From Escherichia phage ECD7: a stretch of 64,000 nucleotides of DNA. The notes beneath the pieces were generated by a model, which did not search any database, had not been told where the DNA came from, and saw only the letters and a program-made list of their open reading frames with translations. Of this stretch, positions 1-64,000 are shown piece after piece. Every line of letters starts with the position of its first letter. Positions within the stretch are counted from its first letter, which is position 1. Position numbers and translations under genes: made by a program. The DNA is taken from the sequence record NC_041936.1; one strand, written 5' to 3'.

Positions 1-92
1 TGACAGTTTAAAGTAAAGCCTTTTGTTAGTTGACCATCTGGAATATTGATCTGCCAGTTGCTAGGGTTAGCATAGTTAAAGAGATTAGACAT
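1..92 (-). CDS. hypothetical protein, 5' end only (first 30 codons; continues beyond window start); possibly tail completion protein gp3 by position
   Basis: ATG at 92..90 with GAGGA Shine-Dalgarno 8 nt upstream; frame open to position 1. Confidence 0.3.
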   Translation of the reverse strand, partial: MSNLFNYANPSNWQINIPDGQLTKGFTLNC

Positions 93-168
93 TACTGATT
101 CCTCAAATGAAAATATTTATTAACAATTGTCGCTTTGCGACGTGCCGGAGGCACTGACTACTTTTTAA

Positions 169-214
169 CCGAAACAAATTTTCTATTATTCTAAAGATCT
201 TTCTTCGTTTTGGT
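169..214. repeat. intergenic repeat copy A (exact 24-mer ttctaaagatctttcttcgttttg at 189..212 shared with copy C)
   Basis: Direct sequence comparison with 37544..37603 and 37703..37752. Confidence 0.7.
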
Positions 215-282
215 TATGTTTTAACCAATAACTATATTTTTATACAGTAATAAATAAAACGGGTACTATACGAGGACTTCTT

Positions 283-537
283 ATGACAGAAGACATTTTG
301 TTAAAACTCTATGATCGTCTGGATAACGAATTGGCAACATTGCGGGGTGAAGTTCTCTATTTGTCTAAATGCAATACAGATCTGCTTAAGCAGATTGCAG
401 AAAGGGATGATCAAATAAAATCCCTTTCAGGTGCATTACGTGATCGCGACAAGGCATTAGAGATTTTACAGCGTGTTACCAATAAGGAAGAATTAAAAGA
501 CTTCTTACATGGTTATGCTCATGCCATCGATCTATAA
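283..537 (+). CDS. hypothetical small protein (84 aa, predicted coiled coil)
   Basis: ORF with heptad-like charged/leucine pattern; followed by hairpin 544..562. Confidence 0.45.
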   Translation: MTEDILLKLYDRLDNELATLRGEVLYLSKCNTDLLKQIAERDDQIKSLSGALRDRDKALEILQRVTNKEELKDFLHGYAHAIDL

Positions 538-543
538 TAAAAA

Positions 544-562
544 AGCCCGTCAATGACGGGCT
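544..562. terminator. bidirectional hairpin terminator (agcccgtca-a-tgacgggct) flanked by A-run and T-rich tract
   Basis: Perfect 9-bp inverted repeat between convergent ORFs 283..537 and 568..1602; similar hairpin at 43141..43159. Confidence 0.5.
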
Positions 563-567
563 TAATT

Positions 568-1602
568 TTAATATGTATCAGCTAATTTAATTATGTTATC
601 AAGTTCCGTGATTGGTAAAGTTTCTGTGTATCCATCTTTCAACATGGATTTATCAACAACGCCACAATGATAAGTTCTCTTTATTTCCTTTTCAAGTTCC
701 CACGGAATCCAGCCATCAACACTTTGTTTGACGTAAACAAGTTTGTGAACAAACTTAGATTTCTGCATATGTTGTTTCATTCTGGTTTCCGGTAATTCAT
801 TGGTTACACCAAACTTTATAAATTTATCATCTAACGTCTGGATATAAAAATATCCCATCTCAGATGGACGATAGCCAGAAGAACTACATTTCGGACACCC
901 TTTAGCATTTCTGTTGAACGTACAATATCTTACAGAAAATTCTGCGTCATGTTTTGTACATTTAAGTTTTATCCATGAATTTGCAGTACCTATCCATTCA
1001 CCATCGACACCTATATATTCATACCCTAACTTTTTACATTTATCTTCTATTCTAGATAGTGCATCTTCCACGGGAACGACATATTCCGTCTTAAATTGTT
1101 CAGCCGCACATTTCTTACAACCACATGTACCATGATTTTTAAAATCAAAGAACTTTGTATTCTTCCAAATGTGGTCATGTTTCTTGCATCTAAGAATCAT
1201 CTTAGTAATTTGTGATTTCCAGCCACCAACAAATCCCAAAAATTCATAATCAAGATCTTTACATTTTTCTTCAATGAATTTGGTTGCTTCCTCTTCTGTC
1301 ATAACTCCCCTACATTGAGGGCAACCAACAATAACCTTTTTAGCATAGAAACTATTACTGGAAACATCATAGACAGTTCCATGCTTATTGCATTGGATAA
1401 CAGATCTAGTCAATTTTCCTTTCCATTCTCCAGAAAATCCTAAGAATGTATGGTCGACAAGTTTACATCTTTCAATAACTTTATCCGCAAATTCTCTAGG
1501 AGATTTTGTTACCTTGTTTACTCTGTATTCTATTTCTTCCGGTTGACGAAGATAATAAACGTGGGGATTGCTCCCCACGGAATTAATATTAATATTAAGC
1601 AT
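568..1602 (-). CDS. protein with three tandem Cys-rich (putative zinc-ribbon) repeats and a C-terminal GIY-YIG-like domain (344 aa from ATG 1602)
   Basis: Three ~60-aa repeats each with conserved W, C-x-KH and GCPxC/CGCxxC motifs; C-terminus GYFYIQ...KFGVT...R..H...E resembles GIY-YIG/T5orf172-type domain; start at 1602 has AGGAAGG SD and overlaps gene 2 stop; longer track ORF to 1704 overlaps gene 2 by 110 nt. Confidence 0.55.
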   Translation of the reverse strand: MLNININSVGSNPHVYYLRQPEEIEYRVNKVTKSPREFADKVIERCKLVDHTFLGFSGEWKGKLTRSVIQCNKHGTVYDVSSNSFYAKKVIVGCPQCRGVMTEEEATKFIEEKCKDLDYEFLGFVGGWKSQITKMILRCKKHDHIWKNTKFFDFKNHGTCGCKKCAAEQFKTEYVVPVEDALSRIEDKCKKLGYEYIGVDGEWIGTANSWIKLKCTKHDAEFSVRYCTFNRNAKGCPKCSSSGYRPSEMGYFYIQTLDDKFIKFGVTNELPETRMKQHMQKSKFVHKLVYVKQSVDGWIPWELEKEIKRTYHCGVVDKSMLKDGYTETLPITELDNIIKLADTY

Positions 1603-2416
1603 CCTTCCACACCTTCCTTGCATCATAGTTTTTACCTTTAGAAACAAATTTATATGTGTTAAGGTAGATAATATTGCTCCAGTCTTTCGGGCTAATCTCA
1701 ACAAGTTTTGTTTTAATGTGTCCAGGTAGATATGCTTTGATCATGTGGTCACTACCACGCATACCTTTTACATCGCTCCATTTGATTTTTAAGCGTGTTT
1801 TATTGCTCAAGGTAGGAGTAGATGCATATTGCTTTAAAAGTGCCTCTAAAAACTGCTGACGGGCTTTAGGCGTTACATAGTGTAAGTTAAGACCCAGCAT
1901 TACAGTATTACCCGCCTTTGTCTTAGAATCACCCAGACAAATGATCAGCGGGAAAACATCCCAATATGGCAAAGTGTCTTTATACTTCGCATCATACATA
2001 AAGGTATAGATTCGCCCTACTTGCGGTTTTACAATCTGGTGTCCCTTTATTCCCGCTTTTATTGTTTTAGTAAACCACTCCTGTGATTTTTCTTTAGGGC
2101 GACTCTTTGATACAGCACGCATAGACGCACGAAAATCATTAATCATCATCATTGCGCGTTGCTGCTTATTGAGACCCTTTGCGCCTTTCCCTTTTAGTTT
2201 TTCAACTTCTATTGCTGTTTTAATTTCGCTGGCATAACGAGACATACTTTTAGTGAAAGTCGCATAGGCTATTCCCTTAGAATCTGCAAATGCTTTAGCT
2301 GTCATTCCTTTGGCTTTTGCTTTCGCAAATTCTACACCCAATTCGACCCACTGTTTAGACTTTCTTTTTTGGGGAGACGGCTTTTCGTCTTCTGTGATTA
2401 TTTCAAATACGCTCAT
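1595..2416 (-). CDS. 2: DNA end protector protein gp2
   Basis: 273 aa, length and position (between 4 and downstream genes) as in T4; basic protein. Confidence 0.7.
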   Translation of the reverse strand: MSVFEIITEDEKPSPQKRKSKQWVELGVEFAKAKAKGMTAKAFADSKGIAYATFTKSMSRYASEIKTAIEVEKLKGKGAKGLNKQQRAMMMINDFRASMRAVSKSRPKEKSQEWFTKTIKAGIKGHQIVKPQVGRIYTFMYDAKYKDTLPYWDVFPLIICLGDSKTKAGNTVMLGLNLHYVTPKARQQFLEALLKQYASTPTLSNKTRLKIKWSDVKGMRGSDHMIKAYLPGHIKTKLVEISPKDWSNIIYLNTYKFVSKGKNYDARKVWKDA

Positions 2417-2427
2417 AATATTATCCT

Positions 2428-2901
2428 CTATTTGTTAAGCCCTTTAAAGCCAAACACTTTCTTTAATGCATGTTCGGTTATGATCTTAAACTCCATGTTA
2501 TGCTTTTGGCATAATTTCACGGCAGCTAACCATTTTTCAGTATTTTTTGTGTACGTCCATACTTCATGCATATATCGTTGCTTTGTCTTCGCGGTCATTC
2601 TTTTTGGCTTTTCCGGTGGCCTTGTCTCTTTAGCTGGTTTAACTTCCCATAAATGCTCCTTGCCATCATCAAACTTAACGTAAAAATCCATAAAGTATCT
2701 GTGTCTTTTCCCGTCTGTTGATGACTCATAAGGAATTACTACGGTCTCAGATCCCCATTTTGCAACTCTAGGATTGCGGTCTAGCCACTGCATGATCCAT
2801 CTTTCCCAGCTTGAACGGTATGTGATCTTACGTATATCCCCTTTATACTTTTCCTTATTCTCAGGAACATACTTGCCCTTATAAGTGTTAGATCCTCCCA
2901 T
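2428..2901 (-). CDS. 4: head completion protein gp4
   Basis: 157 aa, divergent from gene 53 as in T4. Confidence 0.65.
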   Translation of the reverse strand: MGGSNTYKGKYVPENKEKYKGDIRKITYRSSWERWIMQWLDRNPRVAKWGSETVVIPYESSTDGKRHRYFMDFYVKFDDGKEHLWEVKPAKETRPPEKPKRMTAKTKQRYMHEVWTYTKNTEKWLAAVKLCQKHNMEFKIITEHALKKVFGFKGLNK

Positions 2902-2916
2902 TTTAGCACCCTTTAT

Positions 2917-2924
2917 TATAAATA
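2917..2924 (+). promoter_or_regulatory. T4-type late promoter TATAAATA upstream of gene 53
   Basis: Exact TATAAATA 33 nt upstream of ATG 2957. Confidence 0.55.
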
Positions 2925-2956
2925 CATAATACTATTTATCAATTGAGGGTGATAAA

Positions 2957-3511
2957 ATGCTCTTTTCTTTCTTCCCTGCCATTGAATACAACGGCAAGAT
3001 GATTACTGACATTGTGCGCAATTACCGCGCATATTTCAACGCAATAATTTCTGATTATAACATACAAACATATTACATTCAAGGTAGTCCACGACCGGAA
3101 CAAGTTGCATATGAAGTATACGGAAACCAACAACTTTATTGGATCTTGCTGATGCTTAATGACGTATACGATCCGTTCCATGACTGGATCACCGATCAAG
3201 AGACAGCATATGAATCAGCCGAACAACGATATGCAAATGTAGGAGGAAATCAAGTATTATACCACGTTGATATTGACGGAAACAAGTATTGGAATCTTAC
3301 CGAATATCCGAAAGGATCAAGCAATTGGTATGATAAAGGGGATATTCATCACCGTCATTTGCAGTTTCAGGGTGCATTATCGGCAGTAGACACACTGGAA
3401 GATGCGATCCTCCGTAATGAGGAACGACGCAAGATCAAGATCATAGATCCTACACAAATTAAACAATTTATTAACGCATTCATTCGAGAAATGGAAAAGG
3501 CTGATGTGTAA
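2957..3511 (+). CDS. 53: baseplate wedge protein gp53
   Basis: 184 aa, synteny immediately upstream of gene 5. Confidence 0.75.
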   Translation: MLFSFFPAIEYNGKMITDIVRNYRAYFNAIISDYNIQTYYIQGSPRPEQVAYEVYGNQQLYWILLMLNDVYDPFHDWITDQETAYESAEQRYANVGGNQVLYHVDIDGNKYWNLTEYPKGSSNWYDKGDIHHRHLQFQGALSAVDTLEDAILRNEERRKIKIIDPTQIKQFINAFIREMEKADV

Positions 3512-3522
3512 GGTGATTAATT

Positions 3523-5322
3523 ATGCTAATGTTTAATAACTCCGTTAAATGGTTTACCGGAATTGTAGAAAACAGGGAAGACCCATTAATGCTGGGGCGT
3601 GTTCAGGTTAGGATTCATGGTATACATCCCTCGCTATCCGCACACGGTGACATTCAAGGTCTTCCAACCGAAGATCTATTATGGATTACGCCAGTACAAG
3701 ATATTACAAGCGCGGCGATCTCCGGTATAGGTCAAAGCCCTACTGGTATTGTTGAAGGTTCAATGGTATTTGGTTTGGCTTTAGATGAACGCTATTTAAA
3801 CTGCGTTATTCTGGGTACTATTGCCGGACAATATACAGAGAAACCACTCACTACAGAGGGTTTTTGCGACCCTTCTGGTGCATATCCTCGTTATATTGGT
3901 AATGATGTTAATATTCTTGCTCGTGGCGGTATTAACCCAGAAACCGGACAAACAACAAAACCTGATAGTGTCTATATTCGAGATGAAAACACTGGAGTTG
4001 CAGTAAATCCAGACGACGAGCCATTAGACCAAATTCCGGTTGATGATAATCCTGATTTTACAATCGAAAAAATGCTGCGGGGCGATGAGGGATATCGCGA
4101 GAAATGGTATCTTGATTCAGAAGGATATCCGACAATAGGCATCGGGCATTTGATCATTTATAAGAAAACCAGTGATCTGGGTATTATCAATAATGAACTT
4201 TCTAAGCTGGTAGGGCGTGAAGTTACAAACGGAAGACTTACCGCCGAAGAAGTTAGTAAAGTATTTGCCGACGATATAGAAAAGACTCGTCGTGATATGC
4301 GCAAGCATCCACGAATTGCACCTGTCTATAATAAATGTAATGCCTCACGTCGTATGGCATTAGAAAATATGGCGTTTCAAATGGGTGTTGGTGGATTGGG
4401 TAAATTTAAGAATAGTCTTGCTGCGATGTTAGCGGAAGAATGGAAACAAGCCTATGATGGATTACGTCAATCTGTATGGGCTAACCAAACTCCAGGACGA
4501 TCCAGCCGTGTTTCTAAAATTATTCTGACTGGTAACTTAGAATCATATGGCGTAATTGCTCCAAAGAAAGAGGAATCAATTTCGGATGACCCGCGAGCAC
4601 GTTTGAGAAATGCCCGTATTGCTGCCTATAAGACGCAGAGAGCAGAAGAAGACCCAGAAGCACCGTTTACCCCACAAGACACACGAATCATGTTTAAAGA
4701 GCCTAAGAGTTCGTATTCTGCGAGGTATCCTTATAACCATGTTTACGAGTCAGAGAGCGGTCATATTATCGAGATTGATGATACTCCTTCTCATGAGCGT
4801 TATCACCGCAAACATCCTTCTGGTACATTTGAAGAAACCAGACCGGACGGAACGAGGGTAGAAAAGATTGAAGGCGATGATTATCTGATCGTTAAACAAG
4901 GCCGGAAAGTAAACGTTAAGGGTAATTTGCAAGTTGTTGTTGAAGGTGACGCGCAAGTTTATTATATGGGTAATGTGATGCAAACCGTTGATGGTAACGT
5001 CACGGAATTTATTCGTGGCAATGTTAATCAGACCGTTGAAGGCACTGCTAACATGCATGTTGTAGGTGATGTTACCGCTCAGCTTGACGCTAATTTGACG
5101 GCTAATGTCAAGGGTAATGCTGAATTAATGATCGAGGGTAACACTACAGAGACAATTAAAGGTAACTATGATTTAACCGTTGAGGGTAATTTTAATATGA
5201 CCGTCAATGGCACTAAATCAGATCAGGTTAATGGTGATTGGTCCCGTAATTGTGGTGCAAGCGTTAAAGATATTGCATCTGGTACAGTTAAAATTGATGG
5301 TAGCCGTATTGATCTTGGGTGA
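3523..5322 (+). CDS. 5: baseplate hub/central spike protein gp5 with lysozyme domain
   Basis: 599 aa; N-terminal OB-like region, T4-lysozyme-like segment (DEGYREKWYLDSEGYPTIGIGH), C-terminal VxGxxxxxx beta-helix repeats. Confidence 0.9.
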   Translation: MLMFNNSVKWFTGIVENREDPLMLGRVQVRIHGIHPSLSAHGDIQGLPTEDLLWITPVQDITSAAISGIGQSPTGIVEGSMVFGLALDERYLNCVILGTIAGQYTEKPLTTEGFCDPSGAYPRYIGNDVNILARGGINPETGQTTKPDSVYIRDENTGVAVNPDDEPLDQIPVDDNPDFTIEKMLRGDEGYREKWYLDSEGYPTIGIGHLIIYKKTSDLGIINNELSKLVGREVTNGRLTAEEVSKVFADDIEKTRRDMRKHPRIAPVYNKCNASRRMALENMAFQMGVGGLGKFKNSLAAMLAEEWKQAYDGLRQSVWANQTPGRSSRVSKIILTGNLESYGVIAPKKEESISDDPRARLRNARIAAYKTQRAEEDPEAPFTPQDTRIMFKEPKSSYSARYPYNHVYESESGHIIEIDDTPSHERYHRKHPSGTFEETRPDGTRVEKIEGDDYLIVKQGRKVNVKGNLQVVVEGDAQVYYMGNVMQTVDGNVTEFIRGNVNQTVEGTANMHVVGDVTAQLDANLTANVKGNAELMIEGNTTETIKGNYDLTVEGNFNMTVNGTKSDQVNGDWSRNCGASVKDIASGTVKIDGSRIDLG

Positions 5323-5330
5323 GGTAACTA

Positions 5331-5897
5331 ATGGTTGAAATTCTTCCGATGAGTTCAAAATTGGAGGATATCAGCGAGCGAGAAATCTTTGAGGTGGTGT
5401 TCTCTTATAAAGCAACGCCACCGGATGCAAATACCACATACACGATTAAAGAGTTTAAGATCAGCGAGTATCGCCCTAATAAGGGCGTTACCGTTGAAGA
5501 AACTAAAATATCTGGTGAGTATCTGGATAGTTTTTCGCTTGGCGCGGATTCTCTTAAATATATAACGAAAGATCGAATTAAAAAATCTGCCGGAAGTTTT
5601 GATGATTTACCAGATCCAACTACCGCAGATCTATATTATTTTAACGCTCCTACACATCTACAGGAGGTTTATACTTATAAAGTAACCCTAACCTATATCC
5701 AATCTGTTTCAGAGTCTTCTGGGGGGTCTGGTGAAGGAAATAGTGGTGGTTCCAATAGCCGAGAGGGTGCTGGTGAAACTAATCCGCCTCCGGTAGTAAC
5801 CGAGCACACAATAGAGAAAGTTTATACTCAAACCGTTTTTGGAAATTGGGATGTGTGGAGTAAACAGTTAAGAGATTATGTACATAGGGGTGTTTAA
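5331..5897 (+). CDS. hypothetical protein gp5.1-like
   Basis: 188-aa ORF between genes 5 and 5.4; position only. Confidence 0.5.
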
Positions 5898-6190
5898 TGG
5901 CTGGATTATCCTACGATAAAGCTAAAACTACAGGGCACGGAAACTACCCACCTACGGTAATTAATGCAACTCAATCTAAGGTATTTGTTGAGGGTATCCC
6001 TGTATTAGTCGAAGGAGACCCAATTACACCACACACAAAAACAACAAAGCCTTATGATACACACGGGGGAACTACGGTCGCCAGTACCCCGAAAGTATTT
6101 GTTACCGGAAAGAAAGCAATTCAAATGGCAGATCGTATTAGCTGTGGCGATACCGTCGCTATGGCATCACCGAAGGTATTCATAAAATGA
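5897..6190 (+). CDS. 5.4: PAAR-repeat spike tip protein gp5.4
   Basis: 97 aa, PAAR-like composition, coupled to flanking genes (TAATG/ATGA overlaps). Confidence 0.75.
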
Positions 6191-8091
6191 CAAAGCAAAA
6201 GATTACACAAATTCCTGATATTTTTAATGCTGCTACATTCGATGAAATTAAAAGCGCATTAACAGACTGGATGAGAAACCAGGAAGAATTTAAAGATTTT
6301 GATTTTAATGGTGCTGGTATTAACGTATTGATGGACTTGCTCGCATATAATACCCTTTATATTCAGCAATTCGCCAACGCCGCGCTATATGAATCTTTTA
6401 TCAGAACGGCAATTAAGCGTAGTTCAGTTGTTCAAGCCGCGCAAGATTTAGGATATTTGCCAGCGAGCAAAACGAGTGCATCGACTACAATTATGTTGCA
6501 TGTATCACATCCGCGAAATCCGGCAAGTATTCGAATCCCACGAGGAACTAAATTTATTGCAAGTGTGGATCGCCAGACGTCTTATCCGTTTGTGACTACA
6601 GAAGACGTTGTGAGCGTTTTAGGTTCAAATGGTTTATATACGCCTATGCTTAAAGTCGCACAAGGTCGTATTGTTCGTACAGAAATGTTATTTGATCCGA
6701 AGAAACAAATTCTGATCCGTGATCCTGATATTGACCGCGCTCAGGTTAAGTTGTGGGTAGACGGTGCTGAATGGAAAGACTGGACGCGAGAAAGTATTGT
6801 TAATGCAACTGGCGCTAGTAATATTTTCTATCTGCGTGAAACCGTAGACGGACATACTGAAATTTTCTTTGGTGAGGGTGAATCAACTTTATCTGCTGCT
6901 GGCGGTGCACTGGAAGCAAATTATATTGGTGGACTTAAGCCGTCAACTGGCGCTAATATTGTTATTGAATATATCAGCACTAAGGGCGCGGAAGCAAACG
7001 GTTCAGTTAATTTCACATACGCGGATACCCTTGCATCTATCTCTATTGTTAAAATTATTGAGAATCCGACAAATGATCGTGATTATGTCGGTGCAGATGG
7101 TGGTGGTGATCCTGAATCAATCGAACGTATTCGTGAACTTGCTCCGGTAATGCGTGAATCTCAGCGTCGTTGTGTAACTGCGTCCGACTATGAGGCTTTT
7201 GTATCTAGCCGTTTTGGTAGTATTGTTCAGGCGGTACAATGTTTCACCGACCGAGAAAAACCGGGTTATGCTTTTGTTGCTGTTAAGCCTAAATCTGGCT
7301 TGCGCTTGACAACTGTTCAAAAAGAAGATATGCGGGATTATCTGGCAAAATATAATCTTGCCCCTATCACTCCGAGCATCATTGACCCTAACTATCTGTA
7401 TATTAAACAGAATATTAAAGTTTCCTATTCAATCAATGACTTGTCAGAATCAGAGCAGTGGTTGCGCGGTGCGGTTATTGATCAGATTGATGCATATTAT
7501 ACCGACGAAGTGGAAATTTTTAACCAGACCTTTAGTAAGTCTAAAATGCTTGCGCGTATTGACAAAGCTGATGTATCTGTGATAGGTTCTAGTGCAGAAA
7601 TAGAGATGGTGCGAGAGATCGACAACTTCTATAAAGCACCGATGGCTGGAATCAAGTTTTTAAACCAGTATAAGAGCGGAATCAAGTCTAGTTCATTCAA
7701 CTTCGAAAAGGACGACAAGCAATATCCAATCCATTATGTAAGTACAGAAATGAACAAAGAATCCGGTTTAGCTAAATTGCTGGTTGGACCTTTCCCTGTT
7801 GATTCTACAATCGCTTTACCGCACTATTCCGGCACTGATTTTGATAAAGAGGTTATCGACGGTGCGGACCTATACTTTGAGGTTGGAGAGGTTCAGCATT
7901 ATGACGACCTTATTTCATGGGATCTGGGTAAACTGAATATCAATAGCGATCGCTTTACTGGTTCATATATTGAGTTGACAGCTAAACCGATTGCTGATAA
8001 CATCTTTACTAAAGACGGTTCTTTGATCGTGTTTGAAAACGATCTCCGTCCTCAGTACACAACTATTAGTCTGGAGGCAATTGCTCAATGA
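6187..8091 (+). CDS. 6: baseplate wedge protein gp6
   Basis: 634 aa, synteny 5-6-7-8. Confidence 0.85.
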
Positions 8092-11000
8092 TTAAAGCGC
8101 CTAGTGTAACTAGCTTGACAATAGAAAAATTGTCTGCTAATCAGGCGTATATCACATGGGATGACGTAGGCGAAAACTTCTTTTATTTTGTGGAGTTAGC
8201 CGAAACCAGAACGCGAGACGGGGAGATCATCCCCGTCGATGAGTTAAGCTGGGTAAACCTGGGATATACTGCCGATCAAAACTGGTTTGAGGATAAAAAC
8301 CTTTTTCCAGAATATTATTACAAGTTTCGTGTAGCAGTAGCCGCAGAAGGATTTGAACAAAGTAAATGGGTTGAGACAGAAGAGTTTCAGACATTTAAAA
8401 CAAACGCATATAATTTTTCTATGATGCGAGAGTTCAACCTTGCAAACGAGTTTATAAAGGAAAAATTTACATACGATAATCGAGAGTATGTCAAGTTTAA
8501 TACTGACCTGATTCAAGCATCATTGATGAAGGAAGATTTTGTCTTTAGTCCTGAATATGCAAACATGACAAATATCTCAAACTACATTGTAGTTGATGAG
8601 AACTTTCATGAAATACAGGATCACATAGAAAAAGTTTGTACTGATATAAACCGCACAATGTTAGCGGAAATGAACGGTGTTTTGTACCTTTTCGAACGGT
8701 TCCAGCCGATCGTGAAAGTGTCAAATGATAAAGGTCAATCATGGAAAGCATACAAGGCTTTTAATGATCGTGTAGGCAATCCGGTTTCCCGCACATGCGT
8801 TTATCAGTCTAAAACCACTACTTACGTTTTAGGATATGACCGAATCTTTTACGGACGACAAGCTAGCGATACTCGATGGAGCGCGGACGATGTTCGATTT
8901 AGTGATGATACGATCACTTTTGCAAAGGTTGGTGACGAGAACGATTTAGGCTTTGATGTTGAGGTCTTTGGTGTATTTTCCAGATTAACAGGTGATACCA
9001 CAAAATACGCCGAAGCTATGGCGTGCAGTGATGACTATTTGTGGGTTGGTGCTAAAGATGTTATTCGCCGGATTCGTCTTAAGAATACTCCTGTTGATAC
9101 CGTACAGGGTTCGCCTACGTTTGGAGAAAAAATATTCGATCCTGATGTTATACGAGTAACAGGAAATGATAAAGCTGTCATTCAGAAAATGGATGTGATC
9201 GACGGTAAATTGCTTGTATTTGTTACGGGTGAAGTTAAACAGCGTTATCAAGATCCAACTAAACCAGAAAACGTTGTTCCGTCAGATGATGCGGGTGTAT
9301 ACTTAATAGGGAGTGATGGTCTGTCTTTTCAGAGAGTATTTGGCAACACTCCGCAGGAAAGGGAATATATTCAGCACGGGTTCAGTAATATGTCAACCAA
9401 TGGTGATGAGGTGTTCATAAGCCATTATAATCATCACTTCGAAAGCATTTTACCTGATCCAGAAACTGCCGCAAAATATGAATTAGGCGAAGCTGTAAAA
9501 TATTCTCAGGAGCCAACTTATCTAACTGATAAGAAAATACATCAAACTACTTTCAGAGCAAGTTATGATGATTTGCGTATTTGGGAGTTAGGACCGCAAG
9601 CGTATTATAACGAGGCTGATTATACATGGATGCGTCGAAACGGTGTCCGTGTGTGGATCACAAATGATAATCGCCCGTTGGTTGTTTATCCAGAGGTTGT
9701 CTATACTCAAGAAGTTGATACATCTGGCATTCTTGACCAAAATAGGGTTAACCGAGAAGTTTATGATAAAGGGACCGTGACCTGTTATCTTAACAATGTT
9801 AAATTTGAAGGATTCAAACAATATGCATCCGGTGTAATGTTCCATAAAAACACAGGAGAGATCATTGGATTCTATCAATTTAATTATCGTGTTCGTGATC
9901 AGGTTGGTGTATATTGGAAACCTACAAATGTAGCATTTGTTGCTGAATTGCAAAATCAGGTTAGAGAGGTTCCCTGGGTTCCGGTTCACTACGATCGAGA
10001 GCAAGATCCAGATTTGCGGCCTTTACTGAATAAGATGACCCCTGATAGCTTTTTACTTGAGAACGAAAATTTCAGAAAATTCTCTGAATATTATCTGCAA
10101 TTCTTAAGCGATGGTTCAGGAACATATTATAATAAACTAAAAAATCTGATTAAAAACAAATATCCACGCGAGAAAGATGCATATGAGTATCTTTGGTCAG
10201 AGATGAACAAACGAAACATCTATGCAGATAAAAACAAGCGAGATGCGGTAGTAAGATTCTTTGAATCCCGCAAATCAGATTTTTATTCCACTAAGGGCGT
10301 GGAGGCTTCTTATAAGTTCTTGTTTAAGTTACTTTATAATGAAGATGTGGAAATTGAGGTTGAATCACAAGCCGGACTAGAGTATGATATTGTTGTTAGT
10401 TCAACGAACATTGACGAGGATATCGTAGGTCGCACGATTTATACTCCAACCGGACGGGCTAACGTGACGTATCTTGAAAGGGAATATGAAGGTGGTCGCC
10501 TACGCTGGCGAGTAACCATTCATAACCTGATCGGGCGGTTCGAAGAAGGTCAAGTGATCAAATCAGAGAAAACAGCGTTTGAAGGGATGATCCTTGTTGG
10601 TGTACGTGGTAAAGAGTTGTTGAGTAGTTCAATCGACTATATCAACCGCTCACGAAGCCAATACACCATGAAGATTAAAAGTGCATTGCCAGTTTCGCGC
10701 TATGCAAATGATGTAATGCGATTCGTTCATCCTGTCGGCTTTGGGTTTATCGGTGTTACCCTGCTTACAATGTTCATTAACAGCGGGTTAAGCATGAAGC
10801 ACACCGAGACTATAATTCAATCTCTGAAAAATTATAAGTTTGACAGCGGATTGCCTAGCGTGTATCCTGATCGGGTGGCAGACCTTGACGTTGACGGAAA
10901 CATTAAGAAAGACCCGCTTACCGGAAAAGCATTATATTTGACTTCACCTTTAATTGGTGAAGAATTTCCGGTTCCTCCTGAATATGATCAGGAGAACAGC

Positions 11001-11174
11001 GAATTGTTCCACGGACTTAAAGCAAGCGAACGAAGATTTGCAATGAGTCCACTGTTTGACCAGTCGGCGGTAACATTCTCTATGTTCCGTGAACTTGTAG
11101 ATAAACGGTTGAAGGATAATATAGGGAATCCACGCGATCCGAAGAATCCGACACAGAGGAAAATTAATGGCTAA
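8088..11174 (+). CDS. 7: baseplate wedge protein gp7
   Basis: 1028 aa (T4 gp7 ~1032 aa), synteny. Confidence 0.85.
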   Translation: MIKAPSVTSLTIEKLSANQAYITWDDVGENFFYFVELAETRTRDGEIIPVDELSWVNLGYTADQNWFEDKNLFPEYYYKFRVAVAAEGFEQSKWVETEEFQTFKTNAYNFSMMREFNLANEFIKEKFTYDNREYVKFNTDLIQASLMKEDFVFSPEYANMTNISNYIVVDENFHEIQDHIEKVCTDINRTMLAEMNGVLYLFERFQPIVKVSNDKGQSWKAYKAFNDRVGNPVSRTCVYQSKTTTYVLGYDRIFYGRQASDTRWSADDVRFSDDTITFAKVGDENDLGFDVEVFGVFSRLTGDTTKYAEAMACSDDYLWVGAKDVIRRIRLKNTPVDTVQGSPTFGEKIFDPDVIRVTGNDKAVIQKMDVIDGKLLVFVTGEVKQRYQDPTKPENVVPSDDAGVYLIGSDGLSFQRVFGNTPQEREYIQHGFSNMSTNGDEVFISHYNHHFESILPDPETAAKYELGEAVKYSQEPTYLTDKKIHQTTFRASYDDLRIWELGPQAYYNEADYTWMRRNGVRVWITNDNRPLVVYPEVVYTQEVDTSGILDQNRVNREVYDKGTVTCYLNNVKFEGFKQYASGVMFHKNTGEIIGFYQFNYRVRDQVGVYWKPTNVAFVAELQNQVREVPWVPVHYDREQDPDLRPLLNKMTPDSFLLENENFRKFSEYYLQFLSDGSGTYYNKLKNLIKNKYPREKDAYEYLWSEMNKRNIYADKNKRDAVVRFFESRKSDFYSTKGVEASYKFLFKLLYNEDVEIEVESQAGLEYDIVVSSTNIDEDIVGRTIYTPTGRANVTYLEREYEGGRLRWRVTIHNLIGRFEEGQVIKSEKTAFEGMILVGVRGKELLSSSIDYINRSRSQYTMKIKSALPVSRYANDVMRFVHPVGFGFIGVTLLTMFINSGLSMKHTETIIQSLKNYKFDSGLPSVYPDRVADLDVDGNIKKDPLTGKALYLTSPLIGEEFPVPPEYDQENSELFHGLKASERRFAMSPLFDQSAVTFSMFRELVDKRLKDNIGNPRDPKNPTQRKING

Positions 11175-12162
11175 TGAAAATAGTGTGATCTATCGCTCAA
11201 TCATTACTAGTAAATTCAGAACGGAAAAACTTCTGAATTTCTATAATTCTGTAGGCGATGAGGCAAATCAAATTACAATTTATGGAACGTTTGGACGTTC
11301 GGAGCCGTGGTCAGAAAACGAAAAAGAGGTGGGCTTTGCCCCACCTTATCCGACCGATTCAACGGCTGGTGTTGTTGACATGTGGACCCATATGATGGGG
11401 GCGGTTAAGATTAACAAATCACTTCTTGATGCGGTTATCCCTCGTAAAGATTGGGGTGATACCGGACAGGATAACCCGCGCACATTCTTTATCAATGACA
11501 TTGTTGTTGTCAACTCAGCACCATATAACAGAACTGATGTTGGTAGCGGCTGGATGGTGTATCGCGTAACCGATGTTCCTGATCGCGGTTACTGCTCGAT
11601 TTCAAGCATTGACGCTAAAGTGGAGTGTTTGAAGTTGGGCGGAAAGTGGACCCCCACTCATGAATCAATTGCGCCACCTGTAGGAAAGGGCGATTCTATT
11701 GATATGGGTGATGGGTATCGTTGGGAATATCTGTACACAATTCCACCTGATGCGGCGATCAACCGTTGCACCAATGAACATATTGTTGTACCGTTCCCCG
11801 ATGAACTGCGACAAGATCCGGCGCGTTGGGGTTATGACAATGTGATCACCTGGTATAATGACTATAATCTGCTTTATCGGCTGAAAGTAGTAACTTTGCG
11901 TTTTCAGGCTTATATGGACTCTGCGCAATTCCCAACTACCGCGTTAGTGGGTAATACTGGTTTCCGTCAGTTAAGCATTATCCTTAACCCATTGGAAAAG
12001 AAAGCACGCCCTAGCGATCCAGACGTTAAAGCGGTCAAAGATAAGTACCGACCGCAAGACTTAGAGCCACACTCAGGCGAAATGATCTACATGGAAAACC
12101 GACAACCTATCGTTCGGTCATTAGATCAAACAGAACTTGTTTCTGTATTGTTTGAGTTCTAA
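11167..12162 (+). CDS. 8: baseplate wedge protein gp8
   Basis: 331 aa, synteny. Confidence 0.85.
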   Translation: MANENSVIYRSIITSKFRTEKLLNFYNSVGDEANQITIYGTFGRSEPWSENEKEVGFAPPYPTDSTAGVVDMWTHMMGAVKINKSLLDAVIPRKDWGDTGQDNPRTFFINDIVVVNSAPYNRTDVGSGWMVYRVTDVPDRGYCSISSIDAKVECLKLGGKWTPTHESIAPPVGKGDSIDMGDGYRWEYLYTIPPDAAINRCTNEHIVVPFPDELRQDPARWGYDNVITWYNDYNLLYRLKVVTLRFQAYMDSAQFPTTALVGNTGFRQLSIILNPLEKKARPSDPDVKAVKDKYRPQDLEPHSGEMIYMENRQPIVRSLDQTELVSVLFEF

Positions 12163-12173
12163 GTGTATGATTT

Positions 12174-12202
12174 AAAAGCCAATTCGAGAGAGTTGGCTTT
12201 TT
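12174..12202 (+). terminator. rho-independent terminator after gene 8
   Basis: Stem aaaagccaa/ttggctttt with 10-nt loop followed by T-run. Confidence 0.6.
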
Positions 12203-12214
12203 CTATTTTGGGTG

Positions 12215-12242
12215 TTGACAATCTTGTCTGATAAGGTATAAT
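12215..12242 (+). promoter_or_regulatory. sigma70-type promoter (TTGACA, 16-nt spacer, TATAAT) for the three-gene insert
   Basis: -35 TTGACA 12215..12220, -10 TATAAT 12237..12242, GAGGA SD 12261..12265, ATG 12272. Confidence 0.65.
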
Positions 12243-12271
12243 GATCACATCTAAACAACGGAGGATAAATT

Positions 12272-12529
12272 ATGGCACGTCGTAAATTTACAGATAATTG
12301 TGAAGCAATTCAGGTATCCCCTTGCGGTTGGGATGTGATCGCGAACGGTGAAAAGATCGGAGAGATCATCGATCATACTCATTCATCACTAGCCGATTAC
12401 ACCGATGAACTATTGGAGGGTATCAACTTCATGAATGACACTAAACGATTCAAGACTATCGACGAAGCTATCTATTTTGTGTATAATCCAACTTTCGGTA
12501 TGTGGGGTAATAGAAAATGGCACGCGTAA
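12272..12529 (+). CDS. hypothetical protein (85 aa), first gene of insert
   Basis: ORF with SD; overlaps next gene by 13 nt. Confidence 0.55.
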   Translation: MARRKFTDNCEAIQVSPCGWDVIANGEKIGEIIDHTHSSLADYTDELLEGINFMNDTKRFKTIDEAIYFVYNPTFGMWGNRKWHA

Positions 12530-12849
12530 ATATTAAATTGCATTACACAATGAATAAAGCTAAGTTCCCAATGCAAAAGCATTACTATGGTCTACGTGCA
12601 CAAGATCCTAAACTCTATGGTACTCATTGGTTTTGTAAACATGATAACCAATGGCACACATACGAAGAAATGCACGAGATGATGAAACAGGGTATTGAAT
12701 TTAGTTATTCTAATTATGACCATCGTATAACTTGCATTCGAAAATTGAAACGATGGATTCGTAAGAATCCGCAATTTAAAAACTTTGTGTTCTTTATGTC
12801 TCATGTTTATTTGGGACATAGCGTTACCGTCACAGCAAAGGTTAAATAA
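12517..12849 (+). CDS. hypothetical His/Trp-rich protein (110 aa), second gene of insert
   Basis: ORF; stop overlaps next start (TAATG). Confidence 0.55.
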   Translation: MARVNIKLHYTMNKAKFPMQKHYYGLRAQDPKLYGTHWFCKHDNQWHTYEEMHEMMKQGIEFSYSNYDHRITCIRKLKRWIRKNPQFKNFVFFMSHVYLGHSVTVTAKVK

Positions 12850-13688
12850 TGGCACGACTTTCTAAACAAGAACAAAAATTACACGATCGGGTGATGGAGT
12901 TGATTAATTCAGATCGCCCATTGACATATGAAGAAAAAGAATTTTGCTATAATAACTATCATGGCGATGGTCTAGGCGGTTCAGGTGCATTCTTTACCCC
13001 AGAAGGGCTTGCATGGGATTTTACCATCGATGCACATTGCACAGGAAAAGTATTAGATCTTTGTGCTGGGATCGGTCGCTTATCTTTTTGTATGTTACAT
13101 CGTTGTAAGCCAGAAAAGATCGTATGCGTCGAACTCAATCCAGAATTTGCGCGGATTGGCAAGAGACTATTACCGGAGGCAGAATGGATCACCAGCGATG
13201 TATTCGAATTTGAGTCAAACGAAAAATTCGATGTGGTGATCAGCAATCCACCTTTCGGGAAAATCAATACAACCAACACAAAGGATGTATTTGAGTACAC
13301 TGGCGGCGAATTTGAATTTAAGGTTATGACATTAGGCCAGAAGTTTGCCGATGTTGGCTATTTTATTGTTCCTGTGGGTTCCGCTGGTTTTGCTTATTCC
13401 GGCAGACCTTATTATGACGGGACCATGAAGTCTAATAAATATCTAAAATGGAGCAAACAAACTGGTTTGGTGACTTATGCCGGATGTGGTATCGATACAT
13501 CAATCTATCGCGATGAATGGCACAGTACCAACGTTTTAACAGAAGTGGTTGAGGTTCGGTATTACGAGAAAGAAGCCGTAGAAGCGCCTAAATCACGCCC
13601 TAACGAACAAATAGAAGAAAGTAAGGAGATTACCTTACCGAAACAGGAAAGCGAGTCTGGGACGCTCTCAGATTTGTTTGACATTTAA
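12849..13688 (+). CDS. SAM-dependent N6-adenine DNA methyltransferase, gamma-class motif order
   Basis: Motif X-like GAFFTPEG, motif I DLCAGIG, motif IV NPPF in that order; 279 aa. Confidence 0.7.
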   Translation: MARLSKQEQKLHDRVMELINSDRPLTYEEKEFCYNNYHGDGLGGSGAFFTPEGLAWDFTIDAHCTGKVLDLCAGIGRLSFCMLHRCKPEKIVCVELNPEFARIGKRLLPEAEWITSDVFEFESNEKFDVVISNPPFGKINTTNTKDVFEYTGGEFEFKVMTLGQKFADVGYFIVPVGSAGFAYSGRPYYDGTMKSNKYLKWSKQTGLVTYAGCGIDTSIYRDEWHSTNVLTEVVEVRYYEKEAVEAPKSRPNEQIEESKEITLPKQESESGTLSDLFDI

Positions 13689-13693
13689 TTATA

Positions 13694-13718
13694 AGCCGTC
13701 CTCGTGGGCGGCTTTTTT
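13694..13718 (+). terminator. rho-independent terminator after methyltransferase gene
   Basis: Stem agccgtcc/gggcggct (one G.U) with tcgt loop and T6 run. Confidence 0.6.
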
Positions 13719-13728
13719 GTATGTATTT

Positions 13729-13736
13729 TATAAATA
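13729..13736 (+). promoter_or_regulatory. T4-type late promoter TATAAATA upstream of gene 9
   Basis: Exact TATAAATA 28 nt upstream of ATG 13764. Confidence 0.55.
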
Positions 13737-13763
13737 ATACATCATAACATGAGGAATTAAACA

Positions 13764-14618
13764 ATGGCACAAGTTCCAAAGAAAAGAATAGACACAGGTA
13801 CTGTCGGCAATCCATCGACTGGCGATATCTTATATGATGGCGGTAATAAAATTAACGATAACTTTGATTCAATATATGACGCATTTGCTGATCAGCGGTT
13901 TAAAGACGTAGACCACGGCGTGGGAAGAATGGTTATTCATGCAACCGGATACTATCAGAAGCATCCACGTCAAAGCTACGCTGGTTCCGCTGTTGAGATT
14001 GGGAGTCTACACGATATCGATACAACTCAAGGCGCACTTATTGCTATTCTACCTAAAGCGAAGGTTGGTGAGGGTGTTGTATTCATAAATAGTAACGGTA
14101 GCCTTTCAACGACGACACCGCTCAATATTCGAACTCAAGCAGGTGATTCTATTAGCGGGTATTCCGGTGATGCTACAATAACACAACCATTTTCAAAAGT
14201 CACTGTTTGGTGTACTGCCGTTGAAGGTAGTCGCGTAACATGGCGATTGGGTATCGAAAGTATGTTTACCGATACAACAACGCCATTAGATAAAACAGTT
14301 AACGTAACTGGAGTAGCAACAAACGTTGCTATTGCCGCAAAAACAGAATACGTTTCCATCAAATTATTAACTACCGCTAGCAATACATCCGGTTCAAAAA
14401 TGCGTTCAAGTGAAACGCTACTAATGATTGATTCTAAAGCCGGAAAAGTTTATGCGACGGAATATGCAGTTTTGCAGAAGACAGAAGATGAACTATACAC
14501 GGTTCGTTATTTCATCGGTTCCGGCGATAAAGTATATGCAGAGTATAAGGCTACTGGCGAAAATATTCGTTTAGCAGTTAAAGCCGTAGACACTATTAAA
14601 ATCGGGGTTGCTACATGA
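13764..14618 (+). CDS. 9: baseplate wedge / long tail fiber socket protein gp9
   Basis: 284 aa; N-terminus similar to gp10 N-terminus; synteny. Confidence 0.85.
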   Translation: MAQVPKKRIDTGTVGNPSTGDILYDGGNKINDNFDSIYDAFADQRFKDVDHGVGRMVIHATGYYQKHPRQSYAGSAVEIGSLHDIDTTQGALIAILPKAKVGEGVVFINSNGSLSTTTPLNIRTQAGDSISGYSGDATITQPFSKVTVWCTAVEGSRVTWRLGIESMFTDTTTPLDKTVNVTGVATNVAIAAKTEYVSIKLLTTASNTSGSKMRSSETLLMIDSKAGKVYATEYAVLQKTEDELYTVRYFIGSGDKVYAEYKATGENIRLAVKAVDTIKIGVAT

Positions 14619-16417
14619 AACAATTAATTAATATCGGTAACGTTGTTGATGACGGTACAGGTGATTATCTAAGAAAAGGTGGTCAAAAGATTAATGACAA
14701 CTTTTCTGAACTTTACACTAAGCTGGGGGATGGTGATATCCCTCATGCATCCGGCGCGTGGAAAACTCACACACAACCAGTATTAAAACCAAATTTTGGT
14801 GATGCATGGGCGATTAATACAACGAACAACGCTGTTTCTGTTGAATTGCCTAAAGGAAGCGCGAGTGATTATAATAAAACAATTAAACTTCGTGATGTTT
14901 GGCGCTCATGGGCTGCACATAACGTAACGTTGAAGCCAGCACAAGGTGATACCATTAAGGGATCTCCAATCGACCGTGAGTTGTATAAAGATTTCATGGA
15001 TGTTGAATTGGTTTATTGTGCGCCTGGACGTTGGGAATATGTCGAAAATAAACGAGTAGATACTATCACCACTTCCGATTTAAGCACAGTCGCTAAGGAA
15101 GTTTATATTGCAACCGAAGGACAAACAGACTTCCCCAATGTGTTTGGTTCCAATACTTACAACATTCGAAATGTTGAAGTGTATTATCGCGGTAACTTGC
15201 TTTATTATGGCAAGGATTTAACCGATGATTCTAACTATGGTTCAATCGGTGAAAATGGTGATATTGTTCCGCTGGACGGTAAAAGCATTAAATTACGCTT
15301 CCCTTGTTCGGCGGGTGATACCATTCAAATCATCACTTATATGGACGGTATCGCATCCTTCCGGTCAAGCTATATTACTCATACAATCCGCGTTTATGAA
15401 ACAGGAATGACCACTTTGGAATCCATCCCAGGTGAAGTTTGGGTTGGTGAACTAGCTAATAAGAAAGAATTTACTAATGCTGAATTAGGCGTAAGTAAGC
15501 GAGATCTTATTAATCCAAATTCATTTGAATTGCTGATCAACGGCACACAAATGATTAAAGCGGGCGATGCGGATTTACCTTTCTTTATTTGTGAAGGTGC
15601 TGACGGTGAAACAGAAGAAACCTGCGTACTTGCTGGCGGTCAATGGGTGGAATCTGGCGAAGATTATTCATTGATGTTCGACGAAAACAGCGTGGTGACT
15701 GGTATTAAATTATCTAAAGCACTAGATAACCGAGACACTATCACAATTCGCTGGTTTAATAATGATATCGGAACATTAATGGAATGGGACGGTGTAGGTG
15801 GTATTAAAGAAAAAGCAGATAAAATCTATCTTAATAACGAAGATGAAGTTACTCTGACAAATCGAATTGAATATACCGATTTCCAGAATCCAAGCCAAGC
15901 GACTAAACGCCCAATGGAAGATTATACAGGTCGTGTGATGGATATCTATTCCATATTCGATATTTTCTATCCTATAGGCACAATTTATGAAAATGCGCAT
16001 AACCCAGCTAACCCAGCGACCTATATGGGATTTGGTACATGGGTACGTTATGCAGAAAAAGAATTTTTAGTTGGTTGGTCCTCTGACGCAAGCGATCAAA
16101 ACTTCGCACTAAACAACAACGATCTTGATACACATGGTCAACCTACACACACCGCAGGTGGTAACGGTGGTGATGTTGCATACCAGATCAAGAAAAATAT
16201 GATTCCTGAATTACAGAGCGACGATCGAGTTCTTGTAAAAGATGATAACGGAAATATTATTATCGGTGGTTGTCAGGTAGACCCTGATGCAGTAGGTCCA
16301 GCGTTTACCAAATATCGCGAAGATAATGTTAAAGTTAATCAGGGAAATACCGATCCATCAATGATTGGTATTCTTCCTCCATACAGAACTGTCTATCGTT
16401 GGCTAAGGGTAGGTTAA
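14615..16417 (+). CDS. 10: baseplate wedge protein gp10
   Basis: 600 aa, synteny. Confidence 0.85.
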   Translation: MKQLINIGNVVDDGTGDYLRKGGQKINDNFSELYTKLGDGDIPHASGAWKTHTQPVLKPNFGDAWAINTTNNAVSVELPKGSASDYNKTIKLRDVWRSWAAHNVTLKPAQGDTIKGSPIDRELYKDFMDVELVYCAPGRWEYVENKRVDTITTSDLSTVAKEVYIATEGQTDFPNVFGSNTYNIRNVEVYYRGNLLYYGKDLTDDSNYGSIGENGDIVPLDGKSIKLRFPCSAGDTIQIITYMDGIASFRSSYITHTIRVYETGMTTLESIPGEVWVGELANKKEFTNAELGVSKRDLINPNSFELLINGTQMIKAGDADLPFFICEGADGETEETCVLAGGQWVESGEDYSLMFDENSVVTGIKLSKALDNRDTITIRWFNNDIGTLMEWDGVGGIKEKADKIYLNNEDEVTLTNRIEYTDFQNPSQATKRPMEDYTGRVMDIYSIFDIFYPIGTIYENAHNPANPATYMGFGTWVRYAEKEFLVGWSSDASDQNFALNNNDLDTHGQPTHTAGGNGGDVAYQIKKNMIPELQSDDRVLVKDDNGNIIIGGCQVDPDAVGPAFTKYREDNVKVNQGNTDPSMIGILPPYRTVYRWLRVG

Positions 16418-16418
16418 T

Positions 16419-17063
16419 ATGATTTCGAAAACACGTTCAAAAGCTAGTGTATTTTCCAGCGATGCGGCGTTTATTTCATACGATCCAGGATCGAAAGATC
16501 CTGTTATCGGTGGTTCTCGTCCAATTGGTGGCGTTAATGTCGATCAATCAAGAAAAGGTTCCTATGTAAACAACGTTCAATCTGCAATTGATGACCTTTA
16601 TTCGTTGTCAATGATCCGAATTGGTGACGTTTTAGTAACAACAAATTCAACTGCACCACAATCGGCAGGGCAAATTGAAACATTAACATTTGCAGGAAGC
16701 GTTAATAATCAACATAACCCAGAAGCAAAGAAAGTATTAATTGATGTTTTGGGTTATCCATTTATTGTTGATGTTGGGTCTTCCGGCGTTTCTCTATGTG
16801 AGAAAGTAACGGAAAAATTTACCGAACTAATGAATAAAAACATTATGTTCAAAGAAGTAAAAAGAAAAGGAAGTAGCAACGACCAATTAGAAATTCATTA
16901 TATCGATTCTCTTGAACATCAACCAACCGATATTAACAAGTACGGAATTACAATCACAGGAAATGTTGATTCTCCTGCTCGTGTTGGTTATGGTTCATGG
17001 TCTCGCATGGGTACAGAAGAGAAATTTGGAACTACCCTATATTATTTCAAACGTATTGCATAA
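16419..17063 (+). CDS. 11: baseplate wedge protein gp11 (short tail fiber connector)
   Basis: 214 aa, synteny. Confidence 0.85.
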   Translation: MISKTRSKASVFSSDAAFISYDPGSKDPVIGGSRPIGGVNVDQSRKGSYVNNVQSAIDDLYSLSMIRIGDVLVTTNSTAPQSAGQIETLTFAGSVNNQHNPEAKKVLIDVLGYPFIVDVGSSGVSLCEKVTEKFTELMNKNIMFKEVKRKGSSNDQLEIHYIDSLEHQPTDINKYGITITGNVDSPARVGYGSWSRMGTEEKFGTTLYYFKRIA

Positions 17064-17074
17064 GGTGATGTATA

Positions 17075-18475
17075 ATGGCAAACAATACTATTAACCACGT
17101 AAAAGACGATGCTCAATACGTCAAGTTTAACCCTGTAAATGATTGGCCTCAAAACATTACCAACGTACAAGCGGCTTTAGCCGCTATTAACGGCTTTGCT
17201 GTAAATGGATTGCCGGACGCTACGGAAGATACAGCCGGGATCGCTGCAATCGCAACTCAGGAAGAAGTAAACGACGGTACTGTAGATAATAAGATCGTGA
17301 CTCCAAAAACACTGGCTGTTAAAATGTCACGTCCAGATGCTACAAAAGAAGTAAAGGGTATCACCCGATTTGCCACGATGGAAGAATCGCTGCAAGAGAG
17401 CAACGAGAACATGGCAATCGGTCCAGACACACTAAACCATTACTTCACCACTAAAAAGGCGTCAGAGAGCGTTCAGGGGACTATTAAGATATGTTCTCTT
17501 GAGGCAGCAAAGATTGGCAGTGATGACACAATGGCAGTAACACCGAAAAAGATGCACACTGCCATTGCACAGATTGTGCCGGGATTAATTCCAGATCAAA
17601 ACACAGCAACCGAAAGCGCACAGGGTTTAGTTCAGTTAGCAACTAATGCGCAGGTTTTACAAGGCCAGATTCGAGAAGGTTTTGCAATTAGCCCTTATGC
17701 ATTTGCAAATGCTCGCGCCAATGAGAATCAGGCGGGTACTGTTAAGATCGCCAGCCAGTCACAGATGAATGCTGGTTCAGATGATACTGTAGTTGTTTCT
17801 GCTAAGAAGTTTGCAAGCACTAAGGCAACAACGTCTCAATACGGCATTGTTAAACTACGAGACACCGTAGGAAGTGAGGCTAACGCTGCACTATCAGCAA
17901 ATGCTAAGGTTCTTCCTAGCACTGGCGGTACGGTAAGCGGAAACGTCTATAAAGGTTCAAACTCAGACGGCAACCAGTTTGTTACTAAAAATGAATTAGC
18001 GAATCACGCAATGCCAATTGGTGGTATTATCCTTTCTGGATTCAATGCCGATCGAGGTGACTTTCTGATCTGTAATGGTCGTTCACTGAATAAAAATCAA
18101 TATCCGCAATTATTTTCTGCGATTGGTTATACCTTTGGTGGTTCAGGTGACAATTTTAATATTCCTGATATGCGCGGTTTAGTTGCTCGTGGTTGCGATC
18201 ATGGAAGAAACCTTGATCCAGGTCGTCGATTTGGTTCTTATCAAGAAGATGCAATGCAGAGAATTACTGGTAAATTCCCTGTAGCTGACCGCTGGCGCGG
18301 TTGGTATGGTGGCGCATTTACTGCACAGCGCGGTCAATGGAGCACGAACTATAAAAACGGTGGTGGTGATGATTGGGGTTCTACTGTTAACTTTGATTCA
18401 GGAAGATCCGTAAGAACGGCTAACGAGACTCGCGTCAAGAGTCTGGCATTAAACTATATCATAAGGGTGCGCTAA
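17075..18475 (+). CDS. 12: short tail fiber protein gp12
   Basis: 466 aa, repetitive Gly/Ala/Thr-rich fibre with C-terminal globular region; synteny. Confidence 0.8.
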   Translation: MANNTINHVKDDAQYVKFNPVNDWPQNITNVQAALAAINGFAVNGLPDATEDTAGIAAIATQEEVNDGTVDNKIVTPKTLAVKMSRPDATKEVKGITRFATMEESLQESNENMAIGPDTLNHYFTTKKASESVQGTIKICSLEAAKIGSDDTMAVTPKKMHTAIAQIVPGLIPDQNTATESAQGLVQLATNAQVLQGQIREGFAISPYAFANARANENQAGTVKIASQSQMNAGSDDTVVVSAKKFASTKATTSQYGIVKLRDTVGSEANAALSANAKVLPSTGGTVSGNVYKGSNSDGNQFVTKNELANHAMPIGGIILSGFNADRGDFLICNGRSLNKNQYPQLFSAIGYTFGGSGDNFNIPDMRGLVARGCDHGRNLDPGRRFGSYQEDAMQRITGKFPVADRWRGWYGGAFTAQRGQWSTNYKNGGGDDWGSTVNFDSGRSVRTANETRVKSLALNYIIRVR

Positions 18476-20244
18476 TGATTGAACAATTAAACATCCACGA
18501 GATCCCACATGTTGACGGTGTACCAAGCGAAGGACAGCACCGTATTAACTGGATCAAGAATGGCGAATGTTTAAGCGCAGCAACGACACAGACGGGCAAT
18601 GACGGGACGCTTAACCGCGCCCCGGTTGCAATTCAAGAAAACGTTGCACGCGTAAACGAAAACGCAAAATCAACCGTCGCTAAAGTTAACGAGGTTGTAA
18701 CGGCGGTTAACGATATTAAAACAACTTTAGGGGTAATTTCTGACGGAAGTATCATTGATGTGGTTAACCAGACTGTCGCAAAAGTTGAATCCGTCGAAGA
18801 GAACTTAGGAGAAACAGCAAGAACTCTGCAAACAACGGTAGACGCTGTATCAGAACTTAACATCAAGATTGGTGATCGCCCCGCTGCCGATCCGAGCACA
18901 AGAACAATCTATGATGACATTTCTTTCATCAAACAAGAAATGGGTTCTTATCCTAACTTTAATATCAATGGTTCCCCTGATGCTGGCAGTTCCGGTTCTG
19001 GCATCAAATACCGAGTTATTCAGAATACCGCAGCATTAAATGACCACGGTCGCCGAATCATTCAGCTTGAAAACGACTGGCAAGATTCTGACGTAGGCGA
19101 GTTAACAAGACAAGTTAACAAAATGCGCAGTGAGATCGGCGACACGTCTCTTGCAACACAAGAAAATGTGTATGTTCGTCTCCGCACCAACGCAAGAAAC
19201 ATTGCTAACTTATCAAACGAAGTTCTAGAAGTCAAGAAAGCAATTTTGTTTGATTCAATCCCTGATATCGGGACTAAAGTCACTACGCTGGGAACTAATT
19301 ATGAACGTCTAAACAATGATGTTAATGGTGTAGATTCCGGTATTCGTCCTCGTCTTCTGGCTGTCGAGAATAAGATCGGAACGCCTCAATCGGCTGGAAG
19401 CATTGACTATCGATTAACCAACACAGAGCGAGAATTTTTAGATCTTAAACAGGTTGTTGGTGTAAGCGGTGCTGACGGTTTGCGCGGTGAAGTTGTTCGA
19501 CTTTCCAATGAGATTGGCACTGACAGCGATCGACATACTCTAGCCGGACGTATTAAAGTTGTAGAAAACACTCAGGGTCGGTTAGAAGCAAGCGTACAGG
19601 ACATGGAACAGATTGTAGGTGATCGCGAATCAGGTTTGACCGCTGGCGTTATTAAACTATCAAGTGATATCTATGGCGATGATGGTTCAGAAGATCCATT
19701 TACTCAGAAAGGCGTGATTAAAATCGTCAAAGAGCTACAAACATCTAACGGAAACAAAGTAGATGATGTACCTGATGACGGTTTCCATTATCTGCGTAAG
19801 CGCGGAGAATGGGTGCAAGTTGCATATGCTGCTGGAGCATTTAAAAATACCGCAGATATTACGGTTGAACTTGACGAACAGGATGTTTATAAACCGATTC
19901 CGCTAAACGATATGACCGAAGAAGTTCCTGCGCGTGGAATGGTTAAGAGCGAATCTCTTGTTACGGTTAACGACAAAGGATTATTCCGTTGTGATTTCCG
20001 TTGTTCTGTAAATGCGGCACATAACGCTACTTTCGTAGTCGGTATTGCTAAAAATGGTCTGATTGTACATGAGGTACGAAATGGTCATTATGGAGCTGAT
20101 GATTTAATTAGCTATTCTACCAGTGCTTTCCTAAATATTGAAAAGGGCGACCGGATCGATATTCGCATTAAGGGCGTATCCGAAGAAGCATTAGCGCAAC
20201 AGCTACAAATTAAAGAGTTCCTCTTTGGGATTTCTCCGGTATAA
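18475..20244 (+). CDS. wac: fibritin (neck whiskers) with foldon-like segment and extra C-terminal C1q-like domain
   Basis: N-terminus IPHVDGVPSEGQHRINWIKNGE, long coiled coil, foldon-like DDGFHYLRKRGEWVQV at aa ~431-450, then ~139 extra residues. Confidence 0.85.
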   Translation: MIEQLNIHEIPHVDGVPSEGQHRINWIKNGECLSAATTQTGNDGTLNRAPVAIQENVARVNENAKSTVAKVNEVVTAVNDIKTTLGVISDGSIIDVVNQTVAKVESVEENLGETARTLQTTVDAVSELNIKIGDRPAADPSTRTIYDDISFIKQEMGSYPNFNINGSPDAGSSGSGIKYRVIQNTAALNDHGRRIIQLENDWQDSDVGELTRQVNKMRSEIGDTSLATQENVYVRLRTNARNIANLSNEVLEVKKAILFDSIPDIGTKVTTLGTNYERLNNDVNGVDSGIRPRLLAVENKIGTPQSAGSIDYRLTNTEREFLDLKQVVGVSGADGLRGEVVRLSNEIGTDSDRHTLAGRIKVVENTQGRLEASVQDMEQIVGDRESGLTAGVIKLSSDIYGDDGSEDPFTQKGVIKIVKELQTSNGNKVDDVPDDGFHYLRKRGEWVQVAYAAGAFKNTADITVELDEQDVYKPIPLNDMTEEVPARGMVKSESLVTVNDKGLFRCDFRCSVNAAHNATFVVGIAKNGLIVHEVRNGHYGADDLISYSTSAFLNIEKGDRIDIRIKGVSEEALAQQLQIKEFLFGISPV

Positions 20245-20253
20245 GAAATTAAA

Positions 20254-20273
20254 GGGGCGTTAAGCCCCTTTTT
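20254..20273 (+). terminator. rho-independent terminator after wac
   Basis: ggggc-gttaa-gcccc hairpin followed by TTTTT. Confidence 0.6.
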
Positions 20274-20290
20274 CGTTTATAGGTGATATT

Positions 20291-21223
20291 ATGTCAGGAT
20301 ATGTAACAAATAACCCAAGAGAATTAAAAGACGCTATTCTGCGTCGTTTAGGCGCACCAGTAATTAACGTAGAAGTAACAGAAGACCAGATTTACGATTG
20401 TATTCAGAGAGCATTAGAACTCTATGGGGAATATCATTTCGATGGTGTGAATAAAGGATATAAAGTATTTCGTGTTAGTGCAGAGCAAGCTCAACACGGG
20501 GTATTTGATTTGAGCGATTCTGGAGTATTCGCAGTAACTAAAATAATTCGAACAAACGTAGGTAGCGCGGCTACGATGGATGGCACTGCCGTTTATCCGT
20601 GGTTTACTGACTTTCTGTTGGGTTTAGCTGGTGTAAATGGCGGTTTAGGATCTGGCTGTAGTAAATTTTATGGTCCAAATGCAATGGGCGGTGATCTAGG
20701 ATATTTCGAACAGCTTATGAGCTATCGAGCCACTATGCAAAATATGCTCAATCCGCTTCCAGACTATTGGTATAATAGCGCAAACGGACAACTTAAGATA
20801 ACAGGAAACTTCCGAGAAGGTGATCTCATTGTTGTTGAATTATATGTTAAAAGCTATGTAGACGTTCCTGATATGATCGGCGCGGTTGCTGGTTATGCTC
20901 ATGCTGGAGGATGTTCTACCGCTGGCGGGATTAGCGCCGTTTATGATAATCCAACTGCTGGTTTAAGCGGGATTGTTGCTGGCATGGGACCGATCAGTGA
21001 GAACAAGCAGGGCGCATATAATAACCGTTGGGTTAAAGACATGGCAACCGCTTTCACTAAGGAGGTGTGGGGGTCCATCATGGCTAAACATCAAGGTCTG
21101 CAATTACCCGGCGGTGTCACTGTTGATGGTATCCGAATCATTGAAGAAGCACGCGCCGACATTGAGAAATTGCGACAAGAACTAGAATTATTAGATCCTC
21201 CGTTCGGCATCCTCATGATTTGA
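20291..21223 (+). CDS. 13: neck protein gp13
   Basis: 310 aa, synteny. Confidence 0.85.
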
Positions 21224-21232
21224 TTAAATGTG

Positions 21233-21262
21233 TTGACTAATATGTTCTCGTTAGTGTATGAT
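21233..21262 (+). promoter_or_regulatory. sigma70-like promoter (TTGACT, 18-nt spacer, TATGAT) upstream of homing endonuclease gene
   Basis: -35 21233..21238, -10 21257..21262; overlaps a 9-bp inverted repeat 21242..21250 / 21267..21275. Confidence 0.45.
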
Positions 21263-21289
21263 CTGACGAGAACATAAAAGGAGAATCAT

Positions 21290-21874
21290 ATGGCATATTA
21301 TTATCTATATCAAATAACAAATAATTTAAATGGGATGGTCTATGTTGGTATGAGAACGTCCAAAAAACCAATAGAAAAGGATTCTTATTGGGGGAGCGGA
21401 AAACGAATTAAAAGAGCAATAAAAAAGTATGGAATAGAGAACTTCACAAAAACTATTCTTTCCACACACAACACGTTAGAAGAACTAGCTTTAGCAGAAA
21501 AAAAGATAGTGACTAAGGAATTTGTAGAAAGAGAAGATACATATAATATTGCTCTGGGTGGAGTGAATAGAGGTTCTTTGTGGGATGACATGGACGAAGA
21601 AACAAAAAATGAAGCAAGAAGAAAAATATCTGAAAAAGCATCCAGTCGAAAAAGAGAATCTCACTCAGACGAGACTAAAAATAAAATGAGTCAATCGGCA
21701 AAAAATAGAAAGAGAGATTGGGAAAATTTTAAAGGCGCAAGAAAAATTATGGCAGAAGGTGTTCTATACCTAACCACTCAAGAATGTTGTAGAAAGTATG
21801 GGATATCAGCCGCTTCTATGAGGAAACGAGTAAAGTCAACCGCAGAAAAATGGAAGGAGTTTTATTATGTTTGA
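21290..21874 (+). CDS. GIY-YIG homing endonuclease (Seg-like)
   Basis: N-terminal [17 protein letters not shown] (GIY...YIG), NUMOD3-like [12 protein letters not shown], basic C-terminus; inserted between genes 13 and 14; AT-rich. Confidence 0.8.
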
Positions 21875-22619
21875 CTCTACATTATTTGCCAGATTGGAGT
21901 CACAGAAGGATTATGAGAACACTAGACAAACAGAAATTCTCAATCCTTATGTGAATTTCAATTCACATACAAATACACAAACTCTAGCCGATATTATGGT
22001 TGCCGAGTCTATACAAATGCGCGGCGTCGAGATGTACTACATACCGAGAGAATTTGTTAAACCTGATATGATATTTGGGGAGGACGTACAAAGCAAATTC
22101 ACTAAGGCGTGGAAGTTTGCAGCGTACATAAATTCTTTCGATGGGTATGAGGGTGCTGGCAATTTCTTTCAATCTTTCGGTTATACCGCTAATGATGAAT
22201 TAACCATAACCATAAATCCAAATTTATTCAAACATCAAGTAGACAACCAAGAGCCTAAATCCGGCGATTTGTTTTACATTCCTATGAGCAACGATTTATT
22301 CGAAATCTCATACGTCGAGCCATATCAGCCGTTTTTTCAGGCTGGCAAAAATGCCATGCGTAAAATTATTGCAGAGAAATTCGTGTATAGCGGCGAGGAA
22401 TTGCGACCAGAATTACAACGCAATGATGGAATTAATGTTGATGAGTTTGCGGATCTGGATCTTGCACCGATCACTAATCTGGACGGGTTAACAGATATCA
22501 ACTTAGATCAGTACAAAGAAGATAAGCAATTCAGAAGCGAAGGACAAGATTTTATTGATCCGTTTGATCCTATTAATGCAAGGGTTCACCTTTCGCCGAT
22601 TTTTGATAAATACTCATAA
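21867..22619 (+). CDS. 14: neck protein gp14
   Basis: 250 aa, synteny. Confidence 0.85.
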
Positions 22620-22632
22620 ACAAGGGGGTCAA

Positions 22633-23466
22633 ATGTTCGGTTGGCACTATAATTCGTCAATTAGACGGTATATTGTATTGCTGGGTAATTTATTCTCCGG
22701 CGTACAAATTAAAAGGGTGCGTAGCGACGGTGAGCGTTTTATTAAAGTTCCTATCACCTACGCAAAGAAAGAAAAATTCATGATGAGTCTGGACAAATAT
22801 AACAACATCTCAAGTGAGGAAGACGTAGCAAAGGTAGAAACTATTTTACCGCGTATGTGTCTTTCTTTGATTGATATGACATACGCCCAGAACTTTAAAA
22901 CAAATATTGCAAATAAGACAGTACCAAAATATACGGCTGATGGAATCAGGAGCATAACACAATATAACCCTGTACCATATAAGTTTACTTTCGAGTTAGG
23001 GATTTATACGCGTAACGAAGATGATATGTTTCAGATAATTGAACAGATTCTTCCTTACTTCCAGCCTCATTTTAACTGTAAGATTAAAGAACTACACGGT
23101 AATGATGTATGGATTGATCGAGATATTCAGGTCACAATTAGTTCTATTACTCCAGATGAACAGGTAGGCGAAGATAAGTTTTCTCGTCGTCGTCTTGAGT
23201 GGACCATTATGTTCGAATTTATCGGGTTTATATATCCTCCAGCTACCGACGTTAAGGGGGAAATCAGAACGATTTATCTTGATTTTCATGCCAATTCTCG
23301 TGAATTGAATCCTAGCGGTAATTTTGAATCAGTGGATCACGAGGTCGTTAAACGTGACGTCGAGCAAGAAGAATGGGATGGAACAATCAAAGAATCATAT
23401 TCTAGTGATATTCCAATACCAGTTGCACCGACCCCACCGGGTCCACGTATTGTAAGAGAATTTTAA
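22633..23466 (+). CDS. 15: tail sheath stabilizer / tail completion protein gp15
   Basis: Start at ATG 22633 (AAGGGGGT SD) rather than track start 22555, which overlaps gene 14. Confidence 0.8.
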   Translation: MFGWHYNSSIRRYIVLLGNLFSGVQIKRVRSDGERFIKVPITYAKKEKFMMSLDKYNNISSEEDVAKVETILPRMCLSLIDMTYAQNFKTNIANKTVPKYTADGIRSITQYNPVPYKFTFELGIYTRNEDDMFQIIEQILPYFQPHFNCKIKELHGNDVWIDRDIQVTISSITPDEQVGEDKFSRRRLEWTIMFEFIGFIYPPATDVKGEIRTIYLDFHANSRELNPSGNFESVDHEVVKRDVEQEEWDGTIKESYSSDIPIPVAPTPPGPRIVREF

Positions 23467-23479
23467 GAGGTAATTTATT

Positions 23480-26790
<3,311 letters not shown>

Positions 26791-26824
26791 ATACGATAAT
26801 GCATAAAAAGATGAGGAAATTCTA

Positions 26825-28825
26825 ATGACTCTATTATCACCGGGTTTCGAAACGAAAGAAACTACTCTCTCCACTACCATTGTGCAATCTGCGACTGGTC
26901 GCGCGGCACTGGTAGGTAAATTCCAATGGGGTCCAGCTTTCCAGATTATTCAAGTAACTAATGAAGTTGAATTAGTTAATAAATTTGGTCAGCCGGATAA
27001 TAACACCGCAGACTATTTCATGAGCGGGGCTAACTTCCTCCAGTACGGTAATGATCTGCGTGTTGTTCGTGTATTGAATAAAGAAAAAGCGAAAAACGCA
27101 ACTGCCCTAGCTGGTAACGTCGAGTTTGAAATCACAAACGAAGGTTCAAACTATGAAGTAGGCGATACCATCAAGATTAAACATAACCGTCAAGATATTG
27201 AAACGGCAGGTAAAGTAACTAAAGTTGATGGTGATGGTAAAGTTAAGGGTGTATTTATCCCAACTGGTAAAATTATCGCTCACGCTAAAGCAATCGGTGT
27301 ATATCCAGAACTTGATGGCGATTGGACGGCAGAGTTCACTTCTTCGTCGGGTAACGGTAGTGCGGCGCTGTCAGTAACGAAAATTGTTACTGATTCCGGT
27401 CTTCTGTTAACGGATCTGGAAACTTCCCGCGCCAATATCACAAATCAAACTTTCTTGACTAAACTCAAGAAGTATGATATGCCAGCGGTAAGCGCGATCT
27501 ATGCTGGTGAGATTGGCAACTCGCTGGAAGTTGAAATTCTGGCGCGTAGTGCGTTTAAGAACACAGCACCGGAACTGACCATGTATCCTTATGGTGGCGA
27601 GCGCACCGCAGCACGCAACCTGATTCCATATGCACCGCAGAATGATAATCAATATGCATTTATTGTTCGTCGCGATGGTGTTGTGGTAGAATCCTATGTA
27701 CTGTCTACTCTGAAAGGGGATAAAGACGTATATGGCAATTCTATCTACATGGACGACTTCTTTGGTCGTGGTTCTAGCCAGTACATCTATGCAACCGCTC
27801 AAGGGTGGGTAGATGGTTTCAGTGGTATTATCTCTCTTGCCGGTGGTGTTTCTGCTAACGAAGCAACGACTGGTGGAGTTGGTGCTGATCCGTTCATCGG
27901 TGCGATGATGCAAGGTTGGGATCTGTTTGCTGAACGAGAATCTATTCACGTAAACCTGTTGATCGCTGGTGCATGTGCTGGCGAAGGCGATGCGTTCTCT
28001 ACCGTACAGAAACATGCTGTTTCCATCGGTGATGAGCGTCAGGATTGCTTAGTAATGGTTTCTCCGCCACGTAGCACTGTTGTTAATATTCCGGTGACTA
28101 CTGCAATTGATAACCTGATTGCATGGCGCGAAGGTTCAGGAAACTATAATGAAAACAACATGAACATTAATACCACTTACGCGGTTATTGATGGTAACTA
28201 CAAATATCAGTATGACAAATACAACGACGTAAACCGTTGGGTTCCGTTGGCTGCTGATATTGCTGGTTTGTGCGCTCGTACTGATGCTGTATCCCAGCCG
28301 TGGATGAGTCCGGCAGGTTATAACCGTGGTCAGATCATGAACGTGGTTAAACTGGCAATTGAGCCTCGCAAGGCGCACCGCGATCGTCTGTATCAGGCTG
28401 CAATTAACCCGGTGATCGGTGCTGGTGGTGAAGGGTTTATCCTGATGGGTGATAAAACCGCTACGACTGTTCCTAGCCCGTTTGACCGCATTAACGTTCG
28501 TCGTCTGTTTAACATGCTGAAAAAGAATATCGGTGATTCAAGCAAATACAAACTGTTTGAAAACAACGATAACTTTACTCGCGCTTCCTTCCGTATGGAG
28601 GTTTCGCAATATCTCAGCACGATTCGCTCTCTGGGTGGCATTTATGACTTCCGAGTACAATGCGACACCACGAATAACACGCCGGATGTAATTGATCGTA
28701 ACGAATTTGTTGCTAGTATGTTCATCAAACCAGCAAAATCGATCAACTATATCATGCTCAATTTCACTGCTGTTGCAACTGGTTCTGATTTTGACGAAAT
28801 TATCGGTCCAGTTAACCAGGCATAA
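26825..28825 (+). CDS. 18: tail sheath protein gp18
   Basis: 666 aa, synteny. Confidence 0.9.
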   Translation: MTLLSPGFETKETTLSTTIVQSATGRAALVGKFQWGPAFQIIQVTNEVELVNKFGQPDNNTADYFMSGANFLQYGNDLRVVRVLNKEKAKNATALAGNVEFEITNEGSNYEVGDTIKIKHNRQDIETAGKVTKVDGDGKVKGVFIPTGKIIAHAKAIGVYPELDGDWTAEFTSSSGNGSAALSVTKIVTDSGLLLTDLETSRANITNQTFLTKLKKYDMPAVSAIYAGEIGNSLEVEILARSAFKNTAPELTMYPYGGERTAARNLIPYAPQNDNQYAFIVRRDGVVVESYVLSTLKGDKDVYGNSIYMDDFFGRGSSQYIYATAQGWVDGFSGIISLAGGVSANEATTGGVGADPFIGAMMQGWDLFAERESIHVNLLIAGACAGEGDAFSTVQKHAVSIGDERQDCLVMVSPPRSTVVNIPVTTAIDNLIAWREGSGNYNENNMNINTTYAVIDGNYKYQYDKYNDVNRWVPLAADIAGLCARTDAVSQPWMSPAGYNRGQIMNVVKLAIEPRKAHRDRLYQAAINPVIGAGGEGFILMGDKTATTVPSPFDRINVRRLFNMLKKNIGDSSKYKLFENNDNFTRASFRMEVSQYLSTIRSLGGIYDFRVQCDTTNNTPDVIDRNEFVASMFIKPAKSINYIMLNFTAVATGSDFDEIIGPVNQA

Positions 28826-28858
28826 TCAGTAAATTAGCATAGATTAAAAGTTAAATCA

Positions 28859-28879
28859 AGCGGGGAGAAAATCCCCGCT
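28859..28879 (+). promoter_or_regulatory. conserved hairpin GCGGGGA-gaaaa-TCCCCGC between genes 18 and 19
   Basis: 7-bp stem, 5-nt loop, no strong T-run; paralogous hairpins at 29406..29424 and 51044..51070. Confidence 0.5.
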
Positions 28880-28898
28880 CTATTAAGGAATATCAATT

Positions 28899-29393
28899 AT
28901 GGCACTCGATTTGAATGATATTACACGCGGTTTCGAGTCTGGCGATTTTGCTCGTCCCAACCTGTTTGAAGTTGAGATCCCGTATCTGGGGCAAAACTTT
29001 AAGCTGATGTGTAAGGCTGCGACTGTCCCGGCTGCTACCGTAGAAAAAATTGCTATAGGCTATCAAAACCGTAAAATTAACATCGCTGGCGACCGTGTAT
29101 ACGACGACTGGACCATCACTGTATTCAACGATGACGCACACAAGATCCGTGATGCTATCGTTGCATGGAGCGATCAGACACACGGCACTGGTTCGGCGAT
29201 CACGGGTGCAACTCCTGCACAATATAAGAAACAAGCTATTGTTCGTCAACTTAACCGTAACACCGAATCAACTAGCGAAAAAACATTGTACGGTATTTTC
29301 CCGACCAACGTTGGTGAAGTAACCCTCGATTGGGAACAAAACAACGAAGTTGAAACGTTTGAAGTTACTTTTGCTATCGATTGGGTAGAATAA
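28899..29393 (+). CDS. 19: tail tube protein gp19
   Basis: 164 aa, synteny. Confidence 0.9.
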   Translation: MALDLNDITRGFESGDFARPNLFEVEIPYLGQNFKLMCKAATVPAATVEKIAIGYQNRKINIAGDRVYDDWTITVFNDDAHKIRDAIVAWSDQTHGTGSAITGATPAQYKKQAIVRQLNRNTESTSEKTLYGIFPTNVGEVTLDWEQNNEVETFEVTFAIDWVE

Positions 29394-29405
29394 ATATATT
29401 ATCAT

Positions 29406-29424
29406 GCGGGGAGAAGTTCCCCGC
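29406..29424 (+). promoter_or_regulatory. conserved hairpin GCGGGGA-gaagt-TCCCCGC between genes 19 and 20
   Basis: Same stem as 28859..28879. Confidence 0.5.
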
Positions 29425-29451
29425 CTAATTTCTCCCAATTCGAGGTGAATA

Positions 29452-31017
29452 ATGTTTAGTAGATTAAAAATGCTTGCGCGTTGGGCTGATTTTGACAACG
29501 ACAAATACGAAGAACAAATTAAAGATAAAGCAGAGTCTATCGCCGCACCTAAAAACAATGATGGTGCTACGGAAGTAGAAATTAATGATAATTTACCTGC
29601 TAGCGCGTGGAACTCTCTTACCCAGCAATTTTACAGCACCGACCAGAAAATCAGCACAACTAAGCAATTAGTTAACACATATCGCGGTTTGATGAATAAC
29701 CATGAAGTCGAAAACGCTGTACAAAATATCGTTAACGATGCGATTGTATTTGAAGAAGGTCATGAAGTTGTTTCATTAAATCTTGAGGCGACTGGCTTTA
29801 GTGAATCTGTAAAAGAGCGCATTCATGAAGAATTTAAAGATCTTTTAAACACTATCCAGTTTGATAGGCGCGGTCAGGATATGTTCCGTCGCTGGTATGT
29901 CGATTCGCGTATTTTCTTCCATAAAATAATCGGCAAAAATCCAAAAGATGGTATCGTAGAATTACGCCAGCTTGACCCACGTAATCTTGAATATGTTCGC
30001 GAGATCATTACAGAAGACACACCGGAAGGTAAAATTTATAAAGCAACGAAAGAATATTTCATTTACACTGTAGGCAATAGTTCTTATTGCGCGGGTGGTC
30101 AAGTATTCTCTCCTAATAGTCGCGTTAAAATCCCGCGTAGTGCTATTACATACGCTCACAGCGGCTTAATGGATTGCGATGATAAATATATCATTGGTTA
30201 TTTGCATCGGGCTGTTAAGCCAGCAAACCAGCTTAAATTGTTGGAAGACGCAATGGTCGTTTATCGTATCACGCGTGCACCGGAACGCCGAGTGTTCTTT
30301 ATTGATACCGGAAACATGAACAACCGCAAGGCTGCACAGCACATGAACTCAGTGGCACAGTCTTTTAAAAACCGCGTTGTTTATGATGCATCGACTGGTA
30401 AACTTAAAAACCAGCAAGCAAATCTATCAATGACAGAGGACTACTGGTTACAGCGTCGAGATGGTAAAGCAATCACCGACGTTACTACTTTACCAGGTGC
30501 ATCCGGTATGAGTGATATCGATGATATTCGCTACTTTAACCGTAAATTGTATGAAGCGTTACGCGTTCCATTGTCACGCAGCAATCTCTCCGATGCTAAT
30601 ATGGTGATCGGTGGTGATGGTTCAGAAATTACTCGCGATGAGTTGGAATTTTCGAAATTCATTAGAACTCTGCAATCACAGTTTTCGGAAGTATTGCGCG
30701 ATCCTCTGAAATATAATCTGATTCTCAAAAATGTAATTACGGAAGATGATTGGGATCGTGAAATAAATAATATCAAGGTGGTTTTCCATCGGGACTCTTA
30801 CTATACAGAAGTTAAAGACGCGGAAATTTTAGAACGTCGAATCGGTCTAATCGAACGTATTACACCTTACATTGGTAAGTATTTCTCTAACCAGACAGTG
30901 ATGCGTGACATTCTGAAATATACCGATGACCAGATGGACACCGAGAAGAAACAGATCGAAGAAGAAGCGAACGATCCGCGCTTTAAACAAACTCCCGATG
31001 AAATAGAGGATTTTTAA
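29452..31017 (+). CDS. 20: portal vertex protein gp20
   Basis: 521 aa, synteny. Confidence 0.9.
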   Translation: MFSRLKMLARWADFDNDKYEEQIKDKAESIAAPKNNDGATEVEINDNLPASAWNSLTQQFYSTDQKISTTKQLVNTYRGLMNNHEVENAVQNIVNDAIVFEEGHEVVSLNLEATGFSESVKERIHEEFKDLLNTIQFDRRGQDMFRRWYVDSRIFFHKIIGKNPKDGIVELRQLDPRNLEYVREIITEDTPEGKIYKATKEYFIYTVGNSSYCAGGQVFSPNSRVKIPRSAITYAHSGLMDCDDKYIIGYLHRAVKPANQLKLLEDAMVVYRITRAPERRVFFIDTGNMNNRKAAQHMNSVAQSFKNRVVYDASTGKLKNQQANLSMTEDYWLQRRDGKAITDVTTLPGASGMSDIDDIRYFNRKLYEALRVPLSRSNLSDANMVIGGDGSEITRDELEFSKFIRTLQSQFSEVLRDPLKYNLILKNVITEDDWDREINNIKVVFHRDSYYTEVKDAEILERRIGLIERITPYIGKYFSNQTVMRDILKYTDDQMDTEKKQIEEEANDPRFKQTPDEIEDF

Positions 31018-31260
31018 ATGAAACAATTTATCGAAGCAATTAAAACTCGCGATCTAACGCTGATCGAAAAAGAATTTGATAAGATCATGGAGGCTAAAAA
31101 AGCCAGATCATCGAATCCCAGCGTGTCGAAATCGCATCCAGTATCATGATCGAAGGTGAAGAAGAAAAAGACCGCGATGATGAAGAAGATATGGAAGATG
31201 AGGACGACGAAGACGAAGATCGCAAAGAAGATAAAAAAGACAAAGAAGACGACGAATAAT
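31018..31260 (+). CDS. 67: prohead core protein gp67, interrupted by a -1 frameshift at an A6 run (80 aa if corrected)
   Basis: N-terminal frame MKQFIEAIKTRDL...EAKK stops at 31147; acidic C-terminal frame ...IMIEGEEEKDRDDEED... runs 31098..31260; frames join at AAAAAA 31096..31101. Confidence 0.6.
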
Positions 31261-31271
31261 AGGAAGCCAAC

Positions 31272-31679
31272 ATGATTAAAGATTTTACTCCTAAAGCTGA
31301 CTTAGAAACTTTTCTGCCGGAAGCACAGGAAAAATTGGACATGTTGGCTATGTTTGAGTCAGAAGAACTATTGAAAATCGTTGAAGGTATCTCCGAGGAT
31401 GAGCCGGAACTGGCGGTAGCAATGCTGTCTATCATCGACGGAATTACTGTAAATGAAGCAATGGTTAAACATGTAAACGCACGCGGGGAAGTTGCACGTA
31501 AGAAAGATCGCAAAACCCGTGAGCGTAATGCTTACATGACTACTGGCCTAAGCAAAGCTAAACGCCGTCAAATTGCCCGTCGTGCTGCAAAAACCAAACG
31601 TGCAAATCCATCTATCGAACGTCATGCGGAACGTAAGCGCAAAAAAGCAATGCGTAAACGTAAGGCGTTAGGATTATAA
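31272..31679 (+). CDS. 68: prohead core protein gp68
   Basis: 135 aa, synteny. Confidence 0.8.
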   Translation: MIKDFTPKADLETFLPEAQEKLDMLAMFESEELLKIVEGISEDEPELAVAMLSIIDGITVNEAMVKHVNARGEVARKKDRKTRERNAYMTTGLSKAKRRQIARRAAKTKRANPSIERHAERKRKKAMRKRKALGL

Positions 31680-31690
31680 CAGGAAACAAC

Positions 31691-32386
31691 ATGGAAAAGA
31701 ACGAATTACTGATCGAACAATGGGGCGTTCCTTGTGCTCGCGGTAGTTCGTCATTGCTTGAATCATTTGATGATAAGGCTACAGGAAATCTCTATATTCA
31801 AGGGATTTTCCTGCAAGCCGAAACGGTAAACCGCAATAAACGCTGGTATCCTCGCAGTGTTCTAGAAAATGCGGTTACTAAATACATACATGAACAAGTT
31901 GAGACACATCAAGCTCTAGGCGAACTTAATCACCCAGCAAGAGCAATGCCAGATCCATCTAATGCTTGCATCATAATTGAAAAATTATGGTGGGAAGGTA
32001 ATAACGTGATGGGTAAAGCCCGTGTTATTGAAGGGGATAAAGGCGCAGGTGATAAACTTGCTGCACTGATTCGCGCTGGCTGGATTCCTGGCGTTTCATC
32101 CCGTGGATTGGGTCGTTTGAAAGACTCAGGTCGCGGATACAATATTGTACAGGAAGGTTTTGTGTTGACGGTTGGTGTTGATGTTGTATGGGGTCCGAGC
32201 GCACCAGATGCGTGGGTAACTCCGGTGGTTGAGTCAACGGATAGCGATTCTAGCGCGTCAGACGCACCAGAAAGCGATAAAACCGAAAAAGTGACTAACC
32301 CTACAGCCTCACAACAAAACATCGTAGAATCGAATAATAGCGCGTTTATGGCGCTCGCAGAAGCGTTATCTAAACGCTATAAATAA
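31691..32386 (+). CDS. 21: prohead core scaffold protein and protease gp21
   Basis: 231 aa, N-terminus LLIEQWGVP, synteny. Confidence 0.85.
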   Translation: MEKNELLIEQWGVPCARGSSSLLESFDDKATGNLYIQGIFLQAETVNRNKRWYPRSVLENAVTKYIHEQVETHQALGELNHPARAMPDPSNACIIIEKLWWEGNNVMGKARVIEGDKGAGDKLAALIRAGWIPGVSSRGLGRLKDSGRGYNIVQEGFVLTVGVDVVWGPSAPDAWVTPVVESTDSDSSASDAPESDKTEKVTNPTASQQNIVESNNSAFMALAEALSKRYK

Positions 32387-32417
32387 TAACGTCGTTATCA
32401 ACAAGAAGGTTATAACC

Positions 32418-33212
32418 ATGCTTAAAGAAATGCTGCTCGAAGAAGCAAAACAGATCACCGTAGACGTTGCTCTCGATGACCTGTTTGAATCCGTCGAACT
32501 GTCGCCGGAAGTAAAAGAAAATTTTGGTACTATCTACGCTCAGGCGGTAAAAGCTAATGCTGTTGCACTGGCAGAAAGCCACATTGAAAAAATCGCCGCT
32601 AAAGCCGATGAACTGGTAGAATCAAAGGTCGAAGAAGCACGCACCGAGATTGAAACCAAACTGTACGAAGATGCAGATAAATTCCTGAATCACTTAGGCG
32701 CTAAATGGCTGGCGGAAAATAAAGAAGCCGTTACCCGTAATATTAAAGCGGATCTGTGCGAATCCCTGATTGGTTCTCTGAAAGATGTTTTCGTTACTCA
32801 CAATGTTGTAGTACCGGAAGAATCTGTAGACGTTGTTTCTGAACTTGACGAAGCACTCAAAGAAGAAAAAGAAAAAACCTCCGAACTCTTTGATGCCAAA
32901 CTGCAACTTGAAAGCGAAATTCGTGGCATGAAGCGCGAACAAGCGATCAATGAAAGCACTCGTGATCTTTCCGATACTCAGAAAGAAAAAGTAACCGCGC
33001 TGATTGAAGGTCTGGAATATAGCGAAACTTTCGATAAGAAATTAACTGCAATTGTCGAAATGGTTGCTAAGAAAGAAGACAAACCAGCGAAGATTGAAGA
33101 ATCACTAAATACTGATGCCGACAAGCTGAATGTTATTGCAGAAGCTGTCGAAGAATCAGAGAAAAAGGCAACTGTAGATTCCGGCGTATCCCGCTACCTG
33201 AATTTCATCTAA
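32418..33212 (+). CDS. 22: prohead core scaffold protein gp22
   Basis: 264 aa, acidic coiled-coil protein, synteny. Confidence 0.85.
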   Translation: MLKEMLLEEAKQITVDVALDDLFESVELSPEVKENFGTIYAQAVKANAVALAESHIEKIAAKADELVESKVEEARTEIETKLYEDADKFLNHLGAKWLAENKEAVTRNIKADLCESLIGSLKDVFVTHNVVVPEESVDVVSELDEALKEEKEKTSELFDAKLQLESEIRGMKREQAINESTRDLSDTQKEKVTALIEGLEYSETFDKKLTAIVEMVAKKEDKPAKIEESLNTDADKLNVIAEAVEESEKKATVDSGVSRYLNFI

Positions 33213-33230
33213 TGTAATTCAAATCTACTT

Positions 33231-33238
33231 TATAAATA
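33231..33238 (+). promoter_or_regulatory. T4-type late promoter TATAAATA upstream of gene 23
   Basis: Exact TATAAATA 34 nt upstream of ATG 33272. Confidence 0.6.
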
Positions 33239-33271
33239 CTTTAGGTTAACAACAAACAAGGTTTAAAGAAC

Positions 33272-34858
33272 ATGAAAACTACCAAAGAACTGATGGAAAA
33301 ATGGTCCCCGCTGCTGGAGAACGAAAAACTGCCGGAAATCGCAACTGCGTCTAAGCAGAAACTGGTTGCTAAAATTCTGGAATCTCAGGAAGCGGATTTT
33401 GCTGTAGACCCGATCTATAAGGATGAAAAAGTTGTTGAAGCATTTGGTGGCTTTATCACCGAAGCAGAAGTTGCTGGCGACCACGGTTATGACGCATCTC
33501 AGATCGCGGCTGGTCAGACTACTGGTGCAATCACCAACGTAGGTCCGGCTGTTATCGGTATGGTTCGCCGTGCTATCCCTAACCTGATCGCATTTGATAT
33601 TTGTGGTGTTCAGCCGATGAGCACTCCGACTAGCCAGATCTTTGCAATCCGTTCTGTATACGGTCCTAACCCGCTGGCATCTCAGGCGAAAGAAGCATTC
33701 CATCCGATGTATGCGCCTGATGTGTTCCATAGCTCTCTGGCTGCTAAAGGTGCAACCACTGGTTCCCCGACTGGTACTCCGTTTGCTAAACTGGAAATCG
33801 GTACTCAGATTGCATCTGGTGATATTGTTCACCACACCTTCGCAGAAACTGGTATTGCATATCTGCAAAACGTTACCGCAGACGCAGTAACCCCTACCAA
33901 AGCAGGTCAAGAAACCGCAGACGAAACTGTTATGAAGCTGATGGAAGAAGGTAAATTGGCTGAAATCGCTTATGGTATGGCTACTTCCATTGCCGAAATT
34001 CAGGAAGGCTTTAACGGTTCCAGCAATAACCCGTGGGCTGAAATGTCAATGCGTATTGACAAACAGGTTGTTGAAGCGAAATCTCGCCAACTGAAAGCCC
34101 GTTACTCTATCGAAGTTGCGCAGGATCTGCGTGCTGTACACGGTATGGATGCTGACGCTGAACTGAATGCTATCCTGGCTAACGAAGTTCTGCTTGAAAT
34201 CAACCGTGAAATCGTTGACGTCATCAACTTTACCGCTCAGGTTGGTAAGACTGGTATGACTCAGACCGTTGGTTCTAAAGCTGGTGTATTTGACCTGCAA
34301 GACCCGATCGATACTCGCGGTGCTCGTTGGGCTGGTGAATCCTTCAAATCTCTGATCTACCAGATCGACAAAGAAGCTGCTGAAATCGCTCGTCAGACTG
34401 GTCGCGGTGCGGGTAACTTTGTTATCGCTTCCCGTAACGTTGTAAACATTCTGGCTTCTGCTGATCAGGGTATCAGTCTTGCTATGCAGGGTGCTGCAAA
34501 AGGTCTGAATACCGACACCACTAAAGCTGTTTTCGCTGGTGTTCTGGCTGGTAAGTACAAAGTGTTCATCGACCAGTATGCTCGTCAAGACTACTTCACC
34601 GTAGGTTACAAAGGCGACAACGAAATGGATGCTGGTATCTACTATGCTCCGTATGTTGCTCTGACTCCGCTGCGTGCAACTGACCCGCAGTCTTTCCACC
34701 CGGTTCTGGGCTTCAAGACTCGCTATGGCATCGGCATTAACCCGTTTGCAGACAGCAAATCCCAGGCACCGTCCGCTCGCATCACCTCCGGTATGTTGAG
34801 CAAAGACAGCGTAGGTAAAAACGCATACTTCCGTCGTGTATGGGTTAAAGGTTGCTAA
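33272..34858 (+). CDS. 23: major capsid protein gp23
   Basis: 528 aa; extended identity to remembered T4 gp23 (e.g. GPAVIGMVRRAIPNLIAFDICGVQPM, DAGIYYAPYVALTPLR). Confidence 0.95.
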   Translation: MKTTKELMEKWSPLLENEKLPEIATASKQKLVAKILESQEADFAVDPIYKDEKVVEAFGGFITEAEVAGDHGYDASQIAAGQTTGAITNVGPAVIGMVRRAIPNLIAFDICGVQPMSTPTSQIFAIRSVYGPNPLASQAKEAFHPMYAPDVFHSSLAAKGATTGSPTGTPFAKLEIGTQIASGDIVHHTFAETGIAYLQNVTADAVTPTKAGQETADETVMKLMEEGKLAEIAYGMATSIAEIQEGFNGSSNNPWAEMSMRIDKQVVEAKSRQLKARYSIEVAQDLRAVHGMDADAELNAILANEVLLEINREIVDVINFTAQVGKTGMTQTVGSKAGVFDLQDPIDTRGARWAGESFKSLIYQIDKEAAEIARQTGRGAGNFVIASRNVVNILASADQGISLAMQGAAKGLNTDTTKAVFAGVLAGKYKVFIDQYARQDYFTVGYKGDNEMDAGIYYAPYVALTPLRATDPQSFHPVLGFKTRYGIGINPFADSKSQAPSARITSGMLSKDSVGKNAYFRRVWVKGC

Positions 34859-34943
34859 TATAAGCCATTCCTGAAAAACTCCGGTCGGGTGCAATACCCG
34901 ACTTATCATAAACCTTATGACAGTGTAAAGTGTTAATTCCAAA

Positions 34944-34972
34944 GGGAAGACTCGAAAGGGTCTTCCCTTTTT
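34944..34972 (+). terminator. rho-independent terminator after gene 23 (GAAA tetraloop)
   Basis: gggaagactc/gggtcttccc stem, GAAA loop, TTTTT. Confidence 0.7.
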
Positions 34973-34988
34973 GCGTATTATATCCCGT

Positions 34989-34996
34989 TATAAATA
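34989..34996 (+). promoter_or_regulatory. T4-type late promoter TATAAATA in 23-24 intergenic region
   Basis: Exact TATAAATA immediately after the gene 23 terminator. Confidence 0.5.
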
Positions 34997-35186
34997 GGGT
35001 TGCAAGCTATATTCTATTGGGAGCGAAAATAGATACACACAACAAAGACAGGAAGATGCAGAACATCGGGGGTCGCGAGCCTAAATCCGGTGGCTATGAT
35101 ATGTGTAATTGCTTTTGATGCTGGATTTATTAAAACACAACAAACAATTCCACCAATTTTCGTAGTAACTGCATGGCAAAGGACCA

Positions 35187-35324
35187 ATGAATGAAATGAG
35201 CGTTCATGTTGATATTGGGTCGGATAGATTTGGTAGATATACAGATCTGGTGTATGTCGACCTTGTTATGGCATTCCAGCGTGACGCTAGCGGTAATTTT
35301 TGGTTTTGGTACGCTGTTCCCTGA
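35187..35324 (+). CDS. hypothetical small protein (45 aa)
   Basis: ORF with AAAGGA SD-like sequence; below ORF-track size cutoff. Confidence 0.3.
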   Translation: MNEMSVHVDIGSDRFGRYTDLVYVDLVMAFQRDASGNFWFWYAVP

Positions 35325-35356
35325 ATTAACCCAAAATTCTCCATAAGGAGGAATGC

Positions 35357-35509
35357 ATGAGTAAGAAAGAAAACAGCTATGTTATGACTCGTAAGGAATA
35401 CAACGAATTGATGTTAGCATTAGCTTATGCAATTATTCGTTCTGATCATGCAATTAATCTGGTAAACAAAGTTAACCGTAGCGTTGATAATGTTTCTAGG
35501 AAGAAGTAA
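35357..35509 (+). CDS. hypothetical small protein (50 aa)
   Basis: ORF with strong AAGGAGG SD; below ORF-track size cutoff. Confidence 0.45.
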   Translation: MSKKENSYVMTRKEYNELMLALAYAIIRSDHAINLVNKVNRSVDNVSRKK

Positions 35510-35594
35510 GTTTATTTTGGAATCCTTCGGATTCCTTTTTCTTTTTTTGTATAAATATGATATATCCATTAAGGCAAATACAGGATTCATAAAC

Positions 35595-36836
35595 ATGACT
35601 CATATTTTTACTGAACTGTTGCGGGAATCTACTTCCTCAGTAGCTAACCAGACAGCGCGACCGCAACTATTATCATTAACTCGCGCGGTAAACAACCTGA
35701 TTTTCTCTGATCTGGTAGCAATCCAGCCAACGGATCAACCAGTATCTGCATTGTACGGCCTACGTTATCTTAATCGTGATGGTCAGATGACTTTCCGAAC
35801 TGCTGCGACCTACGGTGGCGCGGCTGGTGATCGCACAGAGATTGAAGAGTTTTCAAAAGAAAAATCTTATGACGAAGGCGCACTGTTCAAATCAGGCGAT
35901 GTTGTATACGAAGTTGTGACCGCTGGTACAGTCGGTGAAGATGCCGAAACTCCAGAATCTGCAATCTTTAAAGGCGTAATGACAAACAAAATTCGTTTCT
36001 ATAGCGATTGTGCATCGGTAGAATACTTTGAAGATAAAAACACCGAAATTTCGTCTACCTCTATGCAGTTTGATAAATGGCAGGTTAATGTAGGTTCCCG
36101 TAAACTGAAAACCTCGTTCACCACTGAATTAATGCAGGATCTTGAGGCAAGCCAAATCAACTCTGAAAACTCTGTAATTGATCTTCTGGCTACTGTTGCT
36201 TCCGAAGAGATCAACAAAGATATTATTCAGAAGTTGATCACTGTATCATCTCGCTATAAAATTAAAGGGATCACCCCTGATGGCGTACTTTCTCTCGTTA
36301 GCGTTCAGGATGCACCAACACAAGCGCGTGAACTTTACCGCTATGCTTGCGAGATGAGCAATCAAATGTTGCGGACTTCCTCCTTTGCTGGTACATACGT
36401 TTTGGCGTCTTCTCGCGTGGTTGGCCTCCTGCAATCTACCGGATGGATGGAAGAAACCGACAATGCTCTAAGCGAAGGTCGTCTACGTTGCGGTCTGGAA
36501 GTGTACGCAGACACGACAACACCTTTCGATTATATGCTCGTTGGTTGTAAGCACATGATCGGTGATATGGAGAGTGTAGGTTCTTTGTTCTACTCCCCAT
36601 ATACAGAAGCCGACGGCGCTGGCGCGTATAAGAGTGTAATTGACCCTAATAGCTTCCAGCATCATGTAGCTATTATGAATCGTTATTCACTCTCTGTCAA
36701 CCCATACACATCAAAAGTTGATCAGGAAGAACACCAGGTCATCAAGGGTGACGATTGGGGTAAAATGGCTGGACGTTCAGAAATGTCCTACATTTTAGGA
36801 ATCGAACTGCCACCGCTTGAGATTGACAACGCTTAA
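35595..36836 (+). CDS. 24: head vertex protein gp24
   Basis: Start at ATG 35595 (N-terminus ELLRESTSS... aligns with T4 gp24); gp23-like fold motifs; track start 35484 gives an unsupported N-terminal extension. Confidence 0.85.
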   Translation: MTHIFTELLRESTSSVANQTARPQLLSLTRAVNNLIFSDLVAIQPTDQPVSALYGLRYLNRDGQMTFRTAATYGGAAGDRTEIEEFSKEKSYDEGALFKSGDVVYEVVTAGTVGEDAETPESAIFKGVMTNKIRFYSDCASVEYFEDKNTEISSTSMQFDKWQVNVGSRKLKTSFTTELMQDLEASQINSENSVIDLLATVASEEINKDIIQKLITVSSRYKIKGITPDGVLSLVSVQDAPTQARELYRYACEMSNQMLRTSSFAGTYVLASSRVVGLLQSTGWMEETDNALSEGRLRCGLEVYADTTTPFDYMLVGCKHMIGDMESVGSLFYSPYTEADGAGAYKSVIDPNSFQHHVAIMNRYSLSVNPYTSKVDQEEHQVIKGDDWGKMAGRSEMSYILGIELPPLEIDNA

Positions 36837-37424
36837 CTAAATATCTAACCAAGACAAGTCAGATCCGCCCAAGATTTTTTCGACGGCGGATCTATTTTCT
36901 TGATGATATAAGTTAAAACATGGTATCCCATGTCTACGGGCAACATAAACAGCAATTCGAGTTCCTCCCGAAACGATTCCATTAACTTCTTTCGCCCAAA
37001 ATATCACACAATCTACAGGGTCATCAAGTGTCTCACCTAAGACTTGAGCAACATTTCTAGAAAACAGATTTTGCATGTATAACGGTATAGAACGAGGATT
37101 ATCATAAACGTGTTCTAATTCATCCATCGCCAGATTTTTTTGTTCTAAGGTTTGCCATGCAATCACATCATGACCGTTATGCTTGTGGTCATAAAACTTC
37201 CAATTTGGAATGAAAATTTTTCTATAATCTGGATCGTAATACTTCATGAAAGCATTGTCCATACCGTAAGCCCCTCCAGAATGCGCTACAACGCGATTTT
37301 CTGACAATACCCTCCCAATGGTACTAGCCATTATCAAAATGTCGCTAGGCGCTTTTCTAGAGCCGATTAAAGCACATCTACGAAGTGGTTTTACTCCAAA
37401 TAGATCTTGTAACTGGTCAAACAT
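36837..37424 (-). CDS. DprA/Smf-like (SLOG-type Rossmann fold) protein
   Basis: ALIGSRKAPSDIL...VVAHSGGAYGMDNAF and later GGTRIAVYVARRHGIP resemble the DprA GSR / SGxAxGxD signature; 195 aa. Confidence 0.5.
   Translation of the reverse strand: MFDQLQDLFGVKPLRRCALIGSRKAPSDILIMASTIGRVLSENRVVAHSGGAYGMDNAFMKYYDPDYRKIFIPNWKFYDHKHNGHDVIAWQTLEQKNLAMDELEHVYDNPRSIPLYMQNLFSRNVAQVLGETLDDPVDCVIFWAKEVNGIVSGGTRIAVYVARRHGIPCFNLYHQENRSAVEKILGGSDLSWLDI
36861..36899 (+). terminator. terminator-like hairpin after gene 24
   Basis: 9-bp stem agatccgcc/ggcggatct with 15-nt loop then ATTTTCTT; overlaps 3' end of convergent gene. Confidence 0.4.
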
Positions 37425-37543
37425 AATATTTCCTCCATAGAAAGCAATATCATACTACAAGTTAATAACAAATACAAGTATCCGCGTAGCGGAAGCGAGC
37501 ACAGCGAGCAATAAAACACTTCCAGTAATTGATTAATAAATGT

Positions 37544-37603
37544 TCGAAACAAATTTTTATTATTCTATAAGATAAGTCTTCGTTTTGATCATAATTTAAT
37601 CAT
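37544..37603. repeat. intergenic repeat copy B
   Basis: cgaaacaaattttt-tattattcta-aaga...tcttcgttttgatcataatttaatca shared with copies A and C. Confidence 0.7.
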
Positions 37604-37702
37604 ACATGTAAAAACTACACAAAAGGATATCGCTTCGCGAACTCCTACGGAGTATAACATTTGTGTTACAATATGTAGTGATTAATAATTAACCAAAGAT
37701 AC

Positions 37703-37752
37703 ATTTTCTATGTTCTAAAGATCTTTCTTCGTTTTGATCATAATTTAATCAA
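37703..37752. repeat. intergenic repeat copy C (24-mer at 37713..37736 identical to copy A)
   Basis: Direct sequence comparison. Confidence 0.7.
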
Positions 37753-37804
37753 ACAGTATTAATATTGTGCACATGTAAACTAAAATTATGTTAATAACAG
37801 ATAC

Positions 37805-37829
37805 AAAAAAGCCGCCCCAAAGGACGGCT
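37805..37829 (-). terminator. rho-independent terminator (minus strand)
   Basis: On minus strand GCCGUCC-UUUG-GGGCGGC followed by T6. Confidence 0.6.
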
Positions 37830-37837
37830 AATGTTAA

Positions 37838-38275
37838 TTATTTGTTGATAACGATCTGATTTCGGCGAATGGTAACATTACTCTTAGAGATGATCAGATC
37901 ATCCGGCACTACGTTAGTTTTGTATGGTTGGAAGCGAACAAGCATCTGATTGCGTTTAGACCCTTCCTTAATCTTGATTTCCATCTGGATATTGTTGCCT
38001 ACGTGAGCAACCGCAATTTCACCTTTATTCTCATAGACCCACTTGCTGGTAACGTCTCCAGCAAAAGCCTTAATAACTTGCAATGCTTCGTCGTATGCGG
38101 TAGAGCTGTGAACTTTCAGAAGGCCAGCCGTAGCAAGACGTGAGCAGGTGATCGCCGGAGATTGCCAAACATCAACATTAATTTGCTCAATCAGAGTAAC
38201 ACCGCCCTGATCAACTGCTTTGAATGCTTCGAACATTGCCTTTTTCATTGCTACGTGGTTTTTACGGAATTTCAT
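37838..38275 (-). CDS. hypothetical protein (145 aa)
   Basis: ORF followed by terminator. Confidence 0.55.
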   Translation of the reverse strand: MKFRKNHVAMKKAMFEAFKAVDQGGVTLIEQINVDVWQSPAITCSRLATAGLLKVHSSTAYDEALQVIKAFAGDVTSKWVYENKGEIAVAHVGNNIQMEIKIKEGSKRNQMLVRFQPYKTNVVPDDLIISKSNVTIRRNQIVINK

Positions 38276-38321
38276 AATTAGTCACCTCTATTGATTAGTT
38301 ATTCAGAATATTAATTACAAA

Positions 38322-38597
38322 TCAGGACATTGCCCGTTTGAATGCGTCCATTATAACAGTGTTATTTGGCATGTCAACACGTTTTTGAACTTTATTTTTA
38401 AATTTTTTGTTGATGTGGTGTTTACGATAAACAACCTTTTCACGGTTGGCGTAAGCCTCGCGTGCGTCTTTTACCATCAACCATGCCTTAGCCGCATCTT
38501 GTCCGCTGATCCCGCCAATCTTCTTAGCAATATCAACAAAATTAAGACCGTGGTCTTCGCGTAGCATGTAAACCATTAACGCTGTTTTCTTGTCCAT
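38322..38597 (-). CDS. hypothetical protein, possible helix-turn-helix DNA-binding (91 aa from ATG 38597)
   Basis: Segment LNFVDIAKKIGGISGQDAAKAWLMV resembles an HTH; start overlaps stop of upstream gene (TGATG). Confidence 0.45.
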   Translation of the reverse strand: MDKKTALMVYMLREDHGLNFVDIAKKIGGISGQDAAKAWLMVKDAREAYANREKVVYRKHHINKKFKNKVQKRVDMPNNTVIMDAFKRAMS

Positions 38598-38794
38598 CAC
38601 TTCGCCCCATTGACGATTAACAGGATAGTGATTAGCACCGGAAACTGGATCATGATAGTGCCAATAAACCGGATAAATGCATTTTCTGACTTCCACACAT
38701 GACATGCGACTAGCTGATAGACCATTGTTGAAACCAGAACTAGGATATAAACCGAAAGCGGTGTAACTTCGATTAGTCGGGAAATCTCATTCAT
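38597..38794 (-). CDS. small hydrophobic protein, predicted membrane (65 aa)
   Basis: Two hydrophobic stretches; GAGGTGA SD before ATG 38794. Confidence 0.45.
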   Translation of the reverse strand: MNEISRLIEVTPLSVYILVLVSTMVYQLVACHVWKSENAFIRFIGTIMIQFPVLITILLIVNGAK

Positions 38795-38959
38795 ACTTCA
38801 CCTCATACATTCATAAACACAACAACGAATAATACAGTAACAGTTATCAACGCCATTTTCAACCCCATATTCATAATATGTTCTTCGCCTCACTATGGAC
38901 AGTAGCATGTCGATGCGTGCCATTATAGACATCTAAATCGCTCTGTCAAGCACAAAAAC

Positions 38960-38984
38960 AAAAAAGCCACCCCGAAGGATGGCT
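38960..38984 (-). terminator. rho-independent terminator after hoc (UUCG tetraloop)
   Basis: On minus strand GCCAUCC-UUCG-GGGUGGC followed by T6. Confidence 0.65.
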
Positions 38985-38995
38985 GATAGATTTCA

Positions 38996-40210
38996 TTAAG
39001 CAGGATGCGTTTCACGAATGCGTAGAACTCGCTCTAACGTATCTCGGTCCAGTTTATGTAACTCTTTGGAATGATACATGAAACCATTGCGAGATTCCAT
39101 GCAAGTGCAATCACTATATTTTTCTTCCGCTGCCGCGATTGTCTCCAGATCTTTGGCGTACTTGCTGGTTGAATAAACTTCTCGATCACGCCACTCTAAC
39201 CCAGACTCATTGAATTTAACAATCTCGTCAAATACCCACCATCCAATGTAGATAAATGAAGTTTTGCGCCACGGGATCGGGTGTACGTAACGAAACATTT
39301 TAACAACTTCCATTGAACATTTTCGGCTTGTACTTGCTGCAACTTCTACTGTTTCATCTTCGATCTGTTGATATAGTTTAGCAACACACCAGAATTTGGC
39401 TGTGTCATCGTAAGTAGCACTCTCTTTGAACAGATGACCGTCTGGAGTGATAGAAAATCCTTCCAGTGCTTCGCCGACCTCACTACCGATCAGAGTCGGT
39501 GACATTTGCCCTTCGCGCTGCAAATACCAGTTATATTTGATCGTCAAATTAGGCATACCGCTAGAATCGCCTACAATGTCCTCTGACACAACATAATTAA
39601 GTGATATCTCATTACCTAGTGCCACGGTCTTTGATTCCACCACATCCTGATCTACGTTCATTGTTGCCAGCATTATTTTAGTCGATGCGCTAGCGGCTGA
39701 ATCTTCCGACTCGCCCCACACTTTTACAGTATACACGCCGTTTTTATCTGCTGTAAATTCTTGGATCGTAATATCCTTTTTTGTGTCTATAACGTCATCG
39801 CCCTTACTCCAACTATAATGTAGTTCATAGTTGTCTGCTGGAGTCTTCCCACCAGAAAAATTTACTGTTGCATGTAATTCTACGTCTTTTTGTGATGATA
39901 CGTAGAAATGCTGCGGTTCGGTGATATTTACGATTAATTCAGCTTCTTCCATGAGGAAAACTTCAGATTCTACTGATGTCATCGTATCGGTATCTTGTAC
40001 CGTTACTTTATAGCTACCCGCATTTTCACTTGTTGCGTCTGCTACAGTTAGCGTAGCTGTGCTATTTTCATGCGGTTGGTCGTCTTTTGTCCATGTATAT
40101 GTCAAATTGCTGGGTAATGGTTCGTCACCCGCTACAGTCGCCGTTAAGGTGAAACCATCTCCAGCAAGAAAACATCTTTTGTTAGATTGTATTGATACTG
40201 TGAAAGCCAT
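38996..40210 (-). CDS. hoc: Hoc-like outer capsid decoration protein with Ig-like domains
   Basis: Repeated Ig-like modules (YTWTKDDQ...GSYKVTV; YSWSKGDD...GVYTVKV), ~404 aa; position between 24 and uvsW. Confidence 0.75.
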   Translation of the reverse strand: MAFTVSIQSNKRCFLAGDGFTLTATVAGDEPLPSNLTYTWTKDDQPHENSTATLTVADATSENAGSYKVTVQDTDTMTSVESEVFLMEEAELIVNITEPQHFYVSSQKDVELHATVNFSGGKTPADNYELHYSWSKGDDVIDTKKDITIQEFTADKNGVYTVKVWGESEDSAASASTKIMLATMNVDQDVVESKTVALGNEISLNYVVSEDIVGDSSGMPNLTIKYNWYLQREGQMSPTLIGSEVGEALEGFSITPDGHLFKESATYDDTAKFWCVAKLYQQIEDETVEVAASTSRKCSMEVVKMFRYVHPIPWRKTSFIYIGWWVFDEIVKFNESGLEWRDREVYSTSKYAKDLETIAAAEEKYSDCTCMESRNGFMYHSKELHKLDRDTLERVLRIRETHPA

Positions 40211-40305
40211 ATAAAGCCACTCCCATCGAAAATCCGAATTTAATTAATTGAAATAGTTGATTGTCATCAACCAGATAACCATTGCGAGATTCCAATACAT
40301 GAGTA

Positions 40306-40470
40306 TTAGAATAGTGATGCAACGAGGCCGAAATAATATCGATCTCGTCTGGGTATTTGTTCTGCTATAAAGTCTGCTGTACTAACAACAATCTTTAACA
40401 GAAGTGGATGACCAACGGAGCCATAAACCGGACCTTCTGTTTGATGTAATACATTGATTTTGTTAGACAT
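40306..40470 (-). CDS. hypothetical small protein (54 aa)
   Basis: ORF with AAAGGGAG SD; below ORF-track size cutoff. Confidence 0.35.
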   Translation of the reverse strand: MSNKINVLHQTEGPVYGSVGHPLLLKIVVSTADFIAEQIPRRDRYYFGLVASLF

Positions 40471-40549
40471 GTAGTCTCCCTTTTTAATTGCATAACGGAA
40501 CTACAATTAAAATTATAACAAATATTTCACAACTTTTATCACCCAAAAA

Positions 40550-41275
40550 TTACTTGAGTGTGTGGAATTGGCTATGTTTAGTCTCTCGCACCTTGACAGA
40601 CCCATCGCGTTTGATATAATAGATCAGTGACTTGAGGGTGTCGTGTACATACGCGTGCGGGAAACGCTCTGGATACTTCTTCCAATCTGGAGTATTAACG
40701 ATCCAGTCGAAAATCCACCACGGGCAGGAGTAGTAACCACGACCGCCACCGATCAAGCAAATGGTCGGACGGAAGCCAGTAAGATCGCAAAATGAATCAG
40801 TGTCATTTGCTGGGGAACGATGTTCTGCTTCGTCAGAGAAAATGTTTGCTACCGGAGATTCCACTTTAACTTCCGGTGCTTCTTCAACATCTGACTTAAC
40901 TTCTTCGACCACTGGTTCAACTGCTGGAGATTCTTCTTTTGTTTCTTCAATGACGATCTCAGGTTCTTTCATTGCTTCAACCAGAGACGGGTCAACTTCG
41001 TCGAATACCACTTTATCATCTGCGGTGTCTGCTGCCAGAATAAGATCGTTAATACTGGTTCCTTCTGCCGGAGTTTCTTCTTCCATTTCGGAAGCCAGTT
41101 TAGTTAATTCGGTTTCTACGAACTCGATCATGTTCTCTAGTGATAAAGTCTTTTTGACCTTAATATCAAATTGTTTTGCGTAGTCAGCTAATTCTGTTTT
41201 AGCTGTTTTCTGTGCTTCTTTGTCGTCGGACGCCGCAATAGCGCGGAGTTCTTCGAAATATTCTTTATCAAACAT
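40550..41275 (-). CDS. acidic hypothetical protein, Inh-like by position
   Basis: 241 aa, acidic central region; adjacent to hoc as T4 inh is; no motif support. Confidence 0.4.
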   Translation of the reverse strand: MFDKEYFEELRAIAASDDKEAQKTAKTELADYAKQFDIKVKKTLSLENMIEFVETELTKLASEMEEETPAEGTSINDLILAADTADDKVVFDEVDPSLVEAMKEPEIVIEETKEESPAVEPVVEEVKSDVEEAPEVKVESPVANIFSDEAEHRSPANDTDSFCDLTGFRPTICLIGGGRGYYSCPWWIFDWIVNTPDWKKYPERFPHAYVHDTLKSLIYYIKRDGSVKVRETKHSQFHTLK

Positions 41276-41301
41276 GTTATTCTCCTGATTGGGGGTGTTT
41301 G

Positions 41302-41309
41302 TATAAATA
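41302..41309 (+). promoter_or_regulatory. T4-type late promoter TATAAATA upstream of uvsW
   Basis: Exact TATAAATA 36 nt upstream of ATG 41346. Confidence 0.55.
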
Positions 41310-41345
41310 TTTGTATACTGTATTTATTGAGTGAGGCTATTCGCT

Positions 41346-42848
41346 ATGCAAGATATTAAAATTCACTTTCTGAACTATTCCCATGTTCAAATTGAATGTA
41401 GCGATTCAATTTTATTAGAAATGCGAGATTATTTTAGTTTTGAAGTCGAGGGAGCGCGGTTTCAAAAAAGATTTAAGTATGGTGGATGGGATGGGCGTAT
41501 TCGTCTTTTAGATTACAACGGAAAGCTGCCAATCGGCCTAACTAAAACCGTGGGAATCTTCGCTAAAAATATGGGCTATAGCGTATGGGTAGATCCTCGC
41601 TTATTCGAAAAAGAACAAGTTACAGAAGAAGAAATTACAAAATGGTGTAATGACTTAGAATTATATTCCGGTGCTAACAGGATCACCCCGCATTGGTATC
41701 AATCAAAGGCTGTCTTTGAAGGTATTCATCATAAACGCCGTATGTTAGTTTTGCCTACGTCCGCTGGTAAATCTGCGATTGCTTGTATGTTGTCTCGCTG
41801 GTACTTAGAGAACTACGAAGGGAAAGTGTTGATCATCGTTCCTACCACGTCGCTAGTGCTGCAAATGCGTGATGATTTTGTTGATTATCGCCAGTTTCCT
41901 TATGAAGCAATTCATACTATCATGAGCGGTACTAGTAAACACGTAGGTGATCGCCTGATCGTTGTTAGTACGTGGCAATCTGCATGTAAACAACCTCGTG
42001 AGTGGTTCCAGCAATTTGGGATGGTTATTGTTGACGAATGTCACAAAGCCACTGCTAAAAACCTGCTAAACATCGTTACTGATATGGATCATTGCCAATT
42101 TAAGATCGGCATGACTGGTTCCCCTCGTGACGGGAAAGCTAACATGATGCAGTATGTCGGGCTTTTCGGTGACATTTCCAAGATCGTGAGTATTGACCGC
42201 CTGATGGAAGAAGGCCAGGTGACAAAACTGAAAATTAACTGTCTTTTCCTTCGTTATACCGATGAGGAATGTAGCGCGGTTAAGGGTAGAGAATATGCGG
42301 AAGAGATCAAGTATATTACGTCTAACCCACGACGTAATAAGTTTGCTTGTAATTTGGCGCTAAAACTCGCTAAGAAGGGCGAAAACGTATTCCTGATGTT
42401 CCGCAATACTAAGCACGGAAAACTTATGTATGACGCGTTACAGAAGGTACACGACAAGGTTTATTATATTGACGGTGGAGTTAAGACAGAAGAACGTGAT
42501 GAATTTAAGAAATTAGCGGAAGGGGAAACCGGGATCATTTGTGTTGCGTCTTATGGTGTGTTCTCTACTGGTGTTTCAATTAAGAATTTGCACCATGTTA
42601 TTTTCGGTCATCCAGTGAAGGAATCAACTATCGTTCGTCAGAGTATCGGTCGTGCATTGCGTAAACATGGTTCGAAAGACATTGCAACGGTCTGGGATCT
42701 TATAGATCATCTGGCGGTGAAGACAAAGAGCAAGAATGCTAAGAAACAGTTTAGTCACCTTAATTATGCTCTTAAACATGCCCTTGAAAGAATAAAAATT
42801 TACAACACCGACCGATTCGAATATGTCACGAAAACCATCGAGATTTAA
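41346..42848 (+). CDS. uvsW: UvsW SF2 DNA/RNA helicase
   Basis: Start at ATG 41346 (MQDIKIHF...); Walker A PTSAGKS, DECH box VIVDECHKA; ~500 aa. Confidence 0.9.
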   Translation: MQDIKIHFLNYSHVQIECSDSILLEMRDYFSFEVEGARFQKRFKYGGWDGRIRLLDYNGKLPIGLTKTVGIFAKNMGYSVWVDPRLFEKEQVTEEEITKWCNDLELYSGANRITPHWYQSKAVFEGIHHKRRMLVLPTSAGKSAIACMLSRWYLENYEGKVLIIVPTTSLVLQMRDDFVDYRQFPYEAIHTIMSGTSKHVGDRLIVVSTWQSACKQPREWFQQFGMVIVDECHKATAKNLLNIVTDMDHCQFKIGMTGSPRDGKANMMQYVGLFGDISKIVSIDRLMEEGQVTKLKINCLFLRYTDEECSAVKGREYAEEIKYITSNPRRNKFACNLALKLAKKGENVFLMFRNTKHGKLMYDALQKVHDKVYYIDGGVKTEERDEFKKLAEGETGIICVASYGVFSTGVSIKNLHHVIFGHPVKESTIVRQSIGRALRKHGSKDIATVWDLIDHLAVKTKSKNAKKQFSHLNYALKHALERIKIYNTDRFEYVTKTIEI

Positions 42849-42854
42849 TAAATA

Positions 42855-42877
42855 GGGGCTTTAATGCCCCTTTATTT
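42855..42877 (+). terminator. rho-independent terminator after uvsW
   Basis: ggggc-tttaat-gcccc followed by TTTATTT. Confidence 0.55.
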
Positions 42878-42892
42878 CTACGGAGATTAAAA

Positions 42893-43129
42893 ATGATTAG
42901 CTTTAAACGTTTTTTGGTTGAGGCCGCTATTGACGGTTTCATGCGTAAGATTTATTCTTGTAATACTATCGAGGGATTAAATGAACTTGAGGAATATTAT
43001 GAGAAGCGCAAGAAAGAAACAGAATTGAAACCTGCTGATGATATTTCGATCCGTGATGCCATCGCTGGACGCCGTAAGCAATTGGAAGCGGACAACGAGC
43101 CAGAAGAGGAGCCGGAAGAGGATTTTTAA
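42893..43129 (+). CDS. uvsW.1: UvsW.1-like small protein
   Basis: 78 aa, directly after uvsW. Confidence 0.65.
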   Translation: MISFKRFLVEAAIDGFMRKIYSCNTIEGLNELEEYYEKRKKETELKPADDISIRDAIAGRRKQLEADNEPEEEPEEDF

Positions 43130-43140
43130 GATATAAAAAA

Positions 43141-43159
43141 GCCCCATCAATGATGGGGC
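43141..43159. terminator. bidirectional hairpin terminator (gccccatca-a-tgatggggc)
   Basis: Perfect 9-bp inverted repeat flanked by A-runs; nearly the same hairpin as 544..562. Confidence 0.5.
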
Positions 43160-43192
43160 AAAATAAACCAATTAAAATCGGTTATCAACAAA

Positions 43193-43369
43193 TTACATTA
43201 ACAGCATTGTTTGCTCTACGAGTTGTTCTTGTTCTTCGCCGTTCGCATCTTCACTAATCGAACGTTCTGTTACTAGCTGTAAGCAGTAGCCAGTGTGAAC
43301 AACGCCGTTTTCTGTCTGGACTGCTAACGCATCCTCGACAGGTTGTTTACAACAAATACAGATTTTCAT
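43193..43369 (-). CDS. small Cys-rich protein (58 aa), uvsY.-2-like by position
   Basis: GGAGG SD 7 nt before ATG 43369; CICCK motif; below ORF-track size cutoff. Confidence 0.5.
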   Translation of the reverse strand: MKICICCKQPVEDALAVQTENGVVHTGYCLQLVTERSISEDANGEEQEQLVEQTMLLM

Positions 43370-43390
43370 AAAAATTCCTCCTGCATGTAT

Positions 43391-43798
43391 TTAGCGACCA
43401 GATTCCAGCATACGCAATTCTATAGCATTCTTGATCGCAAATCCACGAGATTTAACGATATCAAGTGCGCGACCAGCAAAATCCATTACCATCTGGTAAT
43501 ATGCAATTTTCGTATCAAGCGGTAAGATCTCGTCGTCTGCTGCCATGACAACTTTCAATTCTGATTTCTCATATTCAGCACGACACCAGTCATCACTACG
43601 GTTAGTGTAAAAGTCAAGACGATTTTTCATAGCCTTTTTCTTTTTAGCCTCAAGAGCAATCGTCTCTCTTTTCGCCTCGCTGTAAATCCTTAACCACTTT
43701 GAGTATACTACCGGATTATTCAGCGCCTCCCATTGCAACTTAGTCGCATCGATCTTCATGTCAGCTTCTAATTGTTCTTTCAAATCGTTTAGGTCCAT
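43391..43798 (-). CDS. uvsY: UvsY recombination mediator
   Basis: 135 aa; resembles T4 UvsY (KLQWEA.NN...YSKWL, KSRGFAIK). Confidence 0.9.
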   Translation of the reverse strand: MDLNDLKEQLEADMKIDATKLQWEALNNPVVYSKWLRIYSEAKRETIALEAKKKKAMKNRLDFYTNRSDDWCRAEYEKSELKVVMAADDEILPLDTKIAYYQMVMDFAGRALDIVKSRGFAIKNAIELRMLESGR

Positions 43799-43845
43799 AA
43801 TATCCCCTTATTCACACTAAGACCTATATCATATCACACACAAAA

Positions 43846-44244
43846 TCACTTTGCAAGTCTTATGCGTAGTTGTTCAAGATCATCTGGGTTATCTATTACT
43901 GAAAAGTAGATTGATACTATGATTGAGTTATCGTCGTACTGCGGAGTTACTTCTACTGTCAGGTTTCGGACCCGTGGTTCATAGTTTCGGATCGCCTCAT
44001 TGATGTTTTTTGATAAGGTATCCACTGTCAGTGGGTTCATGTTCTCAAACAGTGATTTATTGAGATCGCATCCAAACAGTGGATCAAATGGACGAGATCC
44101 CTTGCGAGTAGTCACGATCAGTAGAATAGAATCCTTAACCGCTTTAATCCCTATGTTCTTTTTAACGTCGTTATTCCACGATCTGGATATATTGAGATCC
44201 AAATCAGTATACATCTGATTAATAGTTGCCATGTTATACCTCAA
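43846..44244 (-). CDS. 25: baseplate wedge protein gp25
   Basis: 132 aa, same length as T4 gp25, synteny. Confidence 0.85.
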   Translation of the reverse strand: MRYNMATINQMYTDLDLNISRSWNNDVKKNIGIKAVKDSILLIVTTRKGSRPFDPLFGCDLNKSLFENMNPLTVDTLSKNINEAIRNYEPRVRNLTVEVTPQYDDNSIIVSIYFSVIDNPDDLEQLRIRLAK

Positions 44245-44870
44245 AGAATTTTAAGGAAACTGGATAGACCTGATAATGAATATACACCAGATTCCCCGCA
44301 TTCGCACTTGATCGGTACTGCCAGCGTGATTTGATTTCTTGTTAGCTCGTCGATCACTTCTTCCACTTTATCCGTGGTAAGCATATCCAGCACGCGGTCA
44401 AAGTCCTGTGCGTTCAGGTCGTCTATATTGAATTGCTGATCGCCGATCACGATATATTCGATACATGCAATTACCATCTGCATAATATCAACATCTTCTG
44501 TAAACTTAGGTTGACGAAATTTTATTTTTACTTGCCCTAAGTCCAGAATATACGGTTCAACTTCTGGTATCTGTGTGCGTGAAACATCAAGAGAGTATAC
44601 TTTCTCTTTATTGCATACACCACACACCCAAGTAGCATCAATTTTCATCTTATTGAGGCTGTGACACCATAAGAGAAGAAAAATATATTCTGCTTCGCAT
44701 TTCTCTAGCTCTAATGCATTGATCCCCGTACATTCATGTATGATCTCTATAACAACCTCTGACAGCTTGCCAGTCTCTTTTGCTGCTACCAGTTTTTGAA
44801 ATTCGCCGAAGGTGAAAGCACGGGCGTGTATCAACTTTTCGCCTAATTGGATCTTGAAAAAGTATTGCAT
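44241..44870 (-). CDS. 26: baseplate hub protein gp26
   Basis: 209 aa, synteny. Confidence 0.8.
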   Translation of the reverse strand: MQYFFKIQLGEKLIHARAFTFGEFQKLVAAKETGKLSEVVIEIIHECTGINALELEKCEAEYIFLLLWCHSLNKMKIDATWVCGVCNKEKVYSLDVSRTQIPEVEPYILDLGQVKIKFRQPKFTEDVDIMQMVIACIEYIVIGDQQFNIDDLNAQDFDRVLDMLTTDKVEEVIDELTRNQITLAVPIKCECGESGVYSLSGLSSFLKIL

Positions 44871-44912
44871 AATAAAACACCCTTTATAAACACATAGAAT
44901 TATTTAGTATTT

Positions 44913-44920
44913 TATAAATA
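44913..44920 (+). promoter_or_regulatory. T4-type late promoter TATAAATA upstream of gene 51
   Basis: Exact TATAAATA 20 nt upstream of ATG 44941. Confidence 0.55.
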
Positions 44921-44940
44921 CCCGAAAGGGGGATTATACC

Positions 44941-45711
44941 ATGAATATTATCAGAATAAAACTACCGGAAGGTGTGCAGAGATTTAAACCATTCACGGTA
45001 AAAGATTATAGAGATTTCCTTCTGGTGTCAACTGAAATTAAGATGAATCCAGAAGAAGAACAAACGATTCTTGATGAGCTATTAGAAGAAATATATCCAG
45101 AAGTAGATCCGGCATTTCGTGAATATATTTTCCTGAATGTCTTTACTAGTTCAATTGGTAAAACTAAAATACCGCTTTGTTTTACTTGCCCGACTTGCAA
45201 CAAAGAAAGAAAAATGTTGCTTAACTTACAGGTTGAAGCACTAAAACCAATCGTTCTAGAGGCCGCAGGGCTTAAAATAACTTTCCGGTATGTTAAACCA
45301 TCAACCGACTATGCAAAAACGTTTCTGGATGCGATAGAGCGTGTATCTGATGGTATTAATGATTATCTATGGACTGAATTACCGGAAGAAGTTAGAGAAC
45401 AGGTTATCGATTCAATCTCATTTGCTGAATTTGAAGAAGTTGTTAAGCAGATGCACACAATCAAGATCGAACAAAAGATATCTTGTTGTGAAAGTCATGA
45501 CCTGAAATACATAGGTCTTCTTCCATTATTCAAATTGTTGTTGAATCCAGATGAGTTATTCATCTTTTATCGAATAAACCATCTATTGGCAAAATCAAAT
45601 TATTCTATCAGTGATCTTATGGATATGTTACCGGTCGAGAGAAACATTGCACTGACACTGGTCGAGAAAGACGTAAAAGAGGCAAATAATGCAAAGAACG
45701 GGGTTTCCTAA
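44941..45711 (+). CDS. 51: baseplate hub assembly protein gp51
   Basis: 256 aa, synteny. Confidence 0.75.
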   Translation: MNIIRIKLPEGVQRFKPFTVKDYRDFLLVSTEIKMNPEEEQTILDELLEEIYPEVDPAFREYIFLNVFTSSIGKTKIPLCFTCPTCNKERKMLLNLQVEALKPIVLEAAGLKITFRYVKPSTDYAKTFLDAIERVSDGINDYLWTELPEEVREQVIDSISFAEFEEVVKQMHTIKIEQKISCCESHDLKYIGLLPLFKLLLNPDELFIFYRINHLLAKSNYSISDLMDMLPVERNIALTLVEKDVKEANNAKNGVS

Positions 45712-46798
45712 TGTCTCAATAAAACTTTATCAGGATTATGAGGCATTTCTAAATCATCGCTTTATAGAATTGGGTGCTACCTTTGTTACAATGACTCTGC
45801 GTGATTCTATTCGTGGGGTGAACGAAGGATTGTTGCAATTCTATGATAATAAGGCGATGCATACAAAATTAAACGGGAGAGAGATCATTCAGATTTCGCT
45901 ATCAACTGCTAATACAGATGAAGTGTTTAACCGAATCTATGGGATCTCTCATAGTAATGTAACAATTGACCAAAAATCCGACAACATTTTAACATTCCAG
46001 TTAAAGAGCTATCACGAAACACTAAACCTTAAATTTTCCCGCTCATTGACAAATAACGCTGTTAATAACGTAACTAGCATGATTGATGCCATCTATAAGG
46101 AAGTTCCTTTATGGAAACCTACTATAAAGGGTGATAACGTTGTTATTCCTCGTTGTCCGTGGGTTAGTACCATAAATGACTATATGGATTTTGTGAGGGC
46201 ATACGGGCAAAGCGTAGAAACCGAGTCTTTCGTGTATTGCTGGGAAGATTTTGATGGTATAACGATCGCTGGACACGATACAATATTAAAAAATGAGCCA
46301 ATACCAGCTATAATCTGTGAGCCTAGACTCATGGGGCAATTTATTGATATGTCGCCTAATCTGATGGTTTTTAATTTCGAGTGGCAGACTAAGAGCAATG
46401 CTAAAGTTAAAAATTCATTTAGCAATGTGACATACACAACTATTGATTTTGTTACTAAGCAGTATAATAAAATTATTGTTGGTAATGGGGATAATATTGC
46501 ACACTTTGCTCATGGTGGAGCTTATGGTGATTTAACTTATAAGAATGCGTTTTTGGAAGGGTCTAAACTCGCCACAATAGAACAATATGATTCATATGCT
46601 ACCGCCGTGTGTCACGGTAATTTTTCGTTGCGCCCCGGTATGGTTATTCGATTCTTTGATGAGAAGCAACAAGCACGCAATGATTTTATTGTTGACGAAG
46701 TGGTGCATGAAATTAGCCGAGAGCAATCATTAACTCACCTGTATATGATCGGTAACAGCGAAGAATTACAGGAAGTCAAATTTGAAGGTAAGATATAA
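45689..46798 (+). CDS. 27: baseplate hub protein gp27
   Basis: 369 aa; N-terminus MQRTGFPNVSIKL similar to T4 gp27. Confidence 0.85.
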   Translation: MQRTGFPNVSIKLYQDYEAFLNHRFIELGATFVTMTLRDSIRGVNEGLLQFYDNKAMHTKLNGREIIQISLSTANTDEVFNRIYGISHSNVTIDQKSDNILTFQLKSYHETLNLKFSRSLTNNAVNNVTSMIDAIYKEVPLWKPTIKGDNVVIPRCPWVSTINDYMDFVRAYGQSVETESFVYCWEDFDGITIAGHDTILKNEPIPAIICEPRLMGQFIDMSPNLMVFNFEWQTKSNAKVKNSFSNVTYTTIDFVTKQYNKIIVGNGDNIAHFAHGGAYGDLTYKNAFLEGSKLATIEQYDSYATAVCHGNFSLRPGMVIRFFDEKQQARNDFIVDEVVHEISREQSLTHLYMIGNSEELQEVKFEGKI

Positions 46799-47316
46799 TG
46801 ACAGAAACTAAACCTATGTTAAAATTTGTTGTTCCTGTAAAAAAATTAGAGATAAACGGGAAACATATCAAGATCCCAAAAATGGGGATTAAGCAACATC
46901 GATTATTAAAAGATGTTCGTAGCTGTGATGAAACATTAAAGATTCTTCTTGATTCAATCTGTCCTGGGTTAAACGCTGCCGAGTCTGAATTGGTTATGCT
47001 TAACCTTTGTGCGTTTAATGGTAAGTGTCTGGAAGAAAAAGACGGTCTTAAGCTGTCTGATGTGTATATTTGTACAGAGACTGAATTTACTTTAAATGGT
47101 AAAGTCTTTAAATTTAAAAATCCAATGTATACTTCTGACCCCATTATCGATGACGCTGATTTCTTGAGTCATCATTATCACGATCCTAGTGTAGACTTCC
47201 ATGATTTCCCAGCTTTTATTATGGATTGGGCTACAGGATTAAGAAAAACTATTGCACTGGATACACCGGAAGGTACTATCTATGGTGGAATTAACATATT
47301 GGATCGCCTATCATGA
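46798..47316 (+). CDS. 28: baseplate hub distal subunit gp28
   Basis: 172 aa, synteny. Confidence 0.8.
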   Translation: MTETKPMLKFVVPVKKLEINGKHIKIPKMGIKQHRLLKDVRSCDETLKILLDSICPGLNAAESELVMLNLCAFNGKCLEEKDGLKLSDVYICTETEFTLNGKVFKFKNPMYTSDPIIDDADFLSHHYHDPSVDFHDFPAFIMDWATGLRKTIALDTPEGTIYGGINILDRLS

Positions 47317-49046
47317 ATGACGCATTAACATCATTTCGCGGGATGCGCAAGGAAGCGGAAGAAAACCCGATTGATAAACTTAACAAATTAGATAAACTTG
47401 ATTCTATTGATAATTTGCAAGCCGCTACCGAATTGGTGGCGGAGACAGTAGAACAAAAATCTAATGAAGTTGTTGGTGCGGTAGAGGATAACACCGCAGC
47501 CAATGAATTGACGGCAGAAAATACACAATCTACCGCTGGCAATACCAAAAAAACTTATGAAGAATTGCAAAAACTCAATAATTTCTCTTCTCAGATGAAT
47601 GAGAAATTACGTGGTTTTGGTGTTATGATGGAACGTAGATTTGGTGTTGTCAGTAAAATGGCTAGCGGTATTGGTGCGATTGAAGAAGCACTGAAAAAAC
47701 CGGAACAACCGCAAACAATGCCATCACCTCAGCCAGTTTTGCCTACTGTACCGGAACAGCCTAATAATGACAACTATCAAGGTCTTCCAAAGAAAAAACC
47801 AGATGTTGAGGAACGGAAGAAAAAGAACGCCACAGATAAGCGTAATGCCGATTCTATGGAAAATCTTCTTAAAGTTGTTCGTGGAGGATTTAAAGAAACC
47901 ATAGGTATCTCTAATAAGGTCTTAGGGATGTTATTTAAGATCACCTTGACCGCTATGGCAGAAGCCGCAAAATGGGGTGCTATTTTGATGGGTATTGTTT
48001 TTGTCATTGATACCCTGATGGTTCATTTCAGATATTGGAGCGATTTATTCGAGACAAAATTCAGTGAATTTATGGATAAAGCCGGAGAATGGGCTGGACC
48101 AATTAGTGATATTCTAACAACTATTCGTCAAGTTCGAGATTATTGGTCTAAAGGCGAATATGGAGAGTTAATTAAATCTCTTGTTATGGGTATTGGTGAT
48201 GCATTCTATAAAACCTTTATCCAACTTGATCGAATTATCACTACTGGTATTGCTAAAATTCTTCGCATGATCCCTGGTATGGGTGATTATGCCGATAAGT
48301 TAGAATACGGTGCTTTAAAGTCTGCTGTCGCTCAAGGCTATACGCCAAATGAAAGAGAACTCGAATTAATGGATAAGGTCGAGTCTGAACATGAAGAAGA
48401 CAAATATGGAGAGCGTACTGGTTGGACCGGAAAAGCCCGTGATATTGGCGAAGCTATTGGGGATTCTATTAAGGATAAAGTTAACGAAGGTCTTGTTAGT
48501 CTGGGCTGGCGAGATCAAAAGGATGTTGACGCAGAGAAACGACAAGAAGAATTAAAACGCGGGGAATATAAGTCTGTTTCTGCTGAACAACGATCTGCTA
48601 GTCGTAAACTTAGAATTAAAAGCGAGGGCGCGATCAATAATATTAATGAAGTTATGGAGAATTTGAGCGGTGACTATGACAAAGAAAGAATGGGAGAGTT
48701 GAAAAAGGATATTGATGTTTACCGTGAGCAAGTTCAAGATCCTACATTAGTTGAAAGTGATCGTTCTCAGTTAGAGCGTCTTATTGAAAAATTTGATGAG
48801 ATGTATGCTGATAAAACTAAGGGTGCGGTTCCAGCTAATCCTGTTCCTGCAACTGAAACGGAAACAGCAAAACAAGCGGAACGTACTGAACAAATGCAGA
48901 AACAAGCTGCAATCCAGCAACAAACGACAAATCAGACCTCAAACGTAAATAATACACAAATTGTAACAAACAATAGAACTGTTAAACAGGGTGCACCAAC
49001 AACTAGAATTGATGCCCCCGGTACAATTAATATGGGGAACTTTTAA
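47313..49046 (+). CDS. 29: tail tape measure / baseplate hub protein gp29
   Basis: 577 aa, synteny. Confidence 0.85.
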   Translation: MNDALTSFRGMRKEAEENPIDKLNKLDKLDSIDNLQAATELVAETVEQKSNEVVGAVEDNTAANELTAENTQSTAGNTKKTYEELQKLNNFSSQMNEKLRGFGVMMERRFGVVSKMASGIGAIEEALKKPEQPQTMPSPQPVLPTVPEQPNNDNYQGLPKKKPDVEERKKKNATDKRNADSMENLLKVVRGGFKETIGISNKVLGMLFKITLTAMAEAAKWGAILMGIVFVIDTLMVHFRYWSDLFETKFSEFMDKAGEWAGPISDILTTIRQVRDYWSKGEYGELIKSLVMGIGDAFYKTFIQLDRIITTGIAKILRMIPGMGDYADKLEYGALKSAVAQGYTPNERELELMDKVESEHEEDKYGERTGWTGKARDIGEAIGDSIKDKVNEGLVSLGWRDQKDVDAEKRQEELKRGEYKSVSAEQRSASRKLRIKSEGAINNINEVMENLSGDYDKERMGELKKDIDVYREQVQDPTLVESDRSQLERLIEKFDEMYADKTKGAVPANPVPATETETAKQAERTEQMQKQAAIQQQTTNQTSNVNNTQIVTNNRTVKQGAPTTRIDAPGTINMGNF

Positions 49047-50104
49047 TGAAAATTAGTGTTATCAATGATGCCGTTGATAGCTTTAAAGCGGGGGTTAAAA
49101 CCTCCGCTGGTTTTACCTCAAAAAATAAAGGGAAAACATTAACCGCTCAATTCCCCGCTGAACGTGCTAGCGGTAATGATGCTAGCGGTTATTATATCAA
49201 CGACTTATATAATAATGGTCTGTTATTCACTGCATACGATTATACATCTCGTACTACTGGATCGTTGCGTGATTTCAGGAAAAAGAAAAATGTTGCTAGC
49301 GGTTTTGGCGGTAGCGTTAATATCGCTGGTTTTGATTTAAATTTGGGAGGGAGAAATGCTGCATTTGACCGCGAGGCAATTGCTAATATTCTTCTTCCTC
49401 GTAGTCAATCTGACGTTGACGCTGCTAGCCATAAGTTTAATGATGTTGGTGAATCTGTCATTTCTCGCGGCGGTGGTACTTTAGGCGGTGCTCTTTCTAA
49501 TATGGCATCTACTGCCGTTTTTGGTGGTATCGAAAGTATTACTGGTGGATACCTTGCCGATCACGGTGAACAGATTTATAATACTGCGCGAAGCATGTAT
49601 GCTGGTGCTGACGCACGAACTAAAAACTACGTATGGCATTTAACCCCACGTAGTATTGAAGACCTTCGCAATATTCTGATCATATACGAAACGTTTTTAG
49701 AATTGTCTTATGGATCTAGTGGTATTTCCAGCACCGCAAAAGAATTAAAAGCGGAAGTTGATGCGTGGTATAAAAATACACTATTGAGAAAATCCACCCC
49801 AGAGGAAGCGAAGAGAAATGATACTCTGTTTGAAGGGATCACCGATTTTCTATCAAACGCAATTACTGTATCTAACCCGACAATATGGATGATCTCTAAC
49901 TTCGGTAAGCGTACATCGTTTGAAGGGCGTAGCGATGCATTTGGTCCCGCTCAGATCTCAAGTGTACGTCTGGACAAGTCGCCGGATGGTAAGTTTAATG
50001 GCCTTGCTATTTCTCCTAACTTGCCGAGTACCTTTGTTCTGGAAGTATCATTTAGAGAGATCTTGACACTTTCCCGTGGTACTATATTTGGGAGTGCGGT
50101 ATAA
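49046..50104 (+). CDS. 48: baseplate tail tube cap protein gp48
   Basis: 352 aa, synteny. Confidence 0.85.
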   Translation: MKISVINDAVDSFKAGVKTSAGFTSKNKGKTLTAQFPAERASGNDASGYYINDLYNNGLLFTAYDYTSRTTGSLRDFRKKKNVASGFGGSVNIAGFDLNLGGRNAAFDREAIANILLPRSQSDVDAASHKFNDVGESVISRGGGTLGGALSNMASTAVFGGIESITGGYLADHGEQIYNTARSMYAGADARTKNYVWHLTPRSIEDLRNILIIYETFLELSYGSSGISSTAKELKAEVDAWYKNTLLRKSTPEEAKRNDTLFEGITDFLSNAITVSNPTIWMISNFGKRTSFEGRSDAFGPAQISSVRLDKSPDGKFNGLAISPNLPSTFVLEVSFREILTLSRGTIFGSAV

Positions 50105-51036
50105 TGTTTGATTTAAATGATTTTAACGAACAAGCCGCTAACCTTGACTTTCAGCGATCCAACTTATTCAGCGTGGCATTTGCCACCACTCCAAGTAATA
50201 AGACACAAGCGATCCTAGAAAGTATGGGCGGTGCGGTATATGATATTATACCAAATGCATTAAATGACTATTTCGGGATTACTCGTGGTGATTATACTGA
50301 CGCATTAACAAATCTTGCTGTACAGGGTGTTAGGCGTGCTGTTGATTCATCCGGTGTCAAAAAGTATCTTTTAGGTGCAATGTCATCCCGCGTAGTTCAA
50401 TCTCTTCTGGGGCAATTTGATGTTGGTACATATGCGCTTGACTGGTTCAATATGGCATATAAGACAAGCGGTCTTCTGGTGTATGCTGTTAAGGTTCCAG
50501 AAAACAGATTGAATTATGAAATGGACCGTAACCACAATGCACCAAACATTCGAATTACCGGACGTGATTTTGATCCGCTTGTGTTGAGCTTTAGAATGGA
50601 CTCTAGCGCATCAAACTATAGAGCAATGCAAGATTGGGTTAACTCAGTAGAAGACCCCGTCACAGGGCTTCGTGCGCTTCCTGTTGACGTTGAAGCGGAT
50701 ATTCAGGTCAACTTACATAACCGAATGGGAGTCCCTCACACGATCATGATGTTTAATGGTTGTGTTCCTGTTGGTGTGAGTGCACCGGAATTAACCTATG
50801 AAAACAACAACGAAATTACAACATTCGATGTTACTTTTGCGTATAGGACTATGCAAACTGGTGCTGTAGGAGAGCAAGCCGCGCGAGAATGGATTGAGGA
50901 TAAGGCAATAAACGCAATAACAAACACTTTCGGCAATAATTTACTTGATAGTGGGTTATCTGCTGCTGGTAATGCTTTATCGCGTCTAAATGGCGTTGGT
51001 GGGCGTGTGGTGAATACTGTCACCAACTGGTTCTAA
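50104..51036 (+). CDS. 54: baseplate tail tube initiator gp54
   Basis: 310 aa, synteny. Confidence 0.85.
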   Translation: MFDLNDFNEQAANLDFQRSNLFSVAFATTPSNKTQAILESMGGAVYDIIPNALNDYFGITRGDYTDALTNLAVQGVRRAVDSSGVKKYLLGAMSSRVVQSLLGQFDVGTYALDWFNMAYKTSGLLVYAVKVPENRLNYEMDRNHNAPNIRITGRDFDPLVLSFRMDSSASNYRAMQDWVNSVEDPVTGLRALPVDVEADIQVNLHNRMGVPHTIMMFNGCVPVGVSAPELTYENNNEITTFDVTFAYRTMQTGAVGEQAAREWIEDKAINAITNTFGNNLLDSGLSAAGNALSRLNGVGGRVVNTVTNWF

Positions 51037-51043
51037 TAAGCGA

Positions 51044-51070
51044 AAGGCGGGGATAATCCCCGCCTTTTTA
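51044..51070 (+). terminator. rho-independent terminator after gene 54 (core GCGGGGA...TCCCCGC)
   Basis: 10-bp stem aaggcgggga/tccccgcctt, 3-nt loop, TTTTTA. Confidence 0.65.
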
Positions 51071-51553
51071 TTTTGCTAAATCATTGCAATATTTTAGTGC
51101 CTTAGTTTGAAATTCTGCGCTGTTAAGTTCTTCATAACGGTCATAATCACCGTTTAATGCTGCCTTTCTTGCTTCTTGCTCTATCTGCATGTCAGACATG
51201 ATAATACAGCGATCCCGCGCTTTCATCTTCTCAAGTTGTATAGACTCTTCTTTCTGCTTGCGCAATTCTTCTTGACGCTTCTTTTCTTCTTGTGCTTTCT
51301 CTTCCCGCGCTTCTTTGATTGCATCCTTGAACATCTGCGTTTGTGGTGCTAAACCAACTTTAACGCGATCCACGTCTCGACGTTCCATTTTAGAAATAAA
51401 GCATGATTCGATCTGATCATCACTTGCATATGCTGCTTTACATTCACGAAGCAAGAAAACCGGATCTGATTTAGCATTCATCATAGCTTCCATGTTGGCA
51501 CAACCAGTAAGCATGAATGCAGCCGCAAGACCAATCAGTTTAATCATTTTCAT
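51068..51553 (-). CDS. lipoprotein (signal peptide with lipobox LTGC), coiled-coil body
   Basis: N-terminus MKMIKLIGLAAAFMLTGC; start overlaps stop of upstream ADP-ribosyltransferase gene (ATGA). Confidence 0.65.
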   Translation of the reverse strand: MKMIKLIGLAAAFMLTGCANMEAMMNAKSDPVFLLRECKAAYASDDQIESCFISKMERRDVDRVKVGLAPQTQMFKDAIKEAREEKAQEEKKRQEELRKQKEESIQLEKMKARDRCIIMSDMQIEQEARKAALNGDYDRYEELNSAEFQTKALKYCNDLAK

Positions 51554-52374
51554 TTAGTCACCTCACCGAAAATTGTAAATTGTCTACGATTCTCATCGCC
51601 GAAAGATTCTACTACGTCGTTTACCTTGACGCAAGTCCCGCGCGGTAAAATTACTTCACATTCGCAAGGGTTCCATGCAATTGACCCAACAACAAAACCT
51701 TTATGATCTTTTACGTCAATTACCCATGATACATTACAAGAATGTTGCATCTTTCCGGTCATTGATTCATATCGATTCTCGCAATAAAGGCTAGTGCTGT
51801 TTGATAGCCATCCTCCAAAGATGATTGGTGTCATGCTGGTTGACACAAAGTTTTTAAAGGTAAATTCCTTATCTTCAATAATACGCTCTATTGTCTGAAT
51901 GTCAAGATGTTGACCGCGATAAAGAGTACCGTTTAACTTTTCGGTTTTATCCATGACACAATCCATCAAATCAACAATCTCTGATATCTCATCGGTCATG
52001 TCTTCTTCCCCTAAGAGAGCACCATTTACCCATTCGTATTGTTCGGACACATAATCACAGATTGCATTATATTCTGCTGGGGTTATGTTGTTATGTTTGT
52101 AATGTTTGAATACATTATCTCCAAAGTCTTCGGAGTGTACTTCATACATCACATTAATGATTTTCTTGACAAATCCATAATCTTGTGTCTCACGCTCAAG
52201 GAAGCGGATAACCTTCACATAATCATCAAAGTTAATCTGATCGCTGATCATCTCAGTGATCATGTAACCATTAATCCCCTCAATGTCATATGTTTCGATG
52301 TAATTATCCATACGTTCCATCATTGATTCGCGTGATTCTTCTGAAAGACGAAAATCCTGTAATTTCTTGAACAT
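51550..52374 (-). CDS. ADP-ribosyltransferase, Alt/Mod-like paralogue (274 aa)
   Basis: R-S-E triad: LYRGQ, FVSTS, CECEVILPRG; closely resembles the C-terminal domain of the adjacent Alt. Confidence 0.7.
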   Translation of the reverse strand: MFKKLQDFRLSEESRESMMERMDNYIETYDIEGINGYMITEMISDQINFDDYVKVIRFLERETQDYGFVKKIINVMYEVHSEDFGDNVFKHYKHNNITPAEYNAICDYVSEQYEWVNGALLGEEDMTDEISEIVDLMDCVMDKTEKLNGTLYRGQHLDIQTIERIIEDKEFTFKNFVSTSMTPIIFGGWLSNSTSLYCENRYESMTGKMQHSCNVSWVIDVKDHKGFVVGSIAWNPCECEVILPRGTCVKVNDVVESFGDENRRQFTIFGEVTK

Positions 52375-52452
52375 TTTAAACCTCCCATATAACAGAAAAC
52401 GGGGCTAGTATAAAACTAGTCCCCGTTTGAGTCAACCATTATTTCTTAAAAA

Positions 52453-54504
52453 TTACATTTTAAATTTATCTGGCATTGCGTCTACAGATACCAGATCAGC
52501 GATAAGCTGACGTAGAGTTGCCTTATCTGCTTTCTTACGTTCGGTTTTAGCTTCGCTAATGAAGCTGGAGAAAGACAGGTCAGAAGCAGGTTTAACAACA
52601 CCCTCACGGATGAATGCATCACCGTCCGCGATCATCTCACCAGATTCTTGTAATGCTGCCAGTTCACTTTTGTTCATAATATGTGCCTCAATGTAATAAG
52701 TTTCTTGTGAATCCGTCGATGCCGTAGCACGAGTTACCGTATCAAAGGATAACACAACACCGCGAGGAAGTAAAATCTCGCATTCTTTGTAAGCAAATGC
52801 TTTGTTACCTACTGGCAATACAGGGATGTTTTCCGCGCCAGCGATAGAGAAAGCAACATTAGCGCCACCTTCACCGCGAGAGCCAGCCATAGAATCAACA
52901 CCAGCAACGGCACTAGCCACGTTTGCATTCCAGCCACCAAAAATATTAGGCGCAAGGGAAGTGCTCACATAGTTTTTAAAGTAAAACGCTTTTTGCTTAC
53001 GTGCAGTTTCCCACATTTGCGACCGGAAGTCCATACCACGATACAGAATAGTACCCGGATCAAGTTTAACACCATAGTTAGAGAAGGCATTATCCAGTGC
53101 ATCGCACATCTTGACCAATTCTTCTGGATCTGCGATTCCCTCAAACTCTTCCAGCTTGCGATCAGTTAGGAAGTTGTTCATATTGATGTATGCTGCATCG
53201 GCATATTCGCTCAACACAAAACCTTCCGCGCCCGGCAGATCAAGATCAATATCTGCCATCATTTCACCCATGTTGCTAGCAATTGCTTCAAACATACCGG
53301 ACGCAACATTACGAAGGGCATCGGTTTTAATCTGGGTGATATGACTACGCAGCATTTCAGCTTTTACATCTGCTGGCATAGACTGGTCTACTCGATCCAT
53401 TGCCAGGGCGGTGATCTTGTTTTCGAATACTTCCTCGCTCATGATTTCTTTTAAGCGTTTGATTGAGGCTGCGATAACTTCCGCAGACAACGGATCATAT
53501 TGATCCTGAACTTTTACCAGTTCGCTTACTGCGTATTTTGCATCGGCTTCGCTTTCAAAAATAGTACGCATGAAACCATAGCGAGTGATAATATCACTTG
53601 TCCAGTCATTCAGAGAACGGGCGGTTGAACGTTCTAAGGCTTGACGGTCAATCAGAGTATTAAACTGTTTCTTAGGTTCGGCTTCGGTGATATCTTCTTC
53701 CGGTTTAAGATTAATTTTTTCTGGATGATTCACGTAGTCGCTGTTATAGGTCGCTTGAGTTTTCAGCATTTCTTCTTTAGTCAAACGAGATTTAGCCGCT
53801 ACGCGTTGTTCTGCTTCCGCGTTTCGTTCTTCTTCTGACACAAGACTAGCCGCATACGCCTCATCTTTAGTCAGAGATTCACCAGTAGCCTTAGATACCC
53901 AGCGATCACCTAAATCACTTTCTACTTTAGTGAACAAGGATTCATCAAGTTTAATCCCTTTAATCTTATCAATCGCCATCCCGCGACGTTTGACAACAAC
54001 TAAAGCGATCTTTTTGCTGGTCATTACTTCCTGCTGGAATACTTCAAACTTCGGTGTACGACGCACCAAACGCTCTATAACGCGCTTAACCAGTTCGGTC
54101 TTACCTTTCATGCGGGATACGTTAAAACGGAACATAACAGCGTCTAATTGCGCTTTACGGGCTGTTTCCATAACCACATCAAAAGCACTTGCCATAACTG
54201 CAATCGGGTTATCACCTAGACCATTTTTAAGCTGTACAATACGACCGCTTTTGTTCATTTCACACAGTACAACGTGTGCGGTCTTGTCACCCATACGAAT
54301 AATTTTAGGTGTTTTGTTGGTGAAGTTGCAAAGACGGACAATCACATCTTTATCGCGTGTCTGTACTGCAAAAAGCTGTTTAGGATTCTGCTTAGGCTTT
54401 AAGCATTGTACCGGAGCAATACTGCCAAAGTTTTCTTCCTCTTCCGTCAACAGCCATTTCTCGAAAGATTCAATCATTAGATCGTCGATTTCTAAGTTAA
54501 ACAT
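52453..54504 (-). CDS. alt: Alt ADP-ribosyltransferase (head-packaged)
   Basis: 683 aa (T4 Alt ~682); C-terminal ILYRGMDF...YVSTSLAP...ECEILLPRG. Confidence 0.85.
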   Translation of the reverse strand: MFNLEIDDLMIESFEKWLLTEEEENFGSIAPVQCLKPKQNPKQLFAVQTRDKDVIVRLCNFTNKTPKIIRMGDKTAHVVLCEMNKSGRIVQLKNGLGDNPIAVMASAFDVVMETARKAQLDAVMFRFNVSRMKGKTELVKRVIERLVRRTPKFEVFQQEVMTSKKIALVVVKRRGMAIDKIKGIKLDESLFTKVESDLGDRWVSKATGESLTKDEAYAASLVSEEERNAEAEQRVAAKSRLTKEEMLKTQATYNSDYVNHPEKINLKPEEDITEAEPKKQFNTLIDRQALERSTARSLNDWTSDIITRYGFMRTIFESEADAKYAVSELVKVQDQYDPLSAEVIAASIKRLKEIMSEEVFENKITALAMDRVDQSMPADVKAEMLRSHITQIKTDALRNVASGMFEAIASNMGEMMADIDLDLPGAEGFVLSEYADAAYINMNNFLTDRKLEEFEGIADPEELVKMCDALDNAFSNYGVKLDPGTILYRGMDFRSQMWETARKQKAFYFKNYVSTSLAPNIFGGWNANVASAVAGVDSMAGSRGEGGANVAFSIAGAENIPVLPVGNKAFAYKECEILLPRGVVLSFDTVTRATASTDSQETYYIEAHIMNKSELAALQESGEMIADGDAFIREGVVKPASDLSFSSFISEAKTERKKADKATLRQLIADLVSVDAMPDKFKM

Positions 54505-54537
54505 TTTATATCCTCTAGTTGATAACCTATAAACCTA

Positions 54538-54545
54538 TATTTATG
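54538..54545 (-). promoter_or_regulatory. late-promoter-like CATAAATA upstream of alt
   Basis: 7/8 match to TATAAATA on minus strand, 34 nt upstream of alt ATG. Confidence 0.3.
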
Positions 54546-54570
54546 AAAAAGGGGCTTAACGCCCCCTTTT
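54546..54570 (-). terminator. hairpin terminator (aaaaaggggc-ttaac-gcccccttttt)
   Basis: GC stem flanked by A5 and T5; follows gene 54572..54784. Confidence 0.55.
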
Positions 54571-54571
54571 A

Positions 54572-54784
54572 TTATAATGCACCATCAAGCAATTGCTCTA
54601 AGGTGTATCCTGAATAGTCTTTTTCAATCAGGATATATTTTCCTACTCGTTTAATCCAACCGCGCATTTCAACGTATTCTGCGTAGTTGATGGTGCGAGT
54701 TGTTCCATCTTCCAGTAATGCAGTACCGATTTCGTTGATGCGGTCATAAGTTACGTCGGTAATGATGATTTCGATGTTAGCCAT
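54572..54784 (-). CDS. hypothetical small protein (70 aa from ATG 54784)
   Basis: Begins MANIE like the product of 56662..56913; track ORF has 17-codon extension from a GTG. Confidence 0.5.
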   Translation of the reverse strand: MANIEIIITDVTYDRINEIGTALLEDGTTRTINYAEYVEMRGWIKRVGKYILIEKDYSGYTLEQLLDGAL

Positions 54785-54820
54785 TTGATACTCATTAGTA
54801 GTTCGTTTCGGTATGTGTGC

Positions 54821-54849
54821 ATTATAGGGGATCACCGATCCCTTGTCAA
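54821..54849 (-). promoter_or_regulatory. promoter-leader cassette copy a (TTGACA, 17-nt spacer ggggatcggtgatcccc-like, TATAAT)
   Basis: Minus-strand -35 at 54844..54849, -10 at 54821..54826. Confidence 0.6.
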
Positions 54850-54857
54850 CAACTTTT

Positions 54858-55376
54858 TTAGTTATTTTTTAATTGCTCATCTTGCAATAGGGCAATCACA
54901 TGCTGGCGATGTTCTTCCGATTGAGGCACACCGAAAAAGTTTGTTTTGTAGAAATACTCTAATCGGTCTTCTCGTGTGCTCTCTTCCATCATGATCGCGG
55001 GTAGTCCGAGATTTCGGAAACGTCGCTTTTCTGCTGGCGTAAAATCACTGTAATACAGCATATAATCATCATTACCAGCAATGCTAAACTCATCCTTCAT
55101 GAAAGAGAATATTGCGTTTAAACGCTGTTTACCGTCCACGATTTCGATTTCATAGCGAGAGCCATCATCAATCTTAGCCATTGCGATAGCACCAACCGGA
55201 AAATCATTAATCAGGTTTTCGATAAACATACGTTTGTTTTCTGTGTCCCATACCAAAGGACGCTGATAATCTGGGTTCATGTTGATATAGCCATCTTCTA
55301 ACCATGCTTCGTAAACAGAGATGACAAAGTTTTTAGTATTGGTATAGTAACGGCGTTTAGGCGTTAAACGGTTCAT
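54858..55376 (-). CDS. DUF262/ParB-like nuclease-superfamily protein (172 aa from ATG 55376)
   Basis: Motifs DYQRPLVW and IVDGKQRLNAI; start has GGAG SD and abuts upstream stop. Confidence 0.55.
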   Translation of the reverse strand: MNRLTPKRRYYTNTKNFVISVYEAWLEDGYINMNPDYQRPLVWDTENKRMFIENLINDFPVGAIAMAKIDDGSRYEIEIVDGKQRLNAIFSFMKDEFSIAGNDDYMLYYSDFTPAEKRRFRNLGLPAIMMEESTREDRLEYFYKTNFFGVPQSEEHRQHVIALLQDEQLKNN

Positions 55377-55377
55377 A

Positions 55378-55707
55378 TTATAGTCTCCTGAATGGATCAT
55401 CACGTAAATCAATATCTTTTAAGAACTCATCCCATGAATGGCGGATATTGTTCTTAATTCTCCAGATAAGCGCAGGGATTGAACGCTCTCCCATCTGGAA
55501 GTAAGGATCATATGATCCGTATGCCCAATATGCTACTACAATTCCACAATCAGCGCAATAGTATTCTATTTCACTTGCTGGCGACCAAAGTCCATCAATA
55601 TGATCAGTGATCTTGCTTTCGATGTTATGGCTATGACAATCAGGGCAACGGATGCAATGACCTTGTTTATCGTAATTTGACGTTAGAGAATACTTAAACA
55701 ATCTCAT
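55378..55707 (-). CDS. small zinc-ribbon protein (109 aa)
   Basis: CIRCPDCH ... CADCG Cys pairs. Confidence 0.55.
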   Translation of the reverse strand: MRLFKYSLTSNYDKQGHCIRCPDCHSHNIESKITDHIDGLWSPASEIEYYCADCGIVVAYWAYGSYDPYFQMGERSIPALIWRIKNNIRHSWDEFLKDIDLRDDPFRRL

Positions 55708-56423
55708 TATAGATCCTTATTGGCTTCAAATACTGCCTTTGCGAATCCTCGCGGCGTAAGTGACCTGATAGTCTTTGTTCTGGTTCCTTTCCCGCCTAGC
55801 TTAGAATGCTGTTTGCTGTACCCTTTATTAATCTGCAACGGTTTCTTTTCTGGCATTATAAAGCCTTGTCCGGTCCATAAGCAAGTCTTTTTCGGGTACA
55901 TATCACGGGCGGCAATATACTCAGGAAACGTAGGATGCTTATCATCTTCCGGCAAATAACCGCCATATTCCCACGGATGGAACATGTAATCAGGCTTACG
56001 CCACATACTAGAGATAACGCTTACAGGATTCTCTATCATATAGGGAACTCCTAGCCATTCACCCAAATAAGCGGTTATTTTAGCTGCCCGTACATCATGA
56101 ACTTGAATCAATGGTCCTTGTTCTCGTTTCTTTCGTTCAAAGTGTGCAGCGCCACTAACAGCTAAATTGGTGCACGGTGGGAATGCAAATATAATATCCG
56201 GTTTCCCCCATTCAAGGTCCATTGCTCTTTCCAGCCAGTTCAAATCAATCCAGGTGTTTACATAGGTAATGTTTGGATGTTCAAATCTGGTATTATACTT
56301 TTTGTATGTACCGTGGTCGGCGTCATCCGCATTAAAGCAGACTACCTTATGACCTGCTTTAGCCCATTCTAGCCCCATTATCCCCGATCCGTCAAAGTTG
56401 CAGAATATTAATTTTTGTTTCAT
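55707..56423 (-). CDS. C5-cytosine methyltransferase-like protein (238 aa)
   Basis: FDGSGIMG (motif I-like), FAFPPCTNLAVSG (PC motif IV-like), MIENPVS (ENV motif VI-like); shorter than typical C5-MTases. Confidence 0.5.
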   Translation of the reverse strand: MKQKLIFCNFDGSGIMGLEWAKAGHKVVCFNADDADHGTYKKYNTRFEHPNITYVNTWIDLNWLERAMDLEWGKPDIIFAFPPCTNLAVSGAAHFERKKREQGPLIQVHDVRAAKITAYLGEWLGVPYMIENPVSVISSMWRKPDYMFHPWEYGGYLPEDDKHPTFPEYIAARDMYPKKTCLWTGQGFIMPEKKPLQINKGYSKQHSKLGGKGTRTKTIRSLTPRGFAKAVFEANKDL

Positions 56424-56665
56424 ATACGACCCTTTAACCCAGCACAGATTTTAGTCGGTTCTTTACCGTGCCACATTAAGTAAAGTCCGTTAGTGCGGCC
56501 TTGTTTTGTATATGATTCTTTTCTGATCTTCTTATAGTATCGTGCTTCCTCAGCCGATTGTTTAGAATGCCGATCATAAAGGAAGAGGAACAAAGGCCAA
56601 CCATTAGCGGCCTTAATGCAGTTATTAAGAAATTCCTTATTGCGTTTAATTAATTTTCTTTTCAC
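56420..56665 (-). CDS. hypothetical basic protein (81 aa)
   Basis: ORF coupled to flanking genes by 4-nt overlaps. Confidence 0.5.
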   Translation of the reverse strand: MKRKLIKRNKEFLNNCIKAANGWPLFLFLYDRHSKQSAEEARYYKKIRKESYTKQGRTNGLYLMWHGKEPTKICAGLKGRI

Positions 56666-56913
56666 GCTGCCCCCATTGGTTTGATAGTAACAGAATCTAA
56701 AAGACCTTTGTTAGCCAGTTCGCGGCAAGTTTTCAGATCCGTAACTTCCCAGCCAGCCGCAATCAGGTTATCAATGAGGCTGTTAGCAACTTCCTCGCTC
56801 ATGAAAGAGCACTGTTTGCCGATGGTGTAGCGCACACGCTGTAATTTCAGTTTACGGAAGCCTTTAACGTTCAGGTCTTTAGCGATTTTCTTTGCGGTTT
56901 CGATGTTAGCCAT
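56662..56913 (-). CDS. hypothetical protein (83 aa)
   Basis: ORF with GGAGAATC SD, downstream of promoter copy b. Confidence 0.55.
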   Translation of the reverse strand: MANIETAKKIAKDLNVKGFRKLKLQRVRYTIGKQCSFMSEEVANSLIDNLIAAGWEVTDLKTCRELANKGLLDSVTIKPMGAA

Positions 56914-56953
56914 TGTTTGATTCTCCTAAGTGGTATCTCGTCTTGATGGTTGT

Positions 56954-56982
56954 ATTGTAGGGGAGTTATCCTCCCCTGTCAA
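56954..56982 (-). promoter_or_regulatory. promoter-leader cassette copy b (TTGACA, palindromic spacer ggggaggataactcccc, TACAAT)
   Basis: -35 at 56977..56982, -10 at 56954..56959. Confidence 0.6.
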
Positions 56983-56996
56983 CACTTTTTATAAAA

Positions 56997-57164
56997 TTAT
57001 TTGTTAATTTCTGGTGCGTTGCTCGGATAGTAACCTTCTTTAACGCCCAGGTATTTCGCAACCATCCCTACAATCTTCTGTGCTACTACAATGTCAAATT
57101 TCAGATAATCTTCGCCGTGGGTTTCAATGATATATGCTTCACATGCTGCTTTAGTCTCGAACAT
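56997..57164 (-). CDS. hypothetical small protein (55 aa), paralogue of 60255..60422
   Basis: MFETKAACEAYIIETHGEDYLKFDIVVAQKIVGMVAKYLGVKEGYYPSNAPEINK; below ORF-track size cutoff. Confidence 0.6.
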   Translation of the reverse strand: MFETKAACEAYIIETHGEDYLKFDIVVAQKIVGMVAKYLGVKEGYYPSNAPEINK

Positions 57165-57197
57165 TTTGATTCTCCTATTTCGTTTCGGTATGGGTGT

Positions 57198-57226
57198 ATT
57201 ATAGGGGATCTCCCGATCCCCGTCAA
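57198..57226 (-). promoter_or_regulatory. promoter-leader cassette copy c (TTGACG, spacer ggggatcgggagatccc, TATAAT)
   Basis: -35 at 57221..57226, -10 at 57198..57203. Confidence 0.6.
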
Positions 57227-57240
57227 CAACTTTTTTAAAA

Positions 57241-57522
57241 TTATTCGTGATTAGTTTCGATGTTGTGCATTTTGCACCAGTTCAGCCAATCGCCCAGATC
57301 TTGATAGTTGATGCTTTTATCTGCTGCCATCGTTTTTGTCTTGATACCCATATGTGCGTTATGAGTAAGCATTTTTACAGTGAACTCAATTTTATCGCCT
57401 TTAGCTTTAACATCAACCAGTTTGGTCCACTGGCTACCAGCGCCGCGAATGTTCATGCCAACGATGTTTCCGATGTATGCTTCTTTGTTTTTCAGGATTT
57501 CGGTTGCTTTGATGAATTTCAT
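57241..57522 (-). CDS. hypothetical protein (93 aa)
   Basis: ORF downstream of cassette copy d. Confidence 0.55.
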   Translation of the reverse strand: MKFIKATEILKNKEAYIGNIVGMNIRGAGSQWTKLVDVKAKGDKIEFTVKMLTHNAHMGIKTKTMAADKSINYQDLGDWLNWCKMHNIETNHE

Positions 57523-57565
57523 TTTTGATTCTCCAGTTCGTTTCGGTATGGGTGTATTATGCTAT

Positions 57566-57594
57566 GTTCTTACTTTGGTGTCAACAACTTTTTA
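57566..57594 (-). promoter_or_regulatory. promoter-leader cassette copy d (TTGACA, 17 nt, CATAAT; non-palindromic spacer)
   Basis: -35 at 57589..57594, -10 at 57566..57571. Confidence 0.55.
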
Positions 57595-57861
57595 GATATT
57601 TTCAGAAATAAATTTTAAAACTTGACGTAAATGTTTCTCATCTTTGATAGTCGCCGGAAGTTCTTCTTTTACTTCCTGTGCAAGATAGATATTTCCGTTC
57701 CAAGTGAAAGATCCGTCTTCGTTTACGCGATAGCTGAACATCCACTCGCAATCATTTTCGATTTCATATACACACAGAAGGGTGTAATCGTTAAAGCTAT
57801 TGATTTCAAGGTCGAAGCCGTGACGTTTTGCAAAGTTGGTAGTGGTTTTAGTCAGTGCCAT
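57592..57861 (-). CDS. hypothetical protein (89 aa)
   Basis: ORF downstream of cassette copy e. Confidence 0.55.
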   Translation of the reverse strand: MALTKTTTNFAKRHGFDLEINSFNDYTLLCVYEIENDCEWMFSYRVNEDGSFTWNGNIYLAQEVKEELPATIKDEKHLRQVLKFISENI

Positions 57862-57901
57862 TGTTTGATTCTCCTAAGTGGTATCTAGTTTCGATGGGTG
57901 T

Positions 57902-57930
57902 ATTATGCTATACACAGGATCTGGTGTCAA
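57902..57930 (-). promoter_or_regulatory. promoter-leader cassette copy e (TTGACA, 17 nt, CATAAT)
   Basis: -35 at 57925..57930, -10 at 57902..57907. Confidence 0.55.
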
Positions 57931-57954
57931 TGCCTTTTTTAAAATTTTATGCAA

Positions 57955-57980
57955 TAAAAAAGCCGACGCTATGGTCGGCT
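57955..57980 (-). terminator. rho-independent terminator (agccgac-gctatg-gtcggct, T6 on minus strand)
   Basis: Follows gene 57988..58296. Confidence 0.6.
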
Positions 57981-57987
57981 AATAAAA

Positions 57988-58296
57988 TCATTTAGACAAA
58001 TAATCATTCTGTGCAATCCGGTCGGCGTATGCTGGTGTTATGTCAATCGCCAGCACTTTAACGCGTGCTTTCTTGCGACCTGGGTTTTCTCGTAACCAGT
58101 GCTCATGACCGTGAATATTTTTATACTGCGATGCTTCTTCGAAGGTACGGATCGGACCTGGGTAATCAGCGTAAAGGATCTCTAGATCTTCGGTGATGTA
58201 AAAATATACATCGTAATTGCTGTTCTCTAGCTTAAGCAGAGACTTTCGGAACATTGGGAGATTTTCGCGGGTAAATTCAAAGATATTATCTTTCAT
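57988..58296 (-). CDS. HxHW-family small protein, member 1 (102 aa)
   Basis: HGHEHWLRENPGRKKARVKVLAIDI. Confidence 0.6.
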   Translation of the reverse strand: MKDNIFEFTRENLPMFRKSLLKLENSNYDVYFYITEDLEILYADYPGPIRTFEEASQYKNIHGHEHWLRENPGRKKARVKVLAIDITPAYADRIAQNDYLSK

Positions 58297-58320
58297 AGTA
58301 TTATCCTCAATAGTTGGATG

Positions 58321-58340
58321 AAAAGGGGCGTTAACGCCCC
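58321..58340 (-). terminator. rho-independent terminator (ggggcg-ttaa-cgcccc, TTTT on minus strand)
   Basis: Follows gene 58347..58634. Confidence 0.6.
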
Positions 58341-58346
58341 CATATA

Positions 58347-58634
58347 TTAAAACAGTCCTTCCTGTACACCGTAGTAGAGTTCGTCGCTGATAATTTCATT
58401 AATGCGACGGTGTGCATATTCCTGATTTGCGAAGTTGTCAGCAAGTTCTACTTTAGTTTCGCCGTCATGAGTCCATTTAGTGATAACTTTACCATCTGCA
58501 AATTTGAAGTTGAACTCTTTAGCTACTGCATCGCGTACCAGACGTGCAAACTTATTGTTGCGGATTGCATTGTCGGTTTCGTGTGCAGCGTGAGCAAATT
58601 TGTTAACTTTCAGAGTGATAGTGATGTATGCCAT
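58347..58634 (-). CDS. hypothetical protein (95 aa), AKEFN-family with 61640..61951
   Basis: RLVRDAVAKEFNFKF vs LIREVRKALAKEFNTKI. Confidence 0.55.
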   Translation of the reverse strand: MAYITITLKVNKFAHAAHETDNAIRNNKFARLVRDAVAKEFNFKFADGKVITKWTHDGETKVELADNFANQEYAHRRINEIISDELYYGVQEGLF

Positions 58635-58680
58635 AATTTGATTCTCCTAGTTAGAAAGTGTATCTCGTTTCGATGGGGAT

Positions 58681-58709
58681 ATTATGCTATACCCCCGATC
58701 TGGTGTCAA
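58681..58709 (-). promoter_or_regulatory. promoter-leader cassette copy f (TTGACA, 17 nt, CATAAT)
   Basis: -35 at 58704..58709, -10 at 58681..58686. Confidence 0.55.
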
Positions 58710-58715
58710 CACTTT

Positions 58716-59009
58716 TTATAAAATAATTTTTTGATATTTTTCTATGATGTTCGTGTAAGTCACATCAACCGCTAGCACCGTTGCTTCGAATCCACCGTTT
58801 AGCCAATGGCTATGATCATGGTCGTGAAAGAAACCTAGTCCAGTACGAAGACCTTCTTTATATTCTGCGCGTACATTCAGTTTGTCGTCGATAAACAGAT
58901 AAAACCATGAATTTTTACTAGGATTGATGATACAACCTTTCAGATTAGGGAGAATATCACGACTAAGAATAAATTTATCACCTACTTTGAACATAATATT
59001 AGTCCTCAC
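58716..59009 (-). CDS. HxHW-family small protein, member 2 (97 aa)
   Basis: HDHDHSHWLNGGFEATVLAVDV. Confidence 0.6.
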   Translation of the reverse strand: MRTNIMFKVGDKFILSRDILPNLKGCIINPSKNSWFYLFIDDKLNVRAEYKEGLRTGLGFFHDHDHSHWLNGGFEATVLAVDVTYTNIIEKYQKIIL

Positions 59010-59319
59010 TTATAAGGTCAAACCAATTGTTTTTCGCATAATGCTTAATGCGTGCTTGATCTGCTTCCGCTGGTGATAGATTCCATGCAACCACTACAAC
59101 TTCTGACGCATCGTCATCAGTTTCTGATACCCAATGATTGTGATTCATACAGTTATTTGCTATCGAGTGAGCAAATGATTTCATCACTGGAGACGTATAA
59201 TCATAGTAACGGATTTTCAGATTTTCATCAACATACAAATAGATCGTATAAGGTTTATATTCAGTAACCAGTAACAGACAGTTACGCAATTCTGGGAAAA
59301 TCTTTTTAGTTAATTTCAT
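58999..59319 (-). CDS. HxHW-family small protein, member 3 (106 aa)
   Basis: MNHNHWVSETDDDASEVVVVAWNL. Confidence 0.6.
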   Translation of the reverse strand: MKLTKKIFPELRNCLLLVTEYKPYTIYLYVDENLKIRYYDYTSPVMKSFAHSIANNCMNHNHWVSETDDDASEVVVVAWNLSPAEADQARIKHYAKNNWFDLISED

Positions 59320-59521
59320 ATTCTAGTTCTCCGTAATACACAGTAATCCATTTTTCTTCATACTTTGTATCTTTCCAGCACACAACCCCGTTTACTGTGC
59401 AATCTTTGGAATTGACGAATGATTCATATTGTTCTGCATCTTCCATCATTTCATGAGCGGTCTTTTCATCGAATATATCGCAGATCGCTTTATATGCTCG
59501 ATAATCTTTAAATTTGCTCAT
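59306..59521 (-). CDS. hypothetical small protein (71 aa from MSKFKDYRAY), tandem paralogue 1
   Basis: N-terminus and MMEDA motif shared with 59524..59733. Confidence 0.55.
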   Translation of the reverse strand: MSKFKDYRAYKAICDIFDEKTAHEMMEDAEQYESFVNSKDCTVNGVVCWKDTKYEEKWITVYYGELEYEIN

Positions 59522-59523
59522 AA

Positions 59524-59733
59524 TTAACACCACTCAAGAGTTTTTGAAAACACATCTATCCATTGTTGAGTATATGCGGTTTCTTTCCATGATACAATAC
59601 CAGTCGAATAATGGTTTTTGTTTCCAGAAAAGGACGGGCATTTTGATGCATCTTCCATCATCTTTTCGGCGAACTCTGGTGCGTATACTCGCAAGATCTG
59701 TTGATATGCTTTGTAGTCTTTAAATTTGCTCAT
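59524..59733 (-). CDS. hypothetical small protein (69 aa), tandem paralogue 2
   Basis: MSKFKDYKAY...EKMMEDASK. Confidence 0.55.
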   Translation of the reverse strand: MSKFKDYKAYQQILRVYAPEFAEKMMEDASKCPSFSGNKNHYSTGIVSWKETAYTQQWIDVFSKTLEWC

Positions 59734-59998
59734 AATCGTTAACTACCTTATCAGCTTCTTTTATTGTTTTTACATCAACTGCGATAATACGTAAAGGTTC
59801 GTCGAAGGTCCACCAATGATCGTGAATATCAGCTTGTGATTTATCACCAAAGGAATCACGAATATCATTTTTACATTTATAGCTAATGTGACCGTTATAG
59901 TCAACATAAAGGTAATTATCGAAAATCGGCGTTTTTAAGATCATACCGAAAAATCTTTCTTTGTGTGTCTTATCCAGCGTTGCAGTAATTCGCATCAT
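59720..59998 (-). CDS. HxHW-family small protein, member 4 (92 aa)
   Basis: ADIHDHWWTFDEPLRIIAVDV. Confidence 0.6.
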   Translation of the reverse strand: MMRITATLDKTHKERFFGMILKTPIFDNYLYVDYNGHISYKCKNDIRDSFGDKSQADIHDHWWTFDEPLRIIAVDVKTIKEADKVVNDYEQI

Positions 59999-60010
59999 AA
60001 TATATTCCTC

Positions 60011-60190
60011 TTAGAAAGGGATGGTCATTTCTTGAGCTTGTACATTCTCGTTAGGATTAAACTTCATCCAACCGATATTGTCTACCAGCATATACACATT
60101 TTTATCATATCCTACGTGAGTAGTCAACACTAAATGTGCTTTACCTTCAACGATGATTTCCATGTACTTCTGAACTTCGATAGCTTTCAT
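60011..60190 (-). CDS. hypothetical small protein (59 aa)
   Basis: ORF with GGAGAATC SD; below ORF-track size cutoff. Confidence 0.5.
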   Translation of the reverse strand: MKAIEVQKYMEIIVEGKAHLVLTTHVGYDKNVYMLVDNIGWMKFNPNENVQAQEMTIPF

Positions 60191-60222
60191 TTTGATTCTC
60201 CGTTTGTTGTCTTGATGGGAGT

Positions 60223-60251
60223 ATCTTACTACTCCCTTTAATCATTGTCAA
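60223..60251 (-). promoter_or_regulatory. promoter-leader cassette copy g (TTGACA, spacer with palindrome gggagta-n6-tactccc, TAAGAT)
   Basis: -35 at 60246..60251, -10 at 60223..60228. Confidence 0.5.
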
Positions 60252-60254
60252 CGA

Positions 60255-60422
60255 TTATTTGTTAATTTCCGGTGCGTTGCTTGGATAGTAACCTTCTTTA
60301 ACACCCAGATATTTTGCAACCATTCCGGTGATCTTCTGTGCCACTACGATATCGAATTTCAGGTAGTCTTCACCGTGGGTTGCTACAATGTATGCTTCGC
60401 ATTCTGCTTTAGTCTGGAACAT
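60255..60422 (-). CDS. hypothetical small protein (55 aa), paralogue of 56997..57164
   Basis: MFQTKAECEAYIVATHGEDYLKFDIVVAQKITGMVAKYLGVKEGYYPSNAPEINK. Confidence 0.6.
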   Translation of the reverse strand: MFQTKAECEAYIVATHGEDYLKFDIVVAQKITGMVAKYLGVKEGYYPSNAPEINK

Positions 60423-60455
60423 TTTGATTCTCCTTTATCTCGTTGGTATGTGTGC

Positions 60456-60484
60456 ATTATAGGGGATCACCGATCCCCTGTCAA
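60456..60484 (-). promoter_or_regulatory. promoter-leader cassette copy h (consensus TTGACA, 17-nt perfect palindrome ggggatcggtgatcccc, TATAAT)
   Basis: -35 at 60479..60484, -10 at 60456..60461; two GATC sites in spacer. Confidence 0.65.
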
Positions 60485-60489
60485 CAACT

Positions 60490-60783
60490 TTATAATGCTT
60501 TATATGCGTATTTCATAAATTTGTCTGCCACTTCATTGGCATGTTCAGATTCTACGCCTGATTCGAGAACAATAGCTAGGTCGGTTTCGTCATTCCCGCC
60601 GTACCAATGATTTGATGTTCGATTTTTTTCAATTGGAAATTGGTCACTTTTATCTGTGCGACAAAATACATCTAAATGCTCGTCGATGTAAAAGATCCAA
60701 TCTTCATAAAGAATAACGGTATTAGCCAGATTTTTATTGCCTTCAACGAAAGGTTCGGCTACAAACAAATTAGTATGTTCCAT
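60490..60783 (-). CDS. HxHW-family small protein, member 5 (start likely ATG 60783)
   Basis: TSNHWYGGNDETDLAIVLESG; track ORF extends to 60840, overlapping upstream ORF. Confidence 0.5.
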   Translation of the reverse strand: MEHTNLFVAEPFVEGNKNLANTVILYEDWIFYIDEHLDVFCRTDKSDQFPIEKNRTSNHWYGGNDETDLAIVLESGVESEHANEVADKFMKYAYKAL

Positions 60784-60799
60784 AGTAATTTCCTCAAAA

Positions 60800-60991
60800 T
60801 TATACAGCTTCGTAAACTTCCCAATGTCCAACACCAGCACGCTTAACGAAAAGGTTTTCTTTGATGTTATTCATAAACGTCTGGATGGATTTAATGCGGT
60901 TTGAAGGTTTCCATTCTTCGTTGGCATTGCGTCGATACATCATAACATTACCAGTTCGCTTATATTCAGCAACCATTTTAAGACCACACAT
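60800..60991 (-). CDS. hypothetical small protein (63 aa), ends with GHW motif
   Basis: GAGGA SD before ATG 60991; C-terminal GVGHWEVYEAV may be a truncated family member. Confidence 0.4.
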   Translation of the reverse strand: MCGLKMVAEYKRTGNVMMYRRNANEEWKPSNRIKSIQTFMNNIKENLFVKRAGVGHWEVYEAV

Positions 60992-61048
60992 AATATTATC
61001 CTCAATTTGCGGGAGAGTATTACCCCTCCCAATGATTGTTATGTTATA

Positions 61049-61369
61049 TCACACAAAATGGCGTGTCAATGCTTCTTTTGCGGTTCCGCTAAGACTTTCG
61101 ATCTCGCCTGGCATAACATCAACCGCCAGAACTTCTACAACATCCTCGGACCCTAACCAGTGAGTATGGCCTTTGTAGAACTTGATAACCAGACTACCTT
61201 CCTCGTCCCATTTAACGCTATCGCTAGCCCACCACACATCACCGTCGATAAAGTTGATGTAAAGCACACTACGCAACATTGAATTAATTACTTTCAATAC
61301 TGCGCCTTTCATCTCTTCCACGGTATGGTCTTCCATTTTGAAGACCATACCTACCTGAACTTTTGCCAT
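61049..61369 (-). CDS. HxHW-family small protein, member 6 (106 aa)
   Basis: KGHTHWLGSEDVVEVLAVDV. Confidence 0.6.
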   Translation of the reverse strand: MAKVQVGMVFKMEDHTVEEMKGAVLKVINSMLRSVLYINFIDGDVWWASDSVKWDEEGSLVIKFYKGHTHWLGSEDVVEVLAVDVMPGEIESLSGTAKEALTRHFV

Positions 61370-61386
61370 TTAGTCACCTCTCTTTA

Positions 61387-61566
61387 TTACATAACAATCA
61401 CGCCAGCCGTTGAAAGTTGATGTTTCAACTGAGCATTTTCTGCTACCGTCAAATCAATGATTTCTTGTGACGCTGCAATCATATATCCATTGGTGATATT
61501 GTTTTGCATCAGTTCAATGGTTTCTTCGTTGTAGCGGATTTTAGCGATGATTTCGTTGAAGTTCAT
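61387..61566 (-). CDS. hypothetical small protein (59 aa)
   Basis: ORF directly downstream of cassette copy i; below ORF-track size cutoff. Confidence 0.5.
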   Translation of the reverse strand: MNFNEIIAKIRYNEETIELMQNNITNGYMIAASQEIIDLTVAENAQLKHQLSTAGVIVM

Positions 61567-61600
61567 GATTGATTCTCCTAGTTCGTTTCGGTATGTGTGT

Positions 61601-61630
61601 AGTATAGGGGATCTCCCGATCCCCTGTCAA
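61601..61630 (-). promoter_or_regulatory. promoter-leader cassette copy i (TTGACA, 18-nt palindromic spacer ggggatcgggagatcccc, TATACT)
   Basis: -35 at 61625..61630, -10 at 61601..61606. Confidence 0.6.
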
Positions 61631-61639
61631 CAACTTTTT

Positions 61640-61951
61640 TTAAAGTTTTTCCATGATAACGGTCATAATTACATCTTCTGCGCGAGCGGTCAGATTATCA
61701 GCGTCAGCATGTGGGCGGTTGGTTGTTACAGAGATAACACCGTTGCGCACTGGTTTGATATTGATATCAAGATGATCCGCGAAACGTTCGCCAGTTACAG
61801 AATGAATTTTGGTGTTAAATTCTTTTGCCAGTGCCTTGCGAACTTCACGAATCAGGGTAGCGTTTTTCAGTTGGTTCTCCGCGCTCATGGTCTTCTGGGT
61901 GTTCATGGTTCCGTCGAAGTCAATCATTGGCAGCGTTACGATGTATTTCAT
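61640..61951 (-). CDS. hypothetical protein (103 aa), AKEFN-family with 58347..58634
   Basis: Shared AKEFN motif. Confidence 0.55.
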   Translation of the reverse strand: MKYIVTLPMIDFDGTMNTQKTMSAENQLKNATLIREVRKALAKEFNTKIHSVTGERFADHLDINIKPVRNGVISVTTNRPHADADNLTARAEDVIMTVIMEKL

Positions 61952-61996
61952 TTTTGATTCTCCGTTTAAGAAAGTGTGTTTCGTTTTGATGTGTGT

Positions 61997-62025
61997 AGTA
62001 TAGGGGATACGTGATCCCCTGTCAA
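61997..62025 (-). promoter_or_regulatory. promoter-leader cassette copy j (TTGACA, spacer ggggatcacgtatcccc, TATACT)
   Basis: -35 at 62020..62025, -10 at 61997..62002. Confidence 0.6.
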
Positions 62026-62038
62026 CAACTTTTTTGAA

Positions 62039-62515
62039 TTATTTTTCTTGATGCTCGCGCTCGTACTTTTCGAAATAAAATTCTACTGGCTGGTCATGAA
62101 TTGACAGCAAGCCAAAGCGTTTAGCCGCTCGCAATCCCATATTGCGCTGAATGTACTTCTGGAAGTTCTCGCGTATACACTTACGCCAGTATTCTAAGCC
62201 CATACAGCTTTTATAAAGATTGCATTGTACACACGCCGGATTCATGTTATCAAGTATATCATGTTCCGGTTTATGCATTCCTACAACCTTATACTTCCAC
62301 GACCCATCATCATTACGGGCAATTCGTCCATTTTCATCATAGACTACCTTTGAGCGTCGCAATACTGGTTTGATATGGTCTGCGTGCCAGCGATCCCCTA
62401 GTTCCTCGCCACAATAGGCACAACGCCCACCGTATTTCATTTTCAGGATCTGGCGTTGCTCTTTCTTTGACAATTTTTTAGGTTTAGGGGCTTTCGCCCC
62501 TTCATTATCACACAT
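62039..62515 (-). CDS. HNH endonuclease
   Basis: CAYCGEEL...WHADHIKP...NMNPACVQCN; 158 aa; start overlaps ligase stop by 8 nt. Confidence 0.7.
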   Translation of the reverse strand: MCDNEGAKAPKPKKLSKKEQRQILKMKYGGRCAYCGEELGDRWHADHIKPVLRRSKVVYDENGRIARNDDGSWKYKVVGMHKPEHDILDNMNPACVQCNLYKSCMGLEYWRKCIRENFQKYIQRNMGLRAAKRFGLLSIHDQPVEFYFEKYEREHQEK

Positions 62516-64000
62516 CGAATACCTCTTTTACTGTATTTGCAGTGGTCTTGTCGTAGCGAATACGTTTGATGATTGGGAGAAATAAAGAGAACTCCGGTTC
62601 ATCTTCTTTACGTGATTTGCTGCGGATATACCCGTTGCATGTCATCTCAATGACTTTTCCAATCAGGTTATGACGGTCAGTCCATAACATTTCTCGGTCG
62701 AGTTCATTTCGACGATCGAACGGAATTACACGTTCAGTACCATCATCACCTTTTTCGGTTGTAGTGTCGGTTAATCCCGATCCGGTGTTAGTCATCATTC
62801 GTCCGCACGCACTACGGACAGTAAAACCGCCTACCTTATTGGGGTCTTTACTATGCGGATATACATCAACAATTTCCGCGTCGAAGTCAATCACTTCTTT
62901 AAATTTAACCTGATCTTTACTACGGCGATCTTCAAATACACCATGTAAATTTTTAAGGATAATACCTTCTAAGCCCATGTTTACATAGCGATGATATACT
63001 TCGCGAGCTTCATCGATATTGTTAACTACAGTGTTTTCGATTATCTGAACACGAGGATCGTTAAGTTCTTCAACAATCTGTTTTAGCTCTTCGAATCGAT
63101 CTTTATATTGCTTCGTTGCTTTCTCGTTTCCGTAATACACATCACGGTCGATAACATCCCAGACAGTGTAAACAATACATTGGGCTTCTTCTTTTGGAAT
63201 AGTTCCTTTCAGTGATTTGTTGAGGATACCATTTCCGGTCTGACGATCTGCAACAACGGATTCTTTCACCGCTTCCGCTACTGGCGTTAATGGCATTTCC
63301 TCTTCTTCAAATATCCATGACAGAGTACCATCATAAACGCTCTCAACGAAGTTCTGCGCTGGTGTTTGCGAAAGGGTAGGCATATATACCAATTCGCCAT
63401 CTAGAACAATTCCACGGCCTCGTAGACTCTCTAAAACCGCAAACAAATCATCAAGCCCTTGATAGGTATTACCTGAACGGGTATAGATTGCTAATGTTTC
63501 CCCGTCAATATCAGCCATACCACGAGCGCCATCGCTTTTAAGTTGTGCATACGCCGGATATTTGATATTGGCAATGGTCTTATCAGAACATGACGATGCA
63601 AGGTGGCACGGCTGCTGGGGGATCAGTTTCTTCCATACCTTGTTTGCAGTGGTAGCGGAACAACCGCATTCCAGGTCACGATTCAGGACCATCATTGCAA
63701 CTTTAGCATCATCTTCTGACAAGCAAGTCAGAGTATCGGTAACTAGCTGTAATGCTGCATTACCAGTTACTTGACGTGTGGCAAGTTTATTTTTAAAGAC
63801 TTGTAATGCACCGGATAAAGACAATACAGACGAATAGCGCGATGGTTTATCGTATTTCTTTACGCCAAACGTAACCTGTTTGCAATATGCCAGATAAAAG
63901 CATTCTTTCAGTGTTTCATTGCTTGCAGATTCTTTCAGGATCTTTTCTTTCAGCGATGTTTTGTCTGTTGCTGCAAGCTGATTAATGATATTAAGAATTG
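62508..64000 (-). CDS. 30: ATP-dependent DNA ligase gp30, 5'-truncated by window end
   Basis: KxDGxR adenylation motif in QLKSDGARG; resembles T4 ligase (TGNAA, RDLECG, ASS); minus-strand frame open from 63825 to 64000 with no stop. Confidence 0.85.
   Translation of the reverse strand, partial: ILNIINQLAATDKTSLKEKILKESASNETLKECFYLAYCKQVTFGVKKYDKPSRYSSVLSLSGALQVFKNKLATRQVTGNAALQLVTDTLTCLSEDDAKVAMMVLNRDLECGCSATTANKVWKKLIPQQPCHLASSCSDKTIANIKYPAYAQLKSDGARGMADIDGETLAIYTRSGNTYQGLDDLFAVLESLRGRGIVLDGELVYMPTLSQTPAQNFVESVYDGTLSWIFEEEEMPLTPVAEAVKESVVADRQTGNGILNKSLKGTIPKEEAQCIVYTVWDVIDRDVYYGNEKATKQYKDRFEELKQIVEELNDPRVQIIENTVVNNIDEAREVYHRYVNMGLEGIILKNLHGVFEDRRSKDQVKFKEVIDFDAEIVDVYPHSKDPNKVGGFTVRSACGRMMTNTGSGLTDTTTEKGDDGTERVIPFDRRNELDREMLWTDRHNLIGKVIEMTCNGYIRSKSRKEDEPEFSLFLPIIKRIRYDKTTANTVKEVFDV

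Follow-up and report, generated by a model that had tools for sequence, protein, structure and literature searches.

A putative T5orf172-class homing endonuclease gene, free-standing and with a diverged flank, beside gene 2 of the Krischvirus phage ECD7

What is the 344-aa open reading frame (ORF) that follows gene 2 in Escherichia phage ECD7, and why is it absent from most close relatives of this phage? We examined a 64,000-nt stretch of record NC_041936.1 (hereafter the window), whose source phage is a Krischvirus of the RB49/Phi1 type. Our analysis indicates that the ORF is probably a T5orf172-class homing endonuclease gene of the free-standing type, occupying the space from the gene 2 stop codon to the terminator of this late gene. 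The family, its architecture and its homing-gene behavior are already published, and the conceptual addition made here is small.

568..1602, minus strand: homing-endonuclease-like gene, free-standing, 344 aa, stop codon at 568-570 (ORF list and sequence)

The ORF proved intact on the minus strand, in agreement with a previous sequence-only reading of this DNA. Its ATG overlaps the stop codon of gene 2 (1595..2416, 273 aa; PHROG 'DNA end protector', E 2.7e-71). The mechanical ORF extends to 1704 and offers further in-frame ATGs at 1623 and 1626, which would yield a product of 351 or 352 aa; GenBank annotators disagree between the ATG at 1602 and this upstream pair, and the start codon is ambiguous. 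The protein matched PHROG 681 'endonuclease' (E 2.6e-79). The gene corresponds to Phi1 ORF130.1 (YP_001469475), annotated 'endonuclease' in GenBank, and its counterpart in Skers is annotated 'putative GIY-YIG nuclease family protein'. An NCBIfam scan of the protein gave no match, and no paralogues were found within the 64-kb window.

The N-terminal two-thirds of the protein consists largely of three repeats.

1306..1497, minus strand: CapR-homology repeat 1, aa 36-99, putative ligands C71, H74, C94 and C97 (PF21817)
1102..1296, minus strand: CapR-homology repeat 2, aa 103-167, putative ligands C139, H142, C162 and C165
880..1068, minus strand: CapR-homology repeat 3, aa 179-241, putative ligands C215, H218, C238 and C241

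The earlier reading had described triple tandem repeats of a zinc type, and each of the three indeed carries a Trp (GEW or GGW), C-x-K-H and GC-x-x-C. We identified them as CapR/DUF723 Cys/His modules. The Pfam CapR homology domain (PF21817) aligned over three stretches (E 6e-15, 55.6 bits, cut-off 24.2), the best of which falls in repeat 2 (aa 110-163), and DUF723 matched weakly (E 0.015); homologues of the protein carry PF21817, PF05265 and PF14311. In a repeat HMM alignment of 455 repeats from 157 proteins, the putative ligand columns contained 96% C, H/C, 97% C and 95% C, and in the full-length alignment the columns of C215, C236/C238 and C239/C241 were invariant. AF2 secondary structure of the repeats runs helix, three strands, short helix. 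Sequence comparison thus supports the assignment of the repeats to Cys/His zinc-module DNA-binding domains of the CapR/DUF723 type, and all three modules probably bind zinc. CapR itself, the capsid repressor of a Vibrio cholerae PLE satellite after which PF21817 is named, binds DNA through a zinc-finger domain that descends from T5orf172 homing endonuclease genes of ICP1, and this binding depends on the Cys residues of CapR (PMC8096241). It belongs to the same DNA-binding domain family but is a single-domain 15.5-kDa repressor without a nuclease (PMC8096241), whereas the ECD7 protein combines three such domains with a nuclease domain and has His as the second zinc ligand (C-x2-H) in place of the CxxC of CapR.

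571..879, minus strand: putative nuclease domain, aa 242-344, T5orf172/MUG113 branch of the GIY-YIG superfamily

The C-terminus reads GYFYIQ...KFGVT...R...H...E...GYTET, the string in which a GIY-YIG/T5orf172-type core had been recognized. On its own, this domain reached no Pfam threshold and gave no T5orf172 match in the Pfam scan; against Pfam GIY-YIG (PF01541) it scored E 0.045 and 14.5 bits, below the cut-off of 22.6, in a weak alignment covering domain residues 10-47 with Y253 and R274 included, and PF01541 was absent from the full-length scan at E <= 1. A domain profile search retrieved 3399 relatives (cluster representatives), and among 64 sampled relatives, at E <= 0.01, 34/64 matched MUG113, 25/64 T5orf172 and 5/64 GIY-YIG. 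Nine residues (Y253, K263, G265, R274, G297, E304, G324, E327 and T328) are invariant over 64 diverse homologues, and the ECD7 protein has all of them. The second motif is K-F-G instead of Y-I-G; KFG or KIG is the family norm and indicates no local decay. By tblastn, the protein resembles a T5 ORF (E 4e-25) and ICP1 tcgB, a 'putative homing endonuclease' (E 3e-6 over aa 110-344). The C-terminal domain is therefore supported as a T5orf172/GIY-YIG-superfamily nuclease core by transitive homology and fold, not by its own Pfam score. An hhalign comparison of the domain alignment with the catalytic domain of I-TevI, using an approximate I-TevI sequence, gave no alignment, so that equivalences of catalytic residues, including those to R27 and E75 of I-TevI (E180 of Odn), are putative, and the domain profile found only chance matches among PDB sequences (E >= 0.66). 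With a multi-domain, flexible model (pTM 0.36), a whole-protein Foldseek search of the PDB yielded no useful information; its top matches, tandem dsRBD proteins (probability about 0.2 or less), were dismissed.

The order of the two parts, which had been called a reversed and atypical architecture, is atypical only in comparison with the T4 Seg enzymes. Repeated CapR/DUF723 modules followed by a C-terminal T5orf172 domain form the described architecture in ICP1, T5 and other phages (PMC10448857, PMC8096241). The same repeats stand N-terminal to a C-terminal nuclease in 157/165 relatives that we examined, with a modal repeat count of three, and a median of 2 residues separates the end of the domain from the C-terminus (158 proteins). 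The closest parallels are the T5orf172 genes of ICP1, in which one to several N-terminal CapR/DUF723/DUF4379 modules precede the nuclease, DNA-binding regions are exchanged as modules, and members such as tcgB occur sporadically among near-identical isolates, adjoining essential genes. The ECD7 gene differs from them in residing in a T4-like phage (Straboviridae, genus Krischvirus) and in a nuclease domain too diverged for the Pfam T5orf172 model alone. T5 AAX12067 ('RB49ORF238c-like protein', upstream of pb2) likewise has two CapR domains, DUF4379 and the C-terminal domain, but it is only 265 aa long and its context differs. T4 itself is without T5orf172-type genes (PMC8096241, PMC10448857). 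Its SegA-G enzymes, SegG in particular, share with the ECD7 gene the free-standing position between essential genes of a T4-type phage and the GIY-YIG superfamily. They have the nuclease at the N-terminus, whereas the ECD7 protein has it at the C-terminus, uses repeated zinc modules rather than NUMOD or helix-turn-helix elements for DNA binding (the Pfam scan of the 344-aa protein found no NUMOD or HTH match) and does not pass Pfam GIY-YIG.

We then compared the gene 2 to gene 3 junction among relatives.

543..563, both strands: bidirectional terminator hairpin (terminator scan)
562..1588, no strand: presence/absence segment of ~1.02 kb (three-way alignment with RB49 and Phi1)

The gene was found in 9/57 Krischvirus records, representing 8 phages, with about 50 near-identical phages compared; it is neither universal nor present in most relatives, which bears out the suggestion of a homing-endonuclease-like insertion. 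Flanking anchors lay 112 nt apart in 9 phages that lack the gene and 1133-1139 nt apart in 8 loci that have it, and the gene is thus a precise indel of ~1.02 kb; at either end its boundary is ambiguous inside an imperfect 9-nt direct repeat (TTAATNTTA). All 8/8 carriers hold an intact copy. The insertion is smaller than had been proposed. Gene 3, whose place the ORF was thought to take, is retained further downstream, with its 5' end at window 1..92 (minus strand) beyond a convergent 84-aa ORF. This ORF and repeat copy A, presumed to have entered together with the gene, were in 17/17 Krischvirus loci examined, with or without it; since gene 3, the 84-aa ORF and repeat copy A occur in all relatives, they lie outside the insert. 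The endonuclease gene is placed between the gene 2 stop codon and the 543..563 terminator, which is common to the 84-aa ORF and the convergent gene 2/endonuclease transcription unit and is annotated as a terminator in GEC-3S, G2248 and the Makalu phages.

Patchy presence in close relatives and the position beside gene 2 are signatures of a homing gene at this locus. The gene abuts gene 2 inside the gene 3/2/4/53 structural cluster, and relatives of the nuclease are found sporadically, next to essential genes, in many phages and in a Salmonella prophage, where the homologue lies directly after the major capsid gene. In sister phages, at least 3 other endonuclease genes occupy other intergenic sites in the interval from gene 3 to gene 53; the MIZ6 endonuclease gene in this interval carries NUMOD3.

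The insert is accompanied by a change in its neighbor.

1594..1664, minus strand: 3' end of gene 2 in recoded form ('allele B'), found in linkage with the endonuclease gene

Compared with RB49, this tract contains 20 mismatches in 71 nt, against 23 in the other ~1900 aligned nt (~1.2%). Across 51 records scored for the gene 2 flank, 39/39 records with allele A lacked the gene, and all carriers had allele B except Phi1, which carries a third allele (C). MIZ4, MIZ5 and kvi lack the gene and have partial B tracts, with crossover points that differ between MIZ4/MIZ5 and kvi. We infer that 1594..1664 is a co-conversion tract together with an immunity polymorphism, and its allele-A counterpart in gene-less phages is the likely target region. 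The nested tracts in the recombinants point to repeated conversion events. The linkage counts do not represent independent events, because the 8 carriers are phylogenetically related, and the flank divergence could be the mere boundary of a horizontally acquired segment. In sum of its features the gene shows an unusually clean gene-conversion footprint and is otherwise ordinary for its family.

The Phi1 copy, the same gene at the same site with 80.6% aa identity, indicated how the coding sequence has evolved. Both of its ends are nearly identical to the window-type gene (dS 0.02-0.03), and its central region, comprising the end of repeat 1 and repeats 2-3, is swapped, with a saturated dS of 2.6. 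Rapid in-situ diversification of the DNA-binding repeats was ruled out: saturated dS together with a central dN/dS of 0.11 between window-type and Phi1-type genes indicates that an old allele was exchanged, not that positive selection acted. Against Phi1 the nuclease domain has a dN of 0.004, which indicates strong purifying selection.

The preferred reading, a T5orf172-class homing endonuclease gene, rests on the observed architecture and homology, presence/absence pattern, linkage to a diverged flank, graded tracts, intactness and purifying selection; from these we infer DNA cleavage, the target position and homing itself. In the proposed mechanism, the three tandem CapR-type modules (C-x2-H ... 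C-x2-C, treble-clef-like) would act as 'beads on a string' that jointly read a long DNA site, and the C-terminal domain would cut DNA through the conserved Tyr-Arg-Glu core (Y253, R274 and E304) with the family-specific K263 and E327. During mixed infection, a related phage that lacks the gene would be cut by the enzyme within or close to the final ~70 nt of its gene 2, and recombinational repair from the carrier genome would copy in the gene along with the adjacent recoded gene 2 end. A carrier would be protected because its recoded gene 2 end no longer matches the target. The same course, in which the gene-less allele suffers a double-strand break and flanking polymorphisms are then co-converted, is expected for T4 Seg enzymes. 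We know of no phage in which homing of a T5orf172 gene has been demonstrated experimentally, and to our knowledge Odn alone, among members of the class, has been shown to cleave DNA in vitro. For the ICP1 genes the same is stated in the literature, homing being without experimental demonstration (PMC10448857), and for Seg-type homing cleavage at a distance is possible (Liu et al. 2003, as cited in PMC10448857). Odn (gp88 of ICP1) shares with the ECD7 protein a C-terminal nuclease of the T5orf172 kind in which Arg and Glu are conserved; Odn cuts DNA in vitro, requires a Glu aligned to E75 of I-TevI, and loses cleavage upon E180A substitution (PMC8263062).

An extension of this mechanism, possible if rather doubtful, is that the recoded ~70 nt of gene 2 are a working part of the mobile cassette rather than a passive scar, and that repeats 2-3 co-vary with the flank allele. 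The recoded stretch would then carry the immunity polymorphisms, may create the in-frame ATGs at 1623 and 1626, may supply the endonuclease gene with a late-promoter-like TATAAATT (1654-1647) in allele B, and may change five residues at the C-terminus of gp2, the DNA end protector. Pairing of window-type and Phi1-type repeats 2-3 with flank alleles B and C, respectively, would constitute natural re-targeting by module swapping; if so, the locus would be a small system in which to read the recognition code of CapR-type repeats.

Among alternatives, it is unlikely that the protein is primarily a domesticated or weaponized nuclease which cuts a competing satellite, plasmid or co-infecting phage to the benefit of its own phage and spreads by ordinary recombination. 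Precedent comes from Odn, a T5orf172 nuclease from a homing endonuclease gene that acts against PLE satellites (PMC8263062), and from T4 homing endonuclease genes with documented phage-exclusion roles (PMC2993671); the 8/8 intact copies and a dN/dS of ~0.1 are also consistent with such a role. Odn itself serves anti-satellite defense rather than homing and has a RepA_N-like DNA-binding domain captured from the PLE satellite (PMC8263062). However, neither a satellite-like nor a replication-origin-like target was identified for the ECD7 protein, and the recoded-flank linkage and graded tracts at the insertion site are predicted by homing and not needed for defense. Both roles could apply at once, marker exclusion being a side effect of homing.

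Quite improbable is an accessory gene moved by ordinary or illegitimate recombination, whether by shuffling of PeSL cassettes or through TTAATNTTA microhomology, with its own nuclease uninvolved and the gene 2 divergence marking the edge of a foreign segment. Arbiol et al. hold neighboring PeSL elements responsible for most of the ORFs that differ between Phi1 and RB49 (PMC2839356), a PeSL-like repeat lies at window 165-228, ~340 nt from the insert, and the 9-nt direct repeat flanks it. Yet the indel includes neither the PeSL-like repeat nor the 84-aa ORF, both of which are invariant in all loci, and PeSL-mediated shuffling is therefore less likely as its cause. The complete nuclease-family architecture of the protein, the sporadic occurrence of the family beside essential genes, the additional endonuclease genes between gene 3 and gene 53 of sister phages and the repeated conversion suggested by the nested-tract recombinants all argue against this explanation. 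Finally, a catalytically dead CapR-like transcriptional regulator, for which the domestication of CapR as a repressor (PMC8096241), the sub-threshold Pfam scores and the KFG motif might speak, is highly improbable given that the nine invariant residues, including Tyr, Arg and two Glu, are all kept, that KFG/KIG is normal for the family and that the nuclease domain is strongly conserved relative to Phi1.

For homing by a T5orf172-class enzyme, the Krischvirus locus would offer a tractable E. coli test system. Nature provides donors in two specificity variants, naive allele-A recipients (about 39 genomes) and, in MIZ4, MIZ5 and kvi, apparently resistant empty sites; judging from the nested conversion tracts, cleavage is to be expected within the final ~70 nt of gene 2. 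The findings extend the T5orf172 class to T4-type phages; earlier inventories missed the Phi1-type gene, one of them crediting Phi1 with only 2 such genes (PMC2993671). Neither an ECD7-type locus nor a comparable conversion-tract series was found in the text or supplements of Barth et al. 2023 (PMC10448857), and a literature search combining Krischvirus and homing endonuclease did not return such a locus. An endonuclease-driven sweep would here alter the C-terminus of the essential virion protein gp2.

One further element lies within the gene.

1560..1579, minus strand: terminator-like hairpin, 8 bp of which 6 GC, U-rich tail, within codons 8-14 of the ORF

This hairpin is found in every gene-bearing locus, Phi1 included, and may serve as an attenuator of endonuclease expression.

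The putative homing endonuclease gene lies between gene 2 and the terminator of gene 2, its ATG overlapping the final codons of gene 2, and beyond gene 2 the gene order continues with gene 4 (head completion), gene 53 and gene 5. From this position ahead of the terminator, the gene should be co-transcribed with the late genes.

Features of the locus and of the encoded protein
1-92, minus strand: 5′ end of gene 3, beyond the 84-aa ORF
283-537, convergent to the endonuclease-like ORF: 84-aa ORF, 3′ of the terminator
543-563, both strands: bidirectional terminator hairpin, 3′ of the endonuclease-like ORF
568-1602, minus strand: endonuclease-like ORF, 344 codons
1560-1579, minus strand: terminator-like hairpin (CGTGGGGAGCAATCCCCACG then TTTATTATCT, with a U-rich tail) within codons 8-14 of the ORF
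1595-2416, minus strand: gene 2, DNA end protector, 273 aa (PHROG 429, E 2.7e-71)
Residues 36-99, 103-167 and 179-241 of the ORF protein: repeats 1, 2 and 3, copies of one module

The sequence-only reading had set the ORF in the place of gene 3; since the 5′ end of gene 3 is still found beyond the 84-aa ORF, gene 3 has not been replaced. In-frame upstream ATGs are present at 1623 and 1626, and because public annotations are split between the ATG at 1602 and the upstream start(s), the N-terminus of the ORF is uncertain by 7-8 residues. At the 5′ end of the ORF (1583-1600), an ATTAAT repeat is expanded by 6 nt in the window copy relative to the seven other window-type copies, which adds an extra Asn-Ile (MLNININS versus MLNINS). 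As for the neighboring genes, gp2 matches the DNA end protector family over residues 78-273 only, and its residues 1-75 fall to another PHROG, annotated 'HTH DNA binding protein' (E 3.9e-27). The product of gene 4 (2428-2901, minus strand) matches Pfam Tn7_TnsA-like_N, an endonuclease N-terminal domain (E 4e-21), with further weak matches to two PHROG 'endonuclease' families.

The window is a Krischvirus sequence, and FL38, G2248, Cognac, ELT3 and Phi1, among others, share 93-99% identity with it across the 3 kb surrounding the ORF. The ORF is Phi1 ORF130.1; it belongs to a known, published class and is annotated as an endonuclease already, under the labels 'endonuclease' (RefSeq, Phi1) and 'putative GIY-YIG nuclease family protein' (phage Skers). 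T5orf172 homing endonuclease genes have been defined as a class (Barth, Dunham & Seed, PMC10448857) in which one to several CapR, DUF723 or DUF4397/4379 zinc-finger domains form the DNA-binding part as 'beads on a string', the nuclease occupies the terminus opposite to the zinc fingers, and the genes tend to shuffle domains and are enriched next to essential genes (PMC10448857). By tblastn, relatives of the ORF were found in 451 phage records, including the T5 ORF beside pb2 (E 4e-25), which carries two CapR domains and DUF4379, the ICP1 'putative homing endonuclease' tcgB (E 3e-6), RB16, and Aeromonas phages carrying as many as five copies. A Salmonella enterica prophage (locus L018, GCA_008263705.1) encodes a 348-aa homologue with 35% identity at 6001-7047, likewise with three repeats and the nuclease, directly 3′ of the major capsid gene, which itself follows the terminase, portal and protease genes in that order.

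Of 165 related proteins, 157 have the repeats, three being the modal number, and in 158 proteins a median of 229 residues precedes the nuclease domain and a median of 2 follows it. This census agrees with the published class architecture (PMC10448857). The domain order, which had been called reversed and atypical, is thus the usual one in the family and unusual solely relative to the T4 Seg enzymes, in which it is the opposite. In some relatives, the same repeats are joined to another C-terminal domain that lacks T5orf172 motifs, which underlines the modularity of the proteins. The core of the sequence-only reading, a homing-endonuclease-like gene joining zinc-module repeats to a T5orf172/GIY-YIG nuclease, was nevertheless right.

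Each repeat follows the pattern helix ..IE.KCK.L.YEFLGF.GEW.G ... C.KH ... GC..C, and Pfam recognizes three CapR homology domains (PF21817, E 6e-15, 55.6 bits; cut-off 24.2), with a weaker trace of DUF723, a related zinc-finger family. In an AlphaFold model built on a 15-sequence alignment (mean pLDDT 83.6), the module consists of a helix, three strands and a short helix; the whole-protein pTM was only 0.36, as expected of independently folded beads on a string. The modeled secondary structure places the C-x2-H pair in the turn between strands 2 and 3 and the C-x2-C pair at the start of the following helix or turn, suggesting a treble-clef-like arrangement. The repeats read as zinc-ribbon-like are thus three CapR-type zinc modules, which would probably not be classical zinc ribbons. 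Across 455 repeats taken from 157 relatives, Cys makes up 95-97% of three columns, the fourth ligand column is His (46%) or Cys (17%), and the Cys of the first helix is just 39% conserved, a pattern that fits a four-ligand metal site. In CapR, the equivalent Cys pairs are required for DNA binding (Netter et al., PMC8096241).

Taken alone, residues 242-344 gave a GIY-YIG match below the Pfam threshold (E 0.045) and no match to PDB sequences. A domain profile built from 11 homologues retrieved 3399 cluster representatives at E ≤ 1e-3 and 852 at E ≤ 1e-10, and 64 sampled homologous domains were assigned to MUG113 (34), T5orf172 (25) or GIY-YIG (5) (Pfam, E ≤ 0.01). The domain model obtained on the profile-search alignment (pLDDT 94.9, pTM 0.86) has the topology beta-beta-alpha-beta-alpha-(beta)-alpha. 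In structural comparison, with modest scores, UPF0213, the GIY-YIG restriction enzyme PD-T4-3, I-TevI, UvrC, Eco29kI and T4 EndoII rank lower among the matches; the best three Foldseek matches are likewise GIY-YIG proteins, below significance. The residues invariant across the 64 homologues (Y253, K263, G265, R274, G297, E304, G324, E327 and T328) fit the T5orf172 pattern GIY...(K/Y)(I/F)G...R...E. Homology, fold and conservation together place the domain in the GIY-YIG superfamily, as proposed from the sequence, and we infer a correspondence of its residues to I-TevI R27/E75. In Odn, one T5orf172 protein, nuclease activity depends on the equivalent Glu (PMC8263062).

Alignment with RB49 and Phi1 revealed a clean indel at approximately 562-1588, with the terminator hairpin on one side and the stop codon of gene 2 on the other, edged by an imperfect TTAATNTTA repeat. 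Two conserved anchors are 112 nt apart in nine gene-less phages and 1133-1139 nt apart in eight gene-bearing loci. Comparison of the junction, as had been suggested, showed that the gene is not universal, being found in eight phages (9 of 57 records). None of the loci compared, gene-bearing or gene-less, lacks the upstream repeat, the 84-aa ORF or the terminator, so the endonuclease-like ORF was not inserted together with the 84-aa ORF and the repeat, as had been proposed. The upstream repeat, probably the 'repeat copy A' of that proposal, is a sequence of approximately 60 nt at 165-228, 5′ of the 84-aa ORF, with two copies (83% identity) approximately 37 kb away at 37545-37602 and 37689-37752; it lies outside the indel, is kept in all relatives and resembles the PeSL promoter/stem-loop cassettes described for RB49/Phi1 (PMC2839356).

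Beside the insert, the last ~70 nt of gene 2 (1594-1664) contain 20 differences from RB49, against just 23 in the remaining ~1900 aligned nt, and five C-terminal residues of gp2 are altered (YMPTYQFMSKGKK to YLNTYKFVSKGKN). We surveyed this gene 2 3′ end in 51 records, the counts of which are not phylogenetically independent.

Gene 2 3′ alleles and the endonuclease gene
Allele A (RB49 type), 39 records: gene absent in all
Allele B (window type), 7 records: gene present in all
Allele B, partial tract (MIZ4, MIZ5, kvi), 3 records: gene absent
Allele C (Phi1; one phage, two records), 2 records: gene present

MIZ4, MIZ5 and kvi are gene-less recombinants with an A-type junction followed by B-type sequence, and their crossover points differ, falling somewhere within 1598-1610 for MIZ4 and within 1613-1622 for kvi. 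Breaks within the gene 2 end, repaired from a gene-bearing donor, would leave such nested tracts over the distal polymorphisms, short of the gene; break-and-repair tracts of this kind have been described for SegG. Alternatively, the three tracts could be products of gene loss. Read as break and repair, the alleles suggest an unusually clear conversion footprint of the gene, the sweep of which rewrites five C-terminal residues of gp2.

All eight gene copies are intact (342-344 aa). Between the window and Phi1 types, the ends (aa 1-68 and 233-344) are near-identical (~99% identity, dS 0.02-0.03), whereas the center (aa 69-232, comprising the end of repeat 1 and repeats 2 and 3; ~490 nt, window ~906-1400 versus 1400-1900 in L002, the Phi1 locus) has a saturated dS of 2.6, with dN 0.29 and dN/dS 0.11. 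These values argue against decay or in-situ positive selection of the center. They point to the exchange of a DNA-binding module, old and maintained by selection, as the source of the Phi1 mosaic, and in this single case the swapped center coincides with a separate flank allele.

The alleles also differ in potential expression signals. Allele B carries TATAAATT at 1654-1647 (minus strand), which agrees with the T4 late promoter consensus at 7 of its 8 positions, and the two in-frame upstream ATGs (1623-1626); allele A has neither, with TAC GAC for TAT GAT, and allele C has one upstream ATG and no late-promoter-like motif. The hairpin at 1560-1579 is kept in all eight copies and may act as an attenuator restraining endonuclease expression.

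Cleavage, target site and homing of the product are what we infer from this locus, which offers a tractable E. coli system for the still-missing experimental proof of T5orf172 homing and also suits the study of module-based target recognition.

In Krischviruses, the interval between genes 3 and 53 is a hotspot of homing endonuclease genes.

Other elements in the interval
phiS (locus L004), 624-1157: HNH_3+AP2 gene, between gene 3 and the 84-aa ORF
Makalu_002 (L006), 1815-2837, and Cognac (L005), 2836-3858: 340-aa 'HNH' ORF, no Pfam match, between genes 2 and 4
MIZ6 (L003), 2374-3069: NUMOD3-containing gene, between genes 4 and 53

Two such interval elements occur together in Cognac.

Follow-up and report, generated by a model that had tools for sequence, protein, structure and literature searches.

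Gamma-class N6-adenine DNA methyltransferases of the M.TaqI, HsdM and Eco57I/MmeI type (PF07669, PF02384) are ordered by motifs X (FFTP), I (xGxG) and IV (NPPF), and the same order was found in the methyltransferase of the phage locus analysed here. An N-terminal helical segment is also common to them, and the Rossmann cores superpose over 181-226 residues. Differently, the phage core comprises only about 240 aa, without a target-recognition domain, specificity subunit or restriction partner. To our knowledge, no gamma-class enzyme of this type carries a C-terminal clamp-type tail. The METTL5/PH1948-type rRNA m6A enzymes and PrmC/RsmC lack the FFTP-containing N-terminal region which is aligned in the DNA enzymes, and we do not know them to be typically carried on phages or plasmids. 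T4 Dam resembles the enzyme predicted here in being an orphan adenine methyltransferase encoded by a T4-like phage, but it is alpha-class with a different motif order and acts on GATC. The Krischvirus Dam homologue RB49p063, encoded elsewhere in the genome, ends in ...VYVTNVD and has no clamp-type tail.

The gp45-binding tails of T4/RB69 gp43, gp33 and gp55 are short hydrophobic and acidic motifs, which follow a flexible segment and form the very C-terminus of the protein. The tail described in this work has the same arrangement, but it is carried by a methyltransferase instead of a polymerase or transcription factor, and its clamp binding is putative. In eukaryotes, Dnmt1 is recruited by a short peptide to the replication clamp and methylates new DNA (PMC9690074). 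A methyltransferase with a short clamp-binding peptide is likewise proposed here; the comparison with Dnmt1-PCNA is an analogy only, since Dnmt1 is a maintenance enzyme for cytosine C5, carries its PIP box at the N-terminus, uses another clamp and belongs to an unrelated catalytic class. The locus as a whole may best be explained as an early accessory cassette with a clamp-tethered, replication-coupled DNA methyltransferase, a reading which we consider somewhat probable.

Architecture and distribution of the insert

The window, 64,000 nucleotides of Escherichia phage ECD7 (NC_041936.1), derives from a Krischvirus (RB49-like) phage, and all features below were located on the + strand. The initial annotation had described genes 8 and 9 as adjacent in T4, and a gap of 63 nt was indeed found there. 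In the window, an insert is bordered on the left by gene 8 for the baseplate wedge subunit (11167..12162; Pfam Phage-Gp8, 8e-144) and on the right by gene 9 for the baseplate tail-fibre connector (13764..14618; Pfam T4_gp9_10_N, 1e-40). The gp8 transcript would be ended by an intrinsic-terminator-like hairpin and T-run (12174..12211; hairpin 12174-12201 with a 12-bp stem and a 4-nt loop, tail TCTATTTTGG), followed by a sigma70 promoter of early type, TTGACA-16-TATAAT (12215..12242, 12/12 match), and the RBS GGAGGA (12260-12265). Three genes were read downstream, namely ORF1 (12272..12529; 85 aa, net charge -4, phrog_16603), ORF2 (12517..12849; 110 aa, basic with a net charge of +12, phrog_12630), which overlaps ORF1 by 13 nt, and the methyltransferase gene (12849-13688; 279 aa), which overlaps ORF2 through TAATG. 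The cassette is closed by a second terminator-like hairpin and T-run (13693..13724; hairpin 13693-13714 with a 9-bp stem including 6 GC, tail TTTTGTATGT), after which a T4-type late promoter for gene 9, TATAAATA, was read directly from the sequence (13729..13736). Re-reading of the sequence placed every element of the initial annotation where it had been described, and its view of an insulated early-type cassette within the late baseplate operon held.

The exact pattern TTGACA-N16-18-TATAAT occurred at 6 sites in the window compared with 0.07 expected, and 0/100 shuffles reached 6, so the sigma70 promoter was beyond chance; looser promoter and terminator scans of the window showed no enrichment. 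According to the proposed mechanism, host sigma70 RNA polymerase would initiate at this promoter, one mRNA would carry the three overlapping ORFs, and the flanking hairpins would keep the cassette apart from late transcription of gp8 and gp9. The anatomy itself is not new, since the layout, including the promoter and both terminators, is already annotated in GenBank NC_025425 (GEC-3S).

As to its presence in related phages, a check which the initial annotation had suggested, the insert with all three genes was found in 57/57 sequenced Krischvirus members, and the cassette appears to be fixed in this genus. The methyltransferase family is far wider and seems mobile among phages, prophage ends and plasmids: the phage genomes that carry it number in the hundreds, and it was detected in 187 plasmid records and at least 1,729 protein-database sequence clusters. 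In the paper on KP15/KP27, Dam and Dcm alone are named, and the present gene is missed.

Catalytic core and class of the methyltransferase

The catalytic core covers aa 1-239 (12849..13565) and begins with N-terminal helices. Motif X GAFFTP (aa 46-51, 12984-13001), motif I DLCAGIG (aa 70-76, 13056-13076) and motif IV NPPF (aa 133-136, 13245-13256) were intact and invariant in 26-28 homologues, which confirmed the gamma-class order noted in the initial annotation. The structure model showed a single Rossmann domain up to about aa 238 and a disordered tail behind it, and no C-terminal target-recognition domain was present after the catalytic domain; judging from the model, only the short loops aa 137-155 and 180-195 could contact the target. 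No nuclease or specificity partner was found beside the gene, whose neighbours are ORF1, ORF2, gp8 and gp9, and none was found beside the homologues in RB16, KP15 and prophages. The orphan status claimed before was in agreement with this, and the motifs and neighbourhood together indicate that the 279-aa protein is an intact orphan amino-methyltransferase of gamma order, predicted to be active.

Profile searches of the 279-aa protein gave a mixed picture. By E-value, the top curated match was the generic MTS domain (38.6 bits, 1e-9), followed by PrmC/RsmC models. Pfam Eco57I scored 27.8 bits, above its threshold of 25.3, while Pfam N6_Mtase scored 17.5 bits, below its threshold of 20.4, and none of the NCBIfam DNA-methyltransferase models came near its cut-off. 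In the fold comparison, gamma-class DNA methyltransferases were mixed with METTL5-like RNA enzymes, METTL5 and PH1948 being among the top matches. Of the earlier assignment as an N6-adenine DNA methyltransferase, the gamma motif order stood, while the choice of DNA over RNA as substrate was not separated by profiles or folds.

These top folds and best profiles weigh against the reading preferred here. As a rival, the enzyme could be an RNA methyltransferase (acting on rRNA, tRNA or mRNA, with m6A or m2G as product) or else a methyltransferase for glutamine in proteins; if the tail binds gp45, such an enzyme would be placed on clamp-activated late transcription complexes and would modify nascent late RNA. 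This reading was judged improbable, because scores with the family models concerned fall short of the cut-offs by a factor of 5-10, the alignment of the FFTP motif X and the N-terminal helices extends over more residues with gamma-class DNA enzymes, the Eco57I match exceeds its threshold, and in other phages the gene is neighboured by DNA replication and repair genes. Moreover, the cassette is of early and not late type, which argues against the modification of late RNA. Two specific names in the databases were also rejected. The release-factor glutamine methyltransferase PrmC/HemK of several GenBank records reached only 37.4 bits with TIGR03534 against a cut-off of 199.1 and matched aa 64-137 only, and the RsmC-type rRNA m2G methyltransferase of the RB49 record note reached 29.3 bits with NF007023 against 295. 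The strongest argument for DNA as the probable substrate comes from the polymerase-like, putatively clamp-binding tail, which was not seen in the initial annotation.

The polymerase-like C-terminal tail

The core is followed by a predicted disordered acidic linker (aa 240-271, 13566..13661) and the C-terminal TLSDLFDI-stop (13662..13688), proposed as a gp45 sliding-clamp-binding tail. The pLDDT was 41-58 over aa 241-279 and below 50 for aa 261-269 and 271-279, and the net charge of aa 239-279 was -6. The DNA polymerase gp43 of the same phages, read in RB49, Delraymugoa and Makalu_002, ends in SLTDLFDI and aligns with the gp45-clamp-binding peptide of RB69 gp43. The 6/7 C-terminal identity with gp43 ranked 2 among 1564 C-termini and was a 6-sd outlier in the proteome. 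The TLSDLFDI tail was invariant across Krischvirus, and identity to P0002 was 74% in the core, 29% in aa 239-269 and 90% in the tail. The methyltransferase and gp43 tails were encoded by different, synonymous codons, which pointed to selection on the tail peptide and led us to reject recent gene conversion from gp43 as its source. The E. coli beta-clamp motif QL[SD]LF was considered as a target of LSDLF and set aside, since the phage's own gp43 tail was a far closer match. The likeness to gp43 is the new point of this work, and without it the cassette would be an ordinary, already annotated orphan methyltransferase moron; no relevant report of a clamp motif on a phage methyltransferase was found in the literature search.

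Tails were also compared in other lineages. In the Vibrio T4-like phage EniLVp02, the gp43 and gp33 tails are basic, and a bona fide DNA methylase carries a matching, basic tail; gp45 position R32 is changed to Q, a pocket covariation seen in this one lineage. The gp43 gene of EniLVp02 was located at 138-141 kb, and none was present in the 70-119 kb region. Methyltransferases of the RB16/KP15 clade end in the conserved tails (S/Q)(D/N)LFTFTIE and GNFTFVIE, and their gp43 ends in SLNDLFGDW. In Krischvirus and EniLVp02, the methyltransferase tail was matched to the phage's own clamp partners, and in RB16/KP15 only the LF/aromatic core was common. Prophage, plasmid and bacterial homologues were without any tail, and tail-less copies also occurred in Aeromonas phage AS-zj (T4-like, Straboviridae), phiM12 and GAP32. 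The divergent RB16/KP15 tails and the tail-less copies of these three phages count against the clamp-tethered reading. We give about an even chance to the generalization that T4-like phages repeatedly attached lineage-matched clamp-binding tails to mobile orphan DNA methyltransferases, in at least three lineages and two unrelated methyltransferase classes, which would result in replication-coupled methylation on gp45. The EniLVp02 enzyme, a DNA methylase with the same kind of tail, is a further point against an RNA or protein substrate.

Alternatively, the protein could be, as the initial annotation proposed, an orphan DNA adenine methyltransferase that acts by itself in anti-restriction; its gp43-like tail would then be a non-functional remnant or coincidence. 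The orphan status, the carriage on mobile elements, the tail-less homologues which evidently function alone, and the RB16-clade tails which differ from those of their own polymerases are all in line with this. Nevertheless, we regard it as unlikely, for a coincidental tail does not readily account for the 6-sd outlier in the proteome, the tail identity far above that of the linker, the different codons with invariance across the genus, and the matched basic tails in an independent lineage.

Under the preferred reading of a clamp-tethered enzyme, a compact core without a separate target-recognition domain would have gained a linker of roughly 30 disordered acidic residues ending in TLSDLFDI. 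The methyltransferase would dock through this gp43-like peptide on the trimeric gp45 clamp, at a subunit left free, and the clamp would carry it along new phage DNA, where we infer that adenine N6 is methylated during or just after synthesis. Docking would direct methylation to phage DNA and give the small enzyme the DNA tether that it lacks. The likely benefit is that progeny DNA escapes host restriction, and the anti-restriction role suggested in the initial annotation is plausible. In Krischvirus TB34, which has the insert and is 98.6% identical in nucleotide sequence across the query region, no modified nucleosides were detectable in the DNA by HPLC/MS (PMC13390438). This result argued against dense methylation, so any methylation would be sparse or not scored; nothing relevant on adenine methylation in Krischvirus was found in the literature.

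If the tail binds gp45, it would represent a new client class for one of the best-studied sliding clamps, and it would explain how an enzyme of roughly 240 residues works efficiently without a recognition domain. If replication coupling is true as well, this would be, as far as the literature was searched, the first case in a bacterial virus of methylation with a physical link to the replisome. A compact enzyme would then act processively and only on phage DNA, as a viral equivalent of Dnmt1-PCNA. A C-terminus like the cognate gp43 tail could serve as a sequence rule for further clamp clients in phage genomes. Independently of this, the analysis would reconcile the conflicting database names of the protein family (DNA methyltransferase, release-factor glutamine methyltransferase, rRNA methyltransferase and hypothetical).

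The two upstream proteins

ORF1 and ORF2 had no match in Pfam or NCBIfam and fell only into families of unknown function in PHROGs. A word-indexed search returned close relatives only, and of 1.84 billion representatives searched exhaustively with HMMER profiles, 4 proteins matched, all of the same family or fragments. Outside Krischvirus, ORF1 was detected in a few rV5-like phages only. In the FV3-type rV5-like phages, the ORF1-ORF2 pair occurs without the methyltransferase and is followed by unrelated genes. Conversely, two contigs from a Krischvirus relative (L017 and L018) have only the promoter, methyltransferase and terminator in the gp8|gp9 slot, and elsewhere, homologues of the enzyme occur without ORF1/ORF2 in numerous phages, prophages and plasmids. 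In RB16 and KP15, another upstream protein, DUF8046, precedes the methyltransferase. Kinship of ORF2 with this DUF8046 protein was rejected, as ORF2 had no Pfam match and the RB16 protein had no match at E<=0.01.

The initial annotation had offered the two proteins as possible regulators or specificity partners, which the occurrence of the pair without the enzyme and of the enzyme without the pair did not support. That the three genes form one functional system, with ORF1/ORF2 regulating the methyltransferase or giving it specificity, would agree with the overlapping starts and stops, the single promoter and terminator, and the constant presence of all three genes in the 57 Krischvirus genomes. 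We nonetheless consider it very improbable, given the unrelated genes behind the pair in FV3-type phages, the enzyme alone in L017 and L018, its pairing with DUF8046 in RB16 and KP15, and the swapping of ORF2 alleles independently of neighbouring genes. The distribution indicates instead that the ORF1-ORF2 pair is inherited together and moves separately from the methyltransferase, of which neither protein is an obligate partner.

ORF2 contains 9 His, 3 Trp and 2 Cys, with the Cys/His set invariant, and its N-terminal two-thirds (12500-12740) form a divergence island. The AF2 model had a pLDDT of 62 and was too poor for a fold search. Since ORF2 is basic, Cys/His-rich and fast-evolving, it may be a small early protein that binds nucleic acid or a host factor; the invariant Cys and His, taken by themselves, raise the idea of Zn binding. 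All three ORFs of the insert begin with Met-Ala-Arg as described before, but these starts are not kept outside the genus (MSLRK in ORF1 and MAHVN in ORF2 of FV3) and were set aside as incidental.

The gp8-gp9 cassette and its promoters

Nucleotide comparison showed that 3.7 kb around the cassette, which comprises ORF1, ORF2 and the methyltransferase, matched 57 Krischvirus phage records at 96-99.8% identity, with at least 80% of the query covered in 56 of them. The matches included RB49, Phi1, JSE and GEC-3S, and the closest were Delraymugoa and MIZ6. The flanking ORFs were assigned by Pfam to gp7, gp8, gp9 and gp10. Gp8 ended at 12162 and was followed by a hairpin with a 12-bp stem and T-run (12174-12211), a sigma70 promoter with a 12/12 consensus match (12215-12242), the ribosome-binding site GGAGGA (12260-12265), ORF1 (12272-12529), ORF2 (12517-12849), the methyltransferase (12849-13688), a GC-rich hairpin with T-run (13693-13724) and TATAAATA, the T4-type late promoter of gene 9 (13729-13736), before gp9 started at 13764. 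The overlap was 13 nt between ORF1 and ORF2, and TAATG between ORF2 and the methyltransferase. Each element was found where the initial annotation had placed it, and the adjacency of genes 8 and 9 in T4 was borne out, with a gap of 63 nt. GenBank NC_025425 already carries annotations for this layout, with a terminator and a promoter ahead of the three CDS and a terminator behind them, so the anatomy was real yet already known, and the cassette as first described is ordinary. Overall, the initial observations held, and their interpretation was supported only partly.

The exact consensus sigma70 promoter occurred 6 times in the window compared with 0.07 expected, and it is therefore a real class of early promoter in this phage. 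Two perfect sigma70 promoters, at 54821-54849 (-) and 60456-60484 (-), had near-identical spacers containing the palindrome GGGGATC-GGT-GATCCCC with two GATC (Dam) sites, and this spacer could be an operator or mark a methylation-sensitive promoter.

The polymerase-like tail of the methyltransferase

In the 279-aa METHYLTRANSFERASE, the initially noted order of GAFFTP, DLCAGIG and NPPF was present, and all three motifs were invariant in an alignment of 26-28 homologues. E95 was also invariant and D117 nearly so, and the enzyme thus looks catalytically intact. A C-terminal extension was carried by the copies of lytic T4-like phages and was missing from about 100 bacterial or prophage copies in the alignment; the AS-zj, phiM12 and GAP32 copies were also without the tail. 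The enzyme of the window ends in ...ESGTLSDLFDI, and gp43, the phage DNA polymerase, ends in ...KVASLTDLFDI in RB49. The RB49-type gp43 tail was also found in Delraymugoa, the nearest relative of the window, and in the most divergent Krischvirus match. Both the identity of the tail and its phyletic pattern are direct observations.

Every one of the 1564 stop-to-stop segments in the RB49 genome was scored, over its final eight residues, against the gp43 tail, which gave 39 for gp43, 32 for the methyltransferase and 19 for the next candidate, over a background of -7.4 ± 6.4. This weak third match was the RB49 gp30 DNA ligase (...TVKEVFDV; L014 4127-5623), and T4 ligase is reported to interact with gp45 (PMC6212786). 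The Leu, Asp and Leu codons differed between the methyltransferase and gp43 tails, so conservation lies in the peptide rather than in the DNA. Against a 68%-identical homologue, identity was 74% in the core, 29% in the linker and 90% over the final ten residues, a pattern characteristic of a short linear motif that is functional and flexibly tethered. The RB69 gp43 C-terminus, ASLFDMFDF, aligned column for column with that of RB49, and this peptide occupies a hydrophobic pocket of the trimeric sliding clamp gp45 (PDB 1b8h; PMC3012046). Similar C-terminal motifs attach gp33 and gp55 to gp45 (PMC9690074). No earlier description of the gp43-like tail on the methyltransferase was found in the literature at limited coverage, and it appears to be undescribed so far. 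This tail is what appears new about the cassette, and its proposed role is directly testable.

The partner tails of Vibrio phage EniLVp02 were basic (gp43 ...TWTLNKFF, gp33 ...SNLRKWL), and its family methyltransferase tail was likewise basic (...TTINRWANK). Arg32 of RB69 gp45 touches acidic groups of the tail (PMC3012046); at the corresponding gp45 position EniLVp02 had Gln, and every acidic-tail phage examined had Arg or Lys. The same phage encodes a beta-class DNA methylase (PF01555, 4e-25) directly after gp43 (L027 3979-4728; PP209424.1 140978-141727), and its terminal ...SQSKKWF resembled the gp43 (TLNKFF) and gp33 (NLRKWL) tails, so that a candidate clamp tail is also present on a second methyltransferase, unrelated to the first. 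In the RB16/KP15 clade the methyltransferase tails were strongly conserved ((S/Q)(D/N)LFTFTIE, ELFTFRIE, GNFTFVIE), and compared with gp43 (SLN(D/T)LFGD(D)W), gp33 (TLD(D/G)FM) and gp55 (TLE(M/D)FL) only the LF/aromatic core was in common, so the evidence for covariation is weaker there.

Substrate and proposed action

In the pathway that we infer, host RNA polymerase would transcribe the cassette early, so that the enzyme would already be there at the start of replication. The tail would dock on a free subunit of the gp45 clamp, which would provide DNA tethering and confine activity to phage DNA under replication, with adenine N6 methylated by the compact core. The likely benefit would be the shielding of phage DNA from restriction.

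The family placement of the enzyme is ambiguous. In the profile searches proposed initially, Pfam gave MTS (1e-9) and Eco57I (3e-6, exceeding its threshold); N6_Mtase was under threshold, and the NCBIfam top matches were PrmC, RsmC and similar models, each 5-10 times under cut-off. The enzyme falls in PHROG 3820, labelled 'DNA methyltransferase', and GenBank names disagree (DNA methyltransferase, release-factor glutamine methyltransferase, 'similar to rRNA guanine-N2 methyltransferase' or hypothetical). As judged by sequence and fold alone, RNA or protein is a possible substrate. A rival reading, in which the clamp tethers an RNA methyltransferase that modifies late transcripts, has a low probability but is interesting.

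For methylation of phage DNA, HPLC/MS of Krischvirus TB34 detected no modified nucleosides (PMC13390438). TB34 contains the insert (nucleotide identity across the query region 98.6%), and the HPLC/MS result argues against dense, non-specific methylation. The TB34 study gives cytosine derivatives only, with adenine and deoxyadenosine unmentioned (PMC13390438), so sparse site-specific m6A would still be compatible. Cytosines were canonical in TB34 and modified in SAP, although the two are 99.96% identical (PMC13390438).

The cassette enzyme is not the sole methyltransferase of Krischvirus, which has a T4-type Dam and a third methyltransferase-like gene as well. The third gene is the RB49p189 equivalent (238 aa, FPPC motif, without a Pfam match) and lies close to a GmrSD_N/DUF262-domain gene (6e-20), the pair being at 55707-56423 (-) and 54858-55412 (-); it could be relevant to the as yet unexplained modification of cytosine reported for SAP.

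Mobility of the enzyme and its separation from ORF1 and ORF2

The methyltransferase family is widely mobile. Chromosomes of Citrobacter, Enterobacter, Salmonella and Klebsiella carried homologues of 54-61% identity, which adjoined host genes where a lambdoid prophage or island had its outer boundary; those of 42-50% identity were found in many T4-like and jumbo phages, and plasmids, including Pseudomonas megaplasmids, also carried the family. In RB16, KP15 and related contigs the gene lay between replication genes 41 and 61.1, with a DUF8046 protein upstream rather than ORF1/ORF2. This 114-132-aa protein abutted or overlapped the methyltransferase start (L011 2667-3065, L019 6986-7330, L021 9664-10023) and matched DUF8046 (PF26219) in two of three copies, the RB16 copy having no Pfam match; it is unrelated to ORF1 and ORF2 and may be a clade-specific companion.

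Two metagenomic Krischvirus-relative contigs contained only terminator, sigma70 promoter, methyltransferase and terminator in the gp8-gp9 slot, and the rV5-like phage FV3 carried the overlapping ORF1-ORF2 pair among early genes with no methyltransferase nearby. These arrangements showed that the cassette is composite and that neither ORF1 nor ORF2 is an obligate partner of the enzyme; the partner role considered for them initially was not supported. Between genes 2 and 53, the metagenomic Krischvirus relative also had a gene whose product contains a TnsA-like endonuclease domain (PF08722; L017 228-710), probably a homing-endonuclease-type insertion.

ORF1 (85 aa, net charge -4) and ORF2 (110 aa, net charge +12, 9 His) were confined in searches to Krischvirus and some rV5-like coliphages, ORF2 occurring in about 30 of the latter, and no further ORF2 relatives were found among 1.84 billion representative proteins. 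ORF2 retains the invariant C40/H42/H47/H69/C73/H96 and a basic helix; its structure model was too weak for use. Its N-terminal two-thirds (12500-12740) formed a sharp divergence island: nucleotide identity to both RB49 and GEC-3S was 52-85% there and 97-100% in the flanks, and two alleles were present in the genus, with amino-acid identities of about 100% and roughly 72%. The island is consistent with recombination or an arms race and suggests that alleles of this small, basic Cys/His protein are exchanged or that it is under diversifying selection. In the RB49 reference NC_005066, ORF1 is divided into two small CDS, RB49p140 and p141 (L001 2773-3019 = 73902-74148). It is whole at 85 aa in resequenced RB49 (OZ035808) and in all other members, so the split is probably a frameshift error of the 2003 sequence.

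Follow-up and report, generated by a model that had tools for sequence, protein, structure and literature searches.

Fibritin, the neck whisker and collar protein encoded by wac, ends in phage T4 at the foldon, as a preliminary description of the present locus had said; the 487-residue T4 protein stops 7 residues past the motif, while in Escherichia phage ECD7 the chain runs well beyond it. What is this extension, which fold does it adopt, and what might it do at the tip of a whisker? The window referred to throughout is the whole stretch of DNA analysed, 64,000 nucleotides of the ECD7 record NC_041936.1, which is Krischvirus DNA (RB49-like, T4-type phage). The gene, its parts and its neighbours lie in it as follows.

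17075..18475, + strand: gp12 short tail fibre gene, upstream neighbour, with a Collar domain
18475..20244, + strand: wac (fibritin; neck whiskers, collar), a 1770-nt ORF of 589 aa plus stop
18475..18654, + strand: wac N-terminal domain, approximately aa 1-60, by alignment to the N-terminus of T4 fibritin
18655..19752, + strand: segmented coiled-coil shaft, about aa 61-426, from the T4 fibritin alignment of aa 7-431
19753..19827, + strand: foldon-like motif NKVDDVPDDGFHYLRKRGEWVQVAY, aa 427-451
19828..19899, + strand: junction and first extension strands, aa 452-475, a conserved AAG followed by predicted strands A and A'; RB49 allele type
19900..20241, + strand: predicted C1q/TNF-like jelly-roll core, aa 476-589; JSE allele type
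20251..20271, + strand: GC-rich hairpin resembling a terminator, with a T run after it, located 7 nt past the wac stop
20291..21223, + strand: gp13 neck protein gene, downstream neighbour

The protein is a fibritin (Wac) by the homology of its N-terminal domain and shaft, by a foldon that scores above the Pfam cut-off and by its position between gp12 and gp13, a gene order also found in RB49, JSE, PS2, Muldoon and 92A1. The T4 fibritin chains 3j2o and 2bsg match aa 7-431 (phmmer, E 9e-50), the mini-fibritin chains 1ox3 and 2ibl align with aa 7-84 at an E-value near 2e-15, and the match to PHROG 1056 ("fibritin neck whisker") runs from end to end (E 5.9e-186). At the nucleotide level, wac is 99.7% identical to its counterpart in JEP8 and 95.5% identical to that of RB49, and the ORF is covered fully by all 56 of 56 matching records. 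In T4, the N-terminal region of fibritin docks on the neck protein gp13 (PMC12929629). At the 5' end of the gene, the stop of gp12 overlaps the start of wac in the pentanucleotide TAATG (18473-18477), an arrangement that suggests translational coupling of the two genes.

The foldon could be delimited closely. Pfam Fibritin_C (PF07921) matches aa 368-451 with 105.3 bits against a cut-off of 21, and since the match, which begins at profile position 2, reaches position 92 of 93, the foldon is complete, its end falling at about aa 451. The core P-D-D-G-F-H-Y-L-R-K-R-G-E-W-V is aligned to P-R-D-G-Q-A-Y-V-R-K-D-G-E-W-V of T4; among PDB chains, the profile built from the fibritin family described below picks out the T4 foldon; none of the 11 family members departs from the foldon residues P, Y, R, W and Q; and an AlphaFold2 (AF2) model has a beta-hairpin at model residues 17-31, corresponding to aa 437-451. 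ECD7 and T4 (1rfo, 1aa0, 2bsg) thus share a hairpin of the form P-x-D-G-x-x-Y-[VL]-R-K-x-G-E-W-V where their homologous coiled coils end. The T4 foldon, however, is C-terminal and sufficient for trimerisation (PMC3797505), whereas that of ECD7 is internal, lacks the T4 "STFL" tail and is followed by AAG and a 138-aa domain; the RB49-type foldon is moreover reported to be insufficient alone (PMC3797505). Residue 452 begins at nt 19828, and from there the chain continues to aa 589 (nt 19828..20241), so that the layout first proposed, a foldon-like segment followed by about 139 residues, is borne out at 138. The peptides quoted in support of that layout are likewise all found where they had been placed, DDGFHYLRKRGEWVQV at aa 434-449, LFRCDFRCSVN at aa 503-513, FVVGIAKNGLIVHEV at aa 520-534 and STSAFLNIEKGDRIDIRI at aa 548-565.

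A C-terminal extension of the RB49 type was reportedly described by Letarov et al. in 2005 (J Bacteriol 187:1055). The novelty that the preliminary description implied does not hold: the extension is a published and named variant, the RB49-type being one of eight fibritin C-terminal forms (Letarov & Krisch 2013, PMC3797505), and the identical protein is present in GenBank. Membership of this type follows from a post-foldon domain of about 140 aa that is homologous to RB49's. Alignment with a different known fibritin C-terminal variant had been named beforehand as an outcome that would tell against the proposal, and a published RB49-type C-terminus is what the alignment shows. Among fibritins, the small foldon suffices for trimerisation in T4 and JS98 only, and that of RB49 needs sequences of its expanded C-terminal domain in order to fold and trimerise (PMC3797505), the one published statement on the function of that domain; the C-terminal moiety of Wac in RB49-like phages has been described as unrelated to T4 Wac (PMC9569957). 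The fold goes without a name in PMC3797505, where the term "C1q" occurs 0 times, and the literature searched, a scope outside which Letarov et al. 2005 fell, yielded no link between a fibritin C-terminal domain and a C1q/TNF-like fold. What is added here is solely a name for the predicted fold of a domain of roughly 115-138 residues, together with a testable folding-nucleus model.

The extension, hereafter the head (aa 452-589, with its core at aa 476-589), is a real conserved domain. Chance read-through is excluded because the 589-aa ORF is intact in 56 Krischvirus genomes and because the head core shows purifying selection, with a dN/dS of 0.09-0.17 when the deep lineages of RB49 and JSE are compared, a value similar to that for the shaft. 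In ten Krischvirus genomes, the wac ORFs are intact, equal in length and aligned without gaps. By tblastn, the 138-residue head is 100% identical in five GenBank phages and 82% identical at the amino acid level to that of RB49, the latter figure reflecting recombination, not fast evolution. Hypervariability of the head within Krischvirus was considered and ruled out, pairwise identity and the density of variable sites being like those in the rest of Wac.

Distant heads were found in Serratia phages 92A1, WSPA, 4S, PS2, Muldoon and SP1, in Cronobacter phage VP8 and in a metagenomic fibritin (P0005), where they occupy the equivalent place in their fibritins; the most distant pairs within the family share 25-31% identity (tblastn). 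The comparison of wac C-termini across related phages that had been called for thus found the extension conserved at the ends of fibritins, the foldon and head module being kept in 11 of 11 divergent members whose proteins are all 589-595 aa long. In the 11-sequence alignment, the foldon plus head is 19-34% identical to the window sequence, the AAG junction is invariant or nearly so, and the head retains D-x-G, NG and an L-N-I...D motif. Between genera, identity to the window Wac falls from 36-52% for the foldon through 28-42% for the shaft to 12-29% for the head core, the most diverged part of the protein. Judged from this alignment, the length and architecture of the whisker seem tightly constrained, because the total stays at 589-595 aa despite such low shaft and head-core identities.

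The domain was seen solely at fibritin C-termini, in Krischvirus, Muldoonvirus and a few Serratia and Cronobacter phages. For relatives outside fibritins, a word-indexed search of 5.8 billion proteins gave just two 110-aa fragments (P0001 and P0002), HMMER against 1.84 billion representative proteins gave two fibritins and one repeat protein and no other head relative, and a search of IMG/VR gave two Krischvirus-like contigs and nothing else. The repeat protein (P0004), with its six weak stretches, was judged likely to be spurious. Both fragments begin at Met480 (P0001 on a contig of 927 bp), which suggested stand-alone head proteins arising from an internal start or a separate gene. For P0002 this was rejected, since it is an assembly artefact: in the metagenomic Krischvirus contig L019 (ENA scaffold TONG22-1 scaffold_107), wac is split at 3829-3928 by a stretch of N next to which the sequence is duplicated, leaving an ORF of the head core only.

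Which fold the head adopts was approached by curated domain models, by profile-profile comparison and by structure prediction. Pfam C1q (PF00386) does not match the window Wac and occurs below threshold in 3 of the 11 family members (E 0.013-0.025). Pfam BclA_C (PF18573) reaches 17.8 bits on the window Wac against a cut-off of 38 (E 3e-3) and is sub-threshold in 5 of the 11 (best E 5.7e-4). Searches of the PDB with the family, by sequence and by profile, found the foldon alone and no match to the head. The hhalign comparison set a profile of the head against a gC1q profile assembled from adiponectin/CTRP homologues (seed 100% identical to PDB 4dou), both profiles being shallow (Neff about 3). 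It returned a probability of 92.2% (P 5.9e-7) over 70 columns with the strands in correct order, against 0.8% for the reversed profile and maxima of 2.5% in 30 column shuffles and 16.4% in 30 block shuffles. The alignment pairs the motifs of strands C, D-E, F and G (DKGLFRC / IPGLYYF; V.I.KNG; LNIEKGDRIDIRI / LHLEVGDQVWLQV). Remote homology to the C1q/TNF superfamily was thus detected at the level of shallow profiles.

Structure prediction points the same way. From a shallow alignment of 5 sequences, AF2 modelled aa 421-589 as all-beta with a mean pLDDT of 68 (75-87 in the head blocks); a model of the head alone reached a mean pLDDT of 74.9 and a pTM of 0.71, with a core at 80-90 and an unreliable segment, below 50, at aa 478-493. 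The predicted structure is a 10-strand jelly-roll beta-sandwich that superposes on gC1q/TNF domains. Foldseek matched the head-only model to C1q/TNF-superfamily structures at TM 0.55-0.65, ExsFA and BxpB being the top PDB matches, and the first model had 359 viral matches in BFVD, many of them phage C1q-domain, collagen-repeat and tail-fibre proteins. Receptor-binding fibre tips are among the closest structural neighbours of the predicted head.

Taken as a predicted fold, a C1q/TNF-like jelly roll at aa 452-589 is well supported, because the sub-threshold Pfam matches, hhalign, Foldseek and BFVD agree, and the head is a probable remote homologue of the C1q/TNF superfamily. Of what the preliminary description had proposed on this point, the jelly roll emerged from the suggested AlphaFold model and its comparison with gC1q domains, and the likeness to C1q is supported by hhalign and Foldseek, but the domain stays below the curated Pfam thresholds. 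It is very unlikely that the head is instead a generic beta-sandwich unrelated by descent to C1q/TNF, its likeness being convergent or an artefact of a model of moderate confidence. Such an account would fit the lack of significant Pfam and PDB sequence matches, the HMMER result of fibritins plus one likely spurious protein, and the shallow AF2 input; against it stand a profile-profile match that owes nothing to any model and far exceeds its shuffled controls, Pfam matches to BclA_C and C1q that recur below threshold in several members, and the agreement of two structure-comparison methods on two models in pointing to one superfamily.

The gC1q/NC1 domains (adiponectin, C1q A/B/C, C1QL, cerebellin, collagen VIII and X NC1; PF00386) share 12-19% sequence identity with the ECD7 head, which lies below the Pfam gathering score, would be trimeric by analogy and is carried on an alpha-helical coiled coil, not on collagen. 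The Bacillus exosporium proteins BclA, ExsFA/BxpB and F-BclA provide the best sub-threshold Pfam match and the top Foldseek PDB matches, and BclA too is a distal knob on a surface filament, but the ECD7 head falls far short of the BclA_C cut-off, has no collagen-like region and belongs to a phage virion, not a spore. TNF-like distal knobs are also known from phage fibres, among them cyanophage A-1(L) gp33 CBD (8KE9), the A4 tail fibre (9K09), the Sf6/HS1 needle knob, PRD1 P5, the head of the phage 1358 RBP and the central spike knob of phi812. These are placed on host-facing tail fibres, needles or spikes, whereas that of ECD7 would sit on neck whiskers and collar fibres, structures that to our knowledge are not known to touch the host.

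How, then, might such a domain serve a whisker? In collagen stalks, trimerisation and chain registration are the task of gC1q/NC1 domains. By analogy with every characterised member of the fold, three heads would be expected to form a trimeric knob at the free end of each whisker or collar fibre, a three-fold arrangement also suggested by the stalk, itself a fibritin trimer, and by how the fold family behaves. In the model we favour, RB49-type fibritin keeps the T4-like neck-docking N-terminus, the segmented coiled coil and the foldon hairpin, and ends in a compact all-beta domain, predicted to be a C1q/TNF jelly roll, that would act as a C-terminal nucleation and registration unit. By gathering the three chains, the knob would fix the register in which the coiled coil then zips from the C- to the N-terminus; on the simplest reading, it would take on in RB49-type fibritin a task that the T4 foldon performs unaided. 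We hold with moderate confidence that the protein is an RB49-type fibritin with a C1q/TNF-like trimeric knob whose primary role is folding and registration. The folding-nucleus role rests on one summary sentence in a review-type article (PMC3797505), and a pure folding role leaves the greater divergence of the head core than of the shaft between genera unexplained. The C1q/TNF-like label would offer a structural rationale for the published trimerisation need and allow the "alien" RB49-type C-terminal moiety to be annotated as a C1q/TNF-like knob, and a natural tandem of foldon and C1q may interest users of the foldon as a trimerisation tag.

A different role would be played if the knob gave the phage's own long tail fibres (LTFs) a place to dock, holding them retracted or helping their attachment and setting the environmental response of retraction. 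T4 fibritin does assist LTF attachment and hold the LTFs "up" in an environment-dependent manner (PMC3797505). The T4 whisker, however, contacts the LTF kneecap (gp35) not by its tip but by shaft helix alpha11 (fibritin 361-386; bioRxiv 10.64898/2026.03.06.709160), about 100 residues before the C-terminus. This, and the recombination described below, make a docking role quite unlikely in our judgement. Because the T4 contact runs through alpha11, the tip is free, and a domain added there need not disturb the contact and could carry another function. The favoured folding knob may also offer a binding surface at the tip of the whisker.

The history of the gene brings in one further feature.

19899..19902, + strand: recombination breakpoint inside wac, codon 475/476, from RB49-/JSE-distinguishing sites

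ECD7 wac is an intragenic recombinant with an RB49-type shaft and a JSE-type head core. The sites that distinguish RB49 from JSE are all RB49-type up to nt 1425 of the gene and all JSE-type from nt 1428, the 5' part being 99% RB49-type and the 3' part 99% JSE-type, and the breakpoint coincides with the start of the jelly-roll core. The ECD7 and RB49 proteins are accordingly of one type, with the same length of 589 aa and the same gene context, but differ in the head core (aa 476-589), where ECD7 carries the JSE allele (99% aa identity to JSE, 78% to RB49). Sequence identities of 98.5-99.7% in wac and 96-100% in the head indicate that the mosaic is common to seven GenBank phages (JEP8, E26, PHB13, 011D4, ELT3, ELT4 and Makalu_002). 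Between-type swapping of fibritins has been described as ancient (Letarov & Krisch, PMC3797505); the mosaic shows that head alleles are under ongoing exchange within one fibritin type. With 95-100% identity across all Krischviruses, gp13 could be the other recombination anchor.

The surroundings differ sharply in conservation. Between the RB49 and JSE lineages, a block from 17328 to 20244 is hyperdivergent, nucleotide identity being 69% in the 3' part of gp12 and 75% in wac, and from 20291 to 22619 the adjacent gp13 and gp14 are 95% and 93% identical. Krischvirus seems to carry two deep allelic lineages of its short-tail-fibre and whisker genes. The LTF knee (gp35-gp36) is 88-100% conserved in the genus; that of the window clade is 97.8-98.4% identical to RB49 at the nucleotide level and 94.6% to JSE. 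Since a JSE-type head stands beside an RB49-type gp35-gp36, the head was swapped without a matching swap of the knee, and co-variation of head allele and LTF knee was rejected, a test that is weak where the knee is so conserved throughout the genus. With the same reservation, the lack of a joint swap speaks against the docking of LTFs on the knob.

Alternatively, the knob might be an adhesin or lectin for a host glycan (O antigen, LPS, capsule) or an environmental ligand, the whiskers then serving as extra low-affinity receptor-binding or sensing fibres. The preliminary description had proposed a role of this kind, in adsorption or environmental sensing, and had left a folding role out of consideration; the evidence on adhesion or sensing is indirect. 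In favour of it, the head core diverges fastest of all parts of Wac between genera with different hosts, recombination exchanges its alleles within the genus, wac shares the hyperdivergent block with the receptor-binding gp12, the fibre tips named above are among its structural neighbours, and a role in host recognition has been considered for the Aeh1 fibritin type (PMC3797505). Within Krischvirus, on the other hand, the head is under purifying selection and no more variable than the rest of Wac, TNF-like knobs on phage fibres are not always determinants of specificity, and T4 whiskers have no known host-contact role (PMC3741392). We therefore regard an adhesin as unlikely. The sharper claim, that the knob is a ligand-binding head (for instance a lectin for enterobacterial glycans or a solute sensor) and that the swapping of its alleles reflects selection on binding specificity, we consider quite improbable. 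Were it true, the neck of RB49-type phages would be surrounded by as many as twelve additional trimeric knobs for binding, which could aid reversible adsorption or let a cue from the environment govern the deployment of the LTFs. The folding knob that we prefer leaves the understanding of T4-type phages unchanged unless a ligand for it is found.

One more feature lies downstream of the mosaic gene.

21290..21874, + strand: ORF of a free-standing homing endonuclease of the GIY-YIG type; match to Pfam SegE_GIY-YIG with 29.5 bits (cut-off 25)

This ORF is inserted between gp13 and gp14, and its equivalent in Phi1 is annotated as SegC. Phages kvi, Phi1 and phiS share the insert at 99% identity; RB49 and JEP8/E26 lack it at this site. 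Co-conversion of the head patch by the endonuclease is unsupported, because its presence does not track the head allele: kvi and Phi1, with an RB49-type head, and phiS, with a JSE-type head, all carry the insert, and the mosaic JEP8/E26 clade is without it. Between wac and gp13, the hairpin at 20251-20271 has an 8-bp stem with 5 GC pairs and forms on both strands, and the records of Makalu_003 and G2248 annotate a terminator at the equivalent spot.

Follow-up and report, generated by a model that had tools for sequence, protein, structure and literature searches.

A Seg-type GIY-YIG endonuclease cassette with a promoter-embedded hairpin between neck genes 13 and 14 of Escherichia phage ECD7

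The junction between neck genes 13 and 14 of Escherichia phage ECD7 carries what is very probably a free-standing Seg-type GIY-YIG homing cassette, which would spread by intronless homing and whose promoter-embedded hairpin would act in RNA that reads through from gene 13. The cassette was analysed within a 64,000-nt stretch of the phage genome (record NC_041936.1; hereafter the window), and its assignment to a known kind of mobile element, of which it is an unremarkable case, is well supported. Its host group is Krischvirus (the RB49/Phi1/ECD7 group). The gene, its family (Seg/GIY-YIG) and its regulatory context (promoter-early stem-loops, PeSLs) are already known for RB49/Phi1-type phages; the cassette is of little importance for discovery, as the gene is annotated in several deposited genomes and both the family and the PeSL context have been published.

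The inserted cassette and its endonuclease

A preliminary description of this DNA placed a 194-aa ORF in an AT-rich insert between two genes that are neighbours in T4, with a stop codon overlapping the start of gene 14, and all of these points are confirmed (Table 1). The cassette has a GC content of 0.339; that of gene 13 is 0.436 and that of the window as a whole 0.406. In T4 a single nucleotide separates genes 13 and 14. The stop codon of the endonuclease gene (TGA, 21872-21874) and the ATG of gene 14 (21867-21869) lie within an 8-nt overlap, in ATGTTTGA. Gene 13 is near-identical to its counterpart in empty-site phages as far as the stop codon, and beyond it 34 nt of native spacer (TATTGGGGGAGTATTCCCCCATTTGGAGTAACAT in RB49 and pEJ01) have been swapped for the cassette. 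The insert is intergenic, extending from the gene 13 stop to the gene 14 start, and is found sporadically among relatives, as for a free-standing element.

Table 1. Features of the gene 13-gene 14 junction, in window positions
Feature	Position	Strand	Details
Gene 13 (neck protein, head-tail adaptor), left flank	20291..21223	+	PHROG head-tail adaptor Ad2 match
Inserted cassette between genes 13 and 14	21226..21866	+	641 bp; GC 0.34
Sigma70-type (phage early-type) promoter-like site	21233..21262	+	TTGACT (21233-21238), 18-nt spacer, TATGAT (21257-21262)
Stem-loop enclosing the -10 box	21241..21276	+	14-bp stem, arms 21241-21254 and 21263-21276; 8-nt loop TGTATGAT
Shine-Dalgarno sequence of the endonuclease gene	21278..21283	+	AAGGAG; 6 nt 5′ of the ATG, 2 nt 3′ of the stem
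Endonuclease ORF	21290..21874	+	194 aa, ATG start
Cassette 3′ terminus	21843..21874	+	includes the gene 14 Shine-Dalgarno sequence AGGAG (21855-21859) and the gene 14 ATG
Gene 14 (neck protein, head closure), right flank	21867..22619	+	Pfam T4_neck-protein match, 9e-101
Divergent gene 14 tract	21867..22316	+	first 450 nt; complete in endonuclease carriers only

No exact match to the late promoter (TATAAATA) is present on the + strand from position 13729 to 26786, and late expression of gene 14 must therefore cross the cassette by read-through. A late promoter within the cassette itself was also considered and rejected, there being no exact TATAAATA and fewer one-mismatch matches than expected by chance. 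Rfam families gave no match in the interval 20200-22700, even at E ≤ 1.

The ORF is well supported as an intact Seg-type GIY-YIG homing endonuclease gene, and its product would be expected to cleave DNA. The canonical GIY-YIG N-terminus recognized in the preliminary description is borne out by the Pfam family SegE_GIY-YIG (PF19835), which scores 29.5 bits against a cut-off of 25 bits, and by a match at 6e-46 to PHROG_314 ('homing endonuclease'). A profile of 30 homologues matched the I-TevI catalytic domain (1mk0) at 3e-4. In the AlphaFold model, residues 1-90 have pLDDT values of 96-98 and form the alpha/beta fold of GIY-YIG enzymes; when this model was used in a Foldseek search, the best matches were 1mk0 and 1ln0, with a probability of 1.00 and target-normalised TM scores of 0.61-0.64.

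The residues that define the family are also in place. The GIY...YIG motif pair is represented by YLY (5-7) and VYVG (17-20), which align to Y6 and Y17-V-G of I-TevI. Homologue sets of 30 and 40 sequences show no variation at Y7, G20, Y33, G35-S36-G37, E70 and N86, and little or none at Y18. The catalytic Glu and Asn of I-TevI are E75 and N90, and its conserved Arg is R27. A catalytic Glu/Asn pair is present in the endonuclease, with N86, in a YN motif, aligned to Y89-N90 and with E70 placed one position off E75; the region of R27 falls in an alignment gap, and the endonuclease has an R22 that is H or R among homologues.

The C-terminal tail is, as judged from alignment, I-TevI-like, comprising a NUMOD3-like minor-groove helix and a helix-turn-helix. 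The NUMOD3-like motif proposed in the preliminary description does not reach significance with Pfam alone, where NUMOD3 scores 13.6 bits (cut-off 20.4) and I-TevI_DNA-bd 20.3 bits (cut-off 27), but it gains support from residues 110-192, which match the I-TevI DNA-binding domain 1i3j at E = 1.3e-4 (phmmer), with the segment aligned to HSDITKSKISEKMK. A zinc finger was not found in the linker, the sole cysteines of the protein being adjacent (C165-C166). The endonuclease appears from modelling and alignment to share with I-TevI, the endonuclease of the T4 td intron, both its catalytic fold (1mk0, 1ln0) and its type of C-terminal module (1i3j); it differs in that it is not intron-encoded, has no zinc finger, is 194 rather than 245 aa long, and has no homing-site-like operator that could be found.

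With regard to its identity, the protein is 100% identical to the annotated 'homing endonuclease' of ECD7. The same gene lies in the same place between genes 13 and 14 in phage Phi1, where it is annotated as 'SegC homing endonuclease' (phi1p149.1, ABR24660.1), and nothing material differs between the two: the 13-segC-14 loci have 98.6% nucleotide identity and the 69 nt upstream of the endonuclease gene are 100% identical, while at the 3′ end of gene 14 the products differ in length (250 aa in the window and 246 aa in Phi1). The gene was named as a Phi1-specific gene, segC, absent from RB49 (Arbiol et al. 2010, PMC2839356). 'SegC' is only a best-hit label and does not denote orthology. The segC product of RB59, a T4-type phage, is approximately 35% identical to the endonuclease, a value comparable to those of matches annotated segD or segE. 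Orthology to T4 segC was rejected on the basis of this identity, the different locus and the promoter-like site of the cassette; T4 segC is flanked by 5.1 and 5.3, has no promoter and overlaps its upstream ORF, whereas the gene in the window lies between genes 13 and 14, has its own early-type promoter-like site and overlaps its downstream gene.

Distribution at the junction and the divergent gene 14 tract

Universal presence of the gene among relatives had been named beforehand as an outcome that would count against a mobile endonuclease gene, and the distribution is clearly otherwise. The junction is empty, consisting of 36 nt, in 41 of 56 related records; this gene is found in four records, and one or another of three different Seg-like genes in the remaining 11. 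Two relatives in IMG/VR have an empty junction as well. This sporadic occurrence supports the initial reading of a Seg-like homing endonuclease gene lodged between the neck genes. Presence varies even within one species, as kvi (species Krischvirus RB49) carries the gene and RB49 itself lacks it. Four different Seg-like genes occupy this position in different phages, which makes the 13-14 junction a hotspot for them. The gene described here is carried by Phi1, ECD7, kvi and phiS. The close kinship of all known carriers speaks against the homing reading, in that vertical inheritance in a single sub-lineage, together with ordinary recombination, could give the same pattern.

The cassette adjoins a stretch of gene 14 that differs sharply from the empty allele. 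In all carriers, nt 1-450 of gene 14 are 24% diverged from that allele, mostly at synonymous sites, and relative to RB49 the stretch contains 110 nucleotide differences, which affect 76 codons synonymously and 15 non-synonymously. Divergence begins exactly at the cassette junction, and past nt 450 the sequence returns abruptly to near identity with RB49. The empty-site phages pEJ01 and Makalu_002 have only distal parts of the tract, which begin near nt 130 or nt 330 and end at nt 450. No donor of the tract was found in the phage collection, in which the next-best sequences are 76-78% identical and no closer than RB49-type alleles. Divergent patches that have no endonuclease gene are also present nearby, for example in wac.

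A 450-nt tract that adjoins the insert and is complete only in its carriers has the form of the flanking co-conversion associated with marker exclusion. We infer that it is a co-conversion tract containing the immune form of the target, a reading that is consistent with homing and does not prove it. The target is likely to be confined to at most about 485 bp, made up of the spacer and gene 14 nt 1-450, and the partial tracts of pEJ01 and Makalu_002 could narrow it further.

Intronless homing, as modelled on T4 SegF, SegG, SegE and SegB, would begin with early synthesis of the enzyme from the cassette's own sigma70-type promoter. In a mixed infection the enzyme would then cut the endonuclease-free allele between the 13-14 spacer and gene 14 nt 450, the sole interval of difference between the alleles. 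Repair of the double-strand break would copy the cassette and adjoining gene 14 sequence into the cut genome, and carriers would be rendered immune by the replaced spacer and the recoded flank. The T4 Seg endonucleases (SegA-G) mediate intronless homing and marker exclusion, and overlaps of their genes with neighbouring ORFs are common (PMC2988022). The cassette resembles these free-standing GIY-YIG genes in its position between conserved genes, in its sporadic distribution and in a flank that has diverged from endonuclease-free alleles.

The same locus could be a relic, with an endonuclease that was once mobile and is now inactive or domesticated, vertical inheritance within a single sub-lineage of Phi1, ECD7, kvi and phiS, and a gene 14 tract that is no more than an old recombination patch. 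This account would fit the presence of the gene in only four isolates, whose cassettes are 98-99.5% identical, and the lack of any relative at 58% to 95% identity among 5.8 billion proteins. It would also fit the protein itself, which at 194 aa is shorter than the other three junction endonucleases, lacks a zinc finger and has just one weak NUMOD3-like helix, and the existence of nearby mosaic patches unrelated to endonuclease genes. Several features make a relic distinctly unlikely, however. The ORF is intact, keeps all family-invariant residues and is confidently predicted to adopt the GIY-YIG fold; a promoter-like site and a Shine-Dalgarno sequence of its own are retained; the gene is present in kvi and absent from RB49 within one species; and the divergence sets in precisely at the cassette junction, with the whole tract confined to carriers. 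The homing cassette is the preferred reading. The bracketing of its likely target, the junction hotspot and the hairpin beside the ribosome-binding site are modest points that would be of use for studies of marker exclusion and for the engineering of ECD7/Phi1-type therapeutic phages, because the cassette could bias recombination in phage cocktails.

A promoter-like site inside a hairpin

The sigma70-like promoter noted in the preliminary description, with its -10 box in the loop of a hairpin, is present (TTGACT-18-TATGAT). E26 keeps the design in a cassette with a coding sequence approximately 61% identical to that of the window cassette. The site matches the consensus at 10 of 12 positions, its extended -35 context is GTGTTGACT, and the context GTGTTGAC recurs at the genome's strongest promoter-like sites. 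A hexamer pair by itself is not above chance, as a scan of 10 kb found 18 sites where shuffled sequences gave an expectation of 27.6; the site in the window is backed by its position, by its conservation in the E26 cassette and by the shared GTGTTGAC context.

A fortuitous match would leave the cassette promoter-less, expressed only by read-through from gene 13, and the hairpin, inherited along with the insert, would do no more than mark a boundary in the RNA or stabilize it. The absence of enrichment in the scan and the 18-nt spacer agree with this possibility, and precedents exist: in T4, segC lacks a promoter, as do six further free-standing endonuclease genes (PMC2988022), and at the 13-14 junction itself the G37-3-type insert brings no promoter and makes use of the native spacer. 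Yet both hexamers are not only kept but improved in the E26 cassette (TTTACA-17-TATAAT) in spite of the divergence of the coding sequence, the GTGTTGAC context is that of the strongest promoter-like sites in the genome, and other PeSL promoters of Phi1 and RB49 have been shown to be very strong (PMC2839356). A chance match is accordingly regarded as improbable, and a functional early promoter is preferred.

The inverted repeat around the -10 box had been described as a perfect 9-bp repeat; it is real and longer than claimed, with 14 pairs that include one G.U (21252/21265). The hairpin has a folding energy of -24.5 kcal/mol (z = -4.9), a stability reached by none of 200 shuffled sequences, and the whole 64-kb window contains 14 inverted repeats of this size, this one included. 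It has no U-tract, unlike an intrinsic terminator. In empty-site phages a native GGGGGAgtatTCCCCC stem-loop follows gene 13, and the promoter hairpin stands in its place. The stem core GTTCTCG/CGAGAAC is identical in the window and in E26, while the pairs next to it are AT/AT in the window and CC/GG in E26, giving two fully compensatory pairs from two sequence variants only. A specific search pattern found no further variants in IMG/VR or metagenomes, and the six matches of a relaxed pattern in IMG/VR were all unrelated chance palindromes.

The G.U pairs in both versions of the hairpin fit pairing in the + strand RNA. Transcripts from the cassette's own promoter cannot form the hairpin, because they would start at around 21268-21270, inside the 3′ arm; only + strand read-through from gene 13 yields RNA able to fold in this way. 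The most likely role of the hairpin, and the weakest part of the overall reading, is that of a boundary structure between gene 13 and the cassette on read-through RNA, where it might serve as an attenuator, an insulator or an mRNA-stability element.

Promoter-plus-stem-loop cassettes, the PeSLs, were defined in RB49 and Phi1 (Arbiol et al. 2010, PMC2839356; Comeau et al. 2014), and their subclasses include stem-loops that overlap the -10 box (PMC2839356); Arbiol et al. counted 52 of them in Phi1. The promoter and hairpin in the window are a PeSL-type composite element. They occur in the same phage group and have the same architecture, in which a sigma70-like promoter and a stem-loop are followed by a Shine-Dalgarno sequence and a start codon directly 5′ of a variable gene. 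Canonical PeSLs differ in that the hairpin described here has a longer stem of mixed sequence enclosing the -10 box, has no U-tract and lies in a conserved virion module. A resemblance to the PeSL sequence family, with its polyG/polyC stem and AT-rich upstream sequence, is not seen, and the canonical G/C-stem copies elsewhere in the window look different.

Alternative readings of the hairpin

If the inverted repeat functioned as DNA, it could be a palindromic operator around the -10 box, through which a dimeric repressor or the endonuclease itself shuts the promoter off. The arms do flank the -10 box, and about 22 bp, or two helical turns, separate their centres. Nevertheless, this is the least probable of the readings considered and is held to be very improbable. 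Seg and I-TevI type enzymes bind DNA as monomers. The palindrome is moreover imperfect as DNA: the window has one G.T position and E26 has two or three, which can pair only as G.U, in + strand RNA. The differences between the window and E26 are compensatory pair changes, the signature of a folded strand. When the promoter and hairpin were aligned locally to the empty 13-14 site, 210 of 300 shuffled sequences scored as well or better, again to the disadvantage of an operator. The favourable precedent is that of I-TevI, which binds an operator and represses its own promoter (PMC2988022). An operator in the I-TevI style, resembling the homing site, was rejected in view of the shuffling result.

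The preliminary description had also suggested that the hairpin limits endonuclease expression. This is not supported, given that RNA from the cassette's own promoter would lack the hairpin, that the Shine-Dalgarno sequence lies outside the stem and that predicted accessibility is opposite in E26. A more specific version is a translational switch of the kind described for I-TevI, segB and mobE of T4, in which the hairpin would hide or crowd the ribosome-binding site in read-through RNA and only RNA from the internal promoter would be translated, so that the endonuclease is made early only. The promoter-in-hairpin design matches the published T4 scheme, and the end of the stem lies 2 nt from the Shine-Dalgarno sequence, recalling the seg43(25) hairpin of Aeromonas phage 25. 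Base-pair probabilities computed for read-through and promoter-initiated RNA give a predicted accessibility of the Shine-Dalgarno sequence that depends on context and is opposite in the two cassettes: in the window, several read-through contexts leave the sequence partly paired and the own-promoter transcript leaves it free, whereas in E26 pairing is greater in the short transcript and the sequence stays mostly accessible when the RNA reads through. The T4 hairpins contain the ribosome-binding site, but here, although an internal promoter is present, the stable stem excludes the Shine-Dalgarno sequence, and the pairings farther out are marginal and vary with context. The promoter here is also of the sigma70 type, in contrast to the late type of the T4 examples. 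A switch of this kind is rather unlikely, though less so than an operator, and masking of the ribosome-binding site by the hairpin is not likely. The dependence on context and the reversal between the window and E26 speak against sequestration of the site.

The E26 cassette agrees with that of the window at its other end too, with 32 of 32 nucleotides identical at the cassette 3′ terminus. No further cassette with this terminus was found in IMG/VR, and two metagenome matches were unrelated SD-ATG strings. The Krischvirus 13-14 junction might then be a docking site at which Seg bodies are swapped between conserved ends, the promoter-hairpin on the 5′ side and the 32-nt terminus with the gene 14 ribosome-binding site on the 3′ side. 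The hairpin may in addition be a transcript-class switch that acts on late read-through RNA and confines the endonuclease to early expression, a mirror of the late-only control of I-TevI in T4. This combined proposal is speculative and has a low probability.

The nearest parallel to the position of the hairpin is found in seg43(25) of Aeromonas phage 25, where a hairpin of unexplained function has been described (Edgell, Gibb and Belfort 2010, PMC2988022). In both cases a very stable hairpin lies directly 5′ of the ribosome-binding site of a Seg-type endonuclease gene and does not include it. The two differ in that a promoter is embedded in the hairpin of the window, and in their surroundings, which are neck genes here and a split DNA polymerase gene there. 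The cassette thereby provides a second example of a stable hairpin that adjoins, and does not mask, the ribosome-binding site of an endonuclease gene.

The inserted endonuclease gene

The sequence examined is a genome segment of a Krischvirus of the RB49/Phi1 group, in which a 641-bp insert separates the T4-type neck genes 13 and 14, which are 1 nt apart in T4, and replaces 34 nt of the 36-nt spacer found in relatives that lack any insert (empty-site phages). As first described, this insert is AT-rich and carries a 194-aa ORF that ends in ATGTTTGA, where its TGA overlaps the ATG of gene 14. Each observed element of that description was confirmed. Coordinates of the locus and of related features are collected in the table.

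Features of the 13-14 junction and related loci (window coordinates unless another phage or locus is named)
Feature	Coordinates	Remarks
wac (fibritin) 3′ patch	about 19890-20190	~300 nt
Gene 13, T4-type neck gene	20291-21223	
Insert	21226-21866	GC 0.34
-35 box, TTGACT	21233-21238	18-nt spacer to -10 box
Hairpin arms	21241-21254 and 21263-21276	14 pairs, one G.U
-10 box, TATGAT	21257-21262	
Shine-Dalgarno (SD), AAGGAG	21278-21283	2 nt past stem, 6 nt ahead of endonuclease ATG
Endonuclease ORF	21290-21874	194 aa
Cassette end shared with E26	21843-21874	last 32 nt
Gene 14, T4-type neck gene	21867-22619	
Gene 14 variant 3′ end	about 22580-22640	last ~40 nt, 14-15 junction
Terminase large gene	23974-26790 (+)	938 aa
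PeSL-type elements	about 52435, 54849, 56982, 57226, 58709, 60484, 61630, 62025 (-)	cluster 52400-62300
RB49/pEJ01 empty 13-14 spacer	L002/L003 2434-2469	holds stem-loop GGGGGAgtatTCCCCC, 4 nt upstream of gene 14 SD
kvi gene 13 patch	L008 about 2250-2310	gene 13 nt 750-810
E26 start region (annotated start ATGTATAATC...)	L004 2456-2497	
E26 likely true start	about 2495	MNHYVYKITN
FL20 Seg-like gene	L010 4251-5006	between genes 14 and 15
Metagenomic upstream stem-loops	L013 about 2440-2475, L014 about 655-695, L015 about 250-285	

The predicted protein supports the interpretation as a Seg-like homing endonuclease. It scores over the cut-off for Pfam SegE_GIY-YIG and matches PHROG_314 ('homing endonuclease') at 6e-46, and a profile of 30 homologues matches the I-TevI catalytic domain (1mk0) at 3e-4. 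Residues 1-90 are modelled confidently by AlphaFold (pLDDT 96-98), with I-TevI catalytic domain structures as the sole significant PDB matches of the model (probability 1.00, TM 0.61-0.64), bearing out the GIY-YIG N-terminus. Sets of 30 and 40 homologues show no variation at Y7, G20, Y33, G35-S-G37, E70 and N86, and almost none at Y18. Residues 110-192 align with the I-TevI DNA-binding domain (1i3j, 1.3e-4), an alignment that covers a C-terminal helix-turn-helix and a NUMOD3-type helix, the latter as the preliminary description had it; the protein has no zinc finger. Because of these domain matches, the confident fold, the invariant residues and the I-TevI-type alignment, the enzyme looks intact, with an architecture of GIY-YIG domain, linker, one minor-groove helix and helix-turn-helix.

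The gene has been annotated before. The locus is 98.6% identical to that of Phi1, whose annotation names the ORF 'segC, SegC homing endonuclease' (phi1p149.1), and the upstream 69 nt are 100% identical in Phi1 and kvi; the 'homing endonuclease' of Escherichia phage ECD7, probably the phage from which the window comes, is 100% identical to the protein described here. segC is listed among seven genes present in Phi1 and missing from RB49 (Arbiol et al. 2010, PMC2839356). T4-type SegC is about 35% identical to the protein, and T4 segC is promoter-less and lies between 5.1 and 5.3, whereas the present gene lies between 13 and 14 behind a promoter-like site of its own; 'SegC' is a best-hit label only. 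Since the gene is already annotated and belongs to published classes, the feature is of low interest.

Distribution and diverged flanks

Comparison of the 13-14 junction in relatives agrees with the idea of an insert, in that the gene is not universal. Among 56 related phage records, part of them classed by span length and annotation, five classes were found: an empty junction (41 records, including RB49, pEJ01 and JSE), the present gene (four: two records of Phi1, kvi and phiS), and Seg-like genes of 271 aa (seven, Makalu_002 type), 214 aa (three, G37-3 type) and about 298-311 aa (one, E26). IMG/VR holds two further relatives with an empty junction. Phage kvi, of species Krischvirus RB49, carries the gene, and RB49 itself does not.

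The flanks are asymmetric. Gene 13 is near-identical to that of RB49 as far as the stop codon, and nt 1-450 of gene 14 differ at 110 positions, or 24%, with synonymous changes in 76 codons and non-synonymous ones in 15; thereafter there is an abrupt return to near identity. The first 30 nt are the most diverged bin (12/30), not significantly above the rest of the tract. The complete tract is exclusive to the four carrier records, and no donor was found in the database, the next-best match being 76-78% identical. Two phages treated as empty-site hold just its distal part, which begins near nt 130 in pEJ01 and near nt 330 in Makalu_002.

Co-conversion through double-strand-break repair has been described for T4 SegF, SegG, SegE and SegB (review PMC2988022), and the distribution and flank pattern are those expected of such a process, suggesting that the gene is or was mobile. 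Such mosaics could also arise when co-infecting phages recombine in the ordinary way, and unrelated divergent patches are present nearby. If the gene homes, its target and the basis of self-immunity would have to lie in the interval of at most about 485 bp that runs from the spacer to nt 450 of gene 14, because carrier and empty alleles differ nowhere else.

Other diverged tracts were noted in the region. The wac patch, a mosaic, is 17-28% diverged from RB49 and pEJ01, near-identical to E26, and has no associated endonuclease gene. The kvi gene 13 patch (16 differences) falls on the bins where the E26 allele is most diverged, which suggests that phages with different junction endonucleases have exchanged sequence in the past. 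The gene 14 3′ end is unlike that of all compared relatives and gives a protein of 250 rather than 246 aa with a different C-terminus; a further short replacement may have taken place at the 14/15 junction.

The promoter-embedded hairpin

The sigma70-like promoter reported upstream of the gene was confirmed as the promoter-like pair TTGACT-18-TATGAT. The inverted repeat that overlaps it, described as a perfect 9-bp repeat with the -10 box in its loop, does enclose that box (8-nt loop, TGTATGAT) and is longer than stated, with one G.U among its 14 pairs. The predicted energy is -24.5 kcal/mol (z = -4.9), no shuffle of 200 being equally stable, and 14 inverted repeats of such size, this one included, occur in the 64 kb. 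The E26 cassette, about 61% identical in coding sequence, has the same design (TTTACA-17-TATAAT, with a stem around the -10 box): the two stems share the core GTTCTCG/CGAGAAC, and two pairs beside it change in a compensatory manner from AT/AT to CC/GG. The promoter-embedded hairpin is thus real and conserved. Both versions use G.U pairs, which fits a fold of + strand RNA (or single-stranded DNA) better than an operator in duplex DNA.

The last 32 nt of the cassette, which hold the gene 14 SD and ATG, are also identical in the window and E26 across interiors of about 61% identity. Together with the common promoter-hairpin, this could reflect an exchange of cassettes between conserved ends, although selection acting on the signals for gene 14 translation and on the KWKEFYYV motif, conserved at the C-terminus, is a simpler explanation of the identity.

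The arrangement resembles the promoter-early stem-loop (PeSL), a composite cassette in which a strong sigma70-like early promoter is combined with a stem-loop, and an SD and start codon come next; each genome has about 52, and in some subclasses the stem-loop lies between the hexamers or overlaps the -10 box (PMC2839356). The window holds 7 copies of the extended -35 context GTGTTGAC[AT], where 2.9 would be expected; of the six other copies, four lie at strong promoter-like sites, two of these being PeSL-type sites in the 52-62 kb hyperplastic region. That region holds a cluster of canonical PeSL-type elements (AAAAAGTTGTTGACA-GGGGATC..GATCCCC-TATAAT).

The proposal that the hairpin limits endonuclease expression found no support. 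RNA initiated at the embedded promoter would have its 5′ end at about 21268-21270, within the 3′ arm, so that the hairpin could form only in read-through RNA from gene 13; the SD lies outside the stem, and its predicted accessibility is inconsistent between the window and E26. No consensus late promoter was found on the + strand from 13729 to 26786, and the essential gene 14 would therefore have to be reached by read-through; since the hairpin also has no U-tract, a strong terminator role is unlikely. The hairpin bears no likeness to the empty target site and has no Rfam match.

In empty-site phages another stem-loop, GGGGGAgtatTCCCCC, occupies the equivalent place just ahead of the next gene's SD; the present cassette deletes it and substitutes its own, and a stem-loop likewise opens the Makalu_002 cassette. 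Because each of these junctions has one, structured RNA after gene 13 seems to be kept whichever occupant is present. The closest published parallel, the seg43(25) hairpin of Aeromonas phage 25, is itself unexplained and abuts the ribosome-binding site without masking it. Our best guess is that the hairpin would serve as a boundary element on read-through RNA, through attenuation, insulation or stability, any single role being proposed tentatively and as less likely than not.

The nearest homologues from metagenomes are 46-49% identical and sit in unrelated contexts, beside genes for PTPS, GTP cyclohydrolase and helicase. All three loci have a different conserved stem-loop, GTCCTTCGCGGT...ACCCAAGGAC, 30-40 nt before the start codon, and genes of this Seg subfamily may repeatedly carry stable hairpins in their leaders.

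Other endonuclease genes near the neck genes

The other junction endonucleases, products of three different Seg-like GIY-YIG genes, are paralogues that share 29-45% identity with the present protein. Each type has a distinct junction and a diverged flank of its own. In gene 13 the final ~400 nt are diverged in the E26 type and the final ~70 nt in the Makalu_002 type; in the G37-3 type, whose gene is promoter-less and reuses the native spacer as leader, it is the first ~63 nt of gene 14. A different Seg-like gene lies between genes 14 and 15 in FL20. With several different Seg-like genes at these positions, the neck-gene junctions of Krischvirus are a hotspot for Seg-type genes, of which no account was found in the literature collection searched.

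The annotated start of the E26 'hypothetical protein' falls in the -10 box and hairpin loop; the true start is likely the downstream ATG, which has TAGGAG ahead of it. In the window the large terminase gene encodes 938 aa, a form also present in kvi and Makalu_002; the Phi1 and RB49 proteins have 607 aa. The extra segment matches Pfam LAGLIDADG_3 at residues 364-422, before Terminase_6N and Terminase_6C, and so resembles an intein that carries a homing endonuclease.
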